Assembly: GCA_963643205.1 (NCBI GenBank)
Contig: CAVIJJ010000003.1
Coordinates: 12,055 to 76,054, forward strand
From: a bacterium
GTDB taxonomy: Bacteria > Bacillota > Clostridia > Christensenellales > CAG-138
Reading direction: 5' to 3'
Length of the DNA stretch: 64,000 nt
Shown: positions 1 to 64,000 of the stretch, in pieces
Position numbering within the stretch: the stretch's first letter is position 1
Layout: every line of letters begins with the position of its first letter
Translations under genes and position numbers: made by a program
Notes under the pieces: model-generated
What the model was told of the DNA's origin: nothing
What the model saw: only the letters and a program-made list of their open reading frames with translations
Databases searched by the model: none

Positions 1-887
1 TGTATCAGCTTGTGGAGGACCTGGTAAAGCCATCTAACGGCAAGGTGCTTACCATGACGCCGGCATACGGCTTTTTCCTGCACGCGTGCGAATACAACGG
101 AGTTGAGCTTGTAACAAGTCCGCTCAAAAAGATTGACGGGCGATTTGAGATAGACTTTGATGATTTTGAGAAAAAGGCCTCCGACCCGGACGTTAAGATG
201 CTTATGCTCTGCAACCCGCACAACCCCAGCGGACGCATCTGGACGGAGGAGGAGCTTAACAAAATAGCCGATATAGTCAAAAAATACAATCTTTGGGTTG
301 TGTCGGACGAGATACACTGCGACCTTATCCGCACCGGCCTTAAGCACATACCCATGGGCAAGATAATGCCCGGCTATATGAGGCTTATAACCACCATGTC
401 CGCCAGCAAAACATTTAACCTTGCGGGCATGCTGTTTTCAAACATAATAATACGCTGTCCTGACGAGCGCGCCCGGTTTGACGCGCGGGACAAGAACATA
501 GGCGCGGCGAACCCGCTTTCCATTGCGGCGCACAAGGCGGCATACGAGCACGGCGCACAGTGGCTTGAGCAGCTTAAGGCTTATGTTGACAACAATCTTA
601 AGCTTGTTGACGAGTTCCTGAAGGCTGAAATACCGGACGCGATATTCAATATACCTGAGGCTACGTATTTTGCCTGGGTTGATCTTTCAAAAGTTCTGCC
701 TGATATCGACGATCTGCCGCTGTTCTTTGCCAACAACGCGGGCGTACTGCTTGAGGGCGGAGACAAACTGTTTGTAGGAAACGCGAAGGGCTACATACGG
801 CTTAACCTTGCGATGCCGAGGGCCATGCTTGAAACCGGCCTTAAGCGCATAGCGGAATCCATTCGTAAGCACAAGGAGCAAAAATAA
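1..887 (+). CDS. patB: PLP-dependent C-S lyase / class I-II aminotransferase (MalY/PatB type); 5' end lies outside the window
   Basis: The frame stays open back to base 3. NPHNPSGR, SDEIHCDL and SASKTFNLAG (PLP-lysine) motifs are typical of MalY/PatB cystathionine beta-lyases. Confidence 0.85.
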   Translation, partial: YQLVEDLVKPSNGKVLTMTPAYGFFLHACEYNGVELVTSPLKKIDGRFEIDFDDFEKKASDPDVKMLMLCNPHNPSGRIWTEEELNKIADIVKKYNLWVVSDEIHCDLIRTGLKHIPMGKIMPGYMRLITTMSASKTFNLAGMLFSNIIIRCPDERARFDARDKNIGAANPLSIAAHKAAYEHGAQWLEQLKAYVDNNLKLVDEFLKAEIPDAIFNIPEATYFAWVDLSKVLPDIDDLPLFFANNAGVLLEGGDKLFVGNAKGYIRLNLAMPRAMLETGLKRIAESIRKHKEQK

Positions 888-911
888 AACGCGAAAAGCC
901 TAAAAAAGCCC

Positions 912-940
912 TTGCTTTGCAATGGTTTTCACGATATAAT
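912..940 (+). promoter_or_regulatory. sigma-A type promoter for rpmE (TTGCTT-17-TATAAT)
   Basis: TTGCTT at 912-917, a 17-nt spacer, TATAAT at 935-940. This leaves a leader of about 86 nt before the rpmE start. Confidence 0.5.
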
Positions 941-1032
941 ATCTCTGTTCCGGGTTTTATTGCCCACGAGAATGCAGCAGCAGAGCGGTTAATCGCGCTG
1001 CGCCCAGCAAAAATAAAGTGAGGAGTTGCACG

Positions 1033-1233
1033 ATGAAAAAGGATATCCATCCCTCTTACGGCGAAAGCATCGTCCGCTGCGCTTGCGGCGAGACCTTCAA
1101 GACCGGTTCCGTAAAAGGCGAGCTCACGGTCGAAATTTGCTCCAAGTGCCATCCGTTCTACACCGGCAGGCAGAAGCTGGTTGATACCGGCGGACGTGTA
1201 GACCGCTTCAAGAAGCGTTACGGCATCAACTGA
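1033..1233 (+). CDS. rpmE: 50S ribosomal protein L31 (Zn-ribbon type A)
   Basis: MKKDIHPSY...[10 protein letters not shown]...RFKKRY is a textbook L31 sequence. AGGAG at 1021-1025 favours the ATG at 1033 over the ORF-track start at 1018. Confidence 0.95.
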
Positions 1234-1274
1234 TAGCCGGGCTTATAAGAAGCAAAACAATTTGTTAAAAGGGG

Positions 1275-1307
1275 CGAGCGGTTTGAATAAGCCGTTCGTT
1301 CTTTTTT
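1275..1307 (+). terminator. intrinsic terminator after rpmE
   Basis: Stem CGAGCGG / CCGTTCG (one G-T pair) followed by a T-run at 1299-1307. Confidence 0.6.
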
Positions 1308-1421
1308 ATATTCATAAATTGTGAAGATACCGTCAATTTTGGGCAAATTCGCCATTAAGCATATTGAATGAGCAGGGTCTATTGGGTAAAATAGAGTTAT
1401 TAATAAGGGAGGTAATAAAAA

Positions 1422-1955
1422 ATGAGCAAATCGTTCAGGAACACCCTTCTGGCCATATCCGCAGTATTTATAGTGCTTGGCCTTATTGAGATTATTTGGC
1501 CCGTAGGCTCGCCCACGGTAATATGCTATATATTGGGAGCGCTGCTTACGCTGTTTGGGATATATCACATTGTGCGCTATTTCGCGGCAGAGGTAAACTA
1601 TATGTTCGCCGGCATGGGGCTTGCGCTCGGCACCGCCTGCGCGGTAACGGGCCTGCTTATAATAATATGCGCCAAAGCGGTGGTCGCGATATTCGGCGTG
1701 GCAATGGGCATTGCCGTTATAGCCGCAAGCATACTGAGGCTGCAGCTTTCGTTTAACATGATGCGCCTTGGCAGCGCCAGATACATTCCCGTTATGGTAT
1801 TCGCGTTTGTAATGCTGATCGCCGGCATAGTTATGCTTTTCAACCCCATAGCGAGCGCCGCCGCGGCAACAACGGTTATGGGCGTATGCATGGTGCTTGA
1901 CGGCATTATGAACATAATAAGCCTTATATTCGCGAAAGACCTGCTTAAGGATTAA
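1422..1955 (+). CDS. DUF308 / HdeD-family integral membrane protein
   Basis: Six predicted hydrophobic helices with repeated G/A-rich TM segments typical of HdeD-like proteins. GGGAGG RBS upstream. Confidence 0.65.
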   Translation: MSKSFRNTLLAISAVFIVLGLIEIIWPVGSPTVICYILGALLTLFGIYHIVRYFAAEVNYMFAGMGLALGTACAVTGLLIIICAKAVVAIFGVAMGIAVIAASILRLQLSFNMMRLGSARYIPVMVFAFVMLIAGIVMLFNPIASAAAATTVMGVCMVLDGIMNIISLIFAKDLLKD

Positions 1956-1982
1956 TCAAATAAACCGCAATTAAAAACGAAA

Positions 1983-2013
1983 ACCGCCCGGAGCTTAACC
2001 GGGCGGTATTTTT
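1983..2013. terminator. bidirectional intrinsic terminator between convergent genes
   Basis: ACCGCCCGG / CCGGGCGGT perfect 9-bp stem, flanked by A-run and T-run. Confidence 0.75.
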
Positions 2014-2031
2014 ATGCCGATTGTTTTGTTT

Positions 2032-3336
2032 TCAGATGCCGTACTCCCCATCCTTTACGGTGAGGGTTTTGGAATAGAACACCTTCATGGCCTTAACAAG
2101 GCTGTCTATATCCTCGGCGCCAGCGGTTTCATAGCAGGAATGCATGGCAAGCTGCGGCAGACCTATATCAACCGTGCTTACGGCAACCTTTGTATTGGCA
2201 ATGCTGCCGAGCGTGCCGCCGCCCGCAAGGTCCGAACGATTGGCAAATACCTGCACCGGCGCTTCCGCGTCCGCGCAAACCTGCCTGAAGAGCGCGGCGG
2301 AGATGCCGTCGGTAGTATATTTCTGGTTGGCGTTGAACTTGATAACAATACCCTTGTTCATATAGGGGCAATTGTCAAAATCCGAATACTCGGGGTGGTT
2401 GGGGTGCTGAGCGTGCGCGTTGTCGGCCGATACCATAAAGCTTTGGGCTATCATGGCAATATACTCCTCCTCGTTCTTGCCAAGGTTCAGGGCGATGCGC
2501 CTTAAAAGATCGCGCATAATGTTGGATTCCGCGCCCTGCTTGGTGGAGCTGCCGGTTTCCTCATTATCAAACACGCAGCAAACGGGAATGCTGCCGCTCT
2601 CCTCTGCGTTCATAAAGCCTTCCATGCAGCCGAACGCGCACTCCGTATCGTCAAGCTTGGGGGAGGCGATATACTCATCGTTTCTGCCAAGGAACGTGGG
2701 CGCGGTGCGGTTATAAAGATAAAGGTCGTGACCTATTATATCCTCCGCCTTTAAGCCTATGCTTTCGGCTACGGTCTGCATAAATGTTCCCTTGCCGTTT
2801 TCATCGGAGAAGAGGGGCAGAGTATCTATATTTGCCTTTATCTCAAAGCCGTTGTTGGCGGTTTTATTCATATGAATACAAACGCTCGGGATTATAACAA
2901 GGTCCCTGTCTATATTGACAAGCCTTGATGAGATGCGGCCGTTCTCCCCGCGCACAAGCACGCGGCCGGCAATCGAAAGCGGCCGATCGAACCAGGTTGC
3001 CATAAGCGCGCCGCCGTAGCGCTCGGTGCTGAGCTGAACATAGTGCGCGCCGACCTTTTCGGGATTATCCTTTATCTTAAACGTAGGCGAGTCGCTGTGC
3101 GCCGCGGAAATCATAAAGCCCGCCACGGGGTTTGACGGCACGCGAAACGCCATTATGGTTGATCCGTTGGGCGAAACATAGTACTTGCCGCCGCGGCAAA
3201 GCTTCCACGCCTGCTCGGTATAAAGCTTGGTGTAGCCCTTTTCGTTAAGCGCTTCCTCCAGATTGGCCACAACCTGATACCTTGTGGGGCTCTTCTTCAT
3301 GAAATCCAGCAGTTTTACGGCGTTCTCGTTTTTCAT
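2032..3336 (-). CDS. M18-family aminopeptidase (aspartyl aminopeptidase-like)
   Basis: 434 aa with full-length resemblance to M18 aminopeptidases (SPTRYQV..., AAHSDSP, CVFDNEETGS, DIGLPQLAMHS). AAAGGAG RBS. Confidence 0.85.
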   Translation of the reverse strand: MKNENAVKLLDFMKKSPTRYQVVANLEEALNEKGYTKLYTEQAWKLCRGGKYYVSPNGSTIMAFRVPSNPVAGFMISAAHSDSPTFKIKDNPEKVGAHYVQLSTERYGGALMATWFDRPLSIAGRVLVRGENGRISSRLVNIDRDLVIIPSVCIHMNKTANNGFEIKANIDTLPLFSDENGKGTFMQTVAESIGLKAEDIIGHDLYLYNRTAPTFLGRNDEYIASPKLDDTECAFGCMEGFMNAEESGSIPVCCVFDNEETGSSTKQGAESNIMRDLLRRIALNLGKNEEEYIAMIAQSFMVSADNAHAQHPNHPEYSDFDNCPYMNKGIVIKFNANQKYTTDGISAALFRQVCADAEAPVQVFANRSDLAGGGTLGSIANTKVAVSTVDIGLPQLAMHSCYETAGAEDIDSLVKAMKVFYSKTLTVKDGEYGI

Positions 3337-3376
3337 TGGTGTGTCTCCTTTGTATTAATTTTTTAGTTAAAATGCT

Positions 3377-3499
3377 AATAGTCAATTCCCGCTGCTCTGA
3401 TTGTCAACTTTCCCCGCCCCAATTGTCAACTTTTGTGTTGCGAATAGTCAACATTTGCGGTTCGGATTGTCAACTTTTCATTCCAAAATGTTGACTATT
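3377..3499. repeat. five direct 22-bp-periodic repeats with core (A/G)AT(A/T)GTCAA(C/T), plus one inverted copy
   Basis: Core hexamers sit at 3380, 3402, 3424, 3446 and 3468, an exact 22-bp spacing. The inverted copy GTTGACTATT is at 3490-3499. On the minus strand each unit reads AAAGTTGACAAT, which is -35-like. Confidence 0.9.
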
Positions 3500-3502
3500 G
3501 AA

Positions 3503-3829
3503 TTATTCTTCCCTGTTTTGAGATCTTTCGGTACTGAAACCTTCGGGGTAGCGGCGGCGCAGCTTTTCAATATTGCCCGCGAATATGGTTTCAAGGTCCG
3601 TATCAAGCGCGTACGCGGCCTCCGCAAGGTACCAGGCTATGTCGCCAAGCTCTTCCTTTAGTGCCTCTTTGTTGAGCGGGTGCCCCTGAGCGTACCACTT
3701 TTTGACTATGTCTATCGATTCGCCGGACTCCCCGCAAAGGCCCATCACGCTGTTTATAAGCGCGGACTCCTTGTTCAGATCCTTATTCAATGTTTTAAGC
3801 GCAAGGCTTTGATATTCGTTGATTGTCAT
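3503..3829 (-). CDS. MazG-like nucleotide pyrophosphohydrolase (small, single domain)
   Basis: GLCGESGE...KEELGDIAWYLA matches the metal-binding EExxE/D helices of the MazG/all-alpha NTP-PPase family. Confidence 0.8.
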   Translation of the reverse strand: MTINEYQSLALKTLNKDLNKESALINSVMGLCGESGESIDIVKKWYAQGHPLNKEALKEELGDIAWYLAEAAYALDTDLETIFAGNIEKLRRRYPEGFSTERSQNREE

Positions 3830-3871
3830 GCCGCACCTCCGTCGGAACCTGTTTCGGCTTATTCTACCATA

Positions 3872-3904
3872 TACCGCCGGATAAAAAAAGCCCGGGCACG
3901 ATGT
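3872..3904 (-). terminator. intrinsic terminator after the hsp20 gene
   Basis: AGCCCGGGCAC / GTGCCCGGGCT stem followed by a U-run on the minus strand (plus-strand A-run 3873-3879). Confidence 0.8.
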
Positions 3905-3951
3905 GCCCGGGCTTTATTATGGCCGCGGATGCGGCCTTTTTCGGCTATTCG

Positions 3952-4395
3952 TTATTCAATGGAGATGCTGCTGGATTCGGCAAGCTTCTTCTGCTCGTAC
4001 TTAGGCACGTTAATGGTAAGCACGCCGGACTCATATTTGCACTTTACATCCTCGCTCTTTACATCGCCAACGTAGAAGGTCCTCTGGCAGCTGCCGCTGT
4101 AACGCTCCTGGCGAATTACGCGCTTGGTCTTCTTATCGGTTTCTTCCTTATCAAGGCCCTTGGCGGCGCTTATGGTAAGATAGCCGTTCTTAAGCTGCAC
4201 GTTAATGTCTTCCTTGGCAAAGCCGGGCAGATCAACCGCCAGTTCGTAGCCGTCCTCGGTTTCGTGAATATCGGTCTTCATAATGTGGGAAGCATGCTTA
4301 CCGTAAAGCTCCTTGTTGGCATTCCACATGTTGCGCTCGAAAGCGTCGTTGAACAGGTCATCAAAAAGGTTTTCTCCAAAGATCATCGGTAACAT
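3952..4395 (-). CDS. Hsp20 / alpha-crystallin small heat-shock protein
   Basis: The alpha-crystallin domain (DIHETEDGYELAVDLPGF...GVLTINVPK) is clear. I prefer the start at M35 of the ORF-track protein (ATG at 4395) because of the GGAAG RBS and normal sHSP length. Confidence 0.9.
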   Translation of the reverse strand: MLPMIFGENLFDDLFNDAFERNMWNANKELYGKHASHIMKTDIHETEDGYELAVDLPGFAKEDINVQLKNGYLTISAAKGLDKEETDKKTKRVIRQERYSGSCQRTFYVGDVKSEDVKCKYESGVLTINVPKYEQKKLAESSSISIE

Positions 4396-4609
4396 AATAT
4401 TTTTACTTCCTTTCGCAAGTCGTTTTGTCTTTTTTCCGGCGGCTCTCAGGACCGCTCGCAACGCCGTTTCTCTCGGGGCTCTCGCCCTTTCCTTCACGGT
4501 ACGACTATATTATAACTCCGATTTTTTCCAACGCAACAGCTTGGGGGCAAGCTTCACATTCGTTCATTATAATTGTTGGAAGCATCAATATTCTGTAACA
4601 ATTTAATAT

Positions 4610-5944
4610 TTACGACACAGTTTGGGTGTCGTCTTCCTTGGATTTCTCCTCCTTACTTATAACGCAATGCACTATTCTGTGCTCAAACACCTTGTCAACC
4701 TCCGCGTGTATGCCCGAAACGGATACGGTAAAGCGGCTGCCGTCGGCGGGAATAATGTCAAACTGAGAGAATATAAGGCCGCCCAGGGTATCGAATTCCT
4801 CGGTGGGAAGCTCTATATCGAAAAGCTCCGCTATGTCCTCAAGCGACGCGCGGCCGCCGGTTGAGTATTTGCCGCCGCCCAGGGGCTTTATGGTTTCCTC
4901 CGAATCATCGTCGTCTATATCGCCGACTATCTGCTCAACTATATCGTTCATTGTGACTATGCCGCTCATGCCGCCGTATTCATCAAGCACAACGGCAAAA
5001 TGATTGCGCGTGCGGCGCATTTCCCTGAAAAGATCGTCCGCCTTAACGCTTGCGGGCACAAACAGGGGCGCTGTTACGGCGGCTTTCATAACGTTTTCGC
5101 GCGAACGGTCGCTAAGCTTAAGATAGTTTCTCGCAAGGAGTACGCCTATAACGTCGTCCGGCGTTTCACCGCATACGGGATAGTGCGAATGGTTGGTTTC
5201 CTTTATGGTTTTCTCCCATTCCTCGTCGCTTTCCTCACTCCAAAGCATATCCACCATTGTTCTGTGGGTAAGCATATCGCCGGCCTCAATATCATTAAAC
5301 TCAAACACGTTTTGCAGCAGCTCCTTTTCGCCCGCCTCTATGGCGCCCTTTTCGCTGCCCGCGTCTATCATCATGCGGATTTCGTCCTCGGTAAGCTCGT
5401 TTTCCTCCTCGTTGGGATCAACGCCCATAACCTTAAGCACAAGATTGGTGCTCGCGGTAAGCAGCCACACAATGGGCCTGAACAGGGCGGATATAAAGGA
5501 AATAAGCCCGCTCAGCGCAAGGGCGATTTTCTCCGCCTTTTTCATGGCAAGGCGCTTTGGCACAAGCTCGCCGAAAACAAGGGTGAAGAAGCTGAGTATA
5601 AGCGTTATAACAACAACGCTTACGCTGTTCAGAACATGGGCGTTTATGTTTACGCCTGATGATTGTATAATGCTGACAAGCCTGTCCGCAAAGTTTTCCG
5701 CGGCAAAGGCGCTGCCCAAAAATCCCGCAAGGGTTATGGATATTTGTATTGTTGCCAAAAAACGCGCGGGCTGAGAGGTTAGTTTAGTTAGCCTTGCTGC
5801 CCTTTTGTCGCCGTCCGACGCAAGCTTTGTAAGCTTAACTTCGTTAACGGAAAGCACGGCTATTTCAGCGCACGCGAAAACAGCGTTCAGCAGAATGAAC
5901 AAAGCCTGCAGCAGCAGTAATCCTATAAGCGGGTCGTCTTCCAT
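4610..5944 (-). CDS. CNNM/CorC-type transporter (DUF21 membrane domain + CBS pair + CorC_HlyC), the so-called hemolysin family
   Basis: N-terminal 4-TM DUF21, a central CBS pair and a C-terminal CorC_HlyC-like region. This is the typical TlyC/CorC architecture. Confidence 0.85.
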   Translation of the reverse strand: MEDDPLIGLLLLQALFILLNAVFACAEIAVLSVNEVKLTKLASDGDKRAARLTKLTSQPARFLATIQISITLAGFLGSAFAAENFADRLVSIIQSSGVNINAHVLNSVSVVVITLILSFFTLVFGELVPKRLAMKKAEKIALALSGLISFISALFRPIVWLLTASTNLVLKVMGVDPNEEENELTEDEIRMMIDAGSEKGAIEAGEKELLQNVFEFNDIEAGDMLTHRTMVDMLWSEESDEEWEKTIKETNHSHYPVCGETPDDVIGVLLARNYLKLSDRSRENVMKAAVTAPLFVPASVKADDLFREMRRTRNHFAVVLDEYGGMSGIVTMNDIVEQIVGDIDDDDSEETIKPLGGGKYSTGGRASLEDIAELFDIELPTEEFDTLGGLIFSQFDIIPADGSRFTVSVSGIHAEVDKVFEHRIVHCVISKEEKSKEDDTQTVS

Positions 5945-5978
5945 TTGTGTTTTAATTCCTCCGAAATAAAATCAATTT

Positions 5979-6113
5979 TTATATACAAAAAGACCACGCC
6001 GAGCATAACCCACGGGAAATTGCCCCATGGATTGCGGTATGATCCAATGCATCGATAATTATATAAGCTTGTAACGGAACAGGGCCCGGCGCGTCAGCGT
6101 CGCTCTTTTCCAT
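5979..6113 (-). CDS. possible 44-codon upstream small ORF in the CorC leader
   Basis: AAGGAG lies 8 nt upstream of the ATG at 6113, and the stop is at 5979-5981. It falls below the ORF-track size cutoff and I recognise no homology. Confidence 0.2.
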   Translation of the reverse strand: MEKSDADAPGPVPLQAYIIIDALDHTAIHGAISRGLCSAWSFCI

Positions 6114-6160
6114 CTTTTGTTTCTCCTTCCGTGCCGCGCGCTCGCGCGACATCGAGAATG

Positions 6161-6189
6161 ATTATACTATAATTTTTCTGTTTACGCAA
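6161..6189 (-). promoter_or_regulatory. sigma-A type promoter directed toward the CorC-like gene (TTGCGT-17-TATAAT)
   Basis: On the minus strand: TTGCGT (6189-6184), a 17-nt spacer, TATAAT (6166-6161). This implies a leader of about 210 nt. Confidence 0.5.
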
Positions 6190-6413
6190 TAGATATGATT
6201 GCGCGTATGTGTCCGTGTTTTGCGGACTGAGTTTGCTCGCGATCGGCCCGGTTTTCGCCTTGCCATAATATCTTTTCATAGGGATTCGTTTTTTCGCAAC
6301 CTCGGCTTATGCTTTTTTATGGGGGCTGAATATTTTTTAGGATGTATAAATTCGGCCGGCTGATGTCATATTCCATTCATAATCCTGCATATCAGATGCG
6401 CCTTCCACCGTAC

Positions 6414-6508
6414 TTGTCCACATTATCCACAGAGTTATCCACAATTTCATGGCCTGTATTGTCCGTTTTTGGATTTTATCCACAGCATTCACATTCAAGT
6501 TGTGCACA
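6414..6508 (+). promoter_or_regulatory. cluster of five co-oriented DnaA boxes
   Basis: TTGTCCACA 6414-6422, TTATCCACA 6423-6431, TTATCCACA 6435-6443, TTATCCACA 6476-6484, TTGTGCACA 6500-6508. That is three perfect and two one-mismatch matches to TTATCCACA. Confidence 0.8.
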
Positions 6509-6702
6509 CCCCTATGTTGCATAATTCGTTCGTCTCTGCATAAGGCAAGTGCATAGCGCATGAATTGTTTGGGGATTTTCGCGCGTTCTTTGGGGCAGAT
6601 TAGGTGTATCCCCATGGTGTACAGGCGTTATACACGCGCGCGTACATCGCCCCCGCAAGGCCGTTTTCTTGCCGATTTTGCAGGCAAATCGGGCATTTTT
6701 CT

Positions 6703-6732
6703 TTGACACGCGGCCCATTATGATGATAAAAT
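6703..6732 (+). promoter_or_regulatory. extended -10 promoter for carD (TTGACA-18-TGaTAAAAT)
   Basis: TTGACA at 6703-6708, TG at 6724-6725, TAAAAT at 6727-6732. Confidence 0.55.
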
Positions 6733-6815
6733 AAATTAAGCAAAGCAAAATGTTTTTATTGTTCACGCCCATCGTTTTTTATTCAGCCGCCAAAGCGGAG
6801 AAAGGAAGGAAAGCC

Positions 6816-7289
6816 ATGTTTTGCATAGGCGAAAAAATATGCTACCCAATGCACGGCATAGGGGAAATTTCGGGCATAGAGCAGCGCACTGTGCTGGGAT
6901 CAACCGCCAAATATTATGTGCTTAAGTTCGCGTCCAGCCGTGTAAACGCTATGGTGCCCATAAGCGCGGCGGAAAGCGTTGGCCTGAGGCGGCCCATTAC
7001 GCGCGAGGAAGGCGAAAAAGTATTAAGCTATATTAAGCGCGGCGAATCGGGCGCGGAAACGGCGTGGGGATCGAACTGGAACCGCAGATACCGCGAAAAT
7101 TGCGACAGGCTGAAAAAAGGCGATGTTTACGCCGTTGCGGATGTTTTCCTTTGCCTGAACGCGCGGCAGAACGAAAAGGGCTTAAGCGCCGGGGAGATAA
7201 AAATGCTGGCGCTTACAAGGCGGCTTATTAAGGACGAGCTCATTTACGCCGGATGCGACGAAAAAGACGTTGCATCCGCGATAGGCTGA
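6816..7289 (+). CDS. carD: CarD/CdnL-family RNA polymerase-binding transcription factor
   Basis: FCIGEKICYPMHGIGEI...YYVLKF matches the CarD_CdnL_TRCF N-terminal Tudor-like domain. I prefer the start at 6816 because of the AAAGGAAGGA RBS. Confidence 0.85.
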   Translation: MFCIGEKICYPMHGIGEISGIEQRTVLGSTAKYYVLKFASSRVNAMVPISAAESVGLRRPITREEGEKVLSYIKRGESGAETAWGSNWNRRYRENCDRLKKGDVYAVADVFLCLNARQNEKGLSAGEIKMLALTRRLIKDELIYAGCDEKDVASAIG

Positions 7290-7388
7290 GCTTATGCATT
7301 TTTGCCATGCATAAAATATTTATATATGCATAATTCGGGATTTATATTATAATAATAAATTAACATAGAACAAAGGAGGACTTGGAAT

Positions 7389-8468
7389 TTGGGTAAAAAA
7401 ATAGCCCGTATCGTTATAGCGGTAGCGGGTGCCGTCATAGGCCTTGCGCTTACGGCGGGAGTGGACAGAGTGCTGGCGATGATGAATCGCCTTCTTTTGC
7501 ACGAGGCAGTATATATTGCGGCGGCCATTTTATCAGCAATCATATTTTATATTTTATCTCCCCGCATAATAGAGCTGTTTTCGCGCTTAGTGGGCGGAAT
7601 TGAGGCCAGGATGAGCAACATGTCCCTTTCGGACATAATGCTTGGCGCTTTCGGGCTTATAGTGGGCCTTCTTATAGCGCTGCTGCTCAGCACGCTTACG
7701 TCAAGCCTGCCGGGACTTTTGGCGTTTATAATAAACGCCGTCCTTTACTGCACGTTTGGCTACCTTGGCTGCGCGCTTGTGCTTAAGCGCAGGGGCGAAA
7801 TAAATTTTCCATCGTGGTTTCATCGCCCGGGCAAGGCCGGCAAATCTTCGTCCGCGGCTTCAGTCTCCGGCGCGAGGCCGAAGGTTTTGGACACGTCCGT
7901 TATAATAGACGGGCGCATTGCCGATATATGCCAAACCGGCATGCTTGAAGGGCAGCTTATAGTGCCGGCTTTTGTGCTGGCGGAGCTTAGGCACATAGCG
8001 GACAGCGCGGACACGCTTAAGCGCAACCGCGGCAGGCGCGGGCTGGACATACTCAACCGCATGCAGAAGGAGCAGAACATTCCCATAAAGGTTGTGGATA
8101 CCGATTACGAGGACATCGCGGAGGTTGACGCAAAGCTTATACGCCTGGCTTATGACATGGGCGGCGTGGTTGTTACAAACGACTACAACCTTAATAAGGT
8201 AGCGGGCGTTCAGCGGGTACCCGTATTCAACATAAACGAGCTTGCCAATGCCCTTAAGCCCATGGTGCTTCCGGGCGAGGAAATGATGCTTACAATAGTA
8301 AAAGAGGGCAAGGAATACGGCCAGGGCGTAGGCTACTTAAACGACGGCACAATGATAGTTGTGGACGGCGGCAAGCGCTACATAGGCGAGGAAGTGGCGG
8401 TTATAGTAACAAGCGCGCTTCAGACCGCCGCCGGCAGGCTTATATTCGCGAAGCTTAAAGATTTATAA
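7389..8468 (+). CDS. yacL: PIN/TRAM domain membrane protein (YacL-like)
   Basis: N-terminal TM helices, a PIN domain (VLDTSVIIDGRI...) and a C-terminal TRAM-like beta domain. TTG start 8 nt after GGAGGA. The carD-yacL synteny is typical of Firmicutes. Confidence 0.8.
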   Translation: MGKKIARIVIAVAGAVIGLALTAGVDRVLAMMNRLLLHEAVYIAAAILSAIIFYILSPRIIELFSRLVGGIEARMSNMSLSDIMLGAFGLIVGLLIALLLSTLTSSLPGLLAFIINAVLYCTFGYLGCALVLKRRGEINFPSWFHRPGKAGKSSSAASVSGARPKVLDTSVIIDGRIADICQTGMLEGQLIVPAFVLAELRHIADSADTLKRNRGRRGLDILNRMQKEQNIPIKVVDTDYEDIAEVDAKLIRLAYDMGGVVVTNDYNLNKVAGVQRVPVFNINELANALKPMVLPGEEMMLTIVKEGKEYGQGVGYLNDGTMIVVDGGKRYIGEEVAVIVTSALQTAAGRLIFAKLKDL

Positions 8469-8491
8469 AAATAAATAAAAGAAGGTGCAGC

Positions 8492-10189
8492 ATGAGGCAA
8501 AGTGAACTTATACGCGCGGCATACGAGGGCAAAAACACGCTGGTTATAAAAAACGCCAACGTTGTTAACGTGTTTACGAACGAAATCGTTCACGCGGACG
8601 TTGCCGTATATGAGGACGTTATAATAGGCGTTGGGTCATTTAGCGGAGAAAACGAGATAGACGCCGAGGGGGCGTATCTCGCGCCGGGCTTTATAGACGC
8701 GCATGTGCACATAGAAAGCAGCATGGTTATACCTTCCTCCTTTATGAAGGTTATAATGCCGCACGGCACCACAACCGTTATAGCCGACCCGCACGAGATA
8801 GCGAACGTTGCGGGAGTGGCCGGCATAAGGGCCATGTATAAGCTTACGGACGATCTGCCGCTGAGGGTGCTTTTCATGCTTCCCTCCTGCGTGCCGGCAA
8901 CCCCGTTTGAGCACAGCGGCGCAAAGCTTGTGGCGGAGGATATGGAGCAGTTTATGCGCAAAAGCCGCATACTCGGCTTGGGCGAAGTTATGGACGCGAA
9001 CAGCGTTATAAACTGCAGTCAGGAGATGCTTGATAAGCTTAGGCTTTTTGACAAGCGCCCCATAGACGGCCACGCTCCTCTGCTCAGCGGCATGGGGCTT
9101 AACGCTTACCGCGTGGCCGGGGCGTTCAGCGACCACGAATGCTCAACCTATGAAGAGGTTAAGGAAAAGCTTGCCACAGGTATGAACATACTGCTTAGAA
9201 TCGGCAGCGCCGCCAACAATATGGACGACGTTATGCGACGCATAGCCGAAGAAAAGCTGCCCACCGAAAACATGATGTTCTGCACGGACGACAAGCACAT
9301 AGAGGATATAAGGAGCAAGGGCCACATAAACGCTAACGCGCGCATGGCCGTTGCCGCGGGTATAGACCCGATAGAGGCTATAAAAATGGCCTCCTACAAC
9401 GCCGCCCGTGCCTACGGCATAAAGGGAATAGGCGCCATAGCCCCGGGCTACAAGGCGGACATGGTTCTGCTTGAGGATCTTAAGGACTTTAAGGTTAAGC
9501 AGGTTATAACCCGCTTTGGCGTGCCTTACAGCGGCGATGAGCCCATACCCTCCCCCATACTTCCCCCGCAGGTATTCAACAGCGTGCGCCTGCCGGAAAT
9601 CACAAAGGAAAATCTCGCGCTTAAGTGCCATGTAAGCGCGCCGGTTATAAAAATGCTGCCTCATCAGCTTGTGACGGAGCTTGTATACAGGGATGTGCAG
9701 CGCGATGAGGACGGCTGTTTTGTGCCCGGTAACGGCTTAATAAAGCTTGCCGTAATAGAACGCCACCACGCTACCGGCAATATCGGCCTTGGCATACTTG
9801 AAGGGCTTGGGCTTAAGCACGGCGCCGTAGCGGCTACCGTTGCGCACGACAGCCACAATTTGGTGGTTGCCGGCGATAATGACGAGGATATGCTTATGGC
9901 GATAGAGTCGCTTAGGGAATGCGGCGGCGGATACAGCGTTGTAAGCCGCGGCGTGGTTCTGGCGAGACTCCCCCTGCCCATAGCCGGCCTTATGACGGAC
10001 GCGCCCGTGAACGAGGTGCTTGAAATTCAGCAGGCGCTGCTTGAGGCGCTTTACAGCCTGGGTACCAAGCGGGACAGCGATCCGCTTATAGCTCTCTCCT
10101 TTATGGCTCTGCCGGTAATACCGGCGGTCAAGCTTACGGACGAGGGACTTTTTGACGCGGTAAATTTCAAATTTATAAAATATAATTAA
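8492..10189 (+). CDS. ade: adenine deaminase
   Basis: 565 aa with GFIDAHVHIESS metal-binding motif and the length and architecture of the Ade family. Confidence 0.85.
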   Translation: MRQSELIRAAYEGKNTLVIKNANVVNVFTNEIVHADVAVYEDVIIGVGSFSGENEIDAEGAYLAPGFIDAHVHIESSMVIPSSFMKVIMPHGTTTVIADPHEIANVAGVAGIRAMYKLTDDLPLRVLFMLPSCVPATPFEHSGAKLVAEDMEQFMRKSRILGLGEVMDANSVINCSQEMLDKLRLFDKRPIDGHAPLLSGMGLNAYRVAGAFSDHECSTYEEVKEKLATGMNILLRIGSAANNMDDVMRRIAEEKLPTENMMFCTDDKHIEDIRSKGHINANARMAVAAGIDPIEAIKMASYNAARAYGIKGIGAIAPGYKADMVLLEDLKDFKVKQVITRFGVPYSGDEPIPSPILPPQVFNSVRLPEITKENLALKCHVSAPVIKMLPHQLVTELVYRDVQRDEDGCFVPGNGLIKLAVIERHHATGNIGLGILEGLGLKHGAVAATVAHDSHNLVVAGDNDEDMLMAIESLRECGGGYSVVSRGVVLARLPLPIAGLMTDAPVNEVLEIQQALLEALYSLGTKRDSDPLIALSFMALPVIPAVKLTDEGLFDAVNFKFIKYN

Positions 10190-10219
10190 AGCCGCTTCCG
10201 GCGGAAAGGAGCTTGCCCA

Positions 10220-12508
10220 ATGGGCGTTATAGGACAAAGCGTAACGCGCGTGGACGCGCCTGACAAGGTTACGGGCCGCGCGAAATACACGGACGATCTT
10301 GCCGACCGCTCCGCGCTGATAGCCAAAATACTTCATTCAACCATTGCTCACGGCTACGTAAAAAGCATTGATATTTCGGAGGCCGAGAAAGTAAACGGCG
10401 TTGTAAAAATTGTAACCTGCTTTGACGTACCCAATATACCCTTCCCCACGGCGGGACACCCCTGGAGCACGGATCCGCATCATCAGGATGTTGCGGACAG
10501 GCTGCTTCTTAATCGCCATGTACGCTACTACGGCGATGAAATAGCGGCGGTTATAGCGCGCGACGAAGTGAGCGCCGCCCAGGCGATACGCGCCATTAAG
10601 GTTGAATACGAAACGCTGCCGTTTGTGCTGGACCCGATAGAGGCCATGCAGGACGGCGCGCCGCAGGTTCACGAGGAACGTGATCACAACATACTCGCCC
10701 ACACATCTTATGAGGACGGCGACTATGAGGAGGCCATAAAGGAGCCGGGCCTTATAGTTATAGACAAGTGGTACAATACCCCCACCGTTCAGCACTGCCA
10801 CATAGAAAACCACATATGCTTCGCCTACGAGGAAGCGAACAAAATAAACGTTGTAAGCTCCACGCAGATACCGCACATTGTGCGCCGAATTGTCGGCCAG
10901 GCGCTTGGGCGCGACTGGGGCAGCGTGCGCATAGTAAAGCCCTATATAGGCGGCGGCTTCGGCAACAAGCAGGACGCTCTTTATGAGCCGCTCTGCGCCT
11001 ATCTTTCAACGGTTGTTGGCGGCAGGCTTGTTAAGCTTGACGTAAGCCGAGAGGAAACATTTGTAAGCAACCGTGTACGCCACGCGATAAGATACCACAT
11101 TATTTCGCACGTTCGTCCGGACGGCACGTTTGTCGCCGGCAGGCTTTGGGCCTATTCCAACCAGGGCGCTTACGCGAGCCACGGCCACAGCATCTGCGCC
11201 AAGGGCGCTGGCGCGTTCAGGCAGCTTTACCGCTACCGCAACGCCTGCAAGGGAGACGCCTACACAATTTATACAAACATGCCCACGGCGGGCGCAATGC
11301 GCGGCTACGGCATTCCGCAGATGATGTTCGCTATGGAAAGCCACGTGGACGACATAGCGAAAAGGCTGAACATACCCCCGCTTAAGCTTAGGCAAATGAA
11401 CCTGATGGAGGTTGGTTACAAGGACGAATTCTCCAAAAACGAAAACTATTTCGACAGCTTTAATCAGTGCATAGCCAAGGGCATGGAGTATATTGACTAC
11501 GAGCGCAAGCTTGAGGAATATTCCCACGATACCGGCCCCATCCGCCGCGGCGTAGGCATGGCCGTGTTCTGGTACAACACCGCCGTATGGCCAATATCGC
11601 TTGAAAGCTCCTCCTGCCGCATGGTGCTCAATCAGGATGGCTCCGTGCAGCTTCAGCTTGCCGAAACCGAAATAGGTCAGGGCGCGGACACGGCATTCAG
11701 CCAGATGGCGGCGGACGAATTAAGCCTGCCGCTTGAAAAGGTTCACATTATATCCGCCCAGGACACGGACGTTACCCCCTTCGGCACCGGCGCTTACGCC
11801 AGCCGCCAAACGTACGTGGGCGGTTTTGCCGTGCAGCAGACGGCGCGCCTGCTTAAGGAGCGCATACTCAACTACGCCCACGAGCTTACCCGCATGACGG
11901 TTCATAATTTGGACCTTGAGGACGGCTACATTATAAACGTAAATAATCACAGGCAGCTTTTAAGCCTTAAAGAGCTTGCCACAACCGCGCTTTACAGCCT
12001 GGAGCACAGCCAGCATATTACGGCCGAAAGTACCTACCAGATAAAGTCAAACGCGTATTCGTTCGGCTGCTCCTTCGCGGAGGTGGAGGTTGATATTCCC
12101 CTTTGCAAGGTAAAGCTTGTGAATATTATAAATGTGCACGACTGCGGCAGGCTTATAAACCCCGCGCTCGCGGCGGCGCAGGTACACGGCGGCATGAGCA
12201 TGGCCATAGGCTACGGGCTTAGCGAGCAGCTGCTTTTTGACAAGAAGACAGGCCGCGCGCTTAACAACAACCTGCTCGACTACAAGATTTCAACCATGAT
12301 GGACCATCCGCACCTTGAAGCGCAGTTTGTGGAAAACTATGAGCCCACAAGCGCATACGGCACAAAGGCGCTTGGCGAGCCGCCCGCGACAAGCGGCGCC
12401 CCCGCCATAAGAAACGCCGTGCTTAACGCAACAGGCGTGGAAATAGACTCCGCTCCCCTTACGCCGCACATTCTGTTTGAGCGGTTCCGTGAGGAAGGGC
12501 TTATATAA
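10220..12508 (+). CDS. xdhA: xanthine dehydrogenase family, molybdopterin-binding large subunit
   Basis: 762 aa. N-terminal Ald_Xan_dh_C region (KVTGRAKYTDD) and a GGGFGNK motif; about the size of E. coli XdhA. Confidence 0.9.
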   Translation: MGVIGQSVTRVDAPDKVTGRAKYTDDLADRSALIAKILHSTIAHGYVKSIDISEAEKVNGVVKIVTCFDVPNIPFPTAGHPWSTDPHHQDVADRLLLNRHVRYYGDEIAAVIARDEVSAAQAIRAIKVEYETLPFVLDPIEAMQDGAPQVHEERDHNILAHTSYEDGDYEEAIKEPGLIVIDKWYNTPTVQHCHIENHICFAYEEANKINVVSSTQIPHIVRRIVGQALGRDWGSVRIVKPYIGGGFGNKQDALYEPLCAYLSTVVGGRLVKLDVSREETFVSNRVRHAIRYHIISHVRPDGTFVAGRLWAYSNQGAYASHGHSICAKGAGAFRQLYRYRNACKGDAYTIYTNMPTAGAMRGYGIPQMMFAMESHVDDIAKRLNIPPLKLRQMNLMEVGYKDEFSKNENYFDSFNQCIAKGMEYIDYERKLEEYSHDTGPIRRGVGMAVFWYNTAVWPISLESSSCRMVLNQDGSVQLQLAETEIGQGADTAFSQMAADELSLPLEKVHIISAQDTDVTPFGTGAYASRQTYVGGFAVQQTARLLKERILNYAHELTRMTVHNLDLEDGYIINVNNHRQLLSLKELATTALYSLEHSQHITAESTYQIKSNAYSFGCSFAEVEVDIPLCKVKLVNIINVHDCGRLINPALAAAQVHGGMSMAIGYGLSEQLLFDKKTGRALNNNLLDYKISTMMDHPHLEAQFVENYEPTSAYGTKALGEPPATSGAPAIRNAVLNATGVEIDSAPLTPHILFERFREEGLI

Positions 12509-12525
12509 AGGAGGTCACATAAAAT

Positions 12526-13407
12526 ATGTATGATATAAAGGCGCTGTATGAGGCAAGCAGCGTAAAAGAAGCGATAGAGCTTATGCAGCAGCATCCGCAG
12601 GCGAAGATAATAGCCGGCGGAAGCGACGTGCTTATAAAGCTGCGCGAGGGTAAGCTTGCCGGATGCGAACTTGTAAGCATATACGGCATAGACGCGCTGC
12701 GCGGCATAAGCCTTGACGAGGACGGCACGCTGAGAATACTGCCGCTTACAAGCTTTTCGCACATAACGAAGAACGACCTTATAAATGAGCACATAAAGGT
12801 TCTGGGCGAGGCTGTGGACATGGTAGGCGGCCCGCAGATAAGAAACATAGGCACAATAGGCGGCAACATATCAAACGGCGTAACGAGCGCGGACAGTTCA
12901 AGCACCCTGCACGCGTGGGACGCGATAGTTGAGCTTACGTCCGCGGACGGAGTAAGGCAGCTGCCCATAAAGGAATACTACGTAAGCGCGGGCAAGGTTG
13001 CCCTGCGCCCGGCGGAGCTGCTTACGGCCATACTTATTCCAAAGAAGAGCTATTCAGGCTACAAGGGGCACTATATAAAATACGCCATGCGAAACGCCAT
13101 GGATATAGCCACCCTGGGCTGTTCTGTAAACGCGAAGCTGAGCGAGGACAAAAAAACAATTGTTGACGCGCGCATAGCCTACGGCGTTGCGGGTCCCGTT
13201 CCCATGCGGGCACCGAGCGCGGAGGAAGCGGCCCGCGGCAAAGAGGTTTGCCAGGCAACGATAGACGCGTTTGCCGATGCCGCGTTGGGCGACATAAACC
13301 CCAGAGACAGCTGGCGCGCCAGCCGCGATTTCAGGCTGCATATAGCGCACGAGCTTGCAAAGCGCGCGCTTAGCGAATCGATACGCCTTTCGGGAGGTGA
13401 ACTGTAA
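12526..13407 (+). CDS. xdhB: xanthine dehydrogenase FAD-binding subunit
   Basis: 293 aa FAD_binding_5/CO-dehydrogenase flavoprotein type (IIAGGSDVLIKL, GNISNG). Confidence 0.9.
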   Translation: MYDIKALYEASSVKEAIELMQQHPQAKIIAGGSDVLIKLREGKLAGCELVSIYGIDALRGISLDEDGTLRILPLTSFSHITKNDLINEHIKVLGEAVDMVGGPQIRNIGTIGGNISNGVTSADSSSTLHAWDAIVELTSADGVRQLPIKEYYVSAGKVALRPAELLTAILIPKKSYSGYKGHYIKYAMRNAMDIATLGCSVNAKLSEDKKTIVDARIAYGVAGPVPMRAPSAEEAARGKEVCQATIDAFADAALGDINPRDSWRASRDFRLHIAHELAKRALSESIRLSGGEL

Positions 13408-13904
13408 TGAGCCAGACGAAGCTTATTAAATGCACGATAAACGGCGAATATGTTGAAAAAATGATAGACGTTCGCGCCTCCCTTACGGATATGCTGAGGA
13501 ACGATTTTCGCCTTACGTCCGTTAAAAAGGGCTGCGAGGTTGGCGAATGCGGAGCGTGCAACGTTATAATAGACGGCGAATGCTTTAACTCCTGCATTTA
13601 CCTTGCCGTTTGGGCGGACGGCAAGAATATACGCACGCTTGAAAGCCTGCTTGGCCCCAACGGCGAGCTTTCGGATATTCAGCAGGCGTTTGTGGACGAG
13701 GCCGCCGTGCAGTGCGGTTTCTGCACCCCCGGCTTCATAATGACGGCCGTGGAAATACTTGAAAGCGGCCGCCGCTACACGCGCGACGAGCTCAGAAAGC
13801 TTTTAAGCGGGCATCTTTGCCGCTGCACCGGATATGAAAACATACTCAACGCGGTTGAGAAAACCATGAACAAAAGGCTTAGCGAGAAAGAGAGCGCAAA
13901 GTAA
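13407..13904 (+). CDS. xdhC: xanthine dehydrogenase [2Fe-2S] subunit
   Basis: 165 aa with both 2Fe-2S motifs (GCEVGECGACNV; CGFCTPG...CRCTGY). Its start overlaps the xdhB stop by 1 nt. Confidence 0.9.
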   Translation: MSQTKLIKCTINGEYVEKMIDVRASLTDMLRNDFRLTSVKKGCEVGECGACNVIIDGECFNSCIYLAVWADGKNIRTLESLLGPNGELSDIQQAFVDEAAVQCGFCTPGFIMTAVEILESGRRYTRDELRKLLSGHLCRCTGYENILNAVEKTMNKRLSEKESAK

Positions 13905-14456
13905 ATGTATCAGCAAAACGCGCAAAGGCCGGGCGGATCATCAAAGGGCCTTGATACCGCGCTGATTATAATATTTATAGTAATTGTGCTTTTCGCGCGG
14001 GAAATTTCAAACGTAGCGTCAAGCCTGCCCTCCCCCTTAAACGTGATTGTGCAGATATTCCTGCTGGGCGCGATAGTGGGCGTGCTGCTTTGGGTTTATG
14101 AAAAGCGCATAAGCACATTCCGCTACACGGTGGTGTACGATCCCTATGCCAAGGAGGAAGGCGACGAAAGCACAGAGCCTCTGCCCTATAAAAAAGGCAC
14201 GCTTATGTTTGAGCGCATGGTCGCGGACAAGGGAAAGCTTGTTGAGTGCGTTACAAGGGACGAATTCGTAGCCCTTATGAAGCCCGGTGAAAAATACGGC
14301 GAGGGCATATCGTTCCTGCGCGCAAGCAGCCTGAGCACCGCCAAATGCGAAGAGTCATACACGCTTATATTCCGCCGCTCCGGCAAGCTGTACAGCATTA
14401 TGTTCGCGCCGGACGAGGAGTTTTTGAGGCGGCTTGACGAGGCCATGGAAGGCTGA
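13905..14456 (+). CDS. hypothetical 2-TM membrane protein, translationally abutting the xdh operon
   Basis: The ATG follows directly after the TAA of the 2Fe-2S subunit gene. Two N-terminal hydrophobic helices precede a soluble domain of about 110 aa. I recognise no family. Confidence 0.55.
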   Translation: MYQQNAQRPGGSSKGLDTALIIIFIVIVLFAREISNVASSLPSPLNVIVQIFLLGAIVGVLLWVYEKRISTFRYTVVYDPYAKEEGDESTEPLPYKKGTLMFERMVADKGKLVECVTRDEFVALMKPGEKYGEGISFLRASSLSTAKCEESYTLIFRRSGKLYSIMFAPDEEFLRRLDEAMEG

Positions 14457-14473
14457 ACAAATAGAATATAAAA

Positions 14474-14505
14474 CAAGACCCGTCTTTTCAGGCGGGTCTT
14501 ATTTA
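14474..14505. terminator. bidirectional terminator between the xdh and glg operons
   Basis: AGACCCG / CGGGTCT stem with flanking A-rich and T-rich runs. Confidence 0.7.
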
Positions 14506-14513
14506 TGTTTAGC

Positions 14514-15938
14514 TCAGTAAAGCTCCATGTATTTCTTCGCGGGTTCTTCCCAGGAGAAGTTTTTGTTCATGCAGCGCTTCATAAGCTCTGCCCACTTTTG
14601 CTTATCCTTAAAGTCCGCTGCCGCGCGCTCCGCGGCGTAAAGAAGCTCGTGCGCGTTATAATCAACAAACGTGTAGCCGCAGCCGGTATCGTCCCCGCCG
14701 CACGCCGTTACGGTATCCTTAAGGCCGCCCGTTTCGCGAACTATTGGCACGGTGCCGTAGCGCATGGCTATAAGCTGCGAAAGTCCGCAGGGCTCAAACA
14801 GGCTCGGCATAAGGAAAATATCCGCGCCCGCGTAAATTCTTCTGGCGAGGGAATCGTTATACTCAAGCCTTGCCGCGATTTTGCCGGGATGAAGCTTTTC
14901 GGCGTATCTGAAAAGATTTTCGTACCTGCTTTCGCCTGTACCCAATACCACAAGCTGCATGGGAATATTTATTATTTCCTTAAGCACGCGCTCCACAAGG
15001 TCCAGTCCCTTTTGCCCGGTAAGGCGGGAAACTATGGCCGCAACGGGTATATCCGCGTTTTGTTCAAGATCAAGCTCATTTTGAAGCGCCTGCTTGCACT
15101 TTGCCTTGCCGTCAATATTATCGGCGCAGTAGTTAGCGCGCAATGCCCCGTCCGTAAACGGATCAAAGCCTATCGTGTCTATGCCGTTTATAATGCCGCA
15201 AACATCGTCCGCGCGCTCCTTAAGCACGCCCTCAAGCGATTCGCCGTAAAACTTGGTCATAATCTCGCGCGAATAGGTCGGGGACACGGTTGTTATCTTG
15301 TCCGCGTAAACAATGCCGCCCTTAAGATAGTTCACGTTGCCGTAAAACTCAAGCCTGTGCATATCAAACGCCGCGTCGCCCAGGGAGAGAAGCTCATCGC
15401 AAAAGCCGCGGTCAAACACGCCCTGAAAGCGCAGGTTATGTATTGTAAGCACGGTTTTTATGCGGGAATAAAACGGCATTTTGGCGTAATGCAGCTTCAG
15501 AAGCGCCGCCGCCATGGCTGTTTGCCAGTCGTTCAGGTGCAGCGCGTCGGGCATAAAGCCTATGCGGGGCAGCATTTCTATAATTGCCTTTGAGAAGAAG
15601 CCGAAGCGCTCCGCCTCATCGCAATTGAACACGCCGTATATATAATCCCGCCCGAAATAATACTGATTGTCTATAAAGTAATAGGTTATGCCGCGCTGGT
15701 TCAGCATTTCAACGCCGCAATATTGATTGCGCCAGCCAAGCTTAATATTAAAATCGCAAACGTGGTGCATATGCATACCGTAGCGCGCCTTAACGCGGGC
15801 GTAAAGCGGCAGCACAACCCTTATGTCCGCTCCCTCTTCCTTAAGCTGCAGCGGAAGCGCCGCGGCAACGTCCGCAAGGCCGCCCGTTTTTACAAACGGA
15901 GCGCACTCGCTTGCGGCAAAGAGTATTTTTTTGCTCAT
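14514..15938 (-). CDS. glgA: glycogen synthase (ADP-glucose type)
   Basis: MSKKILFAASECAPFVKTGGLADV is the canonical GlgA N-terminus; 474 aa. Confidence 0.95.
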   Translation of the reverse strand: MSKKILFAASECAPFVKTGGLADVAAALPLQLKEEGADIRVVLPLYARVKARYGMHMHHVCDFNIKLGWRNQYCGVEMLNQRGITYYFIDNQYYFGRDYIYGVFNCDEAERFGFFSKAIIEMLPRIGFMPDALHLNDWQTAMAAALLKLHYAKMPFYSRIKTVLTIHNLRFQGVFDRGFCDELLSLGDAAFDMHRLEFYGNVNYLKGGIVYADKITTVSPTYSREIMTKFYGESLEGVLKERADDVCGIINGIDTIGFDPFTDGALRANYCADNIDGKAKCKQALQNELDLEQNADIPVAAIVSRLTGQKGLDLVERVLKEIINIPMQLVVLGTGESRYENLFRYAEKLHPGKIAARLEYNDSLARRIYAGADIFLMPSLFEPCGLSQLIAMRYGTVPIVRETGGLKDTVTACGGDDTGCGYTFVDYNAHELLYAAERAAADFKDKQKWAELMKRCMNKNFSWEEPAKKYMELY

Positions 15939-17059
15939 ACAAGGGCTCCTTTCCTTATTGTTACCGGGAAGCCTTCGTAGCCCGCAAGGCGCCTGCCCGG
16001 GCGCACCTGCACGCCCTTATCGAGTATAACGTAATCAAGCGCGCAGCCCTCGCGTATTTCGCCGGCCTGCATCACTATGCAGTTTTTAAGCACGCTGCCG
16101 CGCCCTATATGCACGCCGCGGAAGAGTATGCAGTTTTCTATGCTGCCCTCTATTATGCATCCGTCCGCGACAAGGCTGTTTTTAACCTGCGCCTCGCTTC
16201 CGTAGCGAGCCGGTGCCTCGTCCTTAACCTTTGTGTATATGGGATGATCGGCATTGAAAAGGTCCGCCCGAACCTCCTGCTTAAAAAGATCCATATTGTG
16301 CTTAAAATAGCTTGAAACCGAGTCGAGCCTGGCTACGCAGCCATCGTAGCGGTAGCCGTTAATGCGAAGCGTTTTAATGTTTCTTACCAATACGTCCCGA
16401 ATAAAGTCCGTGTAAGCGTGGCTTGACGCGTCCTCTATAAGGTATTCAAGCATGCTCTTTTCCATTATGTAAACATCGCAGCTGCGGTAAGGGGACTTGG
16501 GCCTGTAAGGATCCACCTCAAGGTCCGTTACCCTGCCGCCCTCACCTATTGTAAGGCGAAGGTCATCGTAGCGCTCCGTTTCGCCCTCGTCATGCTCCTC
16601 GCTGTACATAAGGGTTATGTCCGCGCCGGACTCAATATGGCTTTTCAGCATGCCGTCGTATGTTGTGTTATATATCGTGTGGCTGCCGGTAAGTATAACG
16701 TAGCGCTGGGAGCTCCTTCTTATGTAGCCCATAACGGAGCGGATGGCGTCCACCGTGCCGCGGTAAAGGCCGGTATTATCCCTGGTTACAAACGGGGGCA
16801 GTATAAAAAGGCCGTCGCGCTTGCGGTGCAGATCCCATTCCTTGCCGCTGCCGAGATGATCCATAAGCGAATGGTAGTTCCTTTGCGCTATTATGCCAAC
16901 GTTTGTAACGCCGGTATTGACAAGGTTGCTCAGTATAAAGTCTATGCTGCGATACCTGCCGCCGAACGGCACCGCCGCTATGGAGCGGCTGTATGTAATA
17001 TCTCTTAGGCGGTTATTGGATTCGCCGGTGTATATAAGTCCGAATGCTTTTTCGTTCAT
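15935..17059 (-). CDS. glgD: glucose-1-phosphate adenylyltransferase, GlgD subunit
   Basis: 374 aa NTP-transferase-like protein lacking the GlgC GGxGxRL motif (has IYTGESNNRLRDIT...PFGGRYRSIDF). It sits between glgC and glgA, as in Firmicutes. Confidence 0.9.
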   Translation of the reverse strand: MNEKAFGLIYTGESNNRLRDITYSRSIAAVPFGGRYRSIDFILSNLVNTGVTNVGIIAQRNYHSLMDHLGSGKEWDLHRKRDGLFILPPFVTRDNTGLYRGTVDAIRSVMGYIRRSSQRYVILTGSHTIYNTTYDGMLKSHIESGADITLMYSEEHDEGETERYDDLRLTIGEGGRVTDLEVDPYRPKSPYRSCDVYIMEKSMLEYLIEDASSHAYTDFIRDVLVRNIKTLRINGYRYDGCVARLDSVSSYFKHNMDLFKQEVRADLFNADHPIYTKVKDEAPARYGSEAQVKNSLVADGCIIEGSIENCILFRGVHIGRGSVLKNCIVMQAGEIREGCALDYVILDKGVQVRPGRRLAGYEGFPVTIRKGALV

Positions 17060-17072
17060 GCCTTGCCTCCGT

Positions 17073-18281
17073 TCACTTATTCACTACCATGCCCGCGGGT
17101 ATAACGGCATCGCTCTTTATGTCGGCGCCGCTCGCCACAAGGGTTATGTCCCCGGTAAGGGTTGTGTCGTAGCTGCCGGTTCCGTCGGGCTCCATGCCCA
17201 CCCGCGCGCCGCTTTCAACGCACGCGTTTTCGCCGAGTATGGCCTTCTTTATAATCGCGCCCTCGCCTATGCGTACGCCCGGCATTACAACGCTGTTTTC
17301 TATGACCGCGCCGCGTCCAACCCTTACGCCCGTGAAGAGTACGCTGCGCTCAACGGAGCCGTCTATGTCGCACCCTTCGCTTACAATGCTGTTTTCAACG
17401 CGCGCGTCGCTGCCGATATAATGCGCGGGCATTATGGGGCTGCGGCTGTATATGCGCCACTCGCTGTCGTTCAGATCAAGCGCCGCCGGGTTGTCAAGCA
17501 GGTCCATGTTCGCTTCCCAAAGGCTCTTTACGGTTCCAACGTCCTTCCAGTAGCCGTTAAAGCCATACGCCGCAAGGCGCCTGCCGTCGCTCAAAAGCTT
17601 GGGTATAACGTCCTTGCCGAAGTCGTGGCTGGAGTTCGGGTTCGCCTCATCCTCGGTAAGATATTTTTCAAGCACATCAAAGCTGAATATGTATATGCCC
17701 ATGGAGGCGTTGTTGCTCACGGGGTTCTTTGGCTTTTCCCAAAACGCGGTTATCATGCCGTTTTCATCCGTTTGCATAATGCCGAAGCGGTGCGCCTCTT
17801 CCATAGGCACCTGAAGAACGGCTATGGTAGCGTCCGCCTGCCGCTCAATATGGCAGCGCAGCATGGCGGCGTAATTCATTTTGTATATATGGTCGCCGCT
17901 TAATATAAGCACGTATTTGGGTGAATACTGCCTTAAAAAAGCAAGATTCTGATAAATCGCGTTCGCGGTGCCGGAATACCATTCGCCGCGGCTGCCGCTT
18001 ACATACGGCGGCAGAACGTATACGCCGCCGCTGTTGCGGTCCAGATCCCACGCGGAACCGTTGCCAAGATAAGCGTTTAGCTCAAGCGGAGAATACTGCG
18101 TAAGCACGCCCACGGTATCAATGTCCGAATTTACGCAGTTTGAAAGCGGAAAGTCAATTATCCTGTACTTGCCGCCAAACGGCACGGCGGGTTTGGCCGT
18201 GCGGTCCGTAAGCACGCCAAGGCGGGTTCCCTGTCCGCCGGCGAGCAGCATCGCAACCATCTTTTTAGTTACCATAGGCAT
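17073..18281 (-). CDS. glgC: glucose-1-phosphate adenylyltransferase
   Basis: [14 protein letters not shown]...[15 protein letters not shown] motif plus a C-terminal left-handed beta-helix. Confidence 0.95.
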
Positions 18282-18304
18282 TTATTCTCCTTTTATGATA
18301 TCGT

Positions 18305-20161
18305 TTAATTGTTTAATTTTTCGACCTTATAATACGCCGCCTCGTAGCCCTTAAGCTCAACGCGGACCACAAAATCCTTGTCCTCTTTATTCACGCTTAC
18401 ATTGGGTTCCTCGCGCTCTATGCTGCTCATAACCCGCTTAAGGCGGCAGTTGTACGGCATGCGGATAGGGTACGCGCCGTGCTCCACGGGGGTAAAGTTA
18501 AATACGCAAAGCAGCTCATGACCATCATCATCCATGCGGCTGAAGGCTATTATGCTGTGCAGCGCGTCCTCCGCCCGGCGCCACTCAAAGCCCGCCCAGG
18601 AATCATCGTCCCTATAAAGCGGGGCGTTATGCTTATATATCGTGTTCAGCGCCTTAACGAATTCCCTCAGCGCCGCGTGGTGCTCGTAGTCAAGCAGCAT
18701 CCAGTCAAGCGAGGTTTTGAAATTCCATTCGCTGAATTGGCCGAACTCCCCGCCCATGAACAGCAGCTTTTTGCCGGGCATGGCGTACTGGAGCATATAA
18801 AGCTCCCTAAGCTGCATGAACATTTCGTCATAGCTGCCCTTCATGCGCCCTATAAGCGAGTTTTTAAGGTGCACAACCTCGTCGTGCGAAAGGGGCAGTA
18901 TAAAATGCTCGCTGAAAGCGTAGCACATGGGAAAGGTAAGCTTATCGTGGGAATATTTTCTGTAAAGGCTGTCCTGCTTCATATACGAAAGCACGTCGTT
19001 CATCCAGCCCATGTTCCACTTAAAGTCAAAGCCCAAGCCGCCGTTTGAAACGGACCTTGTTACGCCGTCAAACGCCGTGCTCTCCTCCGCTATAAGCAGC
19101 GCGCCCGGGGCTTCCCTGTGCACGGCTGTGCTCAGCGTTTTGAAAAACTCTATCGCGCCCAGGTTCTCGCGCCCGCCGTAGCGGTTCGGCAAATACCCCA
19201 TGCCCTCCTTGCCAAAGTCAAGATAAAGCATGCAGCTTACGGCGTCCGCCCTAAGGCCGTCTATATGATATTCGTTAAGCCAAAAAACGGCGTTTGAAAC
19301 AAGAAAGCTTACAACCTCGCTGCGCTCGTAATTAAACTGCAGCGTTCCCCACTGCGGCTGCTCGCTGCGGCGGGAATCGGCGTGCTCATAAAGCGCGGTT
19401 CCGTCAAAAAGCCTTAATCCGTGGTCATCCTTTGTAAAATGCGCGGCCACCCAGTCGAGTATAACGCCTATGCCGCGGCTGTGCAGGGAGTCTATAAGCA
19501 GCTTAAGCCCGTTCGGGTCGCCGTAGCGGCTGGTGGCGCTGAAATAGCCCGTTGTCTGGTATCCCCAGCTGTCGTCAAGCGGATATTCGCCAAGCGGCAT
19601 AAGCTCAACGTGGGTATACCCCATTTCCTCAACATAGTCCGCAAGCTCATCCGCGAGCGTTTCGTAATCCATGCCCTTTCGCCACGAGCCAAGGTGCACC
19701 TCGTAAACGCTCATAGGCCGCGTGTGCGCTTCGTTTCCGCGGCGGGGTCGAGCGGCCATATATTCGCCGTCGTGCCAATTATATGTGTTTTCGTTCCAGA
19801 TTATTGATGCCGTATCCGGCCTAAGCTCGGAATAAAAGGCGAAGGGATCGGCCTTGAATATAAGTTCTTCGTTTTGAGTGTATATAGCGAATTTATAAAG
19901 ATCGCCCTCGCAGGCATCCCTCACATGCGCCTGCCATACGCCCGTTGTGGAGCAGGGGCGCATTACGTCCGCGTTTATGTTCCAATCGTTAAACGTGCCT
20001 ACCACGCTTACGCTCAGCGCGTTCGGCGCCCACACGGCAAAGCGATAAGCCGTTTCGCCATCCTCCATGGTTACCCTGTGGCAGCCAAGTGCCTTATACG
20101 CGTAGGCGTTTTTGCCCTCGTTAAAAAGATAAAGTTCGGTTTGATCCAGGTAAGTACCCAT
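18305..20161 (-). CDS. glgB: 1,4-alpha-glucan branching enzyme
   Basis: 618 aa GH13 protein with CBM48 N-domain and catalytic regions (DWVAAHF, GLRADAV, IAEEST). Confidence 0.95.
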   Translation of the reverse strand: MGTYLDQTELYLFNEGKNAYAYKALGCHRVTMEDGETAYRFAVWAPNALSVSVVGTFNDWNINADVMRPCSTTGVWQAHVRDACEGDLYKFAIYTQNEELIFKADPFAFYSELRPDTASIIWNENTYNWHDGEYMAARPRRGNEAHTRPMSVYEVHLGSWRKGMDYETLADELADYVEEMGYTHVELMPLGEYPLDDSWGYQTTGYFSATSRYGDPNGLKLLIDSLHSRGIGVILDWVAAHFTKDDHGLRLFDGTALYEHADSRRSEQPQWGTLQFNYERSEVVSFLVSNAVFWLNEYHIDGLRADAVSCMLYLDFGKEGMGYLPNRYGGRENLGAIEFFKTLSTAVHREAPGALLIAEESTAFDGVTRSVSNGGLGFDFKWNMGWMNDVLSYMKQDSLYRKYSHDKLTFPMCYAFSEHFILPLSHDEVVHLKNSLIGRMKGSYDEMFMQLRELYMLQYAMPGKKLLFMGGEFGQFSEWNFKTSLDWMLLDYEHHAALREFVKALNTIYKHNAPLYRDDDSWAGFEWRRAEDALHSIIAFSRMDDDGHELLCVFNFTPVEHGAYPIRMPYNCRLKRVMSSIEREEPNVSVNKEDKDFVVRVELKGYEAAYYKVEKLNN

Positions 20162-20231
20162 ACGTTTTTAAGCACCGCCCTTTCCTCCGCTATATTTTAC
20201 TCCTTATAAAGCGGTTTGGATAGGGCGATTT

Positions 20232-21119
20232 TTACTCCCTCCCCTTAAGGTATTCCATAAGCAGCTTGCCAAGCGCTATATACATATCGGCATAGCCCAT
20301 GTTGAAGCGCTCCTTTATTGCCGAGCGCGAAAAATTCATTGTGCCGCTGCCCTTTATCTGCTCAAGCGGCTTAGAAGGATAAATGTGCACAAGGCGCGTT
20401 TTGCCAATGTGGTCAAGGTCCCGCGTTTCCTGCTCGCGCAGGTGTATTACCAATATAATGTCGTATCCCTCATCCTGCAAAGGGGCTATGGGCGTAACGT
20501 CGCTGTTTTTAACGCCGTAGGCGGAATCGTTTATGCCGCCGTCCGCGAACTTATGCCCGTCTATCTCCACAGGATCGTAAACATGGGGTATGGCGGCGCT
20601 TGCCAGAACCGCGTTCACCATGCCCTCGTCATCCTGGTTTTTAAGCTCAAAATATTTTACGCAAAGATCGTTTATATCGTAAGCGCAGGCGAAAAGCTTT
20701 GCCCTGTGCGCGCGTATTTTCTCAAAATCGCAGTTTTTATGGATAAGGGCGCGCAGTGAGCTTTGGGTAAACACAGCTCCGGATTCGTTTCCCTGAAGCT
20801 GGTTTGTAATATGCAGCTTGCCCACAATATCCTTTATGGCGCGGCTGTCGCTCTCCACCATTGCCTTTGGCGCGGCAACGGTCATAAGGCCTATATTCTG
20901 CCACAGTTCCTCTAAAAGAGCCGTATCGTCCATGGCGAAAACAAGCGTGTTCAGCGCGCCAACGCTCGTGCCGCTTACGCCGTATACCTTTTCGGCAACG
21001 TCCATTTCGCTCATGGCCTTTATGGCTCCCGCCTCATAAGCGCCCTTGGCTCCGCCCCCGCTCAGGACAAGGCCGAATTTAAGCGCGTTCCATTTTTCCG
21101 CGTTGCTTCCGTTAAGCAT
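20232..21119 (-). CDS. patatin-like phospholipase
   Basis: GLVLSGGGAKGAYEAG oxyanion motif and GTSVG nucleophile elbow. I prefer the start at 21119 (AAAGGAG RBS) over the ORF-track start at 21185. Confidence 0.85.
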   Translation of the reverse strand: MLNGSNAEKWNALKFGLVLSGGGAKGAYEAGAIKAMSEMDVAEKVYGVSGTSVGALNTLVFAMDDTALLEELWQNIGLMTVAAPKAMVESDSRAIKDIVGKLHITNQLQGNESGAVFTQSSLRALIHKNCDFEKIRAHRAKLFACAYDINDLCVKYFELKNQDDEGMVNAVLASAAIPHVYDPVEIDGHKFADGGINDSAYGVKNSDVTPIAPLQDEGYDIILVIHLREQETRDLDHIGKTRLVHIYPSKPLEQIKGSGTMNFSRSAIKERFNMGYADMYIALGKLLMEYLKGRE

Positions 21120-21194
21120 AATTCGTGCTCCTTTCATGCCGTGGTTTACAAGCATATTATAATGTAAATCGCGGTGCAATGACAAGTGCGCCGG

Positions 21195-21232
21195 AAAACA
21201 AAAGGAGCTCCCCTTTTAAGGAAGCTCCTTCA
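21195..21232 (-). terminator. intrinsic terminator after the serine hydrolase gene
   Basis: GGAGCTCCC / GGAAGCTCC imperfect stem followed by TTTTGTTTT on the minus strand. Confidence 0.55.
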
Positions 21233-21271
21233 GCCTGTAAGCGGCTGTTTATAGCTTTATCAAGGTCTGTT

Positions 21272-22738
21272 TCAGTCCTCGTCCTCTACCCTCTGCCAAA
21301 TGCGGGTACCGACCATGGCGGCCCAGGCCTTATTATCGTGAATATAGAAGTGCATGCGGTTTACAAGGTTGCCCTTGCGGAAGCCCTGGAACCAGCTTTC
21401 GCCGCAGAATACCATATCCATGGGGCCGTAGGCGTTTTCGGCCTTCAGCTTGCCGTTCTCGTCAATATAAACCTTAAGCTTGGCGGGAATACCCTCGTGG
21501 CAAAGATAGGTGCCAACAAGCGCCTCGGGCTCGGCAAAGTCGTATCCAACGGGGTGCAGCCAGCGGTGGCTCTCCTCAAGGGGCTCGCCCATTATCATGT
21601 TGTACATTATCCAGCACAGGTCGTCGGTATCGCAGTCGCCCTGGTTGCACAGAGCCGCAAAGCCGTAGCCCTCGTCCTTAAGGCAGCCGCCGTGGGTGGA
21701 TACGCCGTGCAGTCCGCCGGAATGCTCGCAGATAACGTGGCCATTCTTGGTGCGCTTGTAAAGGCCGTAGCAGTAAATGGGCTTCTCTTCCTCGCCGAAA
21801 CGCTTGCCGATCATCAGCTCAACGGCCTTGGCGGGAATTACCTGCTTGCCGTCTATAACGCCGTGGTTGCCAAGGCAGCTGTAATAACGGGCCATATCGT
21901 GCGCGGTGCTCTTTACGCAGGCGCAGGCGCGGAACGGGGGCAGTACGCTCCAGAAATCGTCCGCTATGCTCTCGCCGTCAACCTCTTCAAAAAGGCTGGT
22001 AATATTTCCGTCGGAAGCTATCTTCTTGGCCTCGGAACCGTCCAGGTCAAGCACGGTTCTGGTCATGCCGATGGGCCCGAATACGCGCTCGTTAAGGAAC
22101 TGCTCAAGGGGAATGCCGGCCGCCGCGTCGACTATATAGGATATAACGGCGTAGCCTTCGTTTGAATAGCTCATGTACTCGCCGGGAGCGCCGAGCGTTT
22201 TATACTTGCAGTTGGCGATATAGTCTATAACCTGCTCGATTGTATTCATCTGGTTGGGGGAGGTGCGGCGCATCTGCTTTGCCCAGCAGTCGTCATTGTC
22301 GCTCTTCTCGCCGTTCTTTTCGTCCTCTATAACATCCGCGAAACGATCAACGCTGTTCATGGCTATTGACCATTCCAGGGGCTCCATGGGAGGTATGCCT
22401 GCGGTGTGCATGGCAAGGTGCTTTACAAGCACGGTTTCCGGGGGATTGCCGGGTATTCTGAAGGAGGGAATATATTTGGTTACGGGATCGTCAAAGCTGA
22501 ATTTGCCTTCCGCCTCCAGTATGCAAAGAGCAAGGGTGGAAGTGGATTTGCTCATGCTGGCTATGCCGAAAACGGTATTGGCATCTATAGCCTTGGTGCG
22601 CTCATTGTTGCCGTAGCCGTAGCCCTTTTCGAATATAACGCCGTCGGGGCCGTATATAGCGCAGCCAACACCGGGCAGCTTCTTTTCTTTAATCCTTTTC
22701 TCAAGCGCCTCGTCCAGTGCCTTCAGGTCGTAGTTCAT
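21272..22738 (-). CDS. beta-lactamase-fold serine hydrolase (class C / PBP4*-like family)
   Basis: SMSK (SxxK) motif near the N-terminus in a typical beta-lactamase family context; 488 aa. Confidence 0.8.
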   Translation of the reverse strand: MNYDLKALDEALEKRIKEKKLPGVGCAIYGPDGVIFEKGYGYGNNERTKAIDANTVFGIASMSKSTSTLALCILEAEGKFSFDDPVTKYIPSFRIPGNPPETVLVKHLAMHTAGIPPMEPLEWSIAMNSVDRFADVIEDEKNGEKSDNDDCWAKQMRRTSPNQMNTIEQVIDYIANCKYKTLGAPGEYMSYSNEGYAVISYIVDAAAGIPLEQFLNERVFGPIGMTRTVLDLDGSEAKKIASDGNITSLFEEVDGESIADDFWSVLPPFRACACVKSTAHDMARYYSCLGNHGVIDGKQVIPAKAVELMIGKRFGEEEKPIYCYGLYKRTKNGHVICEHSGGLHGVSTHGGCLKDEGYGFAALCNQGDCDTDDLCWIMYNMIMGEPLEESHRWLHPVGYDFAEPEALVGTYLCHEGIPAKLKVYIDENGKLKAENAYGPMDMVFCGESWFQGFRKGNLVNRMHFYIHDNKAWAAMVGTRIWQRVEDED

Positions 22739-22791
22739 GTTTTTTCTTTCCTCCTGATGATAAATGTTTGTTTATATTTTAGTTGCCCGTT

Positions 22792-23421
22792 TTAAGCGAG
22801 CATATTCCTAAGCTTGTTCGCTATCGCCTCGCCAAGCGCCCTGTGCCCTTCCGGCTCCATGTGCTCATTATCAACATCCGATGTAGGCGCGTACAACGCG
22901 GCATCAAGAAACTCTACATTTAGCCGTTCCGCGGCCTGCTTATAAAGCGGGGCAAATTTAAGTGACTCCTCCCGCCCTATATACGCAAGGGGGCTTGAGT
23001 CCGTTTTCGCGATGTTTTCGCCGATAAGAATGGGCGAAACAAGAAGTACCTTCGGCTTTGATTCGCTAAAATAAAGCGCCGAATTGAGTACCATTCGCGT
23101 AAGCATGGTGCAGCCGCGGCAGGCCTCCCACGCCGTATGGTTATGCATAAGGTCGTTTGTGCCAAGCATTATTACGGCACAGTCAAGCGGGGCGTGGCTC
23201 ATAAGGCAGCACATAAGGTGCTTTTTGCCGTTCAGCTCCGCGTCAAACGGGCTGTCAAACACGGTTGTTCGCCCGTTAAGCCCTTCTTCTATAATCCTGT
23301 ACTCATTCCCAAGCAGCCGCTGGGCAACGCCCGTCCAGCGGGTATCAACATCGTAGCGGCCCCTGCCGCCCGGTATATAGCCCCATGTATTCGAATCGCC
23401 GTAGCAAAGTATGTTCTTCAT
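22792..23421 (-). CDS. SGNH/GDSL hydrolase
   Basis: ILCYGDSNTWG block I, GLNGRT block II and a C-terminal DxxH block. I prefer the start at 23421. Confidence 0.8.
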   Translation of the reverse strand: MKNILCYGDSNTWGYIPGGRGRYDVDTRWTGVAQRLLGNEYRIIEEGLNGRTTVFDSPFDAELNGKKHLMCCLMSHAPLDCAVIMLGTNDLMHNHTAWEACRGCTMLTRMVLNSALYFSESKPKVLLVSPILIGENIAKTDSSPLAYIGREESLKFAPLYKQAAERLNVEFLDAALYAPTSDVDNEHMEPEGHRALGEAIANKLRNMLA

Positions 23422-23568
23422 GCCAAGGTTTTCCTTTCGCCGCGTTTCCCACGGTATCAGTATACCATAAATCGCGGTTTCTGTATTGTTATAATGCAAA
23501 AAAAAGGCTATAATTACAGGAAGTAAATGTCTTGTCATTTTTAATTTGTATAAATTGGAGGAGCAGCA

Positions 23569-24930
23569 ATGGATTATTTAATTAAAAACGGGCGCATAGC
23601 GGACAAAAACGGCTGCTACGACGCGGACCTTATCATTAAAAACGGCAAAATAACATATATTGGCGACGGGCTTGACGCATCCGGGCTTGAGGTTATAGAC
23701 GCCTCCGGCTGCTACGTTATGCCCGGCTTTATAGACACGCATACCCATTTTGACCTTAATACCGGCTCCTGCGTAACGGCCGACGATTTTAACACCGGCA
23801 CCCGCGCGGCAATACTGGGCGGCACAACCAGCGTGCTTGACTTTGCAACGCAGGAACGCGACGGAACGCTTAACGAGGCGCTCAATGTTTGGCACGAAAA
23901 GGCCAAAATAGCGCACTGCAACTACGGCTTCCACATGGCCATAGCCCGCTGGGACAAAGAGACCGAGGCCGAAATGGCGGACATGACGCGCGAGGGCGTA
24001 ACATCATACAAAATGTATATGGTATACGATTCCCTGCGCGTGGACGACGGCAGCCTTTACGCCGCGCTTAAGGCGGCCAAGCAGTACGGCGCCATAATAG
24101 GCGTACATTGCGAAAACTGGGACACGCTGCTGCGCATAACTAAGGAGATTAAGGATCGCGGCATACTGGGACCCGAGGGGCATCCTCTCTCCCGCCCGAA
24201 CGACATAGAGGCCGAGGCCGTGGCGCGCTATATGCGCCTGGCAAAGCTTGCGGACGCCCCGGCTTACGTGGTGCATCTTTCAACGCACGAGGGGCTTGAG
24301 GAGGCTCTGCGCGCGCGCAAACGCGGGCAGGAGGTTTATCTTGAAACATGCCCGCAGTATCTGTTCCTTGATGACGAACACTATCTTGACCCGGATGGAG
24401 CAAAGTTTGTAATGAGCCCTCCGCTTAGGAAAAAGGAAGACAACAAGGCCCTTATAACCGCCTGCGCGCGCGGCGAGATAGACACGCTCGGCACGGATCA
24501 CTGCTCCTTTACAATGGCGCAGAAACTTGCGGCGGCAGACTTTTCGGGCATACCTAACGGCGGCGCGGGCGTAAGATGGCGCGGCGAGCTGCTGTATACA
24601 TACGGCGTGCTTGCGGGCAGAATGACCATGCAGCGTTTCTCCGCCCTTATGAGCGGCAACGCGGCGAGCATATTCGGCATGGCCGGGCGCGGCAGAATAG
24701 CCAAGGATTTCGCGGCGGACGTTGTTATTTGGGATGGCGCGGTATCGCGCACCATATCCGATACGGACGGCGAGCATAACTGCGACAACACTCCCTTTAA
24801 CGGCATGGAGGTTAAGGGCTGCGCGAAGCACGTTTTCCTAAACGGTGAGCTGGTTGTTAAGGACGGCAAGCTTATTGCCGAAAACCGCGGCAGATACATT
24901 CGCCGCAAGGCTCACGGCAAAATAAGATGA
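23569..24930 (+). CDS. hyuA: cyclic amidohydrolase: D-hydantoinase / dihydropyrimidinase (HyuA-like)
   Basis: GFIDTHTHFDL, SYKMYM (carbamylated Lys context), VHCEN and GTDHCSF motifs of the hydantoinase/dihydropyrimidinase family. Confidence 0.8.
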   Translation: MDYLIKNGRIADKNGCYDADLIIKNGKITYIGDGLDASGLEVIDASGCYVMPGFIDTHTHFDLNTGSCVTADDFNTGTRAAILGGTTSVLDFATQERDGTLNEALNVWHEKAKIAHCNYGFHMAIARWDKETEAEMADMTREGVTSYKMYMVYDSLRVDDGSLYAALKAAKQYGAIIGVHCENWDTLLRITKEIKDRGILGPEGHPLSRPNDIEAEAVARYMRLAKLADAPAYVVHLSTHEGLEEALRARKRGQEVYLETCPQYLFLDDEHYLDPDGAKFVMSPPLRKKEDNKALITACARGEIDTLGTDHCSFTMAQKLAAADFSGIPNGGAGVRWRGELLYTYGVLAGRMTMQRFSALMSGNAASIFGMAGRGRIAKDFAADVVIWDGAVSRTISDTDGEHNCDNTPFNGMEVKGCAKHVFLNGELVVKDGKLIAENRGRYIRRKAHGKIR

Positions 24931-25514
24931 AAATAGCGGCGGTGCTTATGGCGGCGGGCGCGTCGGTGCGCTTTGGCGAATGCAAGCTTATAAAGCAATT
25001 CAATTCGCGACCGATGTATGAATACGCGCTTGATGCCCTGCCAACGGATAAGCTCTGCTCCGTGGCTGTTGTATCGGGGCGGGAGGAAATACTTACCCGC
25101 GCGAAAAGTCTGGGCTTTATTCCGGTTTTTAACGATAAACCCGAGGAGGGGCCGCCCCGTACCATACGCCTGGGGCTTGATGCCGTACGCGACGCGGACG
25201 GAGTAATGTTCATGGTGGCGGATCAGCCGCTGCTTAAAAGGCAAAGCGTAGCCGGTGAAATAGACTTTTTTATAGAAAACGGCGGCAAATACATAGTATC
25301 CATGGGCTGCGGCACGCGCCGGGGGAACCCGGTTATATTCCCGCGGGAATTTTTTGGTGAGCTAAGCTCCCTTTCCGGTGAACGCGGCGGCGGGGCCGTT
25401 ATAGCGGCGCATAAGGATAGGCTTATGCTTTACGACATAGGCGACGAAGCCGAGCTTATGGATATAGACACCGCCTCGGACTACACGCGGCTTATTGAGG
25501 AGGGTAAAATATGA
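24927..25514 (+). CDS. mocA: MobA/MocA-like nucleotidyltransferase (probable molybdenum cofactor cytidylyltransferase)
   Basis: AAVLMAAGASVRFGECKL N-terminal signature. It has 4-nt ATGA overlaps with both neighbours and lies near a xanthine dehydrogenase. Confidence 0.7.
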   Translation: MKIAAVLMAAGASVRFGECKLIKQFNSRPMYEYALDALPTDKLCSVAVVSGREEILTRAKSLGFIPVFNDKPEEGPPRTIRLGLDAVRDADGVMFMVADQPLLKRQSVAGEIDFFIENGGKYIVSMGCGTRRGNPVIFPREFFGELSSLSGERGGGAVIAAHKDRLMLYDIGDEAELMDIDTASDYTRLIEEGKI

Positions 25515-26788
25515 ATTACAGCGGAATAAGCGGAACCGTAATCACCGCCAACGAATCCGATAAGCTTGATATACTTGAAAACGGCGTAATCATAACCGAT
25601 TGCGGCGGCACTATACAGGGCGTTTACGCGCGCGATGAGCTGCCGGAGCTTTATAAAAGCGCGGATATTACCGACTTTGGCAGCAGAATAATAACAACCG
25701 CTTTCTGCGATTTGCATCTTCATGCCCCGCAATACCCCATGCTTGGGCTTGGCATGGATTTGCCGCTTATGCAGTGGCTTTATAATTACACGTTCCGCAC
25801 AGAGGCTCTTTTTAAGGATGCATCCTTCGCGCGGGAGGTATATTCCGCTCTCGCGCGGGAGCTTATAGCGCGCGGCACAACACACGTTTGCGTTTTTTCA
25901 TCCGTGCATACGGATTCAAGCATTATACTCGCCCAAGAGCTTGAAAAAGCGGGTATATACGGCTACGCCGGCAAGGTGAGCATGGACAGGAACACAACCG
26001 ACGAGCTTATGGAAACAACCCGGGGCGCGTTGAGCGAGGAACGCCGCTTTATAGAAGGGGTACTTTCAAGCTCTGTCAGCATAAAGCCCATTGTAACGCC
26101 GCGCTTTACGCCAAGCTGTACAGACGAGCTTATGGCGGGCTTAGGCAAGCTGAAAAAGGAATACAGCCTTCGCGCGCAGTCCCATTTGAGCGAGAACTTC
26201 GAGGAAATAGAGATGGTGCGCTCCCTTTGCCCGGACTGTGAGCGCTATTATGAAACCTACCAAAAGGCCGGACTTTTTGAGGAAAATACCGTTATGGCGC
26301 ACTGCGTGCACAGCGACGATACCGAGCGCGCCGCAATAAAGGCAAGCGGTGTTTGGGCGGCGCATTGCCCCAACTCCAATACAAACGTATATTCGGGCCT
26401 TGCCCCCGTGCGCAAAATGATGAACGAGGGGATTAAGGTTGGTCTCGGGTCGGACATTGCGGGCGGCGACAAGCTTAGCATGCGCCATGTTGCCTGCGCC
26501 GCGATAAGGGTTTCAAAACTTAGGTATTATTACGCCAACCGCGCGGAGGAAGAAAGATTTTTGGATGTTTCGGAGGCGTTCAGCCTCGCTTCGTCCCGTC
26601 CGAGGGAATTTTTCAATCTGAGCCGCGGCTTTGAGGCGGGCGAAAAGCTTGACGCGATTGTGTTTGACGAATCCACGCAGGGCCCGTCCATTCCGCTTAA
26701 TAATTCCGAGCGCTTTGAGCGGCTTATATATTCGGATGATCCAAGGGACATTTTCGCCGTGTACTCAATGGGCGTACGGCGCAAGTAA
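25511..26788 (+). CDS. guaD: guanine deaminase
   Basis: 425 aa amidohydrolase with HLHAPQYP...LMQWL, SHLSEN and HCVH motifs characteristic of guanine deaminases. Confidence 0.8.
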   Translation: MNYSGISGTVITANESDKLDILENGVIITDCGGTIQGVYARDELPELYKSADITDFGSRIITTAFCDLHLHAPQYPMLGLGMDLPLMQWLYNYTFRTEALFKDASFAREVYSALARELIARGTTHVCVFSSVHTDSSIILAQELEKAGIYGYAGKVSMDRNTTDELMETTRGALSEERRFIEGVLSSSVSIKPIVTPRFTPSCTDELMAGLGKLKKEYSLRAQSHLSENFEEIEMVRSLCPDCERYYETYQKAGLFEENTVMAHCVHSDDTERAAIKASGVWAAHCPNSNTNVYSGLAPVRKMMNEGIKVGLGSDIAGGDKLSMRHVACAAIRVSKLRYYYANRAEEERFLDVSEAFSLASSRPREFFNLSRGFEAGEKLDAIVFDESTQGPSIPLNNSERFERLIYSDDPRDIFAVYSMGVRRK

Positions 26789-26847
26789 AAAAAGGCAATT
26801 ATATTTGCAATTATAAATACTTTATACAAAAGGAGAAAACAGAAGAA

Positions 26848-27099
26848 ATGCTTGAGTACAGGTACGACACGCAGCTGCTCATAGAGGGCACGGGCCTTGA
26901 TGAGGACGCGATAAGCGACTATTTCACCGCCAATTTTAAGGGCGACTGTCTGCTTGCCGTTGGCGCGGACACGCTTATAAAAATTCATTACCACACCAAC
27001 GAGCCCTGGAAGGTGCTTGAATACTGCGCCTCCCTGGGCGAGATATACGACATAGTGGTTGAGGACATGGACCGCCAGGCGCGCGGCCTGCAGGGCTGA
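26848..27099 (+). CDS. stand-alone 83-aa module resembling the C-terminal domain of DAK2-fusion protein YloV
   Basis: YRYDTQLLIEG...GDCLLAVGADTLIKIHYHTNEPWKVLEY...IYDIVVEDMDRQ follows the YloV C-terminal pattern (GYCTEF-I-G ... KVHVHTN-P ... I-NM--Q). Confidence 0.5.
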   Translation: MLEYRYDTQLLIEGTGLDEDAISDYFTANFKGDCLLAVGADTLIKIHYHTNEPWKVLEYCASLGEIYDIVVEDMDRQARGLQG

Positions 27100-27107
27100 A
27101 GTTAACC

Positions 27108-27151
27108 GAAAAATCCCTCCGCACCAACTCGGGCGGAGGGATTGTTTTTTT
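27108..27151. terminator. bidirectional intrinsic terminator
   Basis: ATCCCTCCGC / GCGGAGGGAT 10-bp stem with an A-run before it and a T-run (27144-27151) after it. Confidence 0.8.
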
Positions 27152-27155
27152 GCGG

Positions 27156-27389
27156 TTATTCCTTAACTATATACGGATCAAGCCGTTCAAAGTCGGCGGG
27201 ATCGGAAAGGCAAAGCTCAACGCCCTCTATCATGCCGTCCTGAAACATTTGGGTCAGGGCGATGTACTGGCAAAGGGTGGATTTAAGGTTCAGCCTGTCG
27301 CCCTCGCCGGTTACAAGCTCCACTCTTCCCCGGCACTCGTTCACGGCCTTAAAGAACCTGTTCGGCTCGGCTATATCAACTATTTTCAT
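27156..27389 (-). CDS. hypothetical 77-aa protein
   Basis: A GGGAG RBS overlaps the end of the upstream gene and the gene is followed by a strong terminator. I recognise no family. Confidence 0.5.
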   Translation of the reverse strand: MKIVDIAEPNRFFKAVNECRGRVELVTGEGDRLNLKSTLCQYIALTQMFQDGMIEGVELCLSDPADFERLDPYIVKE

Positions 27390-27393
27390 TCAA

Positions 27394-27714
27394 TTACTCC
27401 CATTCTATCGCGCCTACGGATTCAAGATATTCCTCGGCAAAATCAAGATAATCCTCGCTCAGGCGCATCGCGAATTCCTTGTATTTGGGCCAGCGCTTCT
27501 GCATGCCGGCGAATATAAGCTCGTAAGCGTCGTCATCATCATAGTCCTCGCCCTGGTCGGCGCCGCTCTTTGCCATGTACTCATTGTCAAGGTCAAGCAG
27601 ATCGTCCACCATTTTGGCAAGCTCGCCCTCTTCAAGGAAATCAAAGTCGCCCTCAACGGTAAACTTGTTAATTATGTATGCCTTCATGGCGTCTATGTCT
27701 ATATCGATATACAT
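27394..27714 (-). CDS. hypothetical highly acidic 106-aa protein
   Basis: AAGGAG RBS. About one third of the residues are Asp/Glu, including a DYDDDD run. I recognise no family. Confidence 0.55.
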   Translation of the reverse strand: MYIDIDIDAMKAYIINKFTVEGDFDFLEEGELAKMVDDLLDLDNEYMAKSGADQGEDYDDDDAYELIFAGMQKRWPKYKEFAMRLSEDYLDFAEEYLESVGAIEWE

Positions 27715-27739
27715 TTTGAATATTCTCCTTTTTTATTTA

Positions 27740-28897
27740 TTAAAAATCGTTATTGTCGTTCTTTTCAACGAATTCCGGTTCTTCCTCATAATTCTCCGGT
27801 TCGCTCTGAGCCGGCTCGGATGCGTTGTTCGCGCTCTCCTGCCGATAGGGCTGCTCCTGCTCGGTGCCATAGCCATAGCCTTGCGCTCCGCCCTGCTGAG
27901 GCTGGGGCGCGCTCTGCCCCGCGGCGGACTGATTCTCGCGCGAGCGGGCATCGTGATAAAGCACGGTGTGCAGCGCCGCCAGGTAGCATATGTTTACGCT
28001 TGTAATGAAATAGGTTGAAGCAAGTATCAGCACGGCGAATACAATCACGCCCACAAGGCTTTCATACGCAATGCTGAAGCCGAGGCCAACGCCGAACAGC
28101 GCGCCCACAACCGCGCCTATCGCGCCGAATACCACGGACGCTATAAGAAGCGCGAGGAGGGTTCTGCCGTAGCGCTTAAAGCCAAGGCTTATGCCGCGGC
28201 CGAGAGCGGAAAAGTTCTTTTTGTTCTCGTTTATTGCCACGGGATAGGTATAGGCAAGCGGAACGAGCGCGCAGATCGAAACAATCGCGTTTATAAGAAG
28301 GCTCAGGATTATGGGCACTATAAGCGAAGATCCGAGAGTTATAAGATCCTCAAGGCTGTTTATTGCCACGTTGCCGCCGATAAGTCCACGGCCCGTAACC
28401 TTTATAACGGCGCTCATCATACTGCCCGCGGTTATAATCGAAGAAAGCATGCCGCCTATCAGTGACACGGCCATGCCCGCGACCCATCTGCCCACGCTTT
28501 GGCAAAGATTAAGGGTGAAGAAACGCTTAAGCGAAAAGCCCGTGCGGCTGAAAAGCTTGCCTAAGGTTGAGCTCTGCCCGTATACGCGCATGGACATTTC
28601 GGTATATATCCCGCCGTACATTATAGGCGTAACCACCAGCCACTGGGCAAGGGCCCACACAAGCACAAGCAATATGCTAAGCGCGGCAAATCCCGCCGCC
28701 GCGGAATTCACTTCGCTTGAAAAGCCTATTATCGCGGGCGCCACAAAAAGCGCAAGCACCGCCGCGGTTATAAGCAGCCATATAAAGGTATACATAACGG
28801 CGCTGAAGAAGCGGCGCTTCATTATGGCCCACGTTATGCCGAACACGCCGCGCATTGTAAGCGGGCGAATCGGAATCGGTTCGTAACTGTTATTCAT
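27740..28897 (-). CDS. polytopic membrane protein (GPDPase_memb/DUF975-like topology) with a low-complexity Q/G/E-rich C-terminal tail
   Basis: AAGGAGG RBS. The N-terminal amphipathic segment followed by 6-7 TM helices resembles the glycerophosphodiester-phosphodiesterase membrane-domain family. The tail of about 70 aa looks disordered. Confidence 0.6.
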   Translation of the reverse strand: MNNSYEPIPIRPLTMRGVFGITWAIMKRRFFSAVMYTFIWLLITAAVLALFVAPAIIGFSSEVNSAAAGFAALSILLVLVWALAQWLVVTPIMYGGIYTEMSMRVYGQSSTLGKLFSRTGFSLKRFFTLNLCQSVGRWVAGMAVSLIGGMLSSIITAGSMMSAVIKVTGRGLIGGNVAINSLEDLITLGSSLIVPIILSLLINAIVSICALVPLAYTYPVAINENKKNFSALGRGISLGFKRYGRTLLALLIASVVFGAIGAVVGALFGVGLGFSIAYESLVGVIVFAVLILASTYFITSVNICYLAALHTVLYHDARSRENQSAAGQSAPQPQQGGAQGYGYGTEQEQPYRQESANNASEPAQSEPENYEEEPEFVEKNDNNDF

Positions 28898-28921
28898 GCA
28901 GTATTCCTCCTTTTTGCATAA

Positions 28922-30283
28922 TCAAAGCAGCTTATTCGTTTGCAGATACACATCCCCGCTGCCTATCGTAACCACCAGATCCCCCGCGGACGCATGGGAA
29001 TCAAGGTAGTCCCTTATGTTTTCAAATGTGCCAAGATATACGGCGCGCCCGCCGCCTTCGTTTATTGCCTTTACCATGTCGCGCGCGTGAACGGAACCGT
29101 CGTCCTTTTCACGGCCGGGGTAAATATCCGGCACAAGCGTTTCGTCGGCAAGGTTAAAGCAGGTAACGTCATTAAGAAACAGCGTTTTCGCGCGGGTGTA
29201 TGAATTGCACTGGAACACGCAGAAAAGCTTATTGTGCTTAACGTTTTTCGCGGCCTTCATGGTTGCGGCTATTTCCGAGGGATGATGGCCGTAGTCATGA
29301 TAATACTTAACCCCGTCGCGCTCGCCGTAGTATTCAAAGCGGCGGCGAGTATTGCGGAAGGATGAAAGGGCGTTGGCTATGCATTCGTCGTCCGCCCCGG
29401 CTTCCCTGGCCACTGCGGCCGCGGCTATGGCGTTCATAACGCTGTGCTCTCCGGGTATAAGCAGCTGAATATGCATAATATTCTCGCCCTTATATATTAT
29501 GTCAAAGCCCGGGCAGCCATTATCGTCATAGGTTATGTTCGCGGGGGTGTAGTCCGCGTCACTCATGCCGTAGCTCAGCTTGCGCCCGGTATGCTCCCGC
29601 ATAAGCGCGCGCACGCGGAAATCGTCCGTGTTGCCTATAAGCAGCCCGTTTTCCGGCAGAAGCGCGGCAAACTTTTTGAACGCGGCAACAATGTGCTCCA
29701 TGTCGCCGTAATAATCAAGGTGGTCATTGTCTATGTTGTTTATAAGCGCGACGGTGGGCCTTAACGTGAGGAAGCTTTCAACGTATTCGCACGCCTCGGT
29801 TATAAACATATCGTGCGCGCCCAGCCTTACGCCGCCCTGCAGAAAGTCCACAAAGCCGCCTATATGCACCGTTGCGTCCGGCCCGCCCTGCTCACATATA
29901 AGCGCAAGCATGCTGGTGATGGTTGTTTTGCCGTGGCACCCGGCTATGCCTATAACGCTCTCGTAGCCCTCCGTAAGCTGGCCCAGCGCCTCGCTGCGCT
30001 CAAGTTCCGGTATACCCCTGCGCTTGGCCTCAAGCCTTTCTATATTGTCGCTCTTTATGGCGGCGGAGAATATGACAAGGTCGCAGTCGCCAAGGTTCTT
30101 TTCGTCGTGCCCTATAAACACCGGCACCCCAAGCTCCTTAAGCCTGTTTGTGAACGGGGATTCGGCCTTGTCCGAGCCCTGCACGTAATAGCCTCGGTTT
30201 TTCAATATGCCGGCAAGTCCGCTCATTGAGCAGCCGCCTATGCCGATAAGATGTATTTTCTTATGCTCCGTTATATGAGTCAT
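28922..30283 (-). CDS. murC: UDP-N-acetylmuramate--L-alanine ligase
   Basis: IHLIGIGGCSMSGLA, GCHGKTTT P-loop, and Mur ligase middle and C-terminal domains. Confidence 0.95.
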   Translation of the reverse strand: MTHITEHKKIHLIGIGGCSMSGLAGILKNRGYYVQGSDKAESPFTNRLKELGVPVFIGHDEKNLGDCDLVIFSAAIKSDNIERLEAKRRGIPELERSEALGQLTEGYESVIGIAGCHGKTTITSMLALICEQGGPDATVHIGGFVDFLQGGVRLGAHDMFITEACEYVESFLTLRPTVALINNIDNDHLDYYGDMEHIVAAFKKFAALLPENGLLIGNTDDFRVRALMREHTGRKLSYGMSDADYTPANITYDDNGCPGFDIIYKGENIMHIQLLIPGEHSVMNAIAAAAVAREAGADDECIANALSSFRNTRRRFEYYGERDGVKYYHDYGHHPSEIAATMKAAKNVKHNKLFCVFQCNSYTRAKTLFLNDVTCFNLADETLVPDIYPGREKDDGSVHARDMVKAINEGGGRAVYLGTFENIRDYLDSHASAGDLVVTIGSGDVYLQTNKLL

Positions 30284-30332
30284 TTCAATCTTCTCCCTTC
30301 GGTCTTAACGATATATTATAGCATATATTGCT

Positions 30333-31175
30333 TTATTCTGCATATTTTATGCTTTCGCAGGCACGGCAAAAAGCCATATCCTCAAATTGCTTTTGCGCAA
30401 GCCGCGCTTTATCCGCCGATTCGAATATGCCGAAGCACGCGCTGCCGCTGCCGCTCATTTCCGCCGCCAGCGCTCCCGCGCCCATTAGTCGTCGTTTTAT
30501 ATCACAAATTATCGGCAGCTTTTCCTCTGCGGCCGGGGAAAGCGCGTTTGATACGGCGTCAATAAGCCCACTCACGCTGCCCACTCGTATGGCCGCGGCC
30601 GCTTTTTCGCTTTCAGGTTCGGCGTAGGGCGGCTTAAGGGAAGAGAACAGCTCTTTTGTGGATATTCCCTCGCTGGGCTTTACGATAAGAAAGCTGAGCC
30701 GCATATCGTCTAAGGGTTCTATTATCTCTCCCCGTCCCCGGCAAAGAGCGGTTGAGCCGCAAAGCAGAAACGGCACATCCGAGCCAAGCTCCGCCGCAAG
30801 CGAATAAAGCTCCTGTTTTGTCATTGCGCCGTAGCGCGCCTGCATAAGCCGCAGTACACCCGCGCCGTCCGCGCTTGATCCGCCAAGGCCCGCCATGGAT
30901 GGTATATTCGCGCGGATTGATATATTTGCCCCGCCGCAGCCGGTACGCCGGCTGTATTCGCATGCCGCGCGGTAGGCTACGCTGTTCTCCGGCAGGGGAA
31001 AATCGGACGTAAGCTTAATATCATCGCATGAAAAATCCGCCGTCAGCTCGTCATACAAATCTATCGTATGCATAACGGTTGAAAGCTCGTGGTAGCCGTC
31101 CTCGCGCTTTTTAAGCACGTCCAGCGTTAAATTGACCTTTGCGTAGGTCCTTATTCGGGCAAAATTACTCATCAT
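30333..31175 (-). CDS. ispE: 4-diphosphocytidyl-2-C-methyl-D-erythritol kinase
   Basis: AKVNLTLDV...GYHEL and the GHMP-kinase motif PSMAGLGGSSADGA. Confidence 0.9.
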   Translation of the reverse strand: MMSNFARIRTYAKVNLTLDVLKKREDGYHELSTVMHTIDLYDELTADFSCDDIKLTSDFPLPENSVAYRAACEYSRRTGCGGANISIRANIPSMAGLGGSSADGAGVLRLMQARYGAMTKQELYSLAAELGSDVPFLLCGSTALCRGRGEIIEPLDDMRLSFLIVKPSEGISTKELFSSLKPPYAEPESEKAAAAIRVGSVSGLIDAVSNALSPAAEEKLPIICDIKRRLMGAGALAAEMSGSGSACFGIFESADKARLAQKQFEDMAFCRACESIKYAE

Positions 31176-31245
31176 TTTTATATTATACTATGTATTCACC
31201 AAATTTTCACTCGCATTGGGTCTTTTTTGGCGGTATAATGCAGCT

Positions 31246-32448
31246 ATGGAAAAGAACATGCATGATTTTGAAGAAGATTACGTTCCGGGCAAGCGCAAGC
31301 ACTCGTCCCCGGTAAAGTGGATAAGCCTCGGCACGGCCGCGCTTATAGCCATAGGCATCGCGGCGGCGTGCTTTACGCGCTCTCCCGAGCTTTATCCCTA
31401 TGTTGAGCCTACCCCGGTGCCCACGCCCACGCCCGTGGCCACGCCCTCTCCCGAGCCTACCGAAGAGGTTCTCTCTACCCCTGCCGAGGCTTTGGCGGAA
31501 ACGACTCCCGCGGCGGACGGCACGGAATATATAGCCACGGCCATAATGGTTGACGGCAAGTGCATAGGCGTGCTGGCCAGCCGAGAGGCGGCGGAGGAAG
31601 TGCTTGAGGAGGCCGTAAGCGCGTTTGAGCTGAAAATAAACCTGCCCGGCACTATGGATTCATACATTACAAACGAAGTTGAGCTTATAAACGCGGCGGA
31701 CAGCGAAGAGGCCTCCGCCATGGAAAGCGTAACGTACGAGGCAATGCTTTCCTTGCTCTCGGGTGAGGATTCCCCAATAACTGTTGAAACAACGCTTAGC
31801 GAAAGGCACACGGAAATAGTTGAGCACGAAACCGAAACCGAAAAGGATTCCTCGCTTATAAAGGGAACGCGCGTTGTTGTGAACTATGGCAGCGATGGTG
31901 AAAGCCGCACCGTTGTTACAACCAAGTATGTAAACGGCGTGCAGAAGGGCGAAAGCCAAAGCGAAACATTTGAGATAAGCCAAAGGGTGGACGCGCTTAT
32001 ACGCATCGGCACCAAAAAGGCGGATAAATACGCCGAGCCCGGCAGGAAAGAGGGCGAAAAGGGTCCCGACGCGGGCGAGCTTAGCTTTATTCGCCCAACA
32101 AAAAGCGGTAAAATCAGCCGGAATTTCGGCCAGCTTAGCGGCGTTATGCACCTGGGGCTGGACTTTGAGGCGGACGAGGGCGACGAGATTTACGCTGCTG
32201 AAGGCGGCACGGTTGTTTGCGTTATGGAGCGCGGCGGCTACGGGCTGGTGGTTGAAATAGACCACGGCAACGGTTTTCTTACCCGCTACGCCAATTTGAG
32301 CGAGGCCAAGGTTTCGCTTGGCGATACCGTTTCAAAGGGAGACACAATTGCCCTTGCGGGCAGCAGCGGAAACGCGGAGAAGAGCCTGCTGCACTTTGAG
32401 CTTAGGCAGAACGGCACGGCATACAACCCGAGATATTATTTTGAATAA
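31246..32448 (+). CDS. membrane-anchored M23 (LytM-type) peptidase with a P/T-rich linker and a G5-like domain
   Basis: C-terminal HLGLDF...EIDHGNG...GSSGN...LHFE is the M23 metal-binding signature. A TM anchor lies near aa 25-45. The start is uncertain (ATG 31246 or 31258; the ORF track uses TTG 31216). Confidence 0.85.
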   Translation: MEKNMHDFEEDYVPGKRKHSSPVKWISLGTAALIAIGIAAACFTRSPELYPYVEPTPVPTPTPVATPSPEPTEEVLSTPAEALAETTPAADGTEYIATAIMVDGKCIGVLASREAAEEVLEEAVSAFELKINLPGTMDSYITNEVELINAADSEEASAMESVTYEAMLSLLSGEDSPITVETTLSERHTEIVEHETETEKDSSLIKGTRVVVNYGSDGESRTVVTTKYVNGVQKGESQSETFEISQRVDALIRIGTKKADKYAEPGRKEGEKGPDAGELSFIRPTKSGKISRNFGQLSGVMHLGLDFEADEGDEIYAAEGGTVVCVMERGGYGLVVEIDHGNGFLTRYANLSEAKVSLGDTVSKGDTIALAGSSGNAEKSLLHFELRQNGTAYNPRYYFE

Positions 32449-32470
32449 GCATTAAAAAGCAATCAAACTG

Positions 32471-32507
32471 AAAGAGGTACTCCGCTTCCTTGCGGGGTAC
32501 CTCTTTG
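32471..32507. terminator. long hairpin / bidirectional terminator
   Basis: AAAGAGGTAC ... GTACCTCTTT outer stem with an inner CCGC/GCGG stem. Confidence 0.65.
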
Positions 32508-32511
32508 ATTC

Positions 32512-33684
32512 TTATGCTGAAAAAGAGCCTCGGCCAACAACTTCCAAAAAATCGGCCGCTTCATCTACTCCTCCGCACAAACGAAAACTGTCGGATATTT
32601 TTGCCGCGTTCTCTTTATAAGTTTGCTCATACAGAACGCTTTTCAGAGATTGCAGAATATCTTCGCGCGAGATTGATTTTAACCGCATGCCCGCGCCGAG
32701 CTCTTCCGCCCTTCTCGCTACCGCTCCCTGCTCCGGAGTTTGCGGAAACAGGACAAGCGGAACCTTATAATATAATCCTTCGGAAACGGAATTCATGCCG
32801 CAGTGCGTAACAAACGCATCGGCGATGGACAGCACCGCCATTTGATCGACGGACTCATAAAGCTGAATATTGCTCGGCAAATTATCAAAATGCTCTGCGT
32901 TTGTCCCCATTGAGATAATAATCTGCCAATCCGTCTCTCCCAGCGCGCGAACGCAGTTTCGGTAGAATTCTTTATTTTGGTTCACGGTTCCCATGGAAAT
33001 GTACACCGTTTTCTCCGCCGTCTTAACAAACGGTTCTTGTATGGGACGAATGGAAGGCCCTATAAAATGATATCTCTCGGAAAATGTTTCGGCGCAAGGC
33101 TGGAAGTACCTTGATGTATACACGATAGTGTCGGTATCGTTGTCATTTTGAACAATGTCCAGCAGGCCTTTCACAGGATAGCCGTTGTCCCGTAAACGCT
33201 GAATCTGCCGGTTTATTTTGGGCATCGCAAACAGCATTTTGGCAATGTCCAAGGGTGACTCCTTCATGTATTTCGCCGAATAGCGGTTGAACGCGAATGT
33301 TGTTGTGGATGAAACATAGGGAATCCCATGCTTCATTGCCGCCAGCTTCCCCCAATAAGCCACGGAATCCGATACGATAACATCCGGCTTGATTTCATTG
33401 ATTTTTTTCGATGTCATTTCATCCAGCGCGAGTGTGGAGGATACAAGAAGCTCCGTAGCAAAAGCTTTATCCTTTCCAACCCTGTCCGCGTTTCCCTTGT
33501 CCTCCATTGCAAGGTCATATCCATCGCAGCCGATGAACACGGCACCGGCCTGTTCAATCTTTTCCCTAAACATTTCAAAGGAAAAATAGAACACCTGATG
33601 CCCTGCACCAGTCAGTTTCTTTACCACGCCAAGTGTTGGATTTGTGTGTCCGTGTGCAGGAATACAGAACCAAGCAATTCTCAT
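32512..33684 (-). CDS. GT1-family UDP-glycosyltransferase of the macrolide glycosyltransferase (MGT/YjiC) type
   Basis: N-terminal FCIPAHGHTNPTLGVVKKL and C-terminal THCGMNSVSEGL...P (UDPGT signature). Confidence 0.8.
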   Translation of the reverse strand: MRIAWFCIPAHGHTNPTLGVVKKLTGAGHQVFYFSFEMFREKIEQAGAVFIGCDGYDLAMEDKGNADRVGKDKAFATELLVSSTLALDEMTSKKINEIKPDVIVSDSVAYWGKLAAMKHGIPYVSSTTTFAFNRYSAKYMKESPLDIAKMLFAMPKINRQIQRLRDNGYPVKGLLDIVQNDNDTDTIVYTSRYFQPCAETFSERYHFIGPSIRPIQEPFVKTAEKTVYISMGTVNQNKEFYRNCVRALGETDWQIIISMGTNAEHFDNLPSNIQLYESVDQMAVLSIADAFVTHCGMNSVSEGLYYKVPLVLFPQTPEQGAVARRAEELGAGMRLKSISREDILQSLKSVLYEQTYKENAAKISDSFRLCGGVDEAADFLEVVGRGSFSA

Positions 33685-33902
33685 AGGCTTTTGTCTCCGT
33701 CCTTTTCATTAAAGGCTGCCGCAAATAAATCGGAAAATGCCCCCTTCGGCGGTATGGCAATTCCGCGCTGATCATCGCCGAGAATAAGCAATGTATCCCC
33801 GGGTTTGATTCCGAAGATATCACGAGCTTGTTTCGGTATTACAATCTGCCCTTTTTCACCTACAGTGGCAGTCCAGGCATATTTCCCTTTCGGTGCTGAC
33901 AT
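33681..33902 (-). CDS. AbrB/MazE/SpoVT-family DNA-binding protein
   Basis: GEKGQIVIPKQARDIFGIKPGD is the swapped-hairpin AbrB motif. GAGGTG RBS. The stop overlaps the glycosyltransferase start by 4 nt. Confidence 0.8.
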   Translation of the reverse strand: MSAPKGKYAWTATVGEKGQIVIPKQARDIFGIKPGDTLLILGDDQRGIAIPPKGAFSDLFAAAFNEKDGDKSL

Positions 33903-33915
33903 GTTTTCACCTCAT

Positions 33916-33964
33916 AAGTATGATTTGTATTACAAATTATACTTACGAGCGGTTCGGTTGTCAA
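33916..33964 (-). promoter_or_regulatory. consensus sigma-A promoter (TTGACA-17-TATAAT) overlapped by a 29-bp near-perfect palindrome (candidate operator)
   Basis: On the minus strand, TTGACA is at 33964-33959 and TATAAT at 33941-33936. The palindrome AAGTATGATTTGTA-T-TACAAATTATACTT spans 33916-33944, with one mismatch. Confidence 0.7.
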
Positions 33965-34035
33965 TATGGGACACTGTACCCTATACAAAAACTTTCTTAA
34001 ATGGCCGCGTCTAAATCCCGTCGGCTTTTTATTAA

Positions 34036-34075
34036 ACGAAAAACCGCCCCGCGGAGTTTAATCCGCCGGGCGGCT
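34036..34075 (-). terminator. intrinsic terminator after mal
   Basis: GC-rich stem CCGCCCGGCGG / CCGCGGGGCGG followed by a U-run on the minus strand. Confidence 0.75.
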
Positions 34076-34106
34076 TTATTACAAGGGGGATAATATATCG
34101 CTCTGA

Positions 34107-35366
34107 TTATTTGTTCAGGGCCTTTTTGGCCTTGCGCATGGCAAGTATACGGTTCATCTCGTTGTAAACGATCATGTAACCCTCGTCAACACCCATACCG
34201 GGCTTTGCCAGAATCTGCACGGGCTTGGTGGCCATGGCGCAGTTTACGCAAACCTGGGCGCTGCGGTCGGTTTCGTTGCAGGTACCGCCCTGATAGGCGC
34301 CGATGCCTTTTTCCTTGCAGTAAAGAACGGCCTCGATGGTGTTGTTGATGCCGCCAAGGTCAGGGGTTTTAATCTGAACCATGTGACCGGCCTTATTGTC
34401 GGCAAACAGCTTTATATCCTCAAGGGTGTTGCACCACTCGTCGGCAACCAGCTCCACGTTGATGCCGCGCTTGTCCAGTTCCTTGGTAAGGCCGGCAAGG
34501 GCGACCAGCTGGGTTTCACGGTCGCAGTCGCAGTCCATGGGGCCTTCAATGCGAAGGTGGAAGGGCTTGGCGATCTCTTCAAGCTTGGCGATGTAGTCGG
34601 CCATAGCCTCGTAGTTATTGTTGCCGAAGGCGGCGCCGATGGTGCCGTATACGTCAATATGCATAATGGGCATGTAGTTGGGATCGGTGCGGTTGTTCAG
34701 AATGCGATCGCGCAGCCAGCCAACGTACTCGGCAAGCTTCTCGCCGTTACGGCCAAGCTTGGTGTCCACGTTGTTTATAAGGGCATGGGGCAGAACCTGG
34801 GCGCCCTTTATGATCATCTTGTCGGCGTTGTCATAGCGATCGTCGCCGGACTGGGTGAATATGGGGATGGGCTCCTCGGATACGGTGCAGCCGTACTCAT
34901 CCGCGACAACCTCGCACATAAGGCGGCCGGTAGCCTTGGCAACGGCATCCAGTATAGCCTGGGATACGCCGTAGCGGATAGCGGTGTGCAGGCGCTTGCC
35001 GTTTACCTGAATGGCCTCCATCATCTTGCACAGGCCGCGGAAGTCATCGGCTTCCTTGCCCACAAGCTCGGGCTTGATGTACTTATCGATAATGGGGATA
35101 AAGTCCTTTGCAAGGAACAGGGGATCACGTCCGCCGGCACCGGAGTACTGAACGGCAGCGCAATCACCAAAGGCGATCTGGCCATCCTCAAGAACGATCA
35201 TAACGGAGATGGACTCACCGGCCTGACGCACGGAAGTGAAGCCCTCGGTAACAGGCTCGCCTACATAGAATACGCCGTCATGACCGGCGCCCTTCTTAAT
35301 GGCCCTCTGGTCATCGAAATAAAAACCGGTACGACCCGCGGAGCAAACAACGTCAACAATTTTCAT
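34107..35366 (-). CDS. mal: methylaspartate ammonia-lyase
   Basis: MKIVDVVCSAGRTGFYFDDQRAIK N-terminus and 419 aa enolase-superfamily length match clostridial beta-methylaspartase. Confidence 0.92.
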   Translation of the reverse strand: MKIVDVVCSAGRTGFYFDDQRAIKKGAGHDGVFYVGEPVTEGFTSVRQAGESISVMIVLEDGQIAFGDCAAVQYSGAGGRDPLFLAKDFIPIIDKYIKPELVGKEADDFRGLCKMMEAIQVNGKRLHTAIRYGVSQAILDAVAKATGRLMCEVVADEYGCTVSEEPIPIFTQSGDDRYDNADKMIIKGAQVLPHALINNVDTKLGRNGEKLAEYVGWLRDRILNNRTDPNYMPIMHIDVYGTIGAAFGNNNYEAMADYIAKLEEIAKPFHLRIEGPMDCDCDRETQLVALAGLTKELDKRGINVELVADEWCNTLEDIKLFADNKAGHMVQIKTPDLGGINNTIEAVLYCKEKGIGAYQGGTCNETDRSAQVCVNCAMATKPVQILAKPGMGVDEGYMIVYNEMNRILAMRKAKKALNK

Positions 35367-35397
35367 AATCTGTAACCTCCCAATTTAGTTTTCAAAA

Positions 35398-36849
35398 TTA
35401 ATACCTGGGGCGGCCAACAAGGCGGCCCTTGCCTATGGCGTAAACGTCGTCAATAACCATCTGGAACGTGGCGTCACGCTTTTCGGCCTTGGCGCGCTCG
35501 TTTATCTTGGCGGCGTGGAACTCCTTAAGTTCCTTGGTGAAGGGCAGATTGCCCATGTTCAGTATGCGCACGGCGCCGTCGTTATCGCGGCAGGGGAGCA
35601 TAAGGCCGGCATTGGCGCGGCAGGGAGCAAAGGGAACGTCCAGCGCGCCGGACTCTACGCCGCGGCAAACGCCTATGGCTATATCGCCCTGGCCCAGCTC
35701 AAAGCACTTATCAACAATGCACCTGGTCTCCTCGCGGATAATCTCAATTTCCTTATCAAGGCGGGAATCCATAAACACCTGATCGGTCATCATGTTAACA
35801 ACCTGCTTGGTGCAGCGCAGGCCCTCGGCATTGGCTTCCATGGTGGGGATACCCACGGCCTCGTGGGGGCTCTTTACTATAACCTTGGTGGCCTTGGACA
35901 GAGCGGCTATCATGCTGCCGGACGCGATAACGCCGAAAGCCTTCGCCTCGTCCGCGGGGAAACCGCCCATCCACTGGTGCAGAACGGTGGTAACCACAAC
36001 GTCCTTATGGCCGTACTTTTCAAGATATTCATCGGTCTGCTGCTCAAGGGCGCGAATGGCCGCTATATCCTGAACCAGATTGCCGCACTGGCCGTAGCCT
36101 ACGGTTATGTTCTTTACGCCCTGCTCTGCCGCAAGAAGCGCCTCTATAATGGCAACGGCGTTGGAAATGCAGGGGGGAACCAGAGTGCCGGTCAAAGGAC
36201 CGTAGGGCTCACGGTTTATGGAAACACCCATTTCCTCATAAAGGCCGGTAAGGCGGTCAACATACTGCCAATCCTTTATGGTGCGCTCCATGGGGATATT
36301 CTTGCAATAAGGCAGGTTGTAGGAAATGCCGCCGCCCTCGTAGCTGGTGAAACCGCCGGCATAGGCAATTTCGGTAAGAAGGCGCGCGTCGGGGGTGCCG
36401 TGGCGAACCTGCAGCGGAGTATTTACGCTTTCAACAACGCGGCGGCAATTGGCAACGCCGTGGTTAACCGCCGGGAAGCCATTGAGCATGGCGCGGCCAA
36501 GCCTGATGGACTCGGCTATGCCGTTCTCCGCCTCTTCGTAGCGGTTCTGGCGGGTGTAGCTGTCTATAGTGGTGGGCAGAAGATCCGCCTCGCCCTTATC
36601 CTGCAGATACTGCATCAGCTTAATGTGCTCCTCTATTACGGGCACGCCCGCGCGGGGCTGTACCAGCGTATGGTGAGTTGCCTTGGCCGCGATAAGCTTC
36701 TTTGAGAAGATGCGGCTTTCGGGCATGGATTTATGGTAGTCTACCGCCTCCTGCAGGTCTACGTCCTTACCGGTGGGCCACTGGGTCAGGACCTCTTTGC
36801 GGAGTCTGGCAAATTCATCATCAGGAATTCTCTTGTTTTGAATGTCCAT
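35398..36849 (-). CDS. glmE: glutamate mutase (methylaspartate mutase) epsilon/E subunit
   Basis: Full-length GlmE/MutE similarity. The ATG at 36849 (AAGGAG 10 nt upstream) gives 483 aa, the length I recall for clostridial GlmE. The ORF-track TTG at 36858 is too close to the RBS. Confidence 0.92.
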
Positions 36850-38224
36850 TATATTCAAGCTCCTTTTTCATAATTCTAAGTGCTGTCTGGGGGTAATGGG
36901 TTGAAAGCAAGCCCATCGCGGCCAGTATGTATTTTCTGTCAACCCAGATGTCCGCCTCTTTGGGGCGCAATGATTCGGGCTGCTGTATGCTGTAAAGGGC
37001 ATGGGAAGCGATTTCGGCCGTGCGCTTGGTGTGTATCAGGCTGCCGCCGGTTACTATAATCTGCTTTACCCTGGTCAGGTCCTTTCCGGCCTGAACAAAG
37101 GTTTGCCCCATCATGGTGTATGTTTCCTCTATCGTTCCGGCGTGGCGGGATACGGCCACCTCAATGGCCAAAGACGCAAGGGCAAAATCCAGCGCTTCAA
37201 GCTCCTTATCGTCGCCCGGAACAATGTCCGTATGGGTTCCCAGGTAATCCACAAGCTCGCTGACGCGCTCGGGAGTAAGGCCCGAAAGCCTGCTCACCCT
37301 GTCCAGTCCCGCGGCGTCCACTATTCCGTGGATGCTGTAGCGCATGCCTATGTCGCCCTCTACGGTGCGCTTTGAGAAGGGTTCGGGCAGGCCCTTATAA
37401 ACGGTGTTCATGTGCTCCGGCATGCCGTCGGCTATGGAGTACACGTCCGTGGTGGCGCCGCCTACGTCAACCGCTACCAAATCGCCTATGCCTATTTCGC
37501 CTTCACAGCCCTGGCTTAAAAGGTTCATTGCCTGAAGCACGGCCGAGGGAGTAGGCATCATAATATCGGAAAGCAGGGACGCGGCCTGAGTCAGGCCCTT
37601 TGCCTGCACTATCCTGCGCAGGAATATATCCCTTATCTGCTTCTGCGTGGCCTCTATGCGCAGCACACCGAACTTAGGCATAACGTTTTCGCAGATGTAA
37701 ACCTCGCACCCGTCCAGTATGCGCCGGCATTCTCTTGCCGCCGTGCGGTTGCCCGCTATTACTATCGGGAACGACGGCTTGATGGAGGCAAGCATTTTGG
37801 CGTTGTGCAGTATGCACTCGGTGTTGCCGCCGTCCGTGCCGCCAACCAGCAGGAATATGTCCGGCCTGGCCCGCTGAATATCCTCCAGGTCATCTTCGGT
37901 CAGCTGAAACGAGTATACCTGAATCACTTTCGCTCCCGCGCCCAGGCTCGCGAGCTTCGCGGCCTCGCTGGTCAGCTCCGGCACAAGGCCGCTTGTGATC
38001 ATTCTCAGGCCGCCCGCGGCCGAAGAGCAGGCATAGGTTTCCGTAAAGTCCAGTTTTCCGCAGACCGCCTCAAGCTCGGCAAGGCCTTTATGCAGACCGT
38101 CATTGATATCGGTCTGTACTGTTGTATACGCCGCGGCTGTGCCGAGGAGCTCCTCCCCTTCCACGTCAACGGCGGTAAGTTTTGTGTAAGTACTTCCGAA
38201 ATCGATGAGTAAAACCGGTTTCAC
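36821..38224 (-). CDS. glmL: glutamate mutase-associated MutL/GlmL (ASKHA-fold reactivase/chaperone)
   Basis: [17 protein letters not shown]-terminus and its position between glmS and glmE. The 3' end overlaps glmE by 29 nt. Confidence 0.88.
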
Positions 38225-38231
38225 TGTATTT

Positions 38232-38714
38232 TCATCCTTCCATGTGCAGCAGTTCTTTAAGAGCCGCTATAGTGGTTTCGGGAGTGGTTCCCGGGGGGAA
38301 CGCGCGGTCAAAGCCCATGGCCTTAAAGCGCTTTTCCACTTCCTCAAAGGGCTGCTTGCCTATAACGATGTTTCCGCCAACCACGAGGGGAATACCCTTA
38401 AGGCCGGCTTCGTCGCACTTTTCGCGCATACCCTGGCAGTCAAGCTCTCCCTGTCCGTACAGAGAGGAAATAACGATGGCATCGGCATTGGACTCGATGG
38501 CGGCGGCAATGTACTCTTCCTGAGATACCATAACGCCAAGATTGACCACATCAAAGCCCGCCTCTGTGAAAGCGTGGTACAGGATTTTGTTGCCCACGGC
38601 ATGAACATCCGCACCGATTACGCCGATCACCAGAACCTTTTTCTTTTCCTGCGTTTCACCGCATGTGGTGACTTCTTTGTTTTCCATGTTCCTCATGTTC
38701 TCCATGTTCTTCAT
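38232..38714 (-). CDS. glmS: glutamate mutase sigma/S subunit (B12-binding)
   Basis: [14 protein letters not shown] contains the DxHxxG B12-binding motif. The N-terminus is uncertain because four in-frame ATGs lie in a 9-nt tandem repeat. Confidence 0.9.
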
Positions 38715-38820
38715 GATTTCGTAGTCTCAACGCATTTAAGCCCCGAAAACAAGCTTTTTCGGGCGGCAGGCAAGTCATCAGCACCTTCTCCGCCAGCTTA
38801 ATGTATTGTTCTATATCTAT

Positions 38821-38849
38821 ATACTACAATGAACTATAACATAAGTCAA
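38821..38849 (-). promoter_or_regulatory. sigma-A promoter of the glmS-glmL-glmE-mal operon (TTGACT-17-TAGTAT)
   Basis: On the minus strand, TTGACT is at 38849-38844 and TAGTAT at 38826-38821. ATTGT-N16-ACAAT dyad symmetry overlaps the -10/+1 region. Confidence 0.55.
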
Positions 38850-38886
38850 GACAAAAGGGATTTTTTCTTTGATAATTCTTTGGGGG

Positions 38887-38916
38887 CAAAAAAACTCCCC
38901 GCAAGATGCGGGGAGC
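38887..38916 (-). terminator. intrinsic terminator after the GntR gene
   Basis: CTCCCCGC / GCGGGGAG stem followed by a 7-nt U-run on the minus strand. Confidence 0.8.
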
Positions 38917-38931
38917 GTAGAAGCTGTTTCT

Positions 38932-39915
38932 TTATATTTTCTGTTTTTCGCGCAGGCGGTCTATCTTTTCGGTTAAATACATAAGCGAGCCTTCGTCCAC
39001 CTGATAGGCGCACTGGATCAGATGCCCCGCGCCCTCAAACCGCTTAAGCCAATGCATTATTTCTCCTGAGCAATACTTTTCGTAGTTTTCCGGCACAAGT
39101 ATGGCCGTTTTGTCGAAAAAGTACGCGTTCCAGTCAATGTCCTGATCCGTAAGCACGGGTTCGGAAACAGATACCTGCTCGGTATAGGTGGAGCCCAGCT
39201 CATGAAGCAGGCGGCCGAAGCGCTGGCTTCTGCAAACTATTCCCACCCGCTCCCCGGCGGGGAGCTTTACTATTTTGGCCACGCTGTCCGGCCTCAGGCG
39301 AAGGGCAATCTTGGCTATTTTATTCTTCTGGGAAATTCTGCTTCCTATATCTTCCGCGTGCTCGGCCGTTGTAACCACCAGGTCCATATCCTCGCTTATC
39401 TTATACGGATAAGCCACAATATCGTCCAGCAGATAGGAATACCAGTCCACCTGCCTTATCCCCCTCAGCTGTACCATAAGCTGAGAAAGAATCTCCGGAT
39501 TGCATTCAACAACCGCTATTTTCAGGTTTTGCTGCTTTGCGGCCCTGTCCCGCAGGCGAAGGTTAAGGAAAATATTGATTTCCGCCATGGAAAAATCCAT
39601 GCCCTCCAGCTGCTCAATCAGGGAGTCTATCGCGGCCATGGCGCGTTCCTTGCGGCTGTCCGAAGAGGTGGGCTGGTAGCGCACAAACGTGCCGCGGCCC
39701 TGGATTTTTTCCACAATGCCCAGCTGCTCAAGCTCATCATAGGAGCGCTTTATGGTTCCCCTGGCAACGCCAAGCTCATCCGCAAGGTCGCGAACGGTGG
39801 GCAGCTGCATACCCGGGGGCATTTTCCCGTTTTTCACATTGGAACGGATTACGTCCACAAGCTGACGATATATAGGAATACCCAGCTTTGGATCCACCTG
39901 ATACAGTTCAGACAA
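38932..39915 (-). CDS. GntR-family transcriptional regulator with a large unassigned C-terminal domain
   Basis: N-terminal wHTH (PIYRQLVDVIR...LPTVRDLADELGVARGTIKRSYDELE). TTG start 7 nt after GGAGG. Confidence 0.85.
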   Translation of the reverse strand: MSELYQVDPKLGIPIYRQLVDVIRSNVKNGKMPPGMQLPTVRDLADELGVARGTIKRSYDELEQLGIVEKIQGRGTFVRYQPTSSDSRKERAMAAIDSLIEQLEGMDFSMAEINIFLNLRLRDRAAKQQNLKIAVVECNPEILSQLMVQLRGIRQVDWYSYLLDDIVAYPYKISEDMDLVVTTAEHAEDIGSRISQKNKIAKIALRLRPDSVAKIVKLPAGERVGIVCRSQRFGRLLHELGSTYTEQVSVSEPVLTDQDIDWNAYFFDKTAILVPENYEKYCSGEIMHWLKRFEGAGHLIQCAYQVDEGSLMYLTEKIDRLREKQKI

Positions 39916-39997
39916 AAGTATACCTCCGCACTTTTTCCGCCATGGCGGAATTGATGGGGGGCAAGACTTCGCCTGCCCCGTTAGTGTTAGTTAATAA

Positions 39998-40555
39998 TTA
40001 TATTTGGCTTTCCAGATAAGCCTTGCGGCCGGTTTCGTAAAGGTTGTTACCCTCGCTGTCTATTACAACAACCACCGGGAAATCCTCTACCTCAAGGCGG
40101 CGGATGGCCTCCGCGCCCAGATCCTCATAGGCTATTACCTCGGCCTTTTTGATGCACTTGCTCAAAAGGGCGCCGCAGCCGCCGATAGCGCCGAAATACA
40201 CGGCACCGTATTTTTTCATGGCGGCTATTACCTCGGGTCCGCGCTTGCCCTTGCCTATCATGCCGGTTTCACCCTCGGCTATCATGGTGGGGCTGTAAGC
40301 ATCCATACGATAGGATGTGGTGGGGCCGGCGGAGCCTATGGCCTGGCCCTCCTTTGCGGGAGTGGGCCCAACATAATAAATAATGGAATCCTTAACGTCC
40401 ATGGGCAGGGGCTTACCCTGCGCGACCAGCTCACAAAGGCGCTTATGCGCGGCGTCGCGGGCGGTGTAGATTACGCCGGATATCAGGCAGCTGTCGCCGG
40501 ACTTAAGCTTTCTCGCGTCCTCACGGCTCAGCGGAGCGGTTACTTTGATTGGCAT
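39998..40555 (-). CDS. class I (Fe-S) fumarate hydratase-type hydro-lyase, beta subunit (probable mesaconase)
   Basis: 185 aa; GVIYTARDAAHKRL and GPTTSYRMD motifs of the Fumerase_C/TtdB family. Confidence 0.88.
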   Translation of the reverse strand: MPIKVTAPLSREDARKLKSGDSCLISGVIYTARDAAHKRLCELVAQGKPLPMDVKDSIIYYVGPTPAKEGQAIGSAGPTTSYRMDAYSPTMIAEGETGMIGKGKRGPEVIAAMKKYGAVYFGAIGGCGALLSKCIKKAEVIAYEDLGAEAIRRLEVEDFPVVVVIDSEGNNLYETGRKAYLESQI

Positions 40556-40556
40556 A

Positions 40557-41396
40557 TTACAGCACCTCCGTTTTATGGCGTGTTACGTGGCAGTTTATGT
40601 TCACGGCCACGGGCAGGCCCGCTATATGCGTGGGATAGGTTTCAATATTAACGGCCAGCGCGGTGGTCTTGCCGCCAAAGCCCTGAGGCCCAATGCCCAG
40701 CGCGTTTATCTTATCAAGCATTTCCTTTTCAAGATCGGCGTAATAAGGATCGCCGCTGCGCTGATCCACGGGGCGCATAAGCGCCTTTTTGGCAAGCAGA
40801 GCCGCCTTGTCAAACGTGCCGCCGATGCCTACGCCCACAACTATGGGCGGGCAGGGGTTGGGACCCGCGTCCTCAACAACCTTTATTATAAAGTCCTTAA
40901 CGCCCTCAAGTCCGTCCGAAGGCTTAAGCATCTTTATCTGGCTCATGTTCTCGCTGCCAAAGCCCTTGGGGGCAACGGTTATCTTAAGCTTATCGCCGGG
41001 AACGAGATCGTAGTAGATCATGGCGGGGGTATTGTCGCCCGTGTTTCCGCGGCGAATCGGGTCCTTTACAACACTCTTGCGAAGGTAGCCCTCGGTGTAG
41101 CCCTCTCTTACGCCCTGGTTTACAGCCTCGGCGATATCGCCGGATATGTGCACATCCTGGCCGATTTCCATAAATACGCAGGCAACGCCGGTATCCTGGC
41201 ATATGGGCTGGGGACGTTCATCGGCAATATTGAAGTTTTCGATTATGCGCTGCAGTATTTCCTGCGCGGGTGCCCAGGGTTCGTTCTGGCAGCTTTTCTC
41301 TATGCAGTTTTTCATGTCCTGCGGCAGGTGGCAGTTTGCCTCTATGCACAGGCGCTTTACCGTTTCGGTAATCTGCTTGGCGGAAATTTCCCTCAT
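40557..41396 (-). CDS. class I (Fe-S) fumarate hydratase-type hydro-lyase, alpha subunit (probable mesaconase)
   Basis: 279 aa; ICQDTGV and the conserved Cys ligand context of the Fumerase/TtdA family. Confidence 0.88.
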   Translation of the reverse strand: MREISAKQITETVKRLCIEANCHLPQDMKNCIEKSCQNEPWAPAQEILQRIIENFNIADERPQPICQDTGVACVFMEIGQDVHISGDIAEAVNQGVREGYTEGYLRKSVVKDPIRRGNTGDNTPAMIYYDLVPGDKLKITVAPKGFGSENMSQIKMLKPSDGLEGVKDFIIKVVEDAGPNPCPPIVVGVGIGGTFDKAALLAKKALMRPVDQRSGDPYYADLEKEMLDKINALGIGPQGFGGKTTALAVNIETYPTHIAGLPVAVNINCHVTRHKTEVL

Positions 41397-41408
41397 AATC
41401 GCTTCTCC

Positions 41409-42818
41409 TTACCGCCGAGGCACGTTGTATATGGTGTCCAGCAGTTCTCCGTCGCGGGAGATAACCTTCGCCACGGCGTGGTCGCCCTTGGCTATTGTGT
41501 TCGGCTTGCCGGTTATGCTCTCGGCCTTTTCCTTAAGCTCGCGGATATCCACAATGGGCAGGCCCGCCTCAACAAGGCGCTGCTTAAGCTCCGTATCCTT
41601 GGGATTTACGGCTATGCCCCCCTGCGTTACCAGCACGTCTATATCCTTGCCGGGGGTGGAGATGCAGTTTACGCGATCCGTAACGATGGGCAGACGGGCG
41701 CGGAACATAGGCGCGATTATCATGGAAAGCTTCGCTCCCGCGGCGGTATCGCTGTGGCCGCCGGAACCGCCCATAATATATCCGTTGGAATCCGTATGCA
41801 CGTTTACGTTAAAGTCCGTATCAACCTCGGTAGCTCCGAGAATTACAACATCCAGGCTGTCTACCACGGCGCTGCGGGCGCTGGGGCTTGCGTAATGGGA
41901 AGCGGAAATCTCCTGATGGCGGGGATTGGTGCGGATGGACTCAACAGCCTTAAGGTCAAAGCACTGCACGTCGAGCAGGGACTCGAAGCAGCCCGCCTCA
42001 AGCATATCCACCATGTATCCCGTAATACCGCCAAGGCCAAAGCTGCCCTTTATGTTTTCCTGCAGCATAATGTCCTTAAGGAACTTGGCAGCCGCGAGTG
42101 ACGCGCCGCCGGCACCGGTCTGGAATGAGAATCCGTCCTTAAGAAGGCCGGAGTACTTAATAACCTTAGCGGCGTTGGAAGCCATAACAAGGCCAACGGG
42201 GTCCCTTGTAATCTTGGTTGTGCCGGAAACTATGCCCCTCGGGTCGCCTATCGCGTCCACGGTAACAACATAGTCCACGTACGTTTCGGGTATTGACCAA
42301 TCAAGCAGCGGATAGGGCACAAGATTATCGGTTATAACAACAACCTTCTTGGCGTTCATGGCATCGGGATAGGCATAGCCAAGGCTGCCGCAGGCGCTCT
42401 TTCCGTATTTGCCGGAGCAGTTGCCCATGGTGTCGCTTGTGGGCGCGGCAATGAAGGCCACGTCTATGGGAGTTTGGCCAAGCTCTATCGCGCTCGGGCG
42501 GCCGCCGTGGGTGCGGAACTCAACGGGCTCTTCCATTATTCCCTGGGAAATAGCCTTTCCTACGCCGCCGGCCATATAGTCGGTCTGAATTTTGCGCACC
42601 ACGTGGTTCTTAATATGGTCAAGCAGGGGCGCGTGAGTATCAAACAGAGAGCTGGCGTTTACGGTCAGGTCCTTTATGCCCATCTCGGCTATCTGCTCCA
42701 TGACCATGTTCAGAACATAGTCGCCGTTGCGCAGATGATGATGGAAAGAAACGGTCATGCCGCTCTTCAAACCGGAAAGCTCAATGGCCTCCTTCAAAGA
42801 AGAAACTACTTTATTCAT
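41409..42818 (-). CDS. citF: citrate-lyase alpha-subunit homologue (acyl-ACP:citrate/citramalate CoA-transferase type)
   Basis: 469 aa with full-length CitF similarity (SFHHHLRNGD...). Confidence 0.88.
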   Translation of the reverse strand: MNKVVSSLKEAIELSGLKSGMTVSFHHHLRNGDYVLNMVMEQIAEMGIKDLTVNASSLFDTHAPLLDHIKNHVVRKIQTDYMAGGVGKAISQGIMEEPVEFRTHGGRPSAIELGQTPIDVAFIAAPTSDTMGNCSGKYGKSACGSLGYAYPDAMNAKKVVVITDNLVPYPLLDWSIPETYVDYVVTVDAIGDPRGIVSGTTKITRDPVGLVMASNAAKVIKYSGLLKDGFSFQTGAGGASLAAAKFLKDIMLQENIKGSFGLGGITGYMVDMLEAGCFESLLDVQCFDLKAVESIRTNPRHQEISASHYASPSARSAVVDSLDVVILGATEVDTDFNVNVHTDSNGYIMGGSGGHSDTAAGAKLSMIIAPMFRARLPIVTDRVNCISTPGKDIDVLVTQGGIAVNPKDTELKQRLVEAGLPIVDIRELKEKAESITGKPNTIAKGDHAVAKVISRDGELLDTIYNVPRR

Positions 42819-43698
42819 GTGCTTTGCCCCCTCTTCTTATGGCGATTTCCTCCGCCATGGCAATGGTCTGCTGTGCCCTGGCTACAATAGGCGCGTCTAT
42901 CATCTTGCCGTGCAGAGCGATGGCGCCGCGGCCCTGCTCCTTGGCCTGGCGAATGGCGTCCATAACCTCGTAAGCGTAATCGATATCCTTCTGTGAAGGG
43001 CTGAATACCTCGTTTATAACCTCAACGTGGCGGGGAGAAATGGAGGCTTTGCCGTTAAAGCCGAGCGCCTTGGCGTATTCGGCGTCCGTGCGAATGCCCT
43101 CATCGTCGTTAACATCCGTAAACGGAGTATCGTAAACATCAACGTTGGCGGCCCTTGCGGCGTTTACCATGCGGCTGCGGGCATATTTTATCTCCTCGCC
43201 GCCCTTGGTGCGCTTGCAGCGCAAATCCGCGGTAAGGTCCTCCGCGCCAAGGAACAGCGCGGCCACGCGGTCGCTCGCCGTGGCTATGGCATAGGCGTTC
43301 TCAACGCCGAGCGCGGTTTCGATAAGCGGCATAAGGCGCACGGTGTTCTTTTCGTAGCCCAGGCGCTTTTCAACCTGGCCTATATATTCGCCGGCGGTAA
43401 TAACGTCCTGCGCGCAGCCGGTCTTGGGCAGCATTATAAGGTTGGGCTTCTGGGTCATAACCTCGTCCAGGTCACGCTTCCAGTATTCGGTATCTATTGA
43501 GTTTATGCGCACTATAATTTCGCAGCCGCGGAAATTAAGATATTTCATGGTGTTGCGCACAAGAATTCTTGCGGAATCCTTTTCCGCGGGGGATACCGCG
43601 TCCTCAAGGTCGAATATTACGGCATCAGCGCCCAGGCAGTTGCCGTTTATGAGCAAATTGGGGGTATTGCCGGGTATAAAGAGCATTGAACGGCGCAT
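42811..43698 (-). CDS. citE: citrate-lyase beta-subunit homologue (citryl/citramalyl-ACP lyase)
   Basis: RRSMLFIPGN...DAVIFDLEDAV signature of the HpcH/HpaI-CitE family. Confidence 0.9.
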   Translation of the reverse strand: MRRSMLFIPGNTPNLLINGNCLGADAVIFDLEDAVSPAEKDSARILVRNTMKYLNFRGCEIIVRINSIDTEYWKRDLDEVMTQKPNLIMLPKTGCAQDVITAGEYIGQVEKRLGYEKNTVRLMPLIETALGVENAYAIATASDRVAALFLGAEDLTADLRCKRTKGGEEIKYARSRMVNAARAANVDVYDTPFTDVNDDEGIRTDAEYAKALGFNGKASISPRHVEVINEVFSPSQKDIDYAYEVMDAIRQAKEQGRGAIALHGKMIDAPIVARAQQTIAMAEEIAIRRGGKAHE

Positions 43699-43701
43699 GG
43701 C

Positions 43702-43971
43702 TTATTTCTCCTTTCCCCGCAGCACGGCGGTTTCAACCCTGGAGCGAATAACGCAGTCCAGCGCGCCGCGGTCCACTATGCGAACCTTCGCGCTTTCCAC
43801 GCCGCACTCCTTAAGCACTTCCTGCACCATAGAGCGAATGGATTCGCCAAACTGCTGCTCCACAACGGACTCAAGCTCCAGCTGAATTCCCGCGGAGGAA
43901 GGCTCAATCTCCACATAAGCGTCACTGGACTCCATCGTGCCGGCAGACGCCTTTTTCACAATTTCTGTCAT
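43702..43971 (-). CDS. citD: citrate-lyase gamma-subunit homologue (acyl carrier protein)
   Basis: The start at 43971 gives an 89-aa protein, MTEIVKKASAGTMESSDAYVEI..., which aligns with E. coli CitD (AGTLESGDVMI, prosthetic-group Ser). Confidence 0.85.
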   Translation of the reverse strand: MTEIVKKASAGTMESSDAYVEIEPSSAGIQLELESVVEQQFGESIRSMVQEVLKECGVESAKVRIVDRGALDCVIRSRVETAVLRGKEK

Positions 43972-44192
43972 ATAGGAAAAGACCCCTTTCTGTAACCTTA
44001 TCAACAGTATACCTTCGCGGAGAAGCTGATGAATTCTCCGCCGCAAAGTACTATAACAATTTTACCATATTATATAATACAATTTTTCGCTTTTCAATCG
44101 CATTTTGGCTTTTTCCGCGGTATCTTTTCAAGCGAAAAATAATGGGTTATAATGCTGTTACTATATCAATGTGTATCAAAGCGGAGGAACCT

Positions 44193-45179
44193 ATGGAAAA
44201 AATCCTTGCCTCGCCGCTAAGTCCGCGCCAGCGCGCGCGGTGGGAGGCCTTTCTTTCAAAGCAGGGGCTGGACGCGGATCCGGGCGTTGAGTCCACGCTG
44301 CTTATTGAGGAAGACTCTCAGATAATCGCCACCGGTTCCCGCCAGGAAAACATACTTAAGTGCATAGCGGTGGATCCCGCGCATCAGGGGGAGGATCTTT
44401 CCGCCACCGTATTGAGCGAGCTTAGGCAGGAAGCCTTTCTTAAGGGATTTGACCATTTGTTTTTGTATACCAAGCCTAAAAACAGGCTTATGTTCGAGTC
44501 TCTGTTCTTTTACACCGTAGCGCAGACCAAAGACGTGCTTTTGATGGAAAACCGCCGTGGCGGCATAACGGACTTCGTAGCGAAAATTCCAAAGCCGGGG
44601 GCAGAGGGAACCATAGGCGCGGTTGTAATGAACTGCAATCCGTTTACGCTCGGGCATCGCCATTTGGTTGAAACGGCGGCGCGGGAGTGCGATTGGCTGT
44701 ATATATTTGTGCTTTCGGAGGAAAAAAGCCTGTTTTCGGCTAATGACAGGCTTGCCCTTGTAAAAGAGGGCACGGCGGATTTAACAAACGTAACCGTATG
44801 GCCCACGGGGCCGTATCTTATATCCTCCGCCACGTTCCCAACCTATTTTCTGCCGGATAAAAGCCGCAAGGCGGAAATTCAATGCAGGCTTGATTTAGAG
44901 GTATTCGCGAAGCACTTTGCCCCGCCCCTTTCAATTACCCGCCGCTTTGTGGGCACGGAGCCTTTTTCGCCGGTTACGGCGCAGTATAACAAAGTTATGC
45001 TTGAATGCCTGCCGCAAATGGGGATTGAGGTAACGGAGATAGCAAGGAAAGAAGGCGCGTCGGGGCCCATAAGCGCAAGCGCGGTAAGGGCGCTTCTCAA
45101 AACCGGGCAAAAGGACAACCTAAGCGAGCTTGTGCCCCCAAGCACTTTAAGATATTTGGAATCAAAAAATCTAATCTGA
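44193..45179 (+). CDS. citC: [citrate (pro-3S)-lyase] ligase homologue (acetate:SH-ACP ligase)
   Basis: MNCNPFTLGHRHL nucleotidyltransferase motif and a GNAT-like N-domain. GGAGGA RBS before the ATG at 44193. Confidence 0.88.
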   Translation: MEKILASPLSPRQRARWEAFLSKQGLDADPGVESTLLIEEDSQIIATGSRQENILKCIAVDPAHQGEDLSATVLSELRQEAFLKGFDHLFLYTKPKNRLMFESLFFYTVAQTKDVLLMENRRGGITDFVAKIPKPGAEGTIGAVVMNCNPFTLGHRHLVETAARECDWLYIFVLSEEKSLFSANDRLALVKEGTADLTNVTVWPTGPYLISSATFPTYFLPDKSRKAEIQCRLDLEVFAKHFAPPLSITRRFVGTEPFSPVTAQYNKVMLECLPQMGIEVTEIARKEGASGPISASAVRALLKTGQKDNLSELVPPSTLRYLESKNLI

Positions 45180-45192
45180 GGAGGAAAAGTTT

Positions 45193-46119
45193 ATGTCTTT
45201 TATCGAAAAAGGCACCAACCACATTTACAGCACCTATTACGCCCCCAGAGGACGCAGCCGTATTTACGAGCTGGGCATTCTGCTTTCTCAGCAGTATCTT
45301 TCCCCCTTTGACAGGCTTATAGGCGTTATAGGCGAGGCAGGTTCCGGCAAAAGTGTGCTTATAAAGGGAATGTTCCCCGGCCTTGAGCTTACAAATGATG
45401 ACGACGGCGTAAACGTGCGCCCGCTCCCCCTTAAGGAGCAGGATTCCGAAACCGGATTTTTCACCCCGCATACATACCATGTGGACATTCGCTTTGAAAT
45501 GGGCTTTACCCAGATGAACGTGCTTGCGGACGCGATTATGCAGGCGGTACATCGCGGCAAAAGGGTAATAATAGAGCACTTTGACCTTATCTATCCCTTC
45601 CTTGGCATGAACGCTGATATACTTATAGGCATAGGCGAGGAAGTGGTTGTTACCCGCCCGGGTCTCTTCGGCCCCTTGCCGCAGGAGGTATACGATATTG
45701 TTTATAAATCCCTGCCCTATCGCCTTATGGCGCACACGGCGGAGGACCTTTGCGAATTCTGCATGCCAAAGGACGACATGAACCGCTGCATGCATAGCGA
45801 CGTAAGGCACGGCTTCATACTGGTATTCCCGGAGTATGAGCCCAAGTTTGATCTTAGGGAGATTGAGCAAAAGGTGCTTAAAATGATTGCGGACGATATG
45901 CCCATAGGCTATTTGGATGAGGGGCACGTGTCCATAGGCGGCGTAACGCACCCCTGCACAGGCCCCCGTACGCACGTGCACAACACCGGCATGATAAAGG
46001 AATTCCACCTGCTGCCGCATTTTATATACGACAGGCTGCACAAGGAATACCTTATGGTCGGCTGCGTTGGCGAAAATTCCCTGGAAAATCTGGGCAAGCT
46101 TGACCACATGATAAGATAA
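45193..46119 (+). CDS. uncharacterised P-loop protein with a His/Cys-rich, tRNA_SAD-like C-terminal segment
   Basis: GAGGAGG RBS 13 nt after the citC stop. Walker A GEAGSGKS at aa 47-54. The C-terminal HPCTGPRTHVHNTGMIKEFHLL resembles the CGGTHV-NTG-I--F signature of the Thr/Ala-tRNA synthetase second additional domain. Confidence 0.6.
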   Translation: MSFIEKGTNHIYSTYYAPRGRSRIYELGILLSQQYLSPFDRLIGVIGEAGSGKSVLIKGMFPGLELTNDDDGVNVRPLPLKEQDSETGFFTPHTYHVDIRFEMGFTQMNVLADAIMQAVHRGKRVIIEHFDLIYPFLGMNADILIGIGEEVVVTRPGLFGPLPQEVYDIVYKSLPYRLMAHTAEDLCEFCMPKDDMNRCMHSDVRHGFILVFPEYEPKFDLREIEQKVLKMIADDMPIGYLDEGHVSIGGVTHPCTGPRTHVHNTGMIKEFHLLPHFIYDRLHKEYLMVGCVGENSLENLGKLDHMIR

Positions 46120-46329
46120 AGCTTTTCAGCGCAAAATCAAAGCGCCGTGTTGAGCCAAAGTCGGCCTCGCGCGGCGCTTTTCGCGTTCAATAAGGCCGGG
46201 CCTTAGGAGCCGCGCTTTACCGATTTCCTATAAGGCAAGAGCATGCTTGCAAGATTTACGCAGGCATTGTAAAATAAGCGGTAGGCACATCGATGCAAAC
46301 ACAAAATAAACGGATCGAGGGCGAACACA

Positions 46330-47421
46330 ATGAAGGTTGAGCTAAGAAACATAACCAAAACTTTCCCCGGCAGAACCAAAAAATCCGAGGGTGTAACCGC
46401 GGTAAACGATTGCTGCATTACCATTCCGGACGGAAAGCTTATAGGTTTGCTCGGCCCTTCCGGCTGCGGCAAAAGCACCACGCTTTATATGATATGCGGC
46501 CTTCAGAAGCCCACAAGCGGGCGCATATTTTTCGGCGAGGACGACGTTACGGACATTGCCCCGGAAAACAGGGGCGTTGGCCTTGTGTTCCAGAACTACG
46601 CTCTTTATCCGCACCTTACGGTTTTGCAGAATATACTTTTCCCGCTTCAGAATCTTAAGGGCGATGAAAAGCTGAGCAAAGAGGAAATGACCAAGCGCGC
46701 CTACGAAACGGCAAAGCTTGTGCAGATAGACAATCTTATGGACCGCAAGCCCGGCCAGCTTTCCGGCGGCCAGCAGCAAAGGGTAGCCATAGCGCGCGCG
46801 CTTGTAAAAATGCCGCGGGTGCTGCTGCTTGATGAGCCGCTTTCAAACCTGGACGCAAGGCTCAGGCTGCAAACGCGCGAGGAAATCCGCCGCATACAGC
46901 GCGAAACAAAGATTACAACCGTATTCGTAACGCACGATCAGGACGAGGCCATGAGCATTTCGGACTATATTGTTGTTATGAAGGCGGGCGTTGTGCAGCA
47001 GATCGGCAAGCCGCAGTCCGTTTACGACGATCCGGACAATCTTTTCGTGGCCAAGTTCTTAGGTACGCCGCCCATAAACGTTTTTGACGGAAAGGTAAAG
47101 GACGGCAAGGTTTATATAGGCGAGGAAGCCGTGCTTGACGTAAAAGGCGTAAGGGACGGCGAGGTCTATATAGGCATTCGACCCGAAGGCTTTATACTCG
47201 ACGAAAACGGTCCTCTCACCTGCTCCCTCATAAATGTTGAGGTCATGGGCAGGGATGTGAGCGTTGTATCCTCAAACCCCGCCGCGCTTTCGGGCAGCAT
47301 CCGCTCCATTATAGACGCGGACGCGGGCGTGGACCACTCGGCAAGCACCGTGCGCTTCTCCATAAAGCCGCACAAGCTCTTTATATTCGATAAAGAGAGC
47401 GAGCTTCGCCTTAACAGATAA
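46330..47421 (+). CDS. msmX: ABC transporter ATP-binding protein, MalK/MsmX/UgpC type (orphan: no adjacent permease)
   Basis: GPSGCGKST Walker A, LSGGQQQRVAIARAL signature, LLLDEPLS Walker B, and a C-terminal TOBE-like regulatory domain. Confidence 0.85.
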   Translation: MKVELRNITKTFPGRTKKSEGVTAVNDCCITIPDGKLIGLLGPSGCGKSTTLYMICGLQKPTSGRIFFGEDDVTDIAPENRGVGLVFQNYALYPHLTVLQNILFPLQNLKGDEKLSKEEMTKRAYETAKLVQIDNLMDRKPGQLSGGQQQRVAIARALVKMPRVLLLDEPLSNLDARLRLQTREEIRRIQRETKITTVFVTHDQDEAMSISDYIVVMKAGVVQQIGKPQSVYDDPDNLFVAKFLGTPPINVFDGKVKDGKVYIGEEAVLDVKGVRDGEVYIGIRPEGFILDENGPLTCSLINVEVMGRDVSVVSSNPAALSGSIRSIIDADAGVDHSASTVRFSIKPHKLFIFDKESELRLNR

Positions 47422-47456
47422 TATTCATAATCGGCATATTTTACCGGAGCGATTGC

Positions 47457-48791
47457 ATGAAACGACCTGATTGGAATGAACTTAAGCCGCAGATAGCAAC
47501 CGTTTGGCGGCTCAGTTTGCCCGCGATTCTAACGCAGATAACCACAATTGTTATGCAGTATATAGACTCCGCCATGGTGGGGGCGCTCGGCGCCAACGCC
47601 TCGGCGGCCATAGGCCTCGTGTCCACAAGCACGTGGCTTTTAAGCGGCGTAACATACGCGGCGTCGGCCGGATTTTCAGTGCAGGTGGCGCATAATATAG
47701 GCGCAAAGCGCAACGAGGAAGCGCGCGGCATTGTAAAGCACGGCATTATCGCTTCCTTTATAGTTTCGGCCATTCTTTGCGCGATAGGGCTTATTATAAG
47801 CAATCCACTGCCCGTTTGGCTTGGCGGTGAGGAGGCAATTCACGCGGACGCTACGGCGTATTTCCTTGTGTTTTCGCTGATGCTGCCGTTTTCTCAGCTT
47901 AATTCGCTTGCCTCGTCCTTCCTTCAGTGCAGCGGGGACATGGTTACCCCAAGTATACTCAATGCCGCCATGTGCGCGCTGGACGTGCTTTTCAACGCCA
48001 TATTCATTCCCAAATACGGCGTGCTCGGCGCAAGCATAGGCACGGCGCTCGCGTGCGCTGTAATATGCCTTGTTATGCTTTGGCGCTGCTGCTTTTTTGA
48101 TAAAAATCTTAAGTTTAATAAATCGGATCGCGTTAAATTTGACTTTTCAATAATAAAAAAGGCGGCTAAGATAGGCCTGCCCGTTGCCGTGCAGGAAATA
48201 GCCATGAGCGGGGCGATGGTTGTATCCACCGCCATAATCGCCCCCTTGGGCGCTGTATCAATAGCCGCTAACTCTTTCGCCATAACCGCCGAAAGCCTTT
48301 GCTATATGCCGGGCTACGGCATAGGCTCCGCCGCGGCAACGCTTGTTGGCCGCAGCGTGGGCGCGGGTGAAGAAAAGCTTGCCAAGCGCTACGGCACAAT
48401 TTCAACCGCCATGGGCGCTATTATAATGGGCATTACCGGGCTTATAATGATGTTCATATGCCCCCTGCTCTTTTCCCTGCTTACGCCGGATGAATCCGTG
48501 CGCCGGCTTGCGGCGCAGGTACTCAGGACCGAGCTTATAGCCGAGCCGCTCTTCGGCGTTTCCATAGTCGCGGCGGGTACGCTCCGCGGCGCGGGCGATA
48601 CGCTTGTGCCAAGTCTTCTCAACCTTGGCAGCATATGGATAGTGCGCATTGGCCTTTCGCTTATACTTGTTAACTCAATGGGGCTTCAGGGCGCGTGGAT
48701 CGCCATGGCCGTTGAGCTTTGCGTGCGCGGTCTTCTTATGCTCTATCGCGAGAAAACCAGCCCATTTTATTCGCTTTATTCAAAAGAATGA
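47457..48791 (+). CDS. MATE-family efflux transporter
   Basis: 444 aa with 12 predicted TM helices and the typical MATE N-terminus (LPAILTQITTIVMQYIDSAMVG). Confidence 0.85.
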   Translation: MKRPDWNELKPQIATVWRLSLPAILTQITTIVMQYIDSAMVGALGANASAAIGLVSTSTWLLSGVTYAASAGFSVQVAHNIGAKRNEEARGIVKHGIIASFIVSAILCAIGLIISNPLPVWLGGEEAIHADATAYFLVFSLMLPFSQLNSLASSFLQCSGDMVTPSILNAAMCALDVLFNAIFIPKYGVLGASIGTALACAVICLVMLWRCCFFDKNLKFNKSDRVKFDFSIIKKAAKIGLPVAVQEIAMSGAMVVSTAIIAPLGAVSIAANSFAITAESLCYMPGYGIGSAAATLVGRSVGAGEEKLAKRYGTISTAMGAIIMGITGLIMMFICPLLFSLLTPDESVRRLAAQVLRTELIAEPLFGVSIVAAGTLRGAGDTLVPSLLNLGSIWIVRIGLSLILVNSMGLQGAWIAMAVELCVRGLLMLYREKTSPFYSLYSKE

Positions 48792-49930
48792 TGAACACGG
48801 CTTATTTTCTCCCCGTCAATATACACCCTTTCAATTTCAAGCTTATCCGTGCAGGCTATAATATCCGCCTTAAGGCCCTCTGTTATTGAGCCCAATGTTT
48901 TATCAAGGCCGTATTTTCGCGCGGGGTTTATCGTTGCCGCGGCTATTGCCTGCTCAAGCGGTATTCCGGCGGCGGCTATCGTGCGCACGCCCTCAAACAG
49001 CGGCACAACGGACCCGGCAAGCGTGTTCGTTCCGTTAACGGTGGCGCGGCCTTTCTCCAAATTGATTATCATTCCGTCGGATGTATCGTATATTCCGTCC
49101 GGCATTCCGCAGGCCTCTATCGAGTCGCTTATCAAAATTATTCGCTCAGGCCCCATCAGCTTAAACAATGCCCGTATCATGGGCGGCTGAACGTGCCGCG
49201 CGTCGTCTATAAGCTCCGCCGTAACAAAGTCCGTATCGGCCGCGGCGGCTATCGGCCCGGGCGCGCGGTGCAGCATGGGCTGCATGCAGTTAAAGGCGTG
49301 GGTAAGGTTTGAAAAGCCCGAGTCAAACGCCTCTTTTGCCTTGTCGTAATCCGCGGCGCTGTGGGCAAACGAAACAACCTTTTTGTCCTTAAGCTTTTTG
49401 GCGAGTTCTATTGCCCCATCAAGTTCCGGCGCCATGCACACGGCGCGTATGCAACCTTCCGCCGCATCATCAAGCCTATTTAGCATTTCCTCGTCCGGCA
49501 GGTGCAGAAGAAGCGGGTTATGCGCTCCCCGCTTTTCGTTTGAGATAAACGGTCCTTCAAGATACACGCCAAGGCAGCGGCTCTCTCCCGCCTGCCTTTT
49601 TTTAACGGCCTTTGCCGCGGCGCGGCAGCGGTAGCTAAGCTTTTCCTCTCCCATTGCCATGGTCGCGAAAAGGAAGGATGTTGTGCCGGCCTTGGCCAGC
49701 GCCCATCTCGCGCCGGCGGACGCGCGCTCGTTTTCGTCAAAATACTCGCTTCGGATCATGGCATGGGTATGCGTGTCTATACAGCCGGGCAGCACGAATT
49801 TTGCTCCGGCATGCGGCAGTGGATCAAGCGTTTCAACCCGCTCTATGGTATCGCCGCTAATGCGCACGTTGCCAAAGCGCAGACGCGCATCCGCGCCAAA
49901 GAAATTAACCCCGTCAAAGCGCGTTTCCAT
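48776..49930 (-). CDS. NagA-family amidohydrolase (N-acetylglucosamine-6-phosphate deacetylase-like)
   Basis: GCIDTHTH, YLEGPFIS..KRGAH, HAFNCM and ISDS motifs parallel NagA. GGAGG RBS before the ATG at 49930. The 3' end overlaps the MATE gene by 16 nt. Confidence 0.7.
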   Translation of the reverse strand: METRFDGVNFFGADARLRFGNVRISGDTIERVETLDPLPHAGAKFVLPGCIDTHTHAMIRSEYFDENERASAGARWALAKAGTTSFLFATMAMGEEKLSYRCRAAAKAVKKRQAGESRCLGVYLEGPFISNEKRGAHNPLLLHLPDEEMLNRLDDAAEGCIRAVCMAPELDGAIELAKKLKDKKVVSFAHSAADYDKAKEAFDSGFSNLTHAFNCMQPMLHRAPGPIAAAADTDFVTAELIDDARHVQPPMIRALFKLMGPERIILISDSIEACGMPDGIYDTSDGMIINLEKGRATVNGTNTLAGSVVPLFEGVRTIAAAGIPLEQAIAAATINPARKYGLDKTLGSITEGLKADIIACTDKLEIERVYIDGEKISRVHHSFE

Positions 49931-49943
49931 AGGCAAGGCCTCC

Positions 49944-50231
49944 TTATTTGCGCTTAGCAAGCTCCGTTATTTTGGGGAAATTCTTTATAATGTAAGGATA
50001 GCCTCCCTTGGAATGCGGTACAAGGCAATTTGAGCAGTCCTTTATGCCGTTTTCAAGATAAACAAAGTTGCCGCCGCATTTATCGCCCAGGGCATAAAGC
50101 GGGCAATAGCAGAAAAGGCAATTGAAAAACTCCTTGTTCGCGTTTTTATGGCAGGGGAAATAGGGGCATTCCTTGTTCTGATAATAAGCGTATGGCGCAA
50201 GCTCGTCCATTTCGTACTTTTTGTCTTCCAT
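49944..50231 (-). CDS. cysteine-rich small domain protein (PF04071-like)
   Basis: ECPYFPCH...FNCLFCYCPLY...CSNC pattern. I prefer the start at 50231 (AGGAG RBS). It ends 13 nt upstream of the NagA-like gene. Confidence 0.6.
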   Translation of the reverse strand: MEDKKYEMDELAPYAYYQNKECPYFPCHKNANKEFFNCLFCYCPLYALGDKCGGNFVYLENGIKDCSNCLVPHSKGGYPYIIKNFPKITELAKRK

Positions 50232-50271
50232 AGCGGATGGGTTCTCCTTTCGCGTTTCTATATTTACGGTA

Positions 50272-50339
50272 ACATTATCATTAGTTTGACGGATTGTCAA
50301 CAAACTCGGTTGACAGGTGACAACGCAAGCGGCTATACT
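50272..50339. promoter_or_regulatory. back-to-back divergent promoters (minus: TTGACA-17-TGaTAATGT; plus: TTGACA-18-TATACT)
   Basis: Minus strand: -35 at 50300-50295, -10 at 50277-50272. Plus strand: -35 at 50310-50315, -10 at 50334-50339. The two -35 boxes form the inverted repeat TTGTCAAC-N7-GTTGACA. Confidence 0.6.
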
Positions 50340-50396
50340 AATAGCTGTAAAAGTAGCGCATCACGCGCCGTATTATTATCAAGGAGACAACCCAAG

Positions 50397-51338
50397 GTGA
50401 AAACACTGGTTATAGCCATTGGCGGAAACGCCATTCAGGGCGAAGGAAAGCCGGCCACCGCAGAGGCTCAGCTTGAATCCGTTGAGTATACCGCCGAACG
50501 CATTGCGGATATTATCGAATGCGGATACAACGTTGTAATAGCGCACGGTAACGGCCCGCAGGTAGGAAGAATTGTTATTCAGAACGAGGCCGCTAGCGCC
50601 CTCACCCCGGCAATGCCGTTTGACGTATGCGGCGCGATGAGCCAGGGCATGATAGGCTACCACATTCAGCAGTGCCTTACAAAGGTGCTTAATCGCAGGG
50701 GTATAAACAAAACCGCCGTTACGCTTATAACGCAGGTTGTTGTGGATAAGGACGATCCCGGTTTTACCAACCCCACCAAGCCCATAGGTCCTTTTTATGT
50801 TGAGGAAGAGGCTCAGGCCATAGCCGCCGAAAAGGGCTATGTGTTCAAAGAGGATTCCGGCCGCGGCTGGCGCAGGGTAGTCGCCTCTCCCAAGCCCGTG
50901 GAAATAGTTGAGCTTGACGCCGTAAAGGCGCTTAACAAGGCGGGCTTTGTTGTTGTAACCACCGGCGGCGGCGGAATACCCGTTGTGCGCAACGCCTCAG
51001 GCGATCTTGAGGGCACGGCCGCCGTTATAGACAAGGACCTTGCCGCCGAAAAGCTGGCCGAAGGTCTGGACGCGGATATGCTTATTATCCTTACCGCCGT
51101 CGAAAAGGTAAGCATAAACTTCAATAAGCCCAACCAGCAGGATCTTGACGGCATGTCAACCGCCGAGGCCAAGCAATATATTGCCGAAGGTCACTTCGCG
51201 CCCGGCAGCATGCTGCCAAAGGTTAATGCCGCCGTCAGCTTCGTTGAAAGCAAAAGCGGGCGCGTTTCCATTATAACCAGCCTTGAAAAGGCCGCGGAAG
51301 CTCTTACGGGCAGCGTAGGCACAAAAATTTATCAATAA
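50397..51338 (+). CDS. arcC: carbamate kinase
   Basis: GTG start 9 nt after AAGGAGA. KTLVIAIGGNAI...VIAHGNGPQVG is the canonical carbamate kinase N-terminus; 313 aa. Confidence 0.9.
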   Translation: MKTLVIAIGGNAIQGEGKPATAEAQLESVEYTAERIADIIECGYNVVIAHGNGPQVGRIVIQNEAASALTPAMPFDVCGAMSQGMIGYHIQQCLTKVLNRRGINKTAVTLITQVVVDKDDPGFTNPTKPIGPFYVEEEAQAIAAEKGYVFKEDSGRGWRRVVASPKPVEIVELDAVKALNKAGFVVVTTGGGGIPVVRNASGDLEGTAAVIDKDLAAEKLAEGLDADMLIILTAVEKVSINFNKPNQQDLDGMSTAEAKQYIAEGHFAPGSMLPKVNAAVSFVESKSGRVSIITSLEKAAEALTGSVGTKIYQ

Positions 51339-51375
51339 AAGCCAAAGCTTAAATATAAAATATTCGGAGGAAAAA

Positions 51376-52722
51376 ATGAGCAAATACGAAAACAGCGTTG
51401 GGGTACTTATCCCCGAGATTCTGCTCCCCAAGGCGGGAACGGACATGAGCAAGTGGGCCGTTGTTGCCTGCGACCAGTTCACCTCTCAGCCCGATTACTG
51501 GGCGGAAACCGAAAAAACGGTAGGCGACGCGCCCTCAACCCTCAGGCTGATGCTTCCCGAAATGTATCTTGAAAAGCCCGACGAGGCCGAAAGAATACAG
51601 AAGATAAACGCCACCATGAAGGAATATCTTGATACCGGCGTGCTTGAAAACATAGGCCAGGGCATAATGTATGTTGAGCGCCGCGCCGGTGCCAACGTGC
51701 GCCACGGCATAATGGTAGCGCTTGATCTGGAGTGCTACGATTACTCAAAGGGTTCCACCACCCTTATCCGCGCCACCGAGGGCACGATAGTGGAGCGCAT
51801 TCCGCCCCGCCTCCGCATAAGGAAGGATGCCCCCGTTGAGCTGCCGCATATACTCGTGCTTATAGACGACCCCGAGCGCACCGTTATAGAGCCCATAGGC
51901 GAAAGCGTTGGCGAAAGCGACAAGCGCTACGACTTTGACCTTATGCAGAACGGCGGCCACATAAAGGGTTATTTCATAAATGACGACGCGCGCATAAACC
52001 GCGCCCTCAAGGCCCTTGAGGCTCTTGCCGATCCCAAGGTATTCGGCGAGAAATACGGCACCGACGCGCCCAGCCTTCTGTTCGCCATGGGCGACGGCAA
52101 CCATTCCTTCGCTACCGCCAAGGCAAACTGGGAGCAGATCAAAAAGACCCTCTCCCCCGAGGAAGCCGCGAACCATCCCGCCCGCTACGCGCTGGTTGAG
52201 CTTGAAAACGTGCACGATTCCGGCATAGAGTTTGAGCCCATACACCGCGTTGTGTTCGGCGTTGATACCCGCAAGACCGTTGCGTGGCTGAGCAGCAAGC
52301 TCAGCGAGCAGAACGGCGAAACCGAAACCCATCTTTACGGCTCCAAGGAAGAGCGCGACGAGGCCATGGCCGCCAACGCCTGCCCCAAGTGCCACATGCT
52401 GCCCTTTATGATAAAGGAAGGCTACGGCTACTTTAAGGTATCCTCCCCCGCCGCTCAGCTTGAGGTAGGCACGCTGCAGAACGCCCTTGATATACTTATC
52501 AAGGAAACCGAGGGCGCGCATATAGACTATATCCACGGCGAGCAGGTTGTGGATGAGCTTGGCCGCAAGGACAACAACATGGGCTTCATACTGCCCAACA
52601 TGAGCAAGAGCGCCTTCTTCAAAACCGTTATATTCGACGGCGCCCTGCCCCGCAAAACCTTCTCCATGGGCGAGGCAAACGAGAAGCGGTACTATCTTGA
52701 GTGCCGCAGAATTTCCAAGTAA
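51376..52722 (+). CDS. DUF1015-family protein (function unknown)
   Basis: 448 aa. The WAVVACDQFTSQ..YW N-terminal pattern and overall length fit the DUF1015 family as I recall it. GGAGG RBS. Confidence 0.5.
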   Translation: MSKYENSVGVLIPEILLPKAGTDMSKWAVVACDQFTSQPDYWAETEKTVGDAPSTLRLMLPEMYLEKPDEAERIQKINATMKEYLDTGVLENIGQGIMYVERRAGANVRHGIMVALDLECYDYSKGSTTLIRATEGTIVERIPPRLRIRKDAPVELPHILVLIDDPERTVIEPIGESVGESDKRYDFDLMQNGGHIKGYFINDDARINRALKALEALADPKVFGEKYGTDAPSLLFAMGDGNHSFATAKANWEQIKKTLSPEEAANHPARYALVELENVHDSGIEFEPIHRVVFGVDTRKTVAWLSSKLSEQNGETETHLYGSKEERDEAMAANACPKCHMLPFMIKEGYGYFKVSSPAAQLEVGTLQNALDILIKETEGAHIDYIHGEQVVDELGRKDNNMGFILPNMSKSAFFKTVIFDGALPRKTFSMGEANEKRYYLECRRISK

Positions 52723-52783
52723 TCTCTAAAAGTGTCATACGGGGGCGGCATACTCTTGCGCGCCCCCGATTATATGTAAAAGT

Positions 52784-53719
52784 ATGGAATCTTTCTTTAA
52801 CAGCATATCCGCCGTTTTGCTTATACTCATGCTCATAACCGTGGGCTATGTACTGGGCAGGCTCGGCTTTATGAAAAAGGAGCACAAAAGCTTTGTAACA
52901 AAGCTGCTCATAAATTTTGCCGTGCCCTGCATGTGCATACACAATATATTCACGGATTTTTCCCTGGATCTTATAAAAAGCGCGGGAGCCCTTATAATCA
53001 CGCCAACCGTTATGAACATGGTGCTGCTTGCAATATCCTATTTTGTGGCGAAGGTCGTTAAGGTAAGTAAGCTCCGCTTTGGCGGATTTATGGTAATGTG
53101 CGGCCTGTCGAATTCGCTTTTTGTGGGCTACCCTGTCTGCACGGAGCTTTTCGGCAGCGAATGCCTGCCCTACGTAATGTGCTTTTACATGATGAACACA
53201 TTCTTTTTCTGGTCCGTCGGTTCCACGCTTATATACATAAGCGCGGGCGAAAAAAGGCCCACGGTAAAGGATATCTTAAAAAAGCTCGCCTCCCCGCCGC
53301 TTATAGCGCTGCTCTCGTCCGTGCTGCTTGTGGTGCTCGGCGTTAAGCTGCCCGATCTTCTCGGATCCTTTACAAAATACATGGGAAACCTGGTTTCCCC
53401 GCTCGCGCTTATATACATAGGCTTTTTAATCTATGAAACCGGTCTTAAAACCCTTAGGCCCGACAAGGGCATATGGGTTGTTTGCGGCATGCGCTTTATA
53501 GTTGCCCCGCTGACCGCGCTTCTTATGTGCAAAGTATTCGGCGTAACCGGCCTTGCGCAAAACGTATTCATGATAGAGGCCGCCATGCCCGCCATGACGC
53601 AGTGCGTTGTTGTGTCCGCCGCCGCGGGTGCCGATGAAAAATACACCGCGCTCGGCATGAGTTTCTCTTCCCTTCTGTGCCTTGTGGCCGTGCCCGTGCT
53701 TATGCTTATATTCGGCTGA
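52784..53719 (+). CDS. AEC (auxin efflux carrier) family permease
   Basis: 311 aa with 10 predicted TM helices and the two-repeat Mem_trans layout. No obvious SD. Confidence 0.75.
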   Translation: MESFFNSISAVLLILMLITVGYVLGRLGFMKKEHKSFVTKLLINFAVPCMCIHNIFTDFSLDLIKSAGALIITPTVMNMVLLAISYFVAKVVKVSKLRFGGFMVMCGLSNSLFVGYPVCTELFGSECLPYVMCFYMMNTFFFWSVGSTLIYISAGEKRPTVKDILKKLASPPLIALLSSVLLVVLGVKLPDLLGSFTKYMGNLVSPLALIYIGFLIYETGLKTLRPDKGIWVVCGMRFIVAPLTALLMCKVFGVTGLAQNVFMIEAAMPAMTQCVVVSAAAGADEKYTALGMSFSSLLCLVAVPVLMLIFG

Positions 53720-53737
53720 GTCTGAAAGGAGCCGCGC

Positions 53738-54964
53738 ATGAAATCAAAATACACAGTAAAGCCGCACATAAAGCCGCTTTACGATCTGCTGATGCAGCTT
53801 TTAAGGCCGTATCTTTGGATTAAATACAGTTTCCGCGCGCCGCGTGACATTCCCGCTATGCCCGATGGGCCTATCGTCCTTTTGGGCAGCCACACCGGCA
53901 ATCTCGATTTTCTTTTCGCGCTCGCGACCGTTAGAAAAAAGCGTTTCCACGGCCTTGTGGCCGCGCATTTTTACAGGAATAAGCGCATCGCCTGGCTGCT
54001 TAATACATTAAGGTGCATAAGAAAAGAGCAGTTCCGCGCCGATGTTGAAAGCATTGCCCGGATGAAAAACACGATTGAGTCCGGCGAAAGCCTGCTTATA
54101 TATCCCGAAGGCGAGGTAAACGGCACGGGCCGCACGGAAAGCAGCAACCCAAGCATTGCAAGGCTTGCCAAGCTTCTTAAGGCGCCGCTCTACGCCGCGC
54201 GTACCCACGGCGGCTATTTTACAAGGCCAAAGTGGAACCCCGTGCAGCGCAAGGGCAAGGTTGAAATAGAAATTGAGCTTATTGCCACGGCTGAAGAGGT
54301 AAAAAGCCTGAGCAACGACGAACTTTACAGGCGCATAGAGGAAAAGATAAGGGTTGATGACTACGCCTGGCAAAAGCAGCGCATGATACCCTTCGGCGGC
54401 AAAAACAGGGCGCGCGGATTGAGCGACCTTCTCTATCTTTGCCCCAAATGCGGAGGGGAATGCACAACCGTAAGCGAGGATAACGAAATTCGCTGCACCC
54501 GCTGCGGCAACCGGGGCATAATGGATGAATACGGTTTTCTGCACCCGGCGGACGAAAGCTGCGTAATTCCCGAAACAGTGCCGGAGTGGGCGGACATTGA
54601 GCGCGACGCGCTCAGGCGCGAAATAGAGCGCGATGATTTTGCCCTTTCCGCCCCATGCTATCTGCAGTATCATCTTAACCCCAAAACCACTTTCCATACG
54701 GACGTGGGCCACGGCACCGTTACCCTTACGCATACGGATATTACGTACGAAGGCACGGCGCAGGGTGAGCAGATTCGTCTTTCTTTCCCGCACGGCGGAA
54801 TATATAAATTCCCGTTCAACATGGGGCACCATTTTGATATTCCCAATACCGTGCGCACCATAAGCATAAGGCCCGACAATCCGCAGCTTAACGAGAAATT
54901 CGTGCTCGCGCTGCCCCTTATCCATGAATATACCGAGGCGAAAAAGCTCGAAAAAAATTCGTAA
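53738..54964 (+). CDS. PlsC-type lysophospholipid acyltransferase domain fused to a C-terminal region of about 200 aa containing a zinc ribbon
   Basis: HX4D motif (SHTGNLD), a YPEGEV block, then CPKCGG-X16-CTRCGN. AAAGGAG RBS. Confidence 0.75.
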   Translation: MKSKYTVKPHIKPLYDLLMQLLRPYLWIKYSFRAPRDIPAMPDGPIVLLGSHTGNLDFLFALATVRKKRFHGLVAAHFYRNKRIAWLLNTLRCIRKEQFRADVESIARMKNTIESGESLLIYPEGEVNGTGRTESSNPSIARLAKLLKAPLYAARTHGGYFTRPKWNPVQRKGKVEIEIELIATAEEVKSLSNDELYRRIEEKIRVDDYAWQKQRMIPFGGKNRARGLSDLLYLCPKCGGECTTVSEDNEIRCTRCGNRGIMDEYGFLHPADESCVIPETVPEWADIERDALRREIERDDFALSAPCYLQYHLNPKTTFHTDVGHGTVTLTHTDITYEGTAQGEQIRLSFPHGGIYKFPFNMGHHFDIPNTVRTISIRPDNPQLNEKFVLALPLIHEYTEAKKLEKNS

Positions 54965-54971
54965 CGCGCTA

Positions 54972-55001
54972 TTGACATATTTCCGTGCGCGGTGCTACAA
55001 T
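54972..55001 (+). promoter_or_regulatory. promoter of the T-box leader (TTGACA-18-TGcTACAAT)
   Basis: TTGACA at 54972-54977; extended -10 TG at 54993-54994; TACAAT at 54996-55001. Confidence 0.65.
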
Positions 55002-55007
55002 GCAGAA

Positions 55008-55316
55008 AACCGTTGAGGAAGAGTAAGTAGATCCCGATTCTGTTCTTTCAGAGAGCCGCGGCCGGTGCAATCGCGGCAGAACAAGGCAGGTTTGAATGGA
55101 CTTCTGAGGGCAAGCGGAAAGGCAGTGCCGAGTATGCGAGCCGGAGCAAGGCTCTCCGTTAGAAAAGGCCGGCGTATGGAGTACGCGTAAAGTGGGCGCT
55201 AAGTATAGGCGCCAAGCCGGGTGGCACCGCAGGAATATTTATTTTTAAGAATTGCTCCTGTCCCAGCGATCGCAGTTATTTGCGGTTGCTGCGGGCGGGA
55301 GTTTTAATTTTAAGAT
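55008..55316 (+). promoter_or_regulatory. T-box riboswitch leader, Trp specifier (UGG)
   Basis: GA/K-turn motif GAGGAAGAGTA, AGAGAG box, distal-loop GGTGCAA, and specifier loop GAA-UGG-A-CUUC (UGG at 55097-55099). The T-box sequence GGGTGGCACCGC is at 55219-55230. A terminator hairpin at 55255-55301 is followed by TTTTAATTTT. Confidence 0.85.
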
Positions 55317-55340
55317 TTTTTTACTAAGGAGGTATCGGCA

Positions 55341-55385
55341 ATGCTCGATAAGGAAAGGCGATGGCGCAGGGCGCCTGAAAGCTGA
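55341..55385 (+). CDS. possible 14-codon small ORF (MLDKERRWRRAPES) between the T-box terminator and the transporter gene
   Basis: GGAGG at 55328-55332 lies 8 nt before the ATG. This is a better SD than the one in front of the downstream lipoprotein gene. Confidence 0.2.
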   Translation: MLDKERRWRRAPES

Positions 55386-55445
55386 AAAGTTAATCACCAA
55401 ACGTTACCAACCAACACAAACACATGATTAAGAAAGGATAAAACA

Positions 55446-56507
55446 ATGAAAAAGATATTTGCTATAGTACTCAGCGTTATAATGGCAGCGTTCTGCTTCG
55501 CCGCCTGCTCCTCCACCTCTACCGAAACCGGCACCGACACTGCGGCCGACGCGAACAAGACCGAATACAAAATAGGCATCTGCAACTATGTTGACGATGC
55601 TTCCCTTAACCAGATTGTTGAAAACATTGAAGGCCGCCTTGCCGAAATAGGTGAGGAAAAGGGCGTTGCGTTCACCGTGTCCTACGATAACTGCAATGCG
55701 GACGCAAATTTGATGAGCCAGATAATTTCCAACTTTATAGCGGACGATGTGGACCTGATGATAGGCGTAGCCACCCCCGTTGCCATGGCTATGCAGGCCG
55801 CAACCGAGGATAACGGCATTCCCGTTGTTTTCGCCGCCGTGTCAGACCCCGTGGGCGCGGGCCTTGTTGAAAGCCTTGAGGCTCCCGGCAGCAACGTAAC
55901 CGGCACCTCCGACTATCTTGATACCGCCGCCGTAATGCAGCTTATCACCGCCGCCAACCCGGATACCAAGAATGTAGCGCTGCTCTATGACCTTGGTCAG
56001 GATTCCTCCACCGCCGCCATAGCCAGCGCCAAGGAATATCTTGACGCGAACGGCATTGAATACTCCGACTACACCGGCACCACCGTTGACGAGGTTACCC
56101 TTGCCGTGCAGTCCCTTATAGCGGACGGCGTGGATGCCGTGTTCACCCCCACCGACAATACCATTATGAAATCCGAGCTCAGCATATACGAAATGCTGCA
56201 GGAAGCGGGCATACCGCACTACACCGGCGCCGATTCCTTTGCCCTTAACGGAGCGTTCCTGGGCTACGGCGTTGACTACGCCGCGCTCGGCAGCGAAACC
56301 GCGGACATGGTTGCGGACATAGTGCTCAATGGCTCCAACCCCGCCGAAACCGCCGTTAAAACATTCGACAACGGCTGCGCTACCATAAACACCGAAACCT
56401 GCGAAAAGCTGGGCTATAACTACGACGATATATGCGCCGCCTTTGAGCCCTTCTGCACAAAGATTCAGAGCATAGTTACCGCGGAAAGCTTTGCGGACGC
56501 GGAATAA
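55446..56507 (+). CDS. ABC transporter substrate-binding lipoprotein (ABC_sub_bind / PF04392 type)
   Basis: Signal peptide with lipobox FAAC. KIGICNYVDD...VDLMIGVATP is typical of this family. Confidence 0.8.
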   Translation: MKKIFAIVLSVIMAAFCFAACSSTSTETGTDTAADANKTEYKIGICNYVDDASLNQIVENIEGRLAEIGEEKGVAFTVSYDNCNADANLMSQIISNFIADDVDLMIGVATPVAMAMQAATEDNGIPVVFAAVSDPVGAGLVESLEAPGSNVTGTSDYLDTAAVMQLITAANPDTKNVALLYDLGQDSSTAAIASAKEYLDANGIEYSDYTGTTVDEVTLAVQSLIADGVDAVFTPTDNTIMKSELSIYEMLQEAGIPHYTGADSFALNGAFLGYGVDYAALGSETADMVADIVLNGSNPAETAVKTFDNGCATINTETCEKLGYNYDDICAAFEPFCTKIQSIVTAESFADAE

Positions 56508-56533
56508 TCATTAACCAAAGAAAGGTATAAAAA

Positions 56534-57472
56534 ATGGGACTTGATCAGATATTGGCGCTGCTGCAAACGGCGCTTGAACTGGGGCTTATATCCTCGCTGA
56601 CGGTGCTCGCGCTGTTTTTAAGCTATTCCATGCTTAATGTGTGCGACCTGTCTACGGACGGCTGCTTCACGCTTGGCGCGGTAGTGGGCGCGGTGGTGGC
56701 AATATCCGGTCACCCTTACCTTTCAATTCCCGCGGCAATGCTCGCGGGCGTGGTATCCGGCTTTGTAACGGCTATACTGCAAACAAAAATGGGCATAAAC
56801 AGCCTGCTTGCCGGCATTATAGTAAACACGGGCCTTTATTCCGTGAATATAGGGCTTATGGGCGGCTCAAGCATACTTAATATGAACAAGTCCGAAACCG
56901 TGTTTACCGTAGCCAAGGATTTTCTTAAGTCCATAGGCATAGGCGATCAGTACAAGCTTTTTGTGGCCGCGATAGCCGTTGTAGTAATAGCCGTGATACT
57001 CAATATGTTCCTTAAAACCCGCCTTGGCCTTGCCATACGCGCAACCGGCGACAATCCGGACATGGTTCGCTCATCCTCAATCAACCCCGTGTTCACTACC
57101 ATTGTCGGCCTTTGCGTCGCGAACGCGTTTACGGCGCTTTCCGGCTGCCTTCTCGCGCAGTCCCAGAAATCCGTAAATATAGACATAGGCAGCGGCATGG
57201 TAACAATAGCCCTGGCGTCGCTTCTTATAGGCAATGTGTTTCTTGGCAAAAAGAAAATGCCGCTCAGGATTTTGGGTATGGTGCTCGGCGCGTTCGTTTT
57301 CCGCCTTGTTTACACCGTGGCTCTGCGCTTCAATATGCCCGCGTTCATGCTTAAGCTTGTTTCAAGCGTAATAGTCATTGCCGCCATATCCATTCCTTAT
57401 TTGAAGCAGCAGTTCCCGCTTATAAAGCGCAAACTTACGGCCGGCAAAAAGGAGGACAGCGCAAATGCTTGA
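56534..57472 (+). CDS. ABC transporter permease (branched-chain/BPD_transp_2-like)
   Basis: 312 aa with 8-9 TM helices; partner of PF04392-type binding proteins. Confidence 0.8.
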   Translation: MGLDQILALLQTALELGLISSLTVLALFLSYSMLNVCDLSTDGCFTLGAVVGAVVAISGHPYLSIPAAMLAGVVSGFVTAILQTKMGINSLLAGIIVNTGLYSVNIGLMGGSSILNMNKSETVFTVAKDFLKSIGIGDQYKLFVAAIAVVVIAVILNMFLKTRLGLAIRATGDNPDMVRSSSINPVFTTIVGLCVANAFTALSGCLLAQSQKSVNIDIGSGMVTIALASLLIGNVFLGKKKMPLRILGMVLGAFVFRLVYTVALRFNMPAFMLKLVSSVIVIAAISIPYLKQQFPLIKRKLTAGKKEDSANA

Positions 57473-58247
57473 GGTAAAGAGCATATCCAAATCCTTCACG
57501 ATGGGAAACGAAACAAGAAAGGCGCTTGATAACCTTAGTTTAAGCGTTAAGAAGAGCGACTTTATAACCGTTATAGGCGCGAACGGCGCCGGCAAATCCA
57601 CCCTGTTCAACGCCATAGCCGGCAGCTTTGTAACGGACAGCGGCAGCATAGAGCTTGACGGGCAGGATATAACGCTTATGAGCGAATATAAGCGCGCGCG
57701 CAGCATAGGCAGGCTGTTTCAGGATCCTATGCGCGGCAGCGCGCCCGGCATGACGATAGAGGAAAACCTGGCCCTTGCCGCGGGCAGCGGCAAATGGTTC
57801 AGCCGCATATCAAAGCAAGAGCGCGAGCTTTTCCGCGAAAAGCTTTCCATGCTCGGCATGGGGCTTGAGGATAGGTTTGATCAAAGCGTTGGCGGTCTTT
57901 CCGGCGGTCAGCGCCAGGCGCTTACGCTTATAATGGCAACCATAAACCCGCCCAAGCTTCTGCTGCTTGACGAGCACACGGCGGCGCTTGACCCGGGAGC
58001 CGCGGAAAAAATACTTTCCGTTACGGATTCCATAATAAACGAAAATTCCCTTACCTGCCTTATGATAACCCATAATATGCAGTCCGCCCTGGAGCACGGC
58101 AACCGCACTATTATGCTGGACGCGGGCAAAATAGTTATGGATGTTTCTGGCGAAGAGCGCGCCTCCCTCAGCGTAAACGATTTGCTGCTTAAGTTCCGCC
58201 AGGTTTCCGGCAAGTCGCTCGATAACGACAGGATGCTGCTTATTTAA
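57465..58247 (+). CDS. ABC transporter ATP-binding protein
   Basis: GANGAGKST Walker A, LSGGQRQAL signature and LLLDEHTA Walker B. It overlaps the permease gene by 8 nt. Confidence 0.9.
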   Translation: MLEVKSISKSFTMGNETRKALDNLSLSVKKSDFITVIGANGAGKSTLFNAIAGSFVTDSGSIELDGQDITLMSEYKRARSIGRLFQDPMRGSAPGMTIEENLALAAGSGKWFSRISKQERELFREKLSMLGMGLEDRFDQSVGGLSGGQRQALTLIMATINPPKLLLLDEHTAALDPGAAEKILSVTDSIINENSLTCLMITHNMQSALEHGNRTIMLDAGKIVMDVSGEERASLSVNDLLLKFRQVSGKSLDNDRMLLI

Positions 58248-58756
58248 TCGGCGTCCCTCAATATTATTCTGTAGCTTGGTTTGTAGGCTTTCCGATACTG
58301 TTCGCTGTGCGATACGGGCGGAAAGCCTGCTTTTTCATATTCGAATAAATATTCCGAAAGTTCATTTAAGTCAAATGAAAGTTTTCCTTCCTCGCAAACC
58401 AGTTTAAGCGTTTCAAGCTTTGTCTTAAAGCCGTCTATCGTGCCGCGCGATCGGTTCGCCGCGTCCGCGAAAAGCGAATTTAGCCTTTCAAGCGGCAGCG
58501 CGGATGTATCCACCGCCGCAAGGTTAACCCGCGTTGTGCCGCAGCCTATGTATTCATAAAGCGGGGCGGATGAGTCCCGCTCCGTTTCCCCGTATTCCTT
58601 TTTAAGCCGTTCCAGCGACGCGGCCTCGTTTTTTATCATGTGCCCGCTTCCGAATTCGCCCTGATATATAAGCTTAACGGCGTCTGTGGGCCGCATGAGC
58701 GGATATTTCTTCGCGTGCTCGCAAAGGATATAATAAAGTTCATCATACTCTGCCAT
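58244..58756 (-). CDS. hypothetical 170-aa protein
   Basis: AAGGAG lies 9 nt before the ATG at 58756, which I prefer over the ORF-track start at 58873. I recognise no family. Confidence 0.5.
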   Translation of the reverse strand: MAEYDELYYILCEHAKKYPLMRPTDAVKLIYQGEFGSGHMIKNEAASLERLKKEYGETERDSSAPLYEYIGCGTTRVNLAAVDTSALPLERLNSLFADAANRSRGTIDGFKTKLETLKLVCEEGKLSFDLNELSEYLFEYEKAGFPPVSHSEQYRKAYKPSYRIILRDAD

Positions 58757-58860
58757 AAATTCATTCTCCTTATTTGCCATATAATAGCATTCACGGCGGC
58801 GATTTTGCAACAAAAGCTGCATTTTTTCTATAAGAAATTGCAAATATTTCCTGCCTGTAA

Positions 58861-58889
58861 TTGACAAACGCATAAGTATTCATTATAAT
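58861..58889 (+). promoter_or_regulatory. perfect consensus sigma-A promoter (TTGACA-17-TATAAT) of the hydrogenase locus
   Basis: TTGACA at 58861-58866, a 17-nt spacer, TATAAT at 58884-58889. Confidence 0.7.
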
Positions 58890-58936
58890 TATGGTGCATT
58901 ATTTCGGCCTGCCATGGCCGGAGGGAAGGTGAAAAA

Positions 58937-60430
58937 ATGGCACTGTTATTCGATACTCACGTTCAGAAGATGAAGTACAACGTGCTTAGGGAAGTCGCGA
59001 AGCTTGCCTATAACGATGAACTTACTCCGCAGAAGATTATGGACATTGCCCCGCGCATTATACCGGAGGGCAAGCCGCAATTCCGCTGCTGCATATATAA
59101 AGAGCGCGCCATTATTAACGAGCGCGTAACCATGGCCCTTGGCGGGGAAGAGGACGGCACGGTAGTCGGCGTTCTCCCCATCGCCTGCGATGAGTGCCCC
59201 GTAGACGGTATTCAGGTTTCAAACGCCTGCCGCGGCTGCCTGGCGCACCGCTGCAAGGACAGCTGCCCCAGGGATGCCATAAGCATTATTGACCACAAGG
59301 CGGTTATAGACAAGGAAAAGTGCGTTGAGTGCGGCAAGTGCATGGCGGCGTGCCCCTATTCCGCTATAGTTAAGCACACCCGTCCCTGCGTAAACGCCTG
59401 CAAGCCTCAGGCGATACACATTGACCAGGTCACCGAAAAGGCCGTTATAGAAAAGGAAAAGTGCATCTCCTGCGGAGCGTGCGTGTATCAGTGCCCGTTC
59501 GGAGCGATAACCGATAAGTCCGATATAACAAAGGTTATATCCCTTATCCGCAATTCAAACGGCAATAAGGATTATCATGTTTACGCCGTTGTCGCCCCCA
59601 GCATGGCAAGCCAGTATCCCAACGCCGTACCCGAGCAGGTTGTTGGCGGAATAAAGGCCCTGGGCTTCCACGCCGTTATAGAAGCCGCGTGGGGCGCGGA
59701 CATGGTAGCCTGGCTTGAGGCTCAGGAGCTTGTTGAGAAGGGCTTCCTTACCTCCTCCTGCTGCCCGGCGTTTGTTAACTACATAAACCGCCATTTCCCG
59801 GACCTTAAGGACAATATTTCGCACAATCTCTCCCCCATGGCGCAGATGGCCAAATGGCTGCACGAAACGGACGAGAATTGCCACGTTATATTCATAGGGC
59901 CCTGCATAGCCAAGAAGGGCGAGGCCAAGTATACGGACGCGCATAAATATATTGATTACGCCATTACGTTTGAGGAAATGCAGGCCATGTTCTCCGCTCG
60001 TGGTATAGACGTTATGACCGTTCAGAAGGCGGAGCTTGACAACGCGTCCTTCTACGGCCGCATATTCGCCCGCAGCGGCGGCCTTGCGGAAGCCGTTACC
60101 GAAGCGCTTAAGGAGCAAGGCGTTAGCGAGGATCAGTTTAAGCTTAACGCCGTATCCTGCAACGGCATAGCCGAGTGCAAAACGGCCCTGTTCAAAAAGC
60201 AGAAGGGTCTGCTTAAAGAAAACTTTATCGAGGGCATGGCGTGCGTAAACGGCTGCATAGGCGGCCCCGCGTGCTTAAGCCACAGCTCAAAGAACCTTGC
60301 TCAGGTTGACGCTTATGGCAAAACCGCAATGGAAAGCACCATAGTCGATGCCATAAAGGTTATGCAGATTCTTAACCCGAACAGCATGGAAGCGGAAAAG
60401 ATAGTTAACGAAACCAAAACCGAAAAATAA
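58937..60430 (+). CDS. hydA: [FeFe] hydrogenase, catalytic-type H-domain with N-terminal Fe-S/Cys-rich extension
   Basis: H-cluster motifs TSSCCPAF, GPCIAKKGE and EGMACVNGCIGGP, plus two ferredoxin-type CxxCxxCxxxCP motifs. Confidence 0.88.
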   Translation: MALLFDTHVQKMKYNVLREVAKLAYNDELTPQKIMDIAPRIIPEGKPQFRCCIYKERAIINERVTMALGGEEDGTVVGVLPIACDECPVDGIQVSNACRGCLAHRCKDSCPRDAISIIDHKAVIDKEKCVECGKCMAACPYSAIVKHTRPCVNACKPQAIHIDQVTEKAVIEKEKCISCGACVYQCPFGAITDKSDITKVISLIRNSNGNKDYHVYAVVAPSMASQYPNAVPEQVVGGIKALGFHAVIEAAWGADMVAWLEAQELVEKGFLTSSCCPAFVNYINRHFPDLKDNISHNLSPMAQMAKWLHETDENCHVIFIGPCIAKKGEAKYTDAHKYIDYAITFEEMQAMFSARGIDVMTVQKAELDNASFYGRIFARSGGLAEAVTEALKEQGVSEDQFKLNAVSCNGIAECKTALFKKQKGLLKENFIEGMACVNGCIGGPACLSHSSKNLAQVDAYGKTAMESTIVDAIKVMQILNPNSMEAEKIVNETKTEK

Positions 60431-60449
60431 ATCGCTCAAATAAAATTCA

Positions 60450-60480
60450 GGACGCAGCATGGCATACCCGTGCTGCGTCC
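60450..60480 (+). other. 10-bp GC-rich stem-loop without a U-tract between hydA and hydS
   Basis: GGACGCAGCA (60450-60459) pairs with TGCTGCGTCC (60471-60480); the loop is 11 nt. Confidence 0.6.
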
Positions 60481-60507
60481 GTATATAAATCAGGCAGGTA
60501 ACAAAGC

Positions 60508-62181
60508 ATGGGTATACTTCAATTCGAAAGCGTAAACTGTAAGGACTGCTGCAAATGCATAGGCGTTTGCCCGGTTAAGGCAATAGAGGTAAAAAACCAC
60601 CGCGCGATGATAGTTGAGCGGGATTGCGTACTTTGCGGAAACTGCACGGTTGTCTGCCCGCAGCACTCCAAGCACGGCACCGATTTTTCTAACGAGGTTC
60701 GCGAGCTTATCCGCTCCGGCAAGCGTGTTATAGCAAGCGTTGCCCCCTCCTACGCCGCGTATTTCAACGGCTGCGGCTTTGAGTCGCTTAAAAGCGCGCT
60801 TAAGGCGCTTGGCTTTTATGACGCGCGCGAAACCGCCGAGGGCGCGCACATTGTAAAAACCGAATATGAAAAGCTTATTGCCGGCGGCATCACAAGGCCG
60901 GTAATATCCTCCTGCTGCACAACGCTTAATCTTTATATTCAAAAGCACTGCCCCGAGGCGATAGACATGCTTGCCCCGGTGCTCACGCCCATGCAGGCGC
61001 ACGCCCGGCTTATACACAGCCAGGACCCCGGCGCGGCGATAGTATTCGTTGGCCCCTGCATATCAAAAAAAGAAGAATGCACATACAGCGCAAGCGAGCT
61101 TGAGTTCGCCATAACGTTTGATGAGCTTAGCGATTGGCTAAAGGACGCGGGCGTTTCGATAATGCCCGCGGAGGAATCCGCGCCCAAGCTTTCGCGCTTT
61201 TTCCCGGTATCCGGCGGCGTGCTTAAAACAATGGCGCGTCAAAGCGGCATAAACTACGTTGCCGTGGACGGGCCGGAGGCCTGCATGGCGGCCGTACGGG
61301 ACGCGCTTGCCGGCAAGCTTGACGGCTGCTTTATAGAAATGAGCTTTTGCCAGGGTTCCTGCATAGGCGGCCCCGTTTTCAAAAACGCGGATCATTCCGC
61401 CGCGGCGGGCTACGTTAACGTTTCGCGCGATGCCTCGGGCGGTGAGGACTTTGATACCGAAGCCGCGGGCAGCCTGCAGACAAGCTTTAAGGACTGCCGC
61501 ACGTATTATTCCGAGCCTACCGAAAAGCAGATTGCCGCCGTTTTCAAAAAAATGGGCAAGGAAGGGCCGGAAGATGAGCTTAACTGCGGCATGTGCGGCT
61601 ATGCTTCCTGCCGCGACAAGGCCATAGCCGTGCTTATGGGCAGGGCGGAAATATCCATGTGCATGCCGTATATGAAAAAGCGCGCGGAGTCTTTTTCCGA
61701 TAAAATTCTGAGCATCACGCCCGACGCAATACTGGCGGTTGATATGGACCTTCGCATAGTGCAGATAAACAAGGCCGCGTGCGATATGTTTAGCGTTCAG
61801 CCGTCGGACGTTATGGGCAGCGGCGTAAGCGCTCTGCTTGATGAGTTTGATTTTGTGGACCTTATTTCAAGCGGCGAATCGGCAAAGGATAAGTTCACGT
61901 ATCTTGCCGAATATAATCTTTATCTTAAGCAGTCGCTGTATTTTGACGCGTCAAGCGGCATAGTTATATGCATAATGAAGAACATTACCCGCGAAAAGCA
62001 GCGTCAAAACATTGTTAAGCAGCACAAAACGCAGGTTGCCGGCATGGCGGACGATATTGTTGAAAAGCAGCTTAGAATAGTGCACGAAATAGCGTCCCTG
62101 TTAGGCGAATCGGCGGCGGAAACAAAGGTTGCCATATCAAAGCTTAAGGAAGCCGTTATGATGGAGAACGAGGAGCAGTAA
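60508..62181 (+). CDS. hydS: sensory-type [FeFe] hydrogenase homologue with an extra 4-Cys motif and a C-terminal PAS domain (HydS / HfsB type)
   Basis: Two N-terminal 4Fe-4S motifs, divergent H-cluster motifs (SSCCTT, VGPCISKK, EMSFCQGSCIGGP), an exact Cx2Cx4Cx16C motif at aa 360-385, and a PAS-like region at about aa 395-500. Confidence 0.8.
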   Translation: MGILQFESVNCKDCCKCIGVCPVKAIEVKNHRAMIVERDCVLCGNCTVVCPQHSKHGTDFSNEVRELIRSGKRVIASVAPSYAAYFNGCGFESLKSALKALGFYDARETAEGAHIVKTEYEKLIAGGITRPVISSCCTTLNLYIQKHCPEAIDMLAPVLTPMQAHARLIHSQDPGAAIVFVGPCISKKEECTYSASELEFAITFDELSDWLKDAGVSIMPAEESAPKLSRFFPVSGGVLKTMARQSGINYVAVDGPEACMAAVRDALAGKLDGCFIEMSFCQGSCIGGPVFKNADHSAAAGYVNVSRDASGGEDFDTEAAGSLQTSFKDCRTYYSEPTEKQIAAVFKKMGKEGPEDELNCGMCGYASCRDKAIAVLMGRAEISMCMPYMKKRAESFSDKILSITPDAILAVDMDLRIVQINKAACDMFSVQPSDVMGSGVSALLDEFDFVDLISSGESAKDKFTYLAEYNLYLKQSLYFDASSGIVICIMKNITREKQRQNIVKQHKTQVAGMADDIVEKQLRIVHEIASLLGESAAETKVAISKLKEAVMMENEEQ

Positions 62182-63342
62182 ATGGTCGATTTGTTCATAG
62201 AAAGCGGCCACGCCAGCATAAACAAGCACGATGAAACGCTCTGCGGCGATTCTTACTCGATTAAGAAAAACGGTGAGCAGCTTGTTGTTGTGCTAAGCGA
62301 TGGGCTCGGCAGCGGCGTTAAGGCAAACATACTTTCAACCCTAACGGCAAACATGCTTTCAACAATGATGCTGAACCGCCTGCCCGTTGACGAATGCATA
62401 GAAACCGTGGCTACCACGCTGCCCATGTGCCGCGAAAGAAAGCTTGCGTACTCAACGTTCACTTTGGCGTGCTTTACGGATTCCACCGTGCGCCTTGTGC
62501 AATACGATAACCCAACGGCCATTTTATTAAGAAACGGCAAGAACTATGATTACCCCACAAACGTTCATTTTATAGGGGAAAAGAAAATACTTGAAAGCAC
62601 CGTGGAGCTTGAGGAAAACGACACGCTTGTGCTTATGACGGACGGCATTACGAACGCCGGCATAGGCAAGCTTTCCCCAAACGGATGGAGCAGAAGCGAG
62701 GTTGCGGAGTTTCTTGAGCGGTGGTATACGCCCGATATATCCCCGCAGAACCTTGCGGCAAGGCTTGTTGAGGCGGGCAACGTGCTGTGCATGGATTCAA
62801 ACGACGATGACATGACGGTGCTTGTTTTCAAAATCCGCCCGAGAAAGGCCGTAAACGTTATGATCGGCCCTCCGGCCGACCCGAAGGACGACGCGCGCGT
62901 TCTTAAGCTTTTCTTCGCCAAGGAAGGCTACCATATATGCTGCGGCGGCTCAACGGCGCAGATGATAAGCCGATACCTAGCTAAGCCCATAGTGCCCGTA
63001 GCCGACAGCGGAACCGACAAGGTGCCCGCCATAGCGAAAATAGAGGGCATGGACCTTGTTACGGAGGGCATTATAACCCTTCAGCAGGTTGCGGATTTAG
63101 CGGAGCGGTATGTGTCCGACAATCGTCTGAGCATAACCATAAACAGCGGAAGCGACGGCGTGTCTCTATTGTGCTCATACCTTTTTGAGGAGGCCACGGA
63201 CATAAACTTTTTCTTCGGCAAGGCCGAGAATACCGCCAATGACGATCTTGGCATAGGCGCGGACGCAAAGGCCATAATAATAAACCGCCTCACAAACAGC
63301 CTTAAGGAAATGGGCAAAAACGTAAAGCTTAGCCGCTGCTGA
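62182..63342 (+). CDS. SpoIIE/PP2C-family protein phosphatase with an unassigned C-terminal half
   Basis: ETLCGDSY, VLSDGLGSGVKANILS and LVLMTDGI blocks. The ATG directly follows the hydS TAA. Confidence 0.8.
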   Translation: MVDLFIESGHASINKHDETLCGDSYSIKKNGEQLVVVLSDGLGSGVKANILSTLTANMLSTMMLNRLPVDECIETVATTLPMCRERKLAYSTFTLACFTDSTVRLVQYDNPTAILLRNGKNYDYPTNVHFIGEKKILESTVELEENDTLVLMTDGITNAGIGKLSPNGWSRSEVAEFLERWYTPDISPQNLAARLVEAGNVLCMDSNDDDMTVLVFKIRPRKAVNVMIGPPADPKDDARVLKLFFAKEGYHICCGGSTAQMISRYLAKPIVPVADSGTDKVPAIAKIEGMDLVTEGIITLQQVADLAERYVSDNRLSITINSGSDGVSLLCSYLFEEATDINFFFGKAENTANDDLGIGADAKAIIINRLTNSLKEMGKNVKLSRC

Positions 63343-63354
63343 CGCGGCATCTTA

Positions 63355-63385
63355 GGCCCCGGGGATTTTCCGGGGTCTGATTTTA
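63355..63385 (+). terminator. intrinsic terminator after the phosphatase gene
   Basis: CCCCGG / CCGGGG stem followed by TCTGATTTT. Confidence 0.55.
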
Positions 63386-63429
63386 TGTTATACTAACTTT
63401 GTTCATTCTATCTCTCAGGAGGGCTGTTC

Positions 63430-64000
63430 ATGGAATACAGAAAGCTGCCGCACGGCACGGAAATGATAAGTACAATAGGTCTTGGCCTAGGGAGCATACA
63501 TCAAAGCGCGTCCGAGGAGGAAATAGAGGCCGCCGTCAGGTTCGCGCTCGATAACGGGATAAACTTTTTTGATCTTTGCTGCGGGCGTGTAAGCACCTTT
63601 GCCGCAGTAGGCCGGGCCATAAAGGGCCGCCGGGATAAGGCCTATACGCAAATGCACTTCGGCGCCGTTTATACAAACGATGAATACGGCTTCGGCAGGG
63701 ATCTTGATACCGTAAAAGCCTCCTTTGAAAAGGTGCTTAAAGCCTCGGAGCTTGGCTATACGGACTTTGGCTATATTCACTGCATTGATGAGGAGGACGA
63801 TTTTAATGACGTTATGCGCCCCGGCGGAATATTTGATTATATCCGCTCGCTTAAGGCGCAGGGCATAGTGCGCCACATGGGCTGCTCAACCCACACCCCA
63901 TCAATCGCCCGCCGCTTTATAGAAACAGGCGAGGTAGACATGTTTATGTTCAGCATAAATCCCGCCTATGATTACGCCGAATGCGAATACGGCTACGGTG
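63430..64000 (+). CDS. aldo/keto reductase; 3' end lies outside the window
   Basis: I translated this ORF by hand; it is absent from the track because no stop falls in the window. MEYRKLPHGTEMISTIGLGLG...NFFD...YIHCID is the AKR pattern. AGGAGG RBS. Confidence 0.8.
   Translation, partial: MEYRKLPHGTEMISTIGLGLGSIHQSASEEEIEAAVRFALDNGINFFDLCCGRVSTFAAVGRAIKGRRDKAYTQMHFGAVYTNDEYGFGRDLDTVKASFEKVLKASELGYTDFGYIHCIDEEDDFNDVMRPGGIFDYIRSLKAQGIVRHMGCSTHTPSIARRFIETGEVDMFMFSINPAYDYAECEYGYG

Follow-up and report, generated by a model that had tools for sequence, protein, structure and literature searches.

The array and its genomic neighbourhood

The window analysed here is the whole stretch of 64,000 nucleotides, and Pfam scans of its approximately 59 open reading frames (ORFs) characterized the organism as one of the Clostridia that ferments amino acids and purines. 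Its way of life is indicated by genes for adenine deaminase and xanthine dehydrogenase at 8492-13904 and by a cluster for glutamate fermentation by the methylaspartate pathway, with citrate-lyase-like genes and a GntR regulator, at 34107-45179. In a previous reading of the sequence without database searches (sequence-only reading), an array of repeated boxes had been placed between a MazG-like gene and a gene for an M18 aminopeptidase, and both flanking genes were recovered where they had been claimed. The neighbours of the array, MazG, Hsp20, CNNM and M18, show chromosomal synteny in five relatives. The features of the locus are as follows, with the contigs L222 and L223, which stem from sister strains described below, as reference for the gene-bearing allele:

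3503-3829, minus strand: MazG-like gene, upstream of the array
3487-3498, plus strand: inverted copy (AATGTTGACTAT on the plus strand), forming a palindrome with box 5, of which it is the distal arm
3466-3477, minus strand: box 5 (AAAGTTGACAAT), distal direct repeat and proximal palindrome arm, same in L223 and L222
3444-3455, minus strand: box 4 (AATGTTGACTAT), same in L223 and L222, with substitutions in the adjoining spacers
3422-3433, minus strand: box 3 (AAAGTTGACAAT), by spacer comparison the extra unit relative to the gene-bearing allele (five versus four boxes)
3400-3411, minus strand: box 2 (AAAGTTGACAAT), whose spacer CAGAGCAGC matches the third-box spacer of L223 (CAAAGC)
3378-3389, minus strand: box 1 (GGAATTGACTAT), degenerate and promoter-proximal, whose TTGACT (3385-3380) is orthologous to the -35 of the regulator gene in L222 and L223
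3358-3363, minus strand: weak predicted -10-like hexamer AAAAAT, 16 nt after TTGACT
3352-3371, minus strand: junction segment TTTAACTAAAAAATTAATAC, at the place of about 1.1 kb in the gene-bearing allele (-10, leader and gene for a 349-aa regulator)
2032-3336, minus strand: M18 aminopeptidase gene, first gene downstream of the array, with the ribosome-binding site AAGGAGA at 3350-3344

The array consists of five direct boxes of the type AAWGTTGACWAT on the minus strand, which occupy 3378-3477 in an exact 22-bp phase, plus the inverted copy at 3487-3498. On the plus strand, the boxes start as ATAGTCAAT at 3378, ATTGTCAAC at 3400, 3422 and 3466, and ATAGTCAAC at 3444, and the core of the inverted copy reads GTTGACTAT at 3490-3498. 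Read 5' to 3' on the minus strand from MazG towards M18, the array starts with AATAGTCAACATTTTGGAATG (the inverted copy), followed in this order by AAAAGTTGACAATCCGAACCGC, AAATGTTGACTATTCGCAACAC, AAAAGTTGACAATTGGGGCGGG, GAAAGTTGACAATCAGAGCAGC, GGGAATTGACTATTAGCATTTTAACTAAAAAATTAATAC and AAAGGAGACACACCAATG. The spacers between the boxes are 9-10 nt long, G+C-rich and mutually unrelated, and only 12-13 nt of each 22-nt unit are conserved. Tandem Repeats Finder reported a period of 22, 3.6 copies and 71% matches, the last of which we back-calculated to a likeness of about 36% among the spacers. The motif ATWGTCAAC occurs 6 times in the window versus 0.58 times expected, a number that was reached in 0 of 100 shuffles. 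Direct reading of the sequence, Tandem Repeats Finder and the motif counts thus all confirmed the five boxes at exact 22-bp spacing and the inverted copy of the sequence-only reading. It has to be amended for the promoter-proximal box, which is degenerate.

We found no literature on the box sequence itself, and exact look-ups of the M18 and MazG proteins of the window returned no match. The boxes of Spo0A, CtsR, PhoP and DnaA were compared by eye, and none of them fits the conserved AAAGTTG core. With respect to transcription, the promoter and terminator scan gave no intrinsic terminator between the MazG-like gene and the array. A predicted -35/-10 pair with a spacing of 16-18 nt upstream of a gene is present both in the window and in L223. 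In the window, this is TTGACT-16-AAAAAT before M18, a predicted sigma-A promoter with a 9/12 match and a weak -10, so that M18 is most likely read from a hybrid promoter composed of the TTGACT of box 1 as -35 and the weak, fortuitous AAAAAT.

Gene-bearing and gene-less alleles in two species

The contigs L222 and L223 from sister strains of the same species share about 95% DNA identity with the window on both flanks. They show the order Hsp20, MazG, a 159-bp gap, a 349-aa gene, a 42-bp gap, M18, DUF308 and L31, i.e. the gene order of the window plus one gene, that of the regulator, between array and M18. Within the 159-bp gap, the inverted copy is followed by four boxes with 22-bp spacing, of which the first two are boxes 5 and 4 of the window; these two shared distal boxes are identical and substitutions are confined to the spacers. 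The last box provides the -35 of the predicted regulator promoter (TTGACT-17-TGtTATATT, extended -10, 10/12), followed by ribosome-binding site and ATG. Since no terminator was found between the regulator gene and M18 in this allele, transcription from the regulator promoter would continue into M18.

In the window, approximately 1.1 kb comprising the -10, the leader and the gene are replaced by the 20-nt segment at 3371-3352. In the blastn comparison of the window with L223, the upstream block of homology ends at 3403 (L223 2281) and homology resumes at 3351 (L223 3418); by eye, the upstream homology runs on with small indels through box 1 to approximately position 3372. Within this stretch, from box 2 to box 1 (3378-3411 versus L223 2254-2290), the 22-bp phase is kept by indels of +3 (AGC) and -3 (AAG). 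The full-length regulator protein of L222 and L223 (P0121, 349 aa) is 100% identical to a fragment on L001, a contig whose M18 is 99% identical to that of the window and on which a different gene lies directly upstream of M18, with the breakpoint at the ribosome-binding site. This gene fragment belongs to the regulator family, with 43% identity to a member from Thiolinea (E = 4e-66). In the 64-kb window, neither tblastn nor the HMM detected a gene of the regulator family, and the Pfam scans of the approximately 59 ORFs revealed no gene for a DNA-binding protein near the array.

The same pair of alleles was found in a second species, where L224 carries the gene together with the inverted copy and 2 boxes, and L002, with 97% identity to L224 upstream, carries the inverted copy and 3 boxes without the gene. 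L002, whose M18 is 87% identical, has kept the arrangement MazG-array-M18; its three boxes follow each other at exactly 22 bp, and the distal ones have the sequence AAGTTGGATGT. Conservation in relatives, which the sequence-only reading had named as a check, is thereby borne out for the sister strains (L222 and L223) and for the second species (L224 and L002). In L125 and L126 (M18 with 80% identity), only one box is present and serves as the -35 of an ordinary promoter, and in relatives with M18 at 76-83% identity, M18 lies about 30 bp behind unrelated genes without any array. The previous assignment of the array to M18 was thus not upheld: M18 acquired the array via loss or absence of the intervening gene, and M18 of other relatives has no array.

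In both species, the gene-less allele has one box more than its gene-bearing partner. The junction segments of the window and L002 are alike, with a score of 20 versus 11.5 +/- 3.2 for shuffles, 6 of 500 of which reached this score, and the gene-less junction segments resemble neither flank of the gene-bearing alleles. The extra box and the shared junction fit an old, maintained allele better than a recent deletion, and together with the phase kept by compensating indels they hint that such an allele may still be used in trans.

The palindrome at the head of the array is also kept in L222 and L223, L224, L002 and L285, and its arms covary between loci (GTCAAC/GTTGAC, TCCAAC/GTTGGA and TTCAAC/GTTGAA). 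L285 carries a third copy of the regulator, 74% identical and antisense in a prophage, again with the layout of palindrome plus phased box: a perfect 12-bp palindrome, ATTCAACTTAAT-5-ATTAAGTTGAAT, is followed exactly 22 bp on by AAGTTGACA as -35 and, after 17 nt, by TATCTT. On this contig (L285 1-13053), the regulator copy lies between the small terminase gene and the HNH gene of the prophage, like a moron gene. Other genes of the locus also vary: in L002, and in this one strain only, a gene for an AbiEii toxin and that of a 197-aa partner lie between Hsp20 and MazG (8024-9456), and L224 is without MazG. The accessory insertions in L002 and the absence of MazG from L224 mark the interval between Hsp20 and M18 as a hot spot for accessory genes.

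The regulator and its protein family

P0121 is a single chain of 349 aa that carries a winged helix at its N-terminus, followed by a GHKL kinase domain of SpoIIAB type and, at the C-terminus, the STAS-like DUF4325. In Pfam, the protein gave weak matches to HTH_20 and MarR_2 (ArsR/MarR-type) as well as matches to HATPase_c_2 and DUF4325. PADLOC and NCBIfam yielded only weak winged-helix matches and no name for the family. In structural comparisons, the AlphaFold model of the regulator (pLDDT 82) matched SpoIIAB (TM 0.78 on target) and RsbW best; no solved structure was found for any family member. The family comprises about 1,060 clusters at 50% identity (E ≤ 1e-30). The N, G1 and G2 boxes of the GHKL domain, i.e. 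the ATP-binding motifs, are invariant, and so is a Gly in the motif IGQGF of DUF4325. Judged by the SpoIIAA motif rather than by an alignment, this Gly appears to stand at the position of the canonical STAS phospho-serine.

The regulator genes are mostly monocistronic; the genes downstream of them are varied and in many cases are encoded on the other strand or at a distance of more than 100 nt, and no conserved partner gene was found beside the regulator in 60 loci. A tblastn search of phage and plasmid collections with P0121 gave no match. The literature that we found on DUF4325 is sparse, and none of it is about the wHTH-GHKL-DUF4325 architecture.

Association of phased boxes with the regulator family

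In order to search for further arrays by DNA pattern alone, viral and metagenome contigs were scanned blindly for two boxes with a free gap, AAAGTTGACAAT-N(0-30)-AAWGTTGACWAT. Among the viral contigs, 5 of the 8 matches had gaps of 9-10 nt. The metagenome contigs showed a peak at the same gap of 9-10 nt, corresponding to a 21-22-bp phase, with 39 of 109 matches, a count to which a few loci with tandem repeats, e.g. L184, contribute disproportionately. Many of the two-box matches turned out to have three to five boxes with unrelated spacers, as in the window. Phased GTTGACAAT boxes detected in this way by DNA pattern led to 16 loci (15 from the metagenome scan plus L014 from a genome scan) that encode a family member of approximately 350 aa according to tblastn and the HMM. 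Wherever the chain of boxes could be traced, the family gene begins just downstream of the array; the last box usually precedes the start codon by about 5-15 nt, and by more where extra degenerate boxes intervene.

The genome scan was performed with a loose three-box pattern (AAWGTTGR), and the matches listed were mostly unrelated tandem repeats of whole 22-bp units from many phyla, with only L014 being useful. In this contig of a Thiolinea metagenome-assembled genome (MAG), around 5634-5800, a three-box array and the regulator gene adjoin a putative tRNA 3' end, recognized by eye, and a terminator. tRNA 3' ends are typical sites for integrated elements. Among the matches listed were also arrays of 3-11 copies of the 22-bp tandem unit AAAGTTGAAGYCATGYAATTTC in several MAGs of Bacteroidota (Saprospiraceae, Chitinophagaceae and Prolixibacteraceae; L020, L062, L073, L074, L082, L096, L097 and L109). 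The Nocardioidaceae MAG141 contributed more than 10 separate arrays of the 22-bp unit AATGTTGGTGCGCCGAGCCGTC to the matches listed (L010, L019, L023, L035, L039, L056, L057, L067, L084 and others), which suggests a dispersed repeat family.

For the converse test, 60 family loci were collected by protein similarity only, which gave 40 distinct upstream regions. Chains of TTKACA at 21-23 bp, at most 150 nt from the start codon, were present in 9 of these 40 regions; the 222 control upstream regions, which were taken from the same loci, contained none, and neither did the 2000 shuffles. Six other spacing classes were applied to the 40 family regions, of which five gave 0 and that of 27-29 bp gave one locus. 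The strict hexamer thus captures only 9 of the 40 unbiased loci, which we count against the assignment of the array to this family. In a subgroup from Firmicutes, the boxes instead read AGTTAA and recur every 21 bp across the -10 and the leader, and an inverted copy is located at the -35.

The type of box was found to track the predicted recognition helix of the protein: SRQA[VI]NxH goes with TTGACAAT, SLNTVYRY with AGTTAAAA and STAAVYSQ with AAGTTGAC. The box GTTGACAAT is also used by proteobacterial members, the recognition helix of which differs from that of the clostridial protein. Since the same box occurs with differing helices, its conservation may partly reflect a double use as -35 (TTGACA) and -10 (GACAAT). 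As in L222 and L223, L224, L285 and the 16 loci detected by DNA pattern, the array of the window has at least two direct boxes at 21-23 bp that overlap a predicted promoter; the family gene does not follow immediately downstream and is found at the orthologous position in L222 and L223.

Interpretation of the array and alternative explanations

Since phased boxes are associated with family genes across loci, we consider it probable that the array serves the wHTH-GHKL-DUF4325 gene family as its promoter-operator module, most likely an autoregulatory one. With the gene absent in this strain, the module would be orphaned and now lies directly before M18. The sequence-only reading had proposed a same-face array for a DNA-binding protein as opposed to simple stacked promoters, and this part of it fares well in the comparison of genomes: the array corresponds to the conserved upstream module of a family with a predicted winged helix, the gene of which is present at the locus in sister strains.

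The distal boxes and the palindrome exceed the needs of a promoter, are specific for the family and change with the protein, from which we infer binding by the winged helix and autoregulation. In such a mechanism, the winged helix of the regulator would bind AAGTTG-type boxes; binding would nucleate at the palindrome and spread on one face of the DNA over the 22-bp-phased repeats until the -35 is covered. This would repress the promoter of the regulator itself and any read-through from it. By analogy with the CapK/CapS system discussed below, the kinase and STAS domains may switch DNA binding on a signal. The orphan array in the window could be a recent relic, or it could be used in trans by a paralogue elsewhere in the genome, e.g. 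in a prophage.

An extended version of this reading holds that these single-chain partner-switching factors polymerize head-to-tail on 21-22-bp boxes that are at the same time their own -35 and -10, that orphan arrays are under selection, and that a regulator copy elsewhere, e.g. in a prophage (compare L285), controls M18 in trans. The orphan arrays are read as selected because the phase is kept by compensating indels, there is an extra box, and the junction is common to two species. Taken as a whole, we regard this version as rather unlikely. If it were true, regulators of mobile elements would have become wired into host metabolism, here via the M18 aminopeptidase. The reading of the array as an orphaned promoter-operator module would in itself offer a concrete, testable cis-element for a widespread, unstudied protein family. 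The pair of alleles in two species constitutes a natural experiment on the fate of an operator array once its regulator is gone, and could show whether a housekeeping peptidase came under the control of a mobile regulator. For genome annotation, the lesson would be that a periodic array before a gene may belong to a gene that has vanished.

Alternatively, the boxes could be sigma-A elements only, with TTGACAAT acting as -35 (TTGACA) and, one unit later, as -10 (GACAAT, spacer of 17-18 nt), resulting in overlapping promoters without a dedicated regulator. The promoter scan indeed found TTGACA-18-GACAAT and TTGACT-18-GACAAT pairs inside the array and listed two box-to-box pairs, boxes 3 to 2 and boxes 4 to 3, as promoter-like. 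The previous claim that no -10 follows the distal boxes is therefore only partly right, since the next box supplies a GACAAT or GACTAT 18 nt after the preceding TTGACA. The peak at gaps of 9-10 nt in the collection scans equals spacers of 17-18 nt, the distance of 5-15 nt between the last proteobacterial box and the start codon fits a -10 of a near-leaderless mRNA, and an identical box occurs alongside different recognition helices. Against this explanation, the distal boxes of L002 and L224 (GTTGGATGT or GTTGGATAT, GTTGGAT type) would make a poor -35 or -10 and yet are in phase, and the inverted copy matches them exactly in L224 and with one mismatch in L002. The AGTTAA boxes that lie over the -10 and the leader in the Firmicutes subgroup are no promoter hexamers, a promoter would not require three to five boxes and a covarying palindrome, and the architecture is specific to one gene family, given its absence from the control upstream regions (0 of 222). 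We therefore judge promoter elements as the sole content of the array to be unlikely. The related proposal of a decoy array for sigma-A is not needed, but the boxes do serve a second time as predicted promoter hexamers.

A function at the level of RNA would require a MazG-M18 co-transcript, in which the hairpin and the repeated AAAGUUGACAAU motifs serve processing, stability or protein binding. Such a transcript would be in line with the lack of a terminator between MazG and M18, and the hairpin arms formed by the inverted copy and box 5 show two compensatory changes and one G-U pair among four sequences. The fold of the array RNA, with a z-score of -1.9, was only marginally better than that of shuffles, though, and no Rfam family reached the gathering score, with nothing but noise at E < 10. 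Covariation of the arms is equally expected of a binding site for a dimer, the proximal box is a canonical -35 in the gene-bearing alleles, and in L224 and L285 the architecture is not part of an operon but follows a terminator or is flanked by phage genes that diverge. All this renders an RNA element very unlikely in comparison with a promoter-operator module.

LytTR-type regulators bind 9-bp direct repeats separated by 12-13-bp spacers, which amounts to a period of 21-22 bp. Their consensus is reportedly WMMGTTNRK, as given by Nikolskaya and Galperin in 2002, and AAAGTTGAC fits this consensus at 8 of 9 positions, with a 13-nt spacer completing the 22 bp (9 + 13). As in the sites of AgrA, ComE and PlnC, AGTT-containing direct repeats with such spacers lie beside or over a -35. 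LytTR sites, by contrast, usually consist of a pair of repeats to which a protein with a LytTR domain binds, whereas the arrays described here co-occur with a winged-helix fusion, i.e. with a different DNA-binding family, in the sister strains as well as across phyla. The consensus is loose, and the Pfam scans of the approximately 59 ORFs of the window revealed neither a LytTR gene nor that of another response regulator. Binding of the array by an AgrA/ComE-like response regulator is thus highly improbable.

The period of 22 bp is also typical of the iterons of R6K, pPS10 and RK2, which are direct repeats on one helix face as well, many whole-unit 22-bp tandem arrays exist in genomes, and plasmid initiators also autoregulate through iterons. 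We nevertheless see next to no chance that the array represents origin iterons or a partition site as in plasmids or phages, and the iteron analogy of the sequence-only reading was abandoned: the setting is chromosomal and housekeeping, without replicon context, origin features, an initiator gene or any rep or par gene found near the array in the window, about half of each unit (12-13 of 22 nt) is conserved as opposed to nearly the whole unit (17-22 bp) in iterons, the boxes overlap the predicted sigma-A promoter of a non-replication gene with the proximal box as its -35, and the associated protein had no tblastn match in the phage and plasmid collections.

Comparison with known regulatory systems

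CapK and CapS are two proteins of the architectures HTH-STAS-GHKL and STAS-wHTH, respectively, that are encoded upstream of immune operons (PMC13373217). CapS, a repressor that also regulates itself, occupies both its own promoter and the downstream one cooperatively and is released by the kinase (Chambers et al., EMBO J 2026, PMC13373217); its operators are palindromic, with TTAA half-sites separated by 1 bp or 10 bp (PMC13373217). The family described here shares with this damage-responsive system the same three kinds of domains, namely a helix-turn-helix, an anti-sigma-type GHKL kinase and STAS, as well as the status of accessory genes with a patchy distribution. It differs in that the domains are joined in one chain in the order wHTH-GHKL-STAS-like instead of being distributed over two genes, and in that the boxes, a palindrome plus 21-22-bp-phased direct repeats of the AAGTTG/TTGACAAT or AAGTTGAC type, are not TTAA palindromes. 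The genes are, moreover, mostly monocistronic without a fixed partner, and the gene downstream of the array is that of M18 and not an immune operon. Judged by analogy, CapK/CapS appears to be the closest known system; the family follows its logic but is not a member of it.

SpoIIAB/SpoIIAA and RsbW/RsbV resemble the regulator in parts: its central domain superposes on SpoIIAB (TM 0.78 on target) and RsbW, and its C-terminus is STAS-like. These proteins are, however, separate polypeptides that control sigma factors and have neither a DNA-binding domain nor an operator array.

A divergent promoter region elsewhere in the window

The sequence-only reading had also pointed to a recurrence of a 12-mer of the array at 50290-50301 and derived from it a regulator possibly shared with the divergent region of arcC. 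This link was not supported: comparing 123 nt with 128 kb (both strands), approximately 0.9 exact 12-mer matches are expected, so the match is at chance level, and the hexamers in that region are ordinary back-to-back -35s. The predicted promoters are TTGACA-18-TATACT for arcC and TTGACA-17-TAATGT for the Cys-rich gene. At 50293-50316, the -35 hexamers of these two divergent promoters form the palindrome TGTCAAC-N8-GTTGACA, from which the minus strand would be transcribed towards a Cys-rich small protein and a NagA-like amidohydrolase, and the plus strand towards arcC (GTG at 50397).

Near the end of the window, at 60508-63342, a protein that resembles [FeFe]-hydrogenases of the sensory type and contains a PAS domain is directly followed by a SpoIIE/PP2C phosphatase. 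The gene of a catalytic hydrogenase (58937-60430) adjoins these two, which look like a signalling pair for the sensing of hydrogen.

Follow-up and report, generated by a model that had tools for sequence, protein, structure and literature searches.

An orphaned DnaA-box array beside carD in a member of the Christensenellales: a probable secondary DnaA-binding locus

The DnaA-box array and its surroundings

The array lies between two divergently oriented blocks of genes in a 64-kb stretch of DNA (64,000 nucleotides, here called the window) from a bacterium of the Christensenellales. It is flanked on the left by a gene for a CNNM/CorC-type transporter and on the right by a gene for a CarD-family protein, for which an exact look-up of the protein returned no record. 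The carD gene is followed by genes for a PIN/TRAM protein, an adenine deaminase and a xanthine-dehydrogenase set. The last of these form a purine-catabolism block on the plus strand (8492-14456), in which the adenine deaminase is followed by molybdopterin, FAD and 2Fe-2S subunits of the xanthine-dehydrogenase type; the order of adenine deaminase and molybdopterin subunit is kept in the closer relatives L126, L127, L130 and L131. The features of the locus are as follows.

4610-5944, minus strand: CNNM/CorC-type transporter gene, left flank
6161-6189, minus strand: likely promoter of the small-ORF/CNNM operon, TTGCGT-17-TATAAT, with a perfect -10 and a weak -35
6253-6266, minus strand: remnant of an amidase start, ATGGCAAGGCGAAA, reading 'MARR'; about 14 nt align
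6264-6413, minus strand: former amidase upstream region (promoter and 5'UTR), diverging slowly between the window and the related locus L001
6414-6422, plus strand: DnaA box 1, TTGTCCACA, 1 mismatch
6423-6431, plus strand: DnaA box 2, TTATCCACA, start +9, abutting box 1
6435-6443, plus strand: DnaA box 3, TTATCCACA, start +21, after a 3-nt spacer following box 2
6444-6475, plus strand: spacer of 32 nt, conserved in length and variable in sequence
6476-6484, plus strand: DnaA box 4, TTATCCACA, start +62
6485-6493, plus strand: degraded DnaA box 5, GCATTCACA, start +71, with 3 mismatches; relatives have a good box there
6500-6508, plus strand: TTGTGCACA, earlier taken as the fifth box, 2 mismatches to the strict consensus
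6703-6732, plus strand: carD promoter, TTGACA-18-TAAAAT with a TG, conserved in all relatives
6816-7289, plus strand: CarD-family protein gene, right flank

The array consists of five co-oriented boxes starting at 0, +9, +21, +62 and +71, and is thus made up of a triplet and a pair. Four boxes with at most one mismatch fall inside 71 bp, together with the one degraded box. Three of the four perfect TTATCCACA boxes in the 64-kb window are found here. A density of four sites with at most one mismatch per 100 bp was reached in none of 300 first-order Markov simulations (the maximum was 3, seen once). Counted over the whole window, sites with at most one mismatch number 24, against 9.4 +/- 3.1 in shuffled sequences. 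The DnaA-box array is real and goes beyond chance.

The array had been noticed in a first-pass annotation of this DNA, and most of that description is borne out. The switch in gene orientation is as described there, from minus (2032-5944) to plus (6816-14456). The abutting of boxes 1 and 2 and the 3-nt gap before the third agree with both our reading of the sequence and the pattern searches. The statement that five co-oriented boxes lie within 95 bp needs one correction. The positions and the strand stand, but TTGTGCACA at 6500 has to be given up as the fifth box: it has two mismatches, is common to the window and L001 only, and is not conserved in other relatives, so that its role as a DnaA box is doubtful. 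The fifth site that relatives share starts at +71. In the window it has decayed to GCATTCACA (6485), and it is already degraded in both the window and L001.

Several details of the boxes recur in the relatives. Position 3 of box 1 is a G, and is invariant across the close family. The start of box 3 is about two helical turns from that of box 1, and the start of box 4 at +62 is kept to within 1 bp in all array-bearing relatives. A T-tract lies directly 5' of box 4 in all relatives (tttttggatt in the window), and is the only conserved feature of the array outside the boxes. Just downstream of the array, window positions 6516-6560 contain three copies of a TGCATA(A) motif plus GCGCATGAA. The motif is also found at equivalent positions in L002, L005, L031 and L102, its positions not being strictly conserved, and some copies resemble weak inverted DnaA boxes (TTATGCAGA, TTATGCAAC).

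The gap in which the array lies (5945-6815) was earlier described as unusually long and gene-free. This holds insofar as no ORF in it matches a Pfam family, but the gap is not empty, containing a conserved 44-aa ORF, the amidase remnant and two promoters. One of these, at 6161-6189, has both its hexamers unchanged in L001. The other is the carD promoter, which is about 220 bp downstream of the array and separated from it by a fast-evolving spacer. The 44-aa ORF (MEKSDADAPGPVPL..., 5979-6113, minus strand) has a strong Shine-Dalgarno sequence and lies in the CNNM/CorC leader of about 200 nt. It has no match in Pfam, and its 45-aa counterpart in L128 (MDESDGDAAGPVPL...), which has the same N-terminal motif, is a called gene; the ORF could encode a leader peptide or a small protein. 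Directly upstream of the carD -35, a hairpin CCGATTTTGCAGGCAAATCGG with a T-run (6672-6700, plus strand) resembles a terminator. The hairpin is not conserved in relatives and the sequence GGCATTTTTCTTTGACA is, and this element is more likely to be an UP-element-like promoter feature than a terminator.

An array conserved beside an amidase gene, and the loss of that gene

The boxes are evolutionarily conserved as DNA elements. A contig scan with CarD as the query returned five loci, of which three, at 62-95% identity, share the starts 0, +9, +21, +62 and usually +71; the array is absent from the two loci at 53% identity. The same array accompanies further CarD homologues at 63-70% identity (L126-L131), and a CarD locus at 51% identity (L132/133) is without it. 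Exactly the same 0/9/21/62/71 spacing recurs in ten related loci of about six lineages, at CarD identities of 62-95% (the loci named for it are L001, L002, L005, L031, L102 and L126-L131), and in 12 related loci overall. In a six-way ungapped comparison, 39 of 45 columns are invariant in the boxes, against 15 of 115 outside them. No description of this strict geometry was found in the literature searched, and the B. subtilis IDAP-seq paper does not analyse box spacing.

In the relatives, the left neighbour of the array is not the CNNM gene but a gene for an Amidase_3 protein, whose best NCBIfam match is the spore protein CwlD, under the curated cut-off. The amidase gene is divergent, with the boxes pointing away from it, and the distance from the triplet to its start codon is 138-147 nt (146-148 nt for box 1 in the carD-context family). 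This distance holds with carD, alr or an mrp-like gene on the other side. A search was also made with the amidase itself as the query, and the contigs of four homologues (L134, L135, L136 and L137) were examined. In L134 (alr) and L135 (mrp/ParA-like) the amidases are 52-54% identical and the array has the same geometry (0, 9, 21, 62-63, 71-72), with box 1 at 138 or 146 nt from the amidase start. The homologues L136 and L137 are without the array, and the association of amidase and array is therefore not universal. An amidase-array-prfC arrangement occurs in nine further metagenome loci among the matches listed.

The distance from the array to carD, by comparison, ranges from 317 to 502 bp among relatives. 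Since the amidase distance is fixed and the carD distance is variable, the array appears historically to have been part of the amidase upstream region. The geometry holds whatever gene lies opposite, and its ancestral role, judging from this geometry, would thus most likely have been DnaA-dependent control of the amidase promoter. Both targets that had been suggested earlier are disfavoured: the carD promoter (6703) because its distance from the array varies, and the CorC/CNNM gene (6189) because the fixed distance and orientation of the array are to the lost amidase. For the amidase promoter, the consensus sequences for sigma-A and for the sporulation sigma factors (E, F, G and K) were tried on the conserved ...AAAAAGCATAAG... 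block, with no convincing match, and in the window no promoter adjoining the boxes could be assigned. We know of no spore-cortex-type amidase that is a DnaA target.

The window lacks this gene as a result of a deletion. The gene order in L130 is HSP20, CNNM, a Spo0A_C-only gene, amidase (divergent), array, carD, PIN/TRAM, adenine deaminase and xanthine dehydrogenase. Alignment to L130 and L128, together with synteny, shows that about 1.3 kb has been lost in the window, comprising the amidase and the Spo0A_C-only gene. Window positions 4092-6142 align with L130 1-2049, and 6253-6493 with L130 3440-3680, so that the window has 110 unalignable bases (6143-6252) where L130 has about 1.39 kb. The deletion is common to the window and L001. 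What remains of the amidase gene is its start, on the minus strand at 6266, and its former Shine-Dalgarno sequence is mutated in the window; no amidase was found elsewhere in the 64 kb. The long gap between CNNM and carD is partly the scar of this deletion. A 61-aa ORF (6094-6279) was considered as the amidase remnant and rejected, the real remnant being the 'MARR' start.

The Spo0A_C-only gene, absent from the window through the deletion, lies in relatives between the CNNM gene and the amidase, and encodes a protein of 114 aa (L130:2318-2662 and L128:2004-2351, both on the plus strand; Pfam Spo0A_C, E = 3e-25). A near-palindrome, TCGGCCGGCTGA, is found about 50 bp to the left of box 1 (6352-6363), within an invariant block. 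Its counterpart in L126, L130, L031 and L102 is a perfect 12-bp palindrome, TCGGCCGGCCGA, and it is absent from the more distant relatives L005, L128, L134 and L135. Another factor may use it as an operator.

The loss of the amidase provides an opportunity to look for constraint on the array after its neighbour had gone. Between the window and L001, divergence is 20% in the remnant (-240 to -150 relative to box 1), 15% in the spacer toward carD (+100 to +260) and 14.6% at carD third codon positions, and is only 4.4% in the island around the array (-150 to +100, 6264-6514). The island evolves about four times more slowly than the flanking DNA (Fisher p = 8e-6 against neutral-like DNA), a contrast that rests on one genome pair and that a recent patch of recombination could mimic. 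None of the 45 box positions has changed, for which P = 2.5e-4 at a neutral divergence of about 17%, and the 76-bp block at 6328-6404 shows 0% divergence. The slow divergence of the island despite the deletion argues for a function that has continued without need of the amidase, and for purifying selection, since the deletion, on the array together with about 150 bp of what was once the upstream region.

The triplet at other loci, and the origin question

The box-box-3 nt-box pattern of the triplet (TTNTCCACATNNTCCACANNNTTNTCCACA) is found in at least 120 metagenome contigs (L006-L125). Among the matches listed, it occurs upstream of mnmE (16 loci), beside tsaD and upstream of an operon for DnaB_2 (DnaD-like)/DnaI-like proteins, near htrA/two-component genes, near rplM-rpsI, directly upstream of mraZ, upstream of sigG, and beside acyl-ACP thioesterase and MATE genes. 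Only one of the matches listed, L019, is a dnaA-dnaN origin.

Most of what is known of secondary DnaA-binding loci comes from E. coli and B. subtilis, and for Clostridia no map of DnaA binding was found in the literature searched. The htrA/two-component context of the triplet presumably corresponds to the yydA-yycS DBC, given the B. subtilis gene order. B. subtilis has six DBC sites, including thdF-jag and gcp-ydiF; deletion of all six leads to early initiation, and several also regulate neighbouring genes (PMC3245932). The mnmE(thdF) and tsaD(gcp) contexts of the triplet match these two named sites. The presence of the triplet at DBC gene neighbourhoods suggests that the module marks DBC-type loci in Clostridia, and the metagenome triplets can be regarded as outlining a candidate DnaA regulon, or a candidate map of DBCs, in gut Clostridia.

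Like the B. subtilis DBCs, the array is found in a Firmicute, outside oriC and beside promoters, as a group of clustered consensus boxes between genes, and the expected roles are the same: local control of transcription, and negative control of initiation by holding DnaA. It differs in that the cwlD-like amidase/carD junction is not among the six B. subtilis sites, in its strict geometry, kept at amidase identities down to about 52%, and in that the associated gene has been deleted. The likeness to datA of E. coli, which has about five high-affinity DnaA boxes at a non-origin locus and lowers the initiation potential, is functional only. datA needs an IHF site and promotes DnaA-ATP hydrolysis, and its box arrangement and phylogeny are unrelated; we do not class the array with datA/DARS. 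The fixed position and orientation of the boxes relative to a gene start recall the DnaA-regulated promoters of B. subtilis (dnaA autoregulation, sda, ywlC, yydA, trmE), with the difference that the target here would be a spore-cortex-type amidase, which is missing in the window.

The array is not a replication origin and does not unwind DNA. Searches by tblastn with the flanking proteins of L019 (including DnaA, DnaN and RecF) and L117 found no homologue of dnaA, dnaN or recF in the 64-kb window. DnaA-trios and an unwinding element were sought with an orientation rule by which, on the strand where the box reads TTATCCACA, both lie 3' of it. One source of this rule is the sequence of E. coli oriC. 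The other is the C. difficile trio 5'-CAC CTA CTA CTA TTA CTA CTA-3' (PMC7561715). The scan used published parameters, with trios defined as 3'-GAT-5' repeats no more than 16 bp 3' of a correctly oriented box (PMC8287927). It gave no match in 5945-6815 or in five related arrays. In the positive control, the dnaA-dnaN-recF locus L019, it recovered a box, CTA-CGA-CTA-CTA-CTA and a long AT-rich tract. The most AT-rich 30-mers of the gap (at 5964, 6155 and 6727) are at gene starts and promoters, with none beside the boxes. The window has no replication-type signal in GC skew or gene strand: rightward of the array the plus strand carries just 58% of coding bases, and the strand-independent component of GC skew is -0.013, skew across 64 kb being a weak test.

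These results agree with the first-pass annotation, which had noted that dnaA and dnaN are not nearby, had proposed the skew and strand-bias check run here on the window, and had favoured a non-oriC locus over a displaced origin. That preference is strengthened by the many non-origin loci that share the box module, counterparts of B. subtilis DBCs among them.

Proposed function and alternatives

On the basis of these observations, we consider that the array is probably a secondary, non-origin DnaA-binding locus of the B. subtilis DBC kind, which was once an operator of the amidase gene and now has another DnaA-dependent role. The cwlD-like/carD site is an additional putative DBC-type locus, distinguished by its rigid architecture and its orphaned state.

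The outer boxes of the triplet are two turns apart and the pair is about six turns from box 1, and the main sites therefore lie on one face of the DNA. DnaA would then bind the triplet and the pair cooperatively, as a short oligomer along one helical face. Ancestrally, such a complex would have controlled the divergent promoter of the CwlD-like amidase, by activation or by repression. The deletion removed the amidase and the Spo0A_C-only gene and left the array in place. In the lineage of the window the array most likely holds or titrates DnaA, by analogy with the B. subtilis DBCs, and it may perhaps also govern leftward transcription that now heads toward the small-ORF/CNNM operon.

Another proposal is that the array is a purely local operator, for carD (6703) or for the leftward small-ORF/CNNM transcript, with no part in DnaA homeostasis. 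Its position in a region of divergent promoters is consistent with this. Conservation takes in all of the former amidase upstream region as far as the old start codon, as would fit a leftward promoter that still fires, and at most of the B. subtilis DBCs DnaA serves as a transcription factor (PMC3245932). Yet the distance to carD changes between relatives and the intervening spacer evolves in a neutral-like way. The carD promoter is conserved without nearby boxes, and the CarD loci at 51-53% identity have no array. On the left, the CNNM operon has a promoter of its own at 6161-6189, and none can be assigned next to the boxes. We regard the local operator as unlikely, while giving it serious weight. 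That the array is a functionless relic of the deleted amidase's operator, still waiting to decay, would explain why the gene to which it is geometrically tied in relatives is gone and why box 5 is already degraded in the window and L001. It is difficult to reconcile with a difference of 15-20% in adjacent unconstrained DNA against 0/45 box positions and 0/76 positions of the neighbouring block, and appears improbable.

The two remaining alternatives would make the repeats something other than a secondary DnaA-binding locus. A displaced oriC, or one half of a bipartite origin, is suggested by the close packing of consensus boxes at a junction of divergent genes and by the presence of the same triplet inside the true dnaA-dnaN origin L019. 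The array shares its consensus boxes with the basal unwinding system of oriC (PMC8287927, PMC6669920, PMC7561715), and differs from it in having no trios, unwinding element or linkage to dnaA/dnaN. Neither trios nor an AT-rich element lies 3' of any box, in a scan validated by its positive control; the gene content, coding-strand bias and skew of the window are not those of an origin; and the array tracks the amidase gene through different genomic contexts. An origin is thus very improbable. Finally, the repeats could encode a peptide, form part of a small RNA or be the site of another protein. An ORF at 6342-6524 spans the boxes and reads LSTLSTELST, and there is a similar short ORF in L002. 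The coding explanation was rejected, as the boxes of L005 are out of frame with the upstream ATG, which no ribosome-binding site precedes; because the frame is not kept in L005, the conservation must act on the DNA. The small ORFs of the gap (5945-6815) have no match in Pfam. An RNA element was likewise rejected: Rfam gave no match in the gap at the gathering threshold, and at E <= 1 its only two matches, to eukaryotic families, were due to chance. What is conserved is the 9-mer DnaA consensus and not codons, and the identical module is intergenic in many unrelated contexts as well as in a true oriC. We find this last alternative hardly credible.

On the preferred reading, that of a secondary DnaA-binding site, the locus provides a sequence-defined and deeply conserved putative DnaA array of fixed geometry. 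It also presents a natural experiment, in which an array that has lost its former neighbour gene is nevertheless conserved, and in which a local role can therefore be separated from a global one. Confirmation of this reading would carry the DBC concept beyond Bacilli, and would suggest a direct link between DnaA and sporulation genes.

It is tempting to go further, and to see in the rigid five-box array a clostridial cis-regulatory device that wires replication status to late sporulation genes, within a wider regulon and with a part in DnaA buffering. This is rather unlikely as a whole and is put forward as a speculation. Among the matches listed, the triplet is upstream of the CwlD-like cortex amidase in several context families and of sigG in others. 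If the idea were true, the array would be part of an Sda-type checkpoint connecting replication status to late sporulation genes; to our knowledge, Sda itself is not found in lineages with the array. There would also be a wider clostridial DnaA regulon (the dnaD/dnaI-like operon, mraZ, mnmE and htrA-two-component genes), and in the window lineage the array would have outlived its target gene through buffering of free DnaA.

The box-box-3 nt-box search pattern recovers candidate DnaA targets in uncultured gut Clostridia, among them genes for replication, division and sporulation. The triplet is in some cases repeated within a contig: L060 has two triplets 63 bp apart, and L089 has more.
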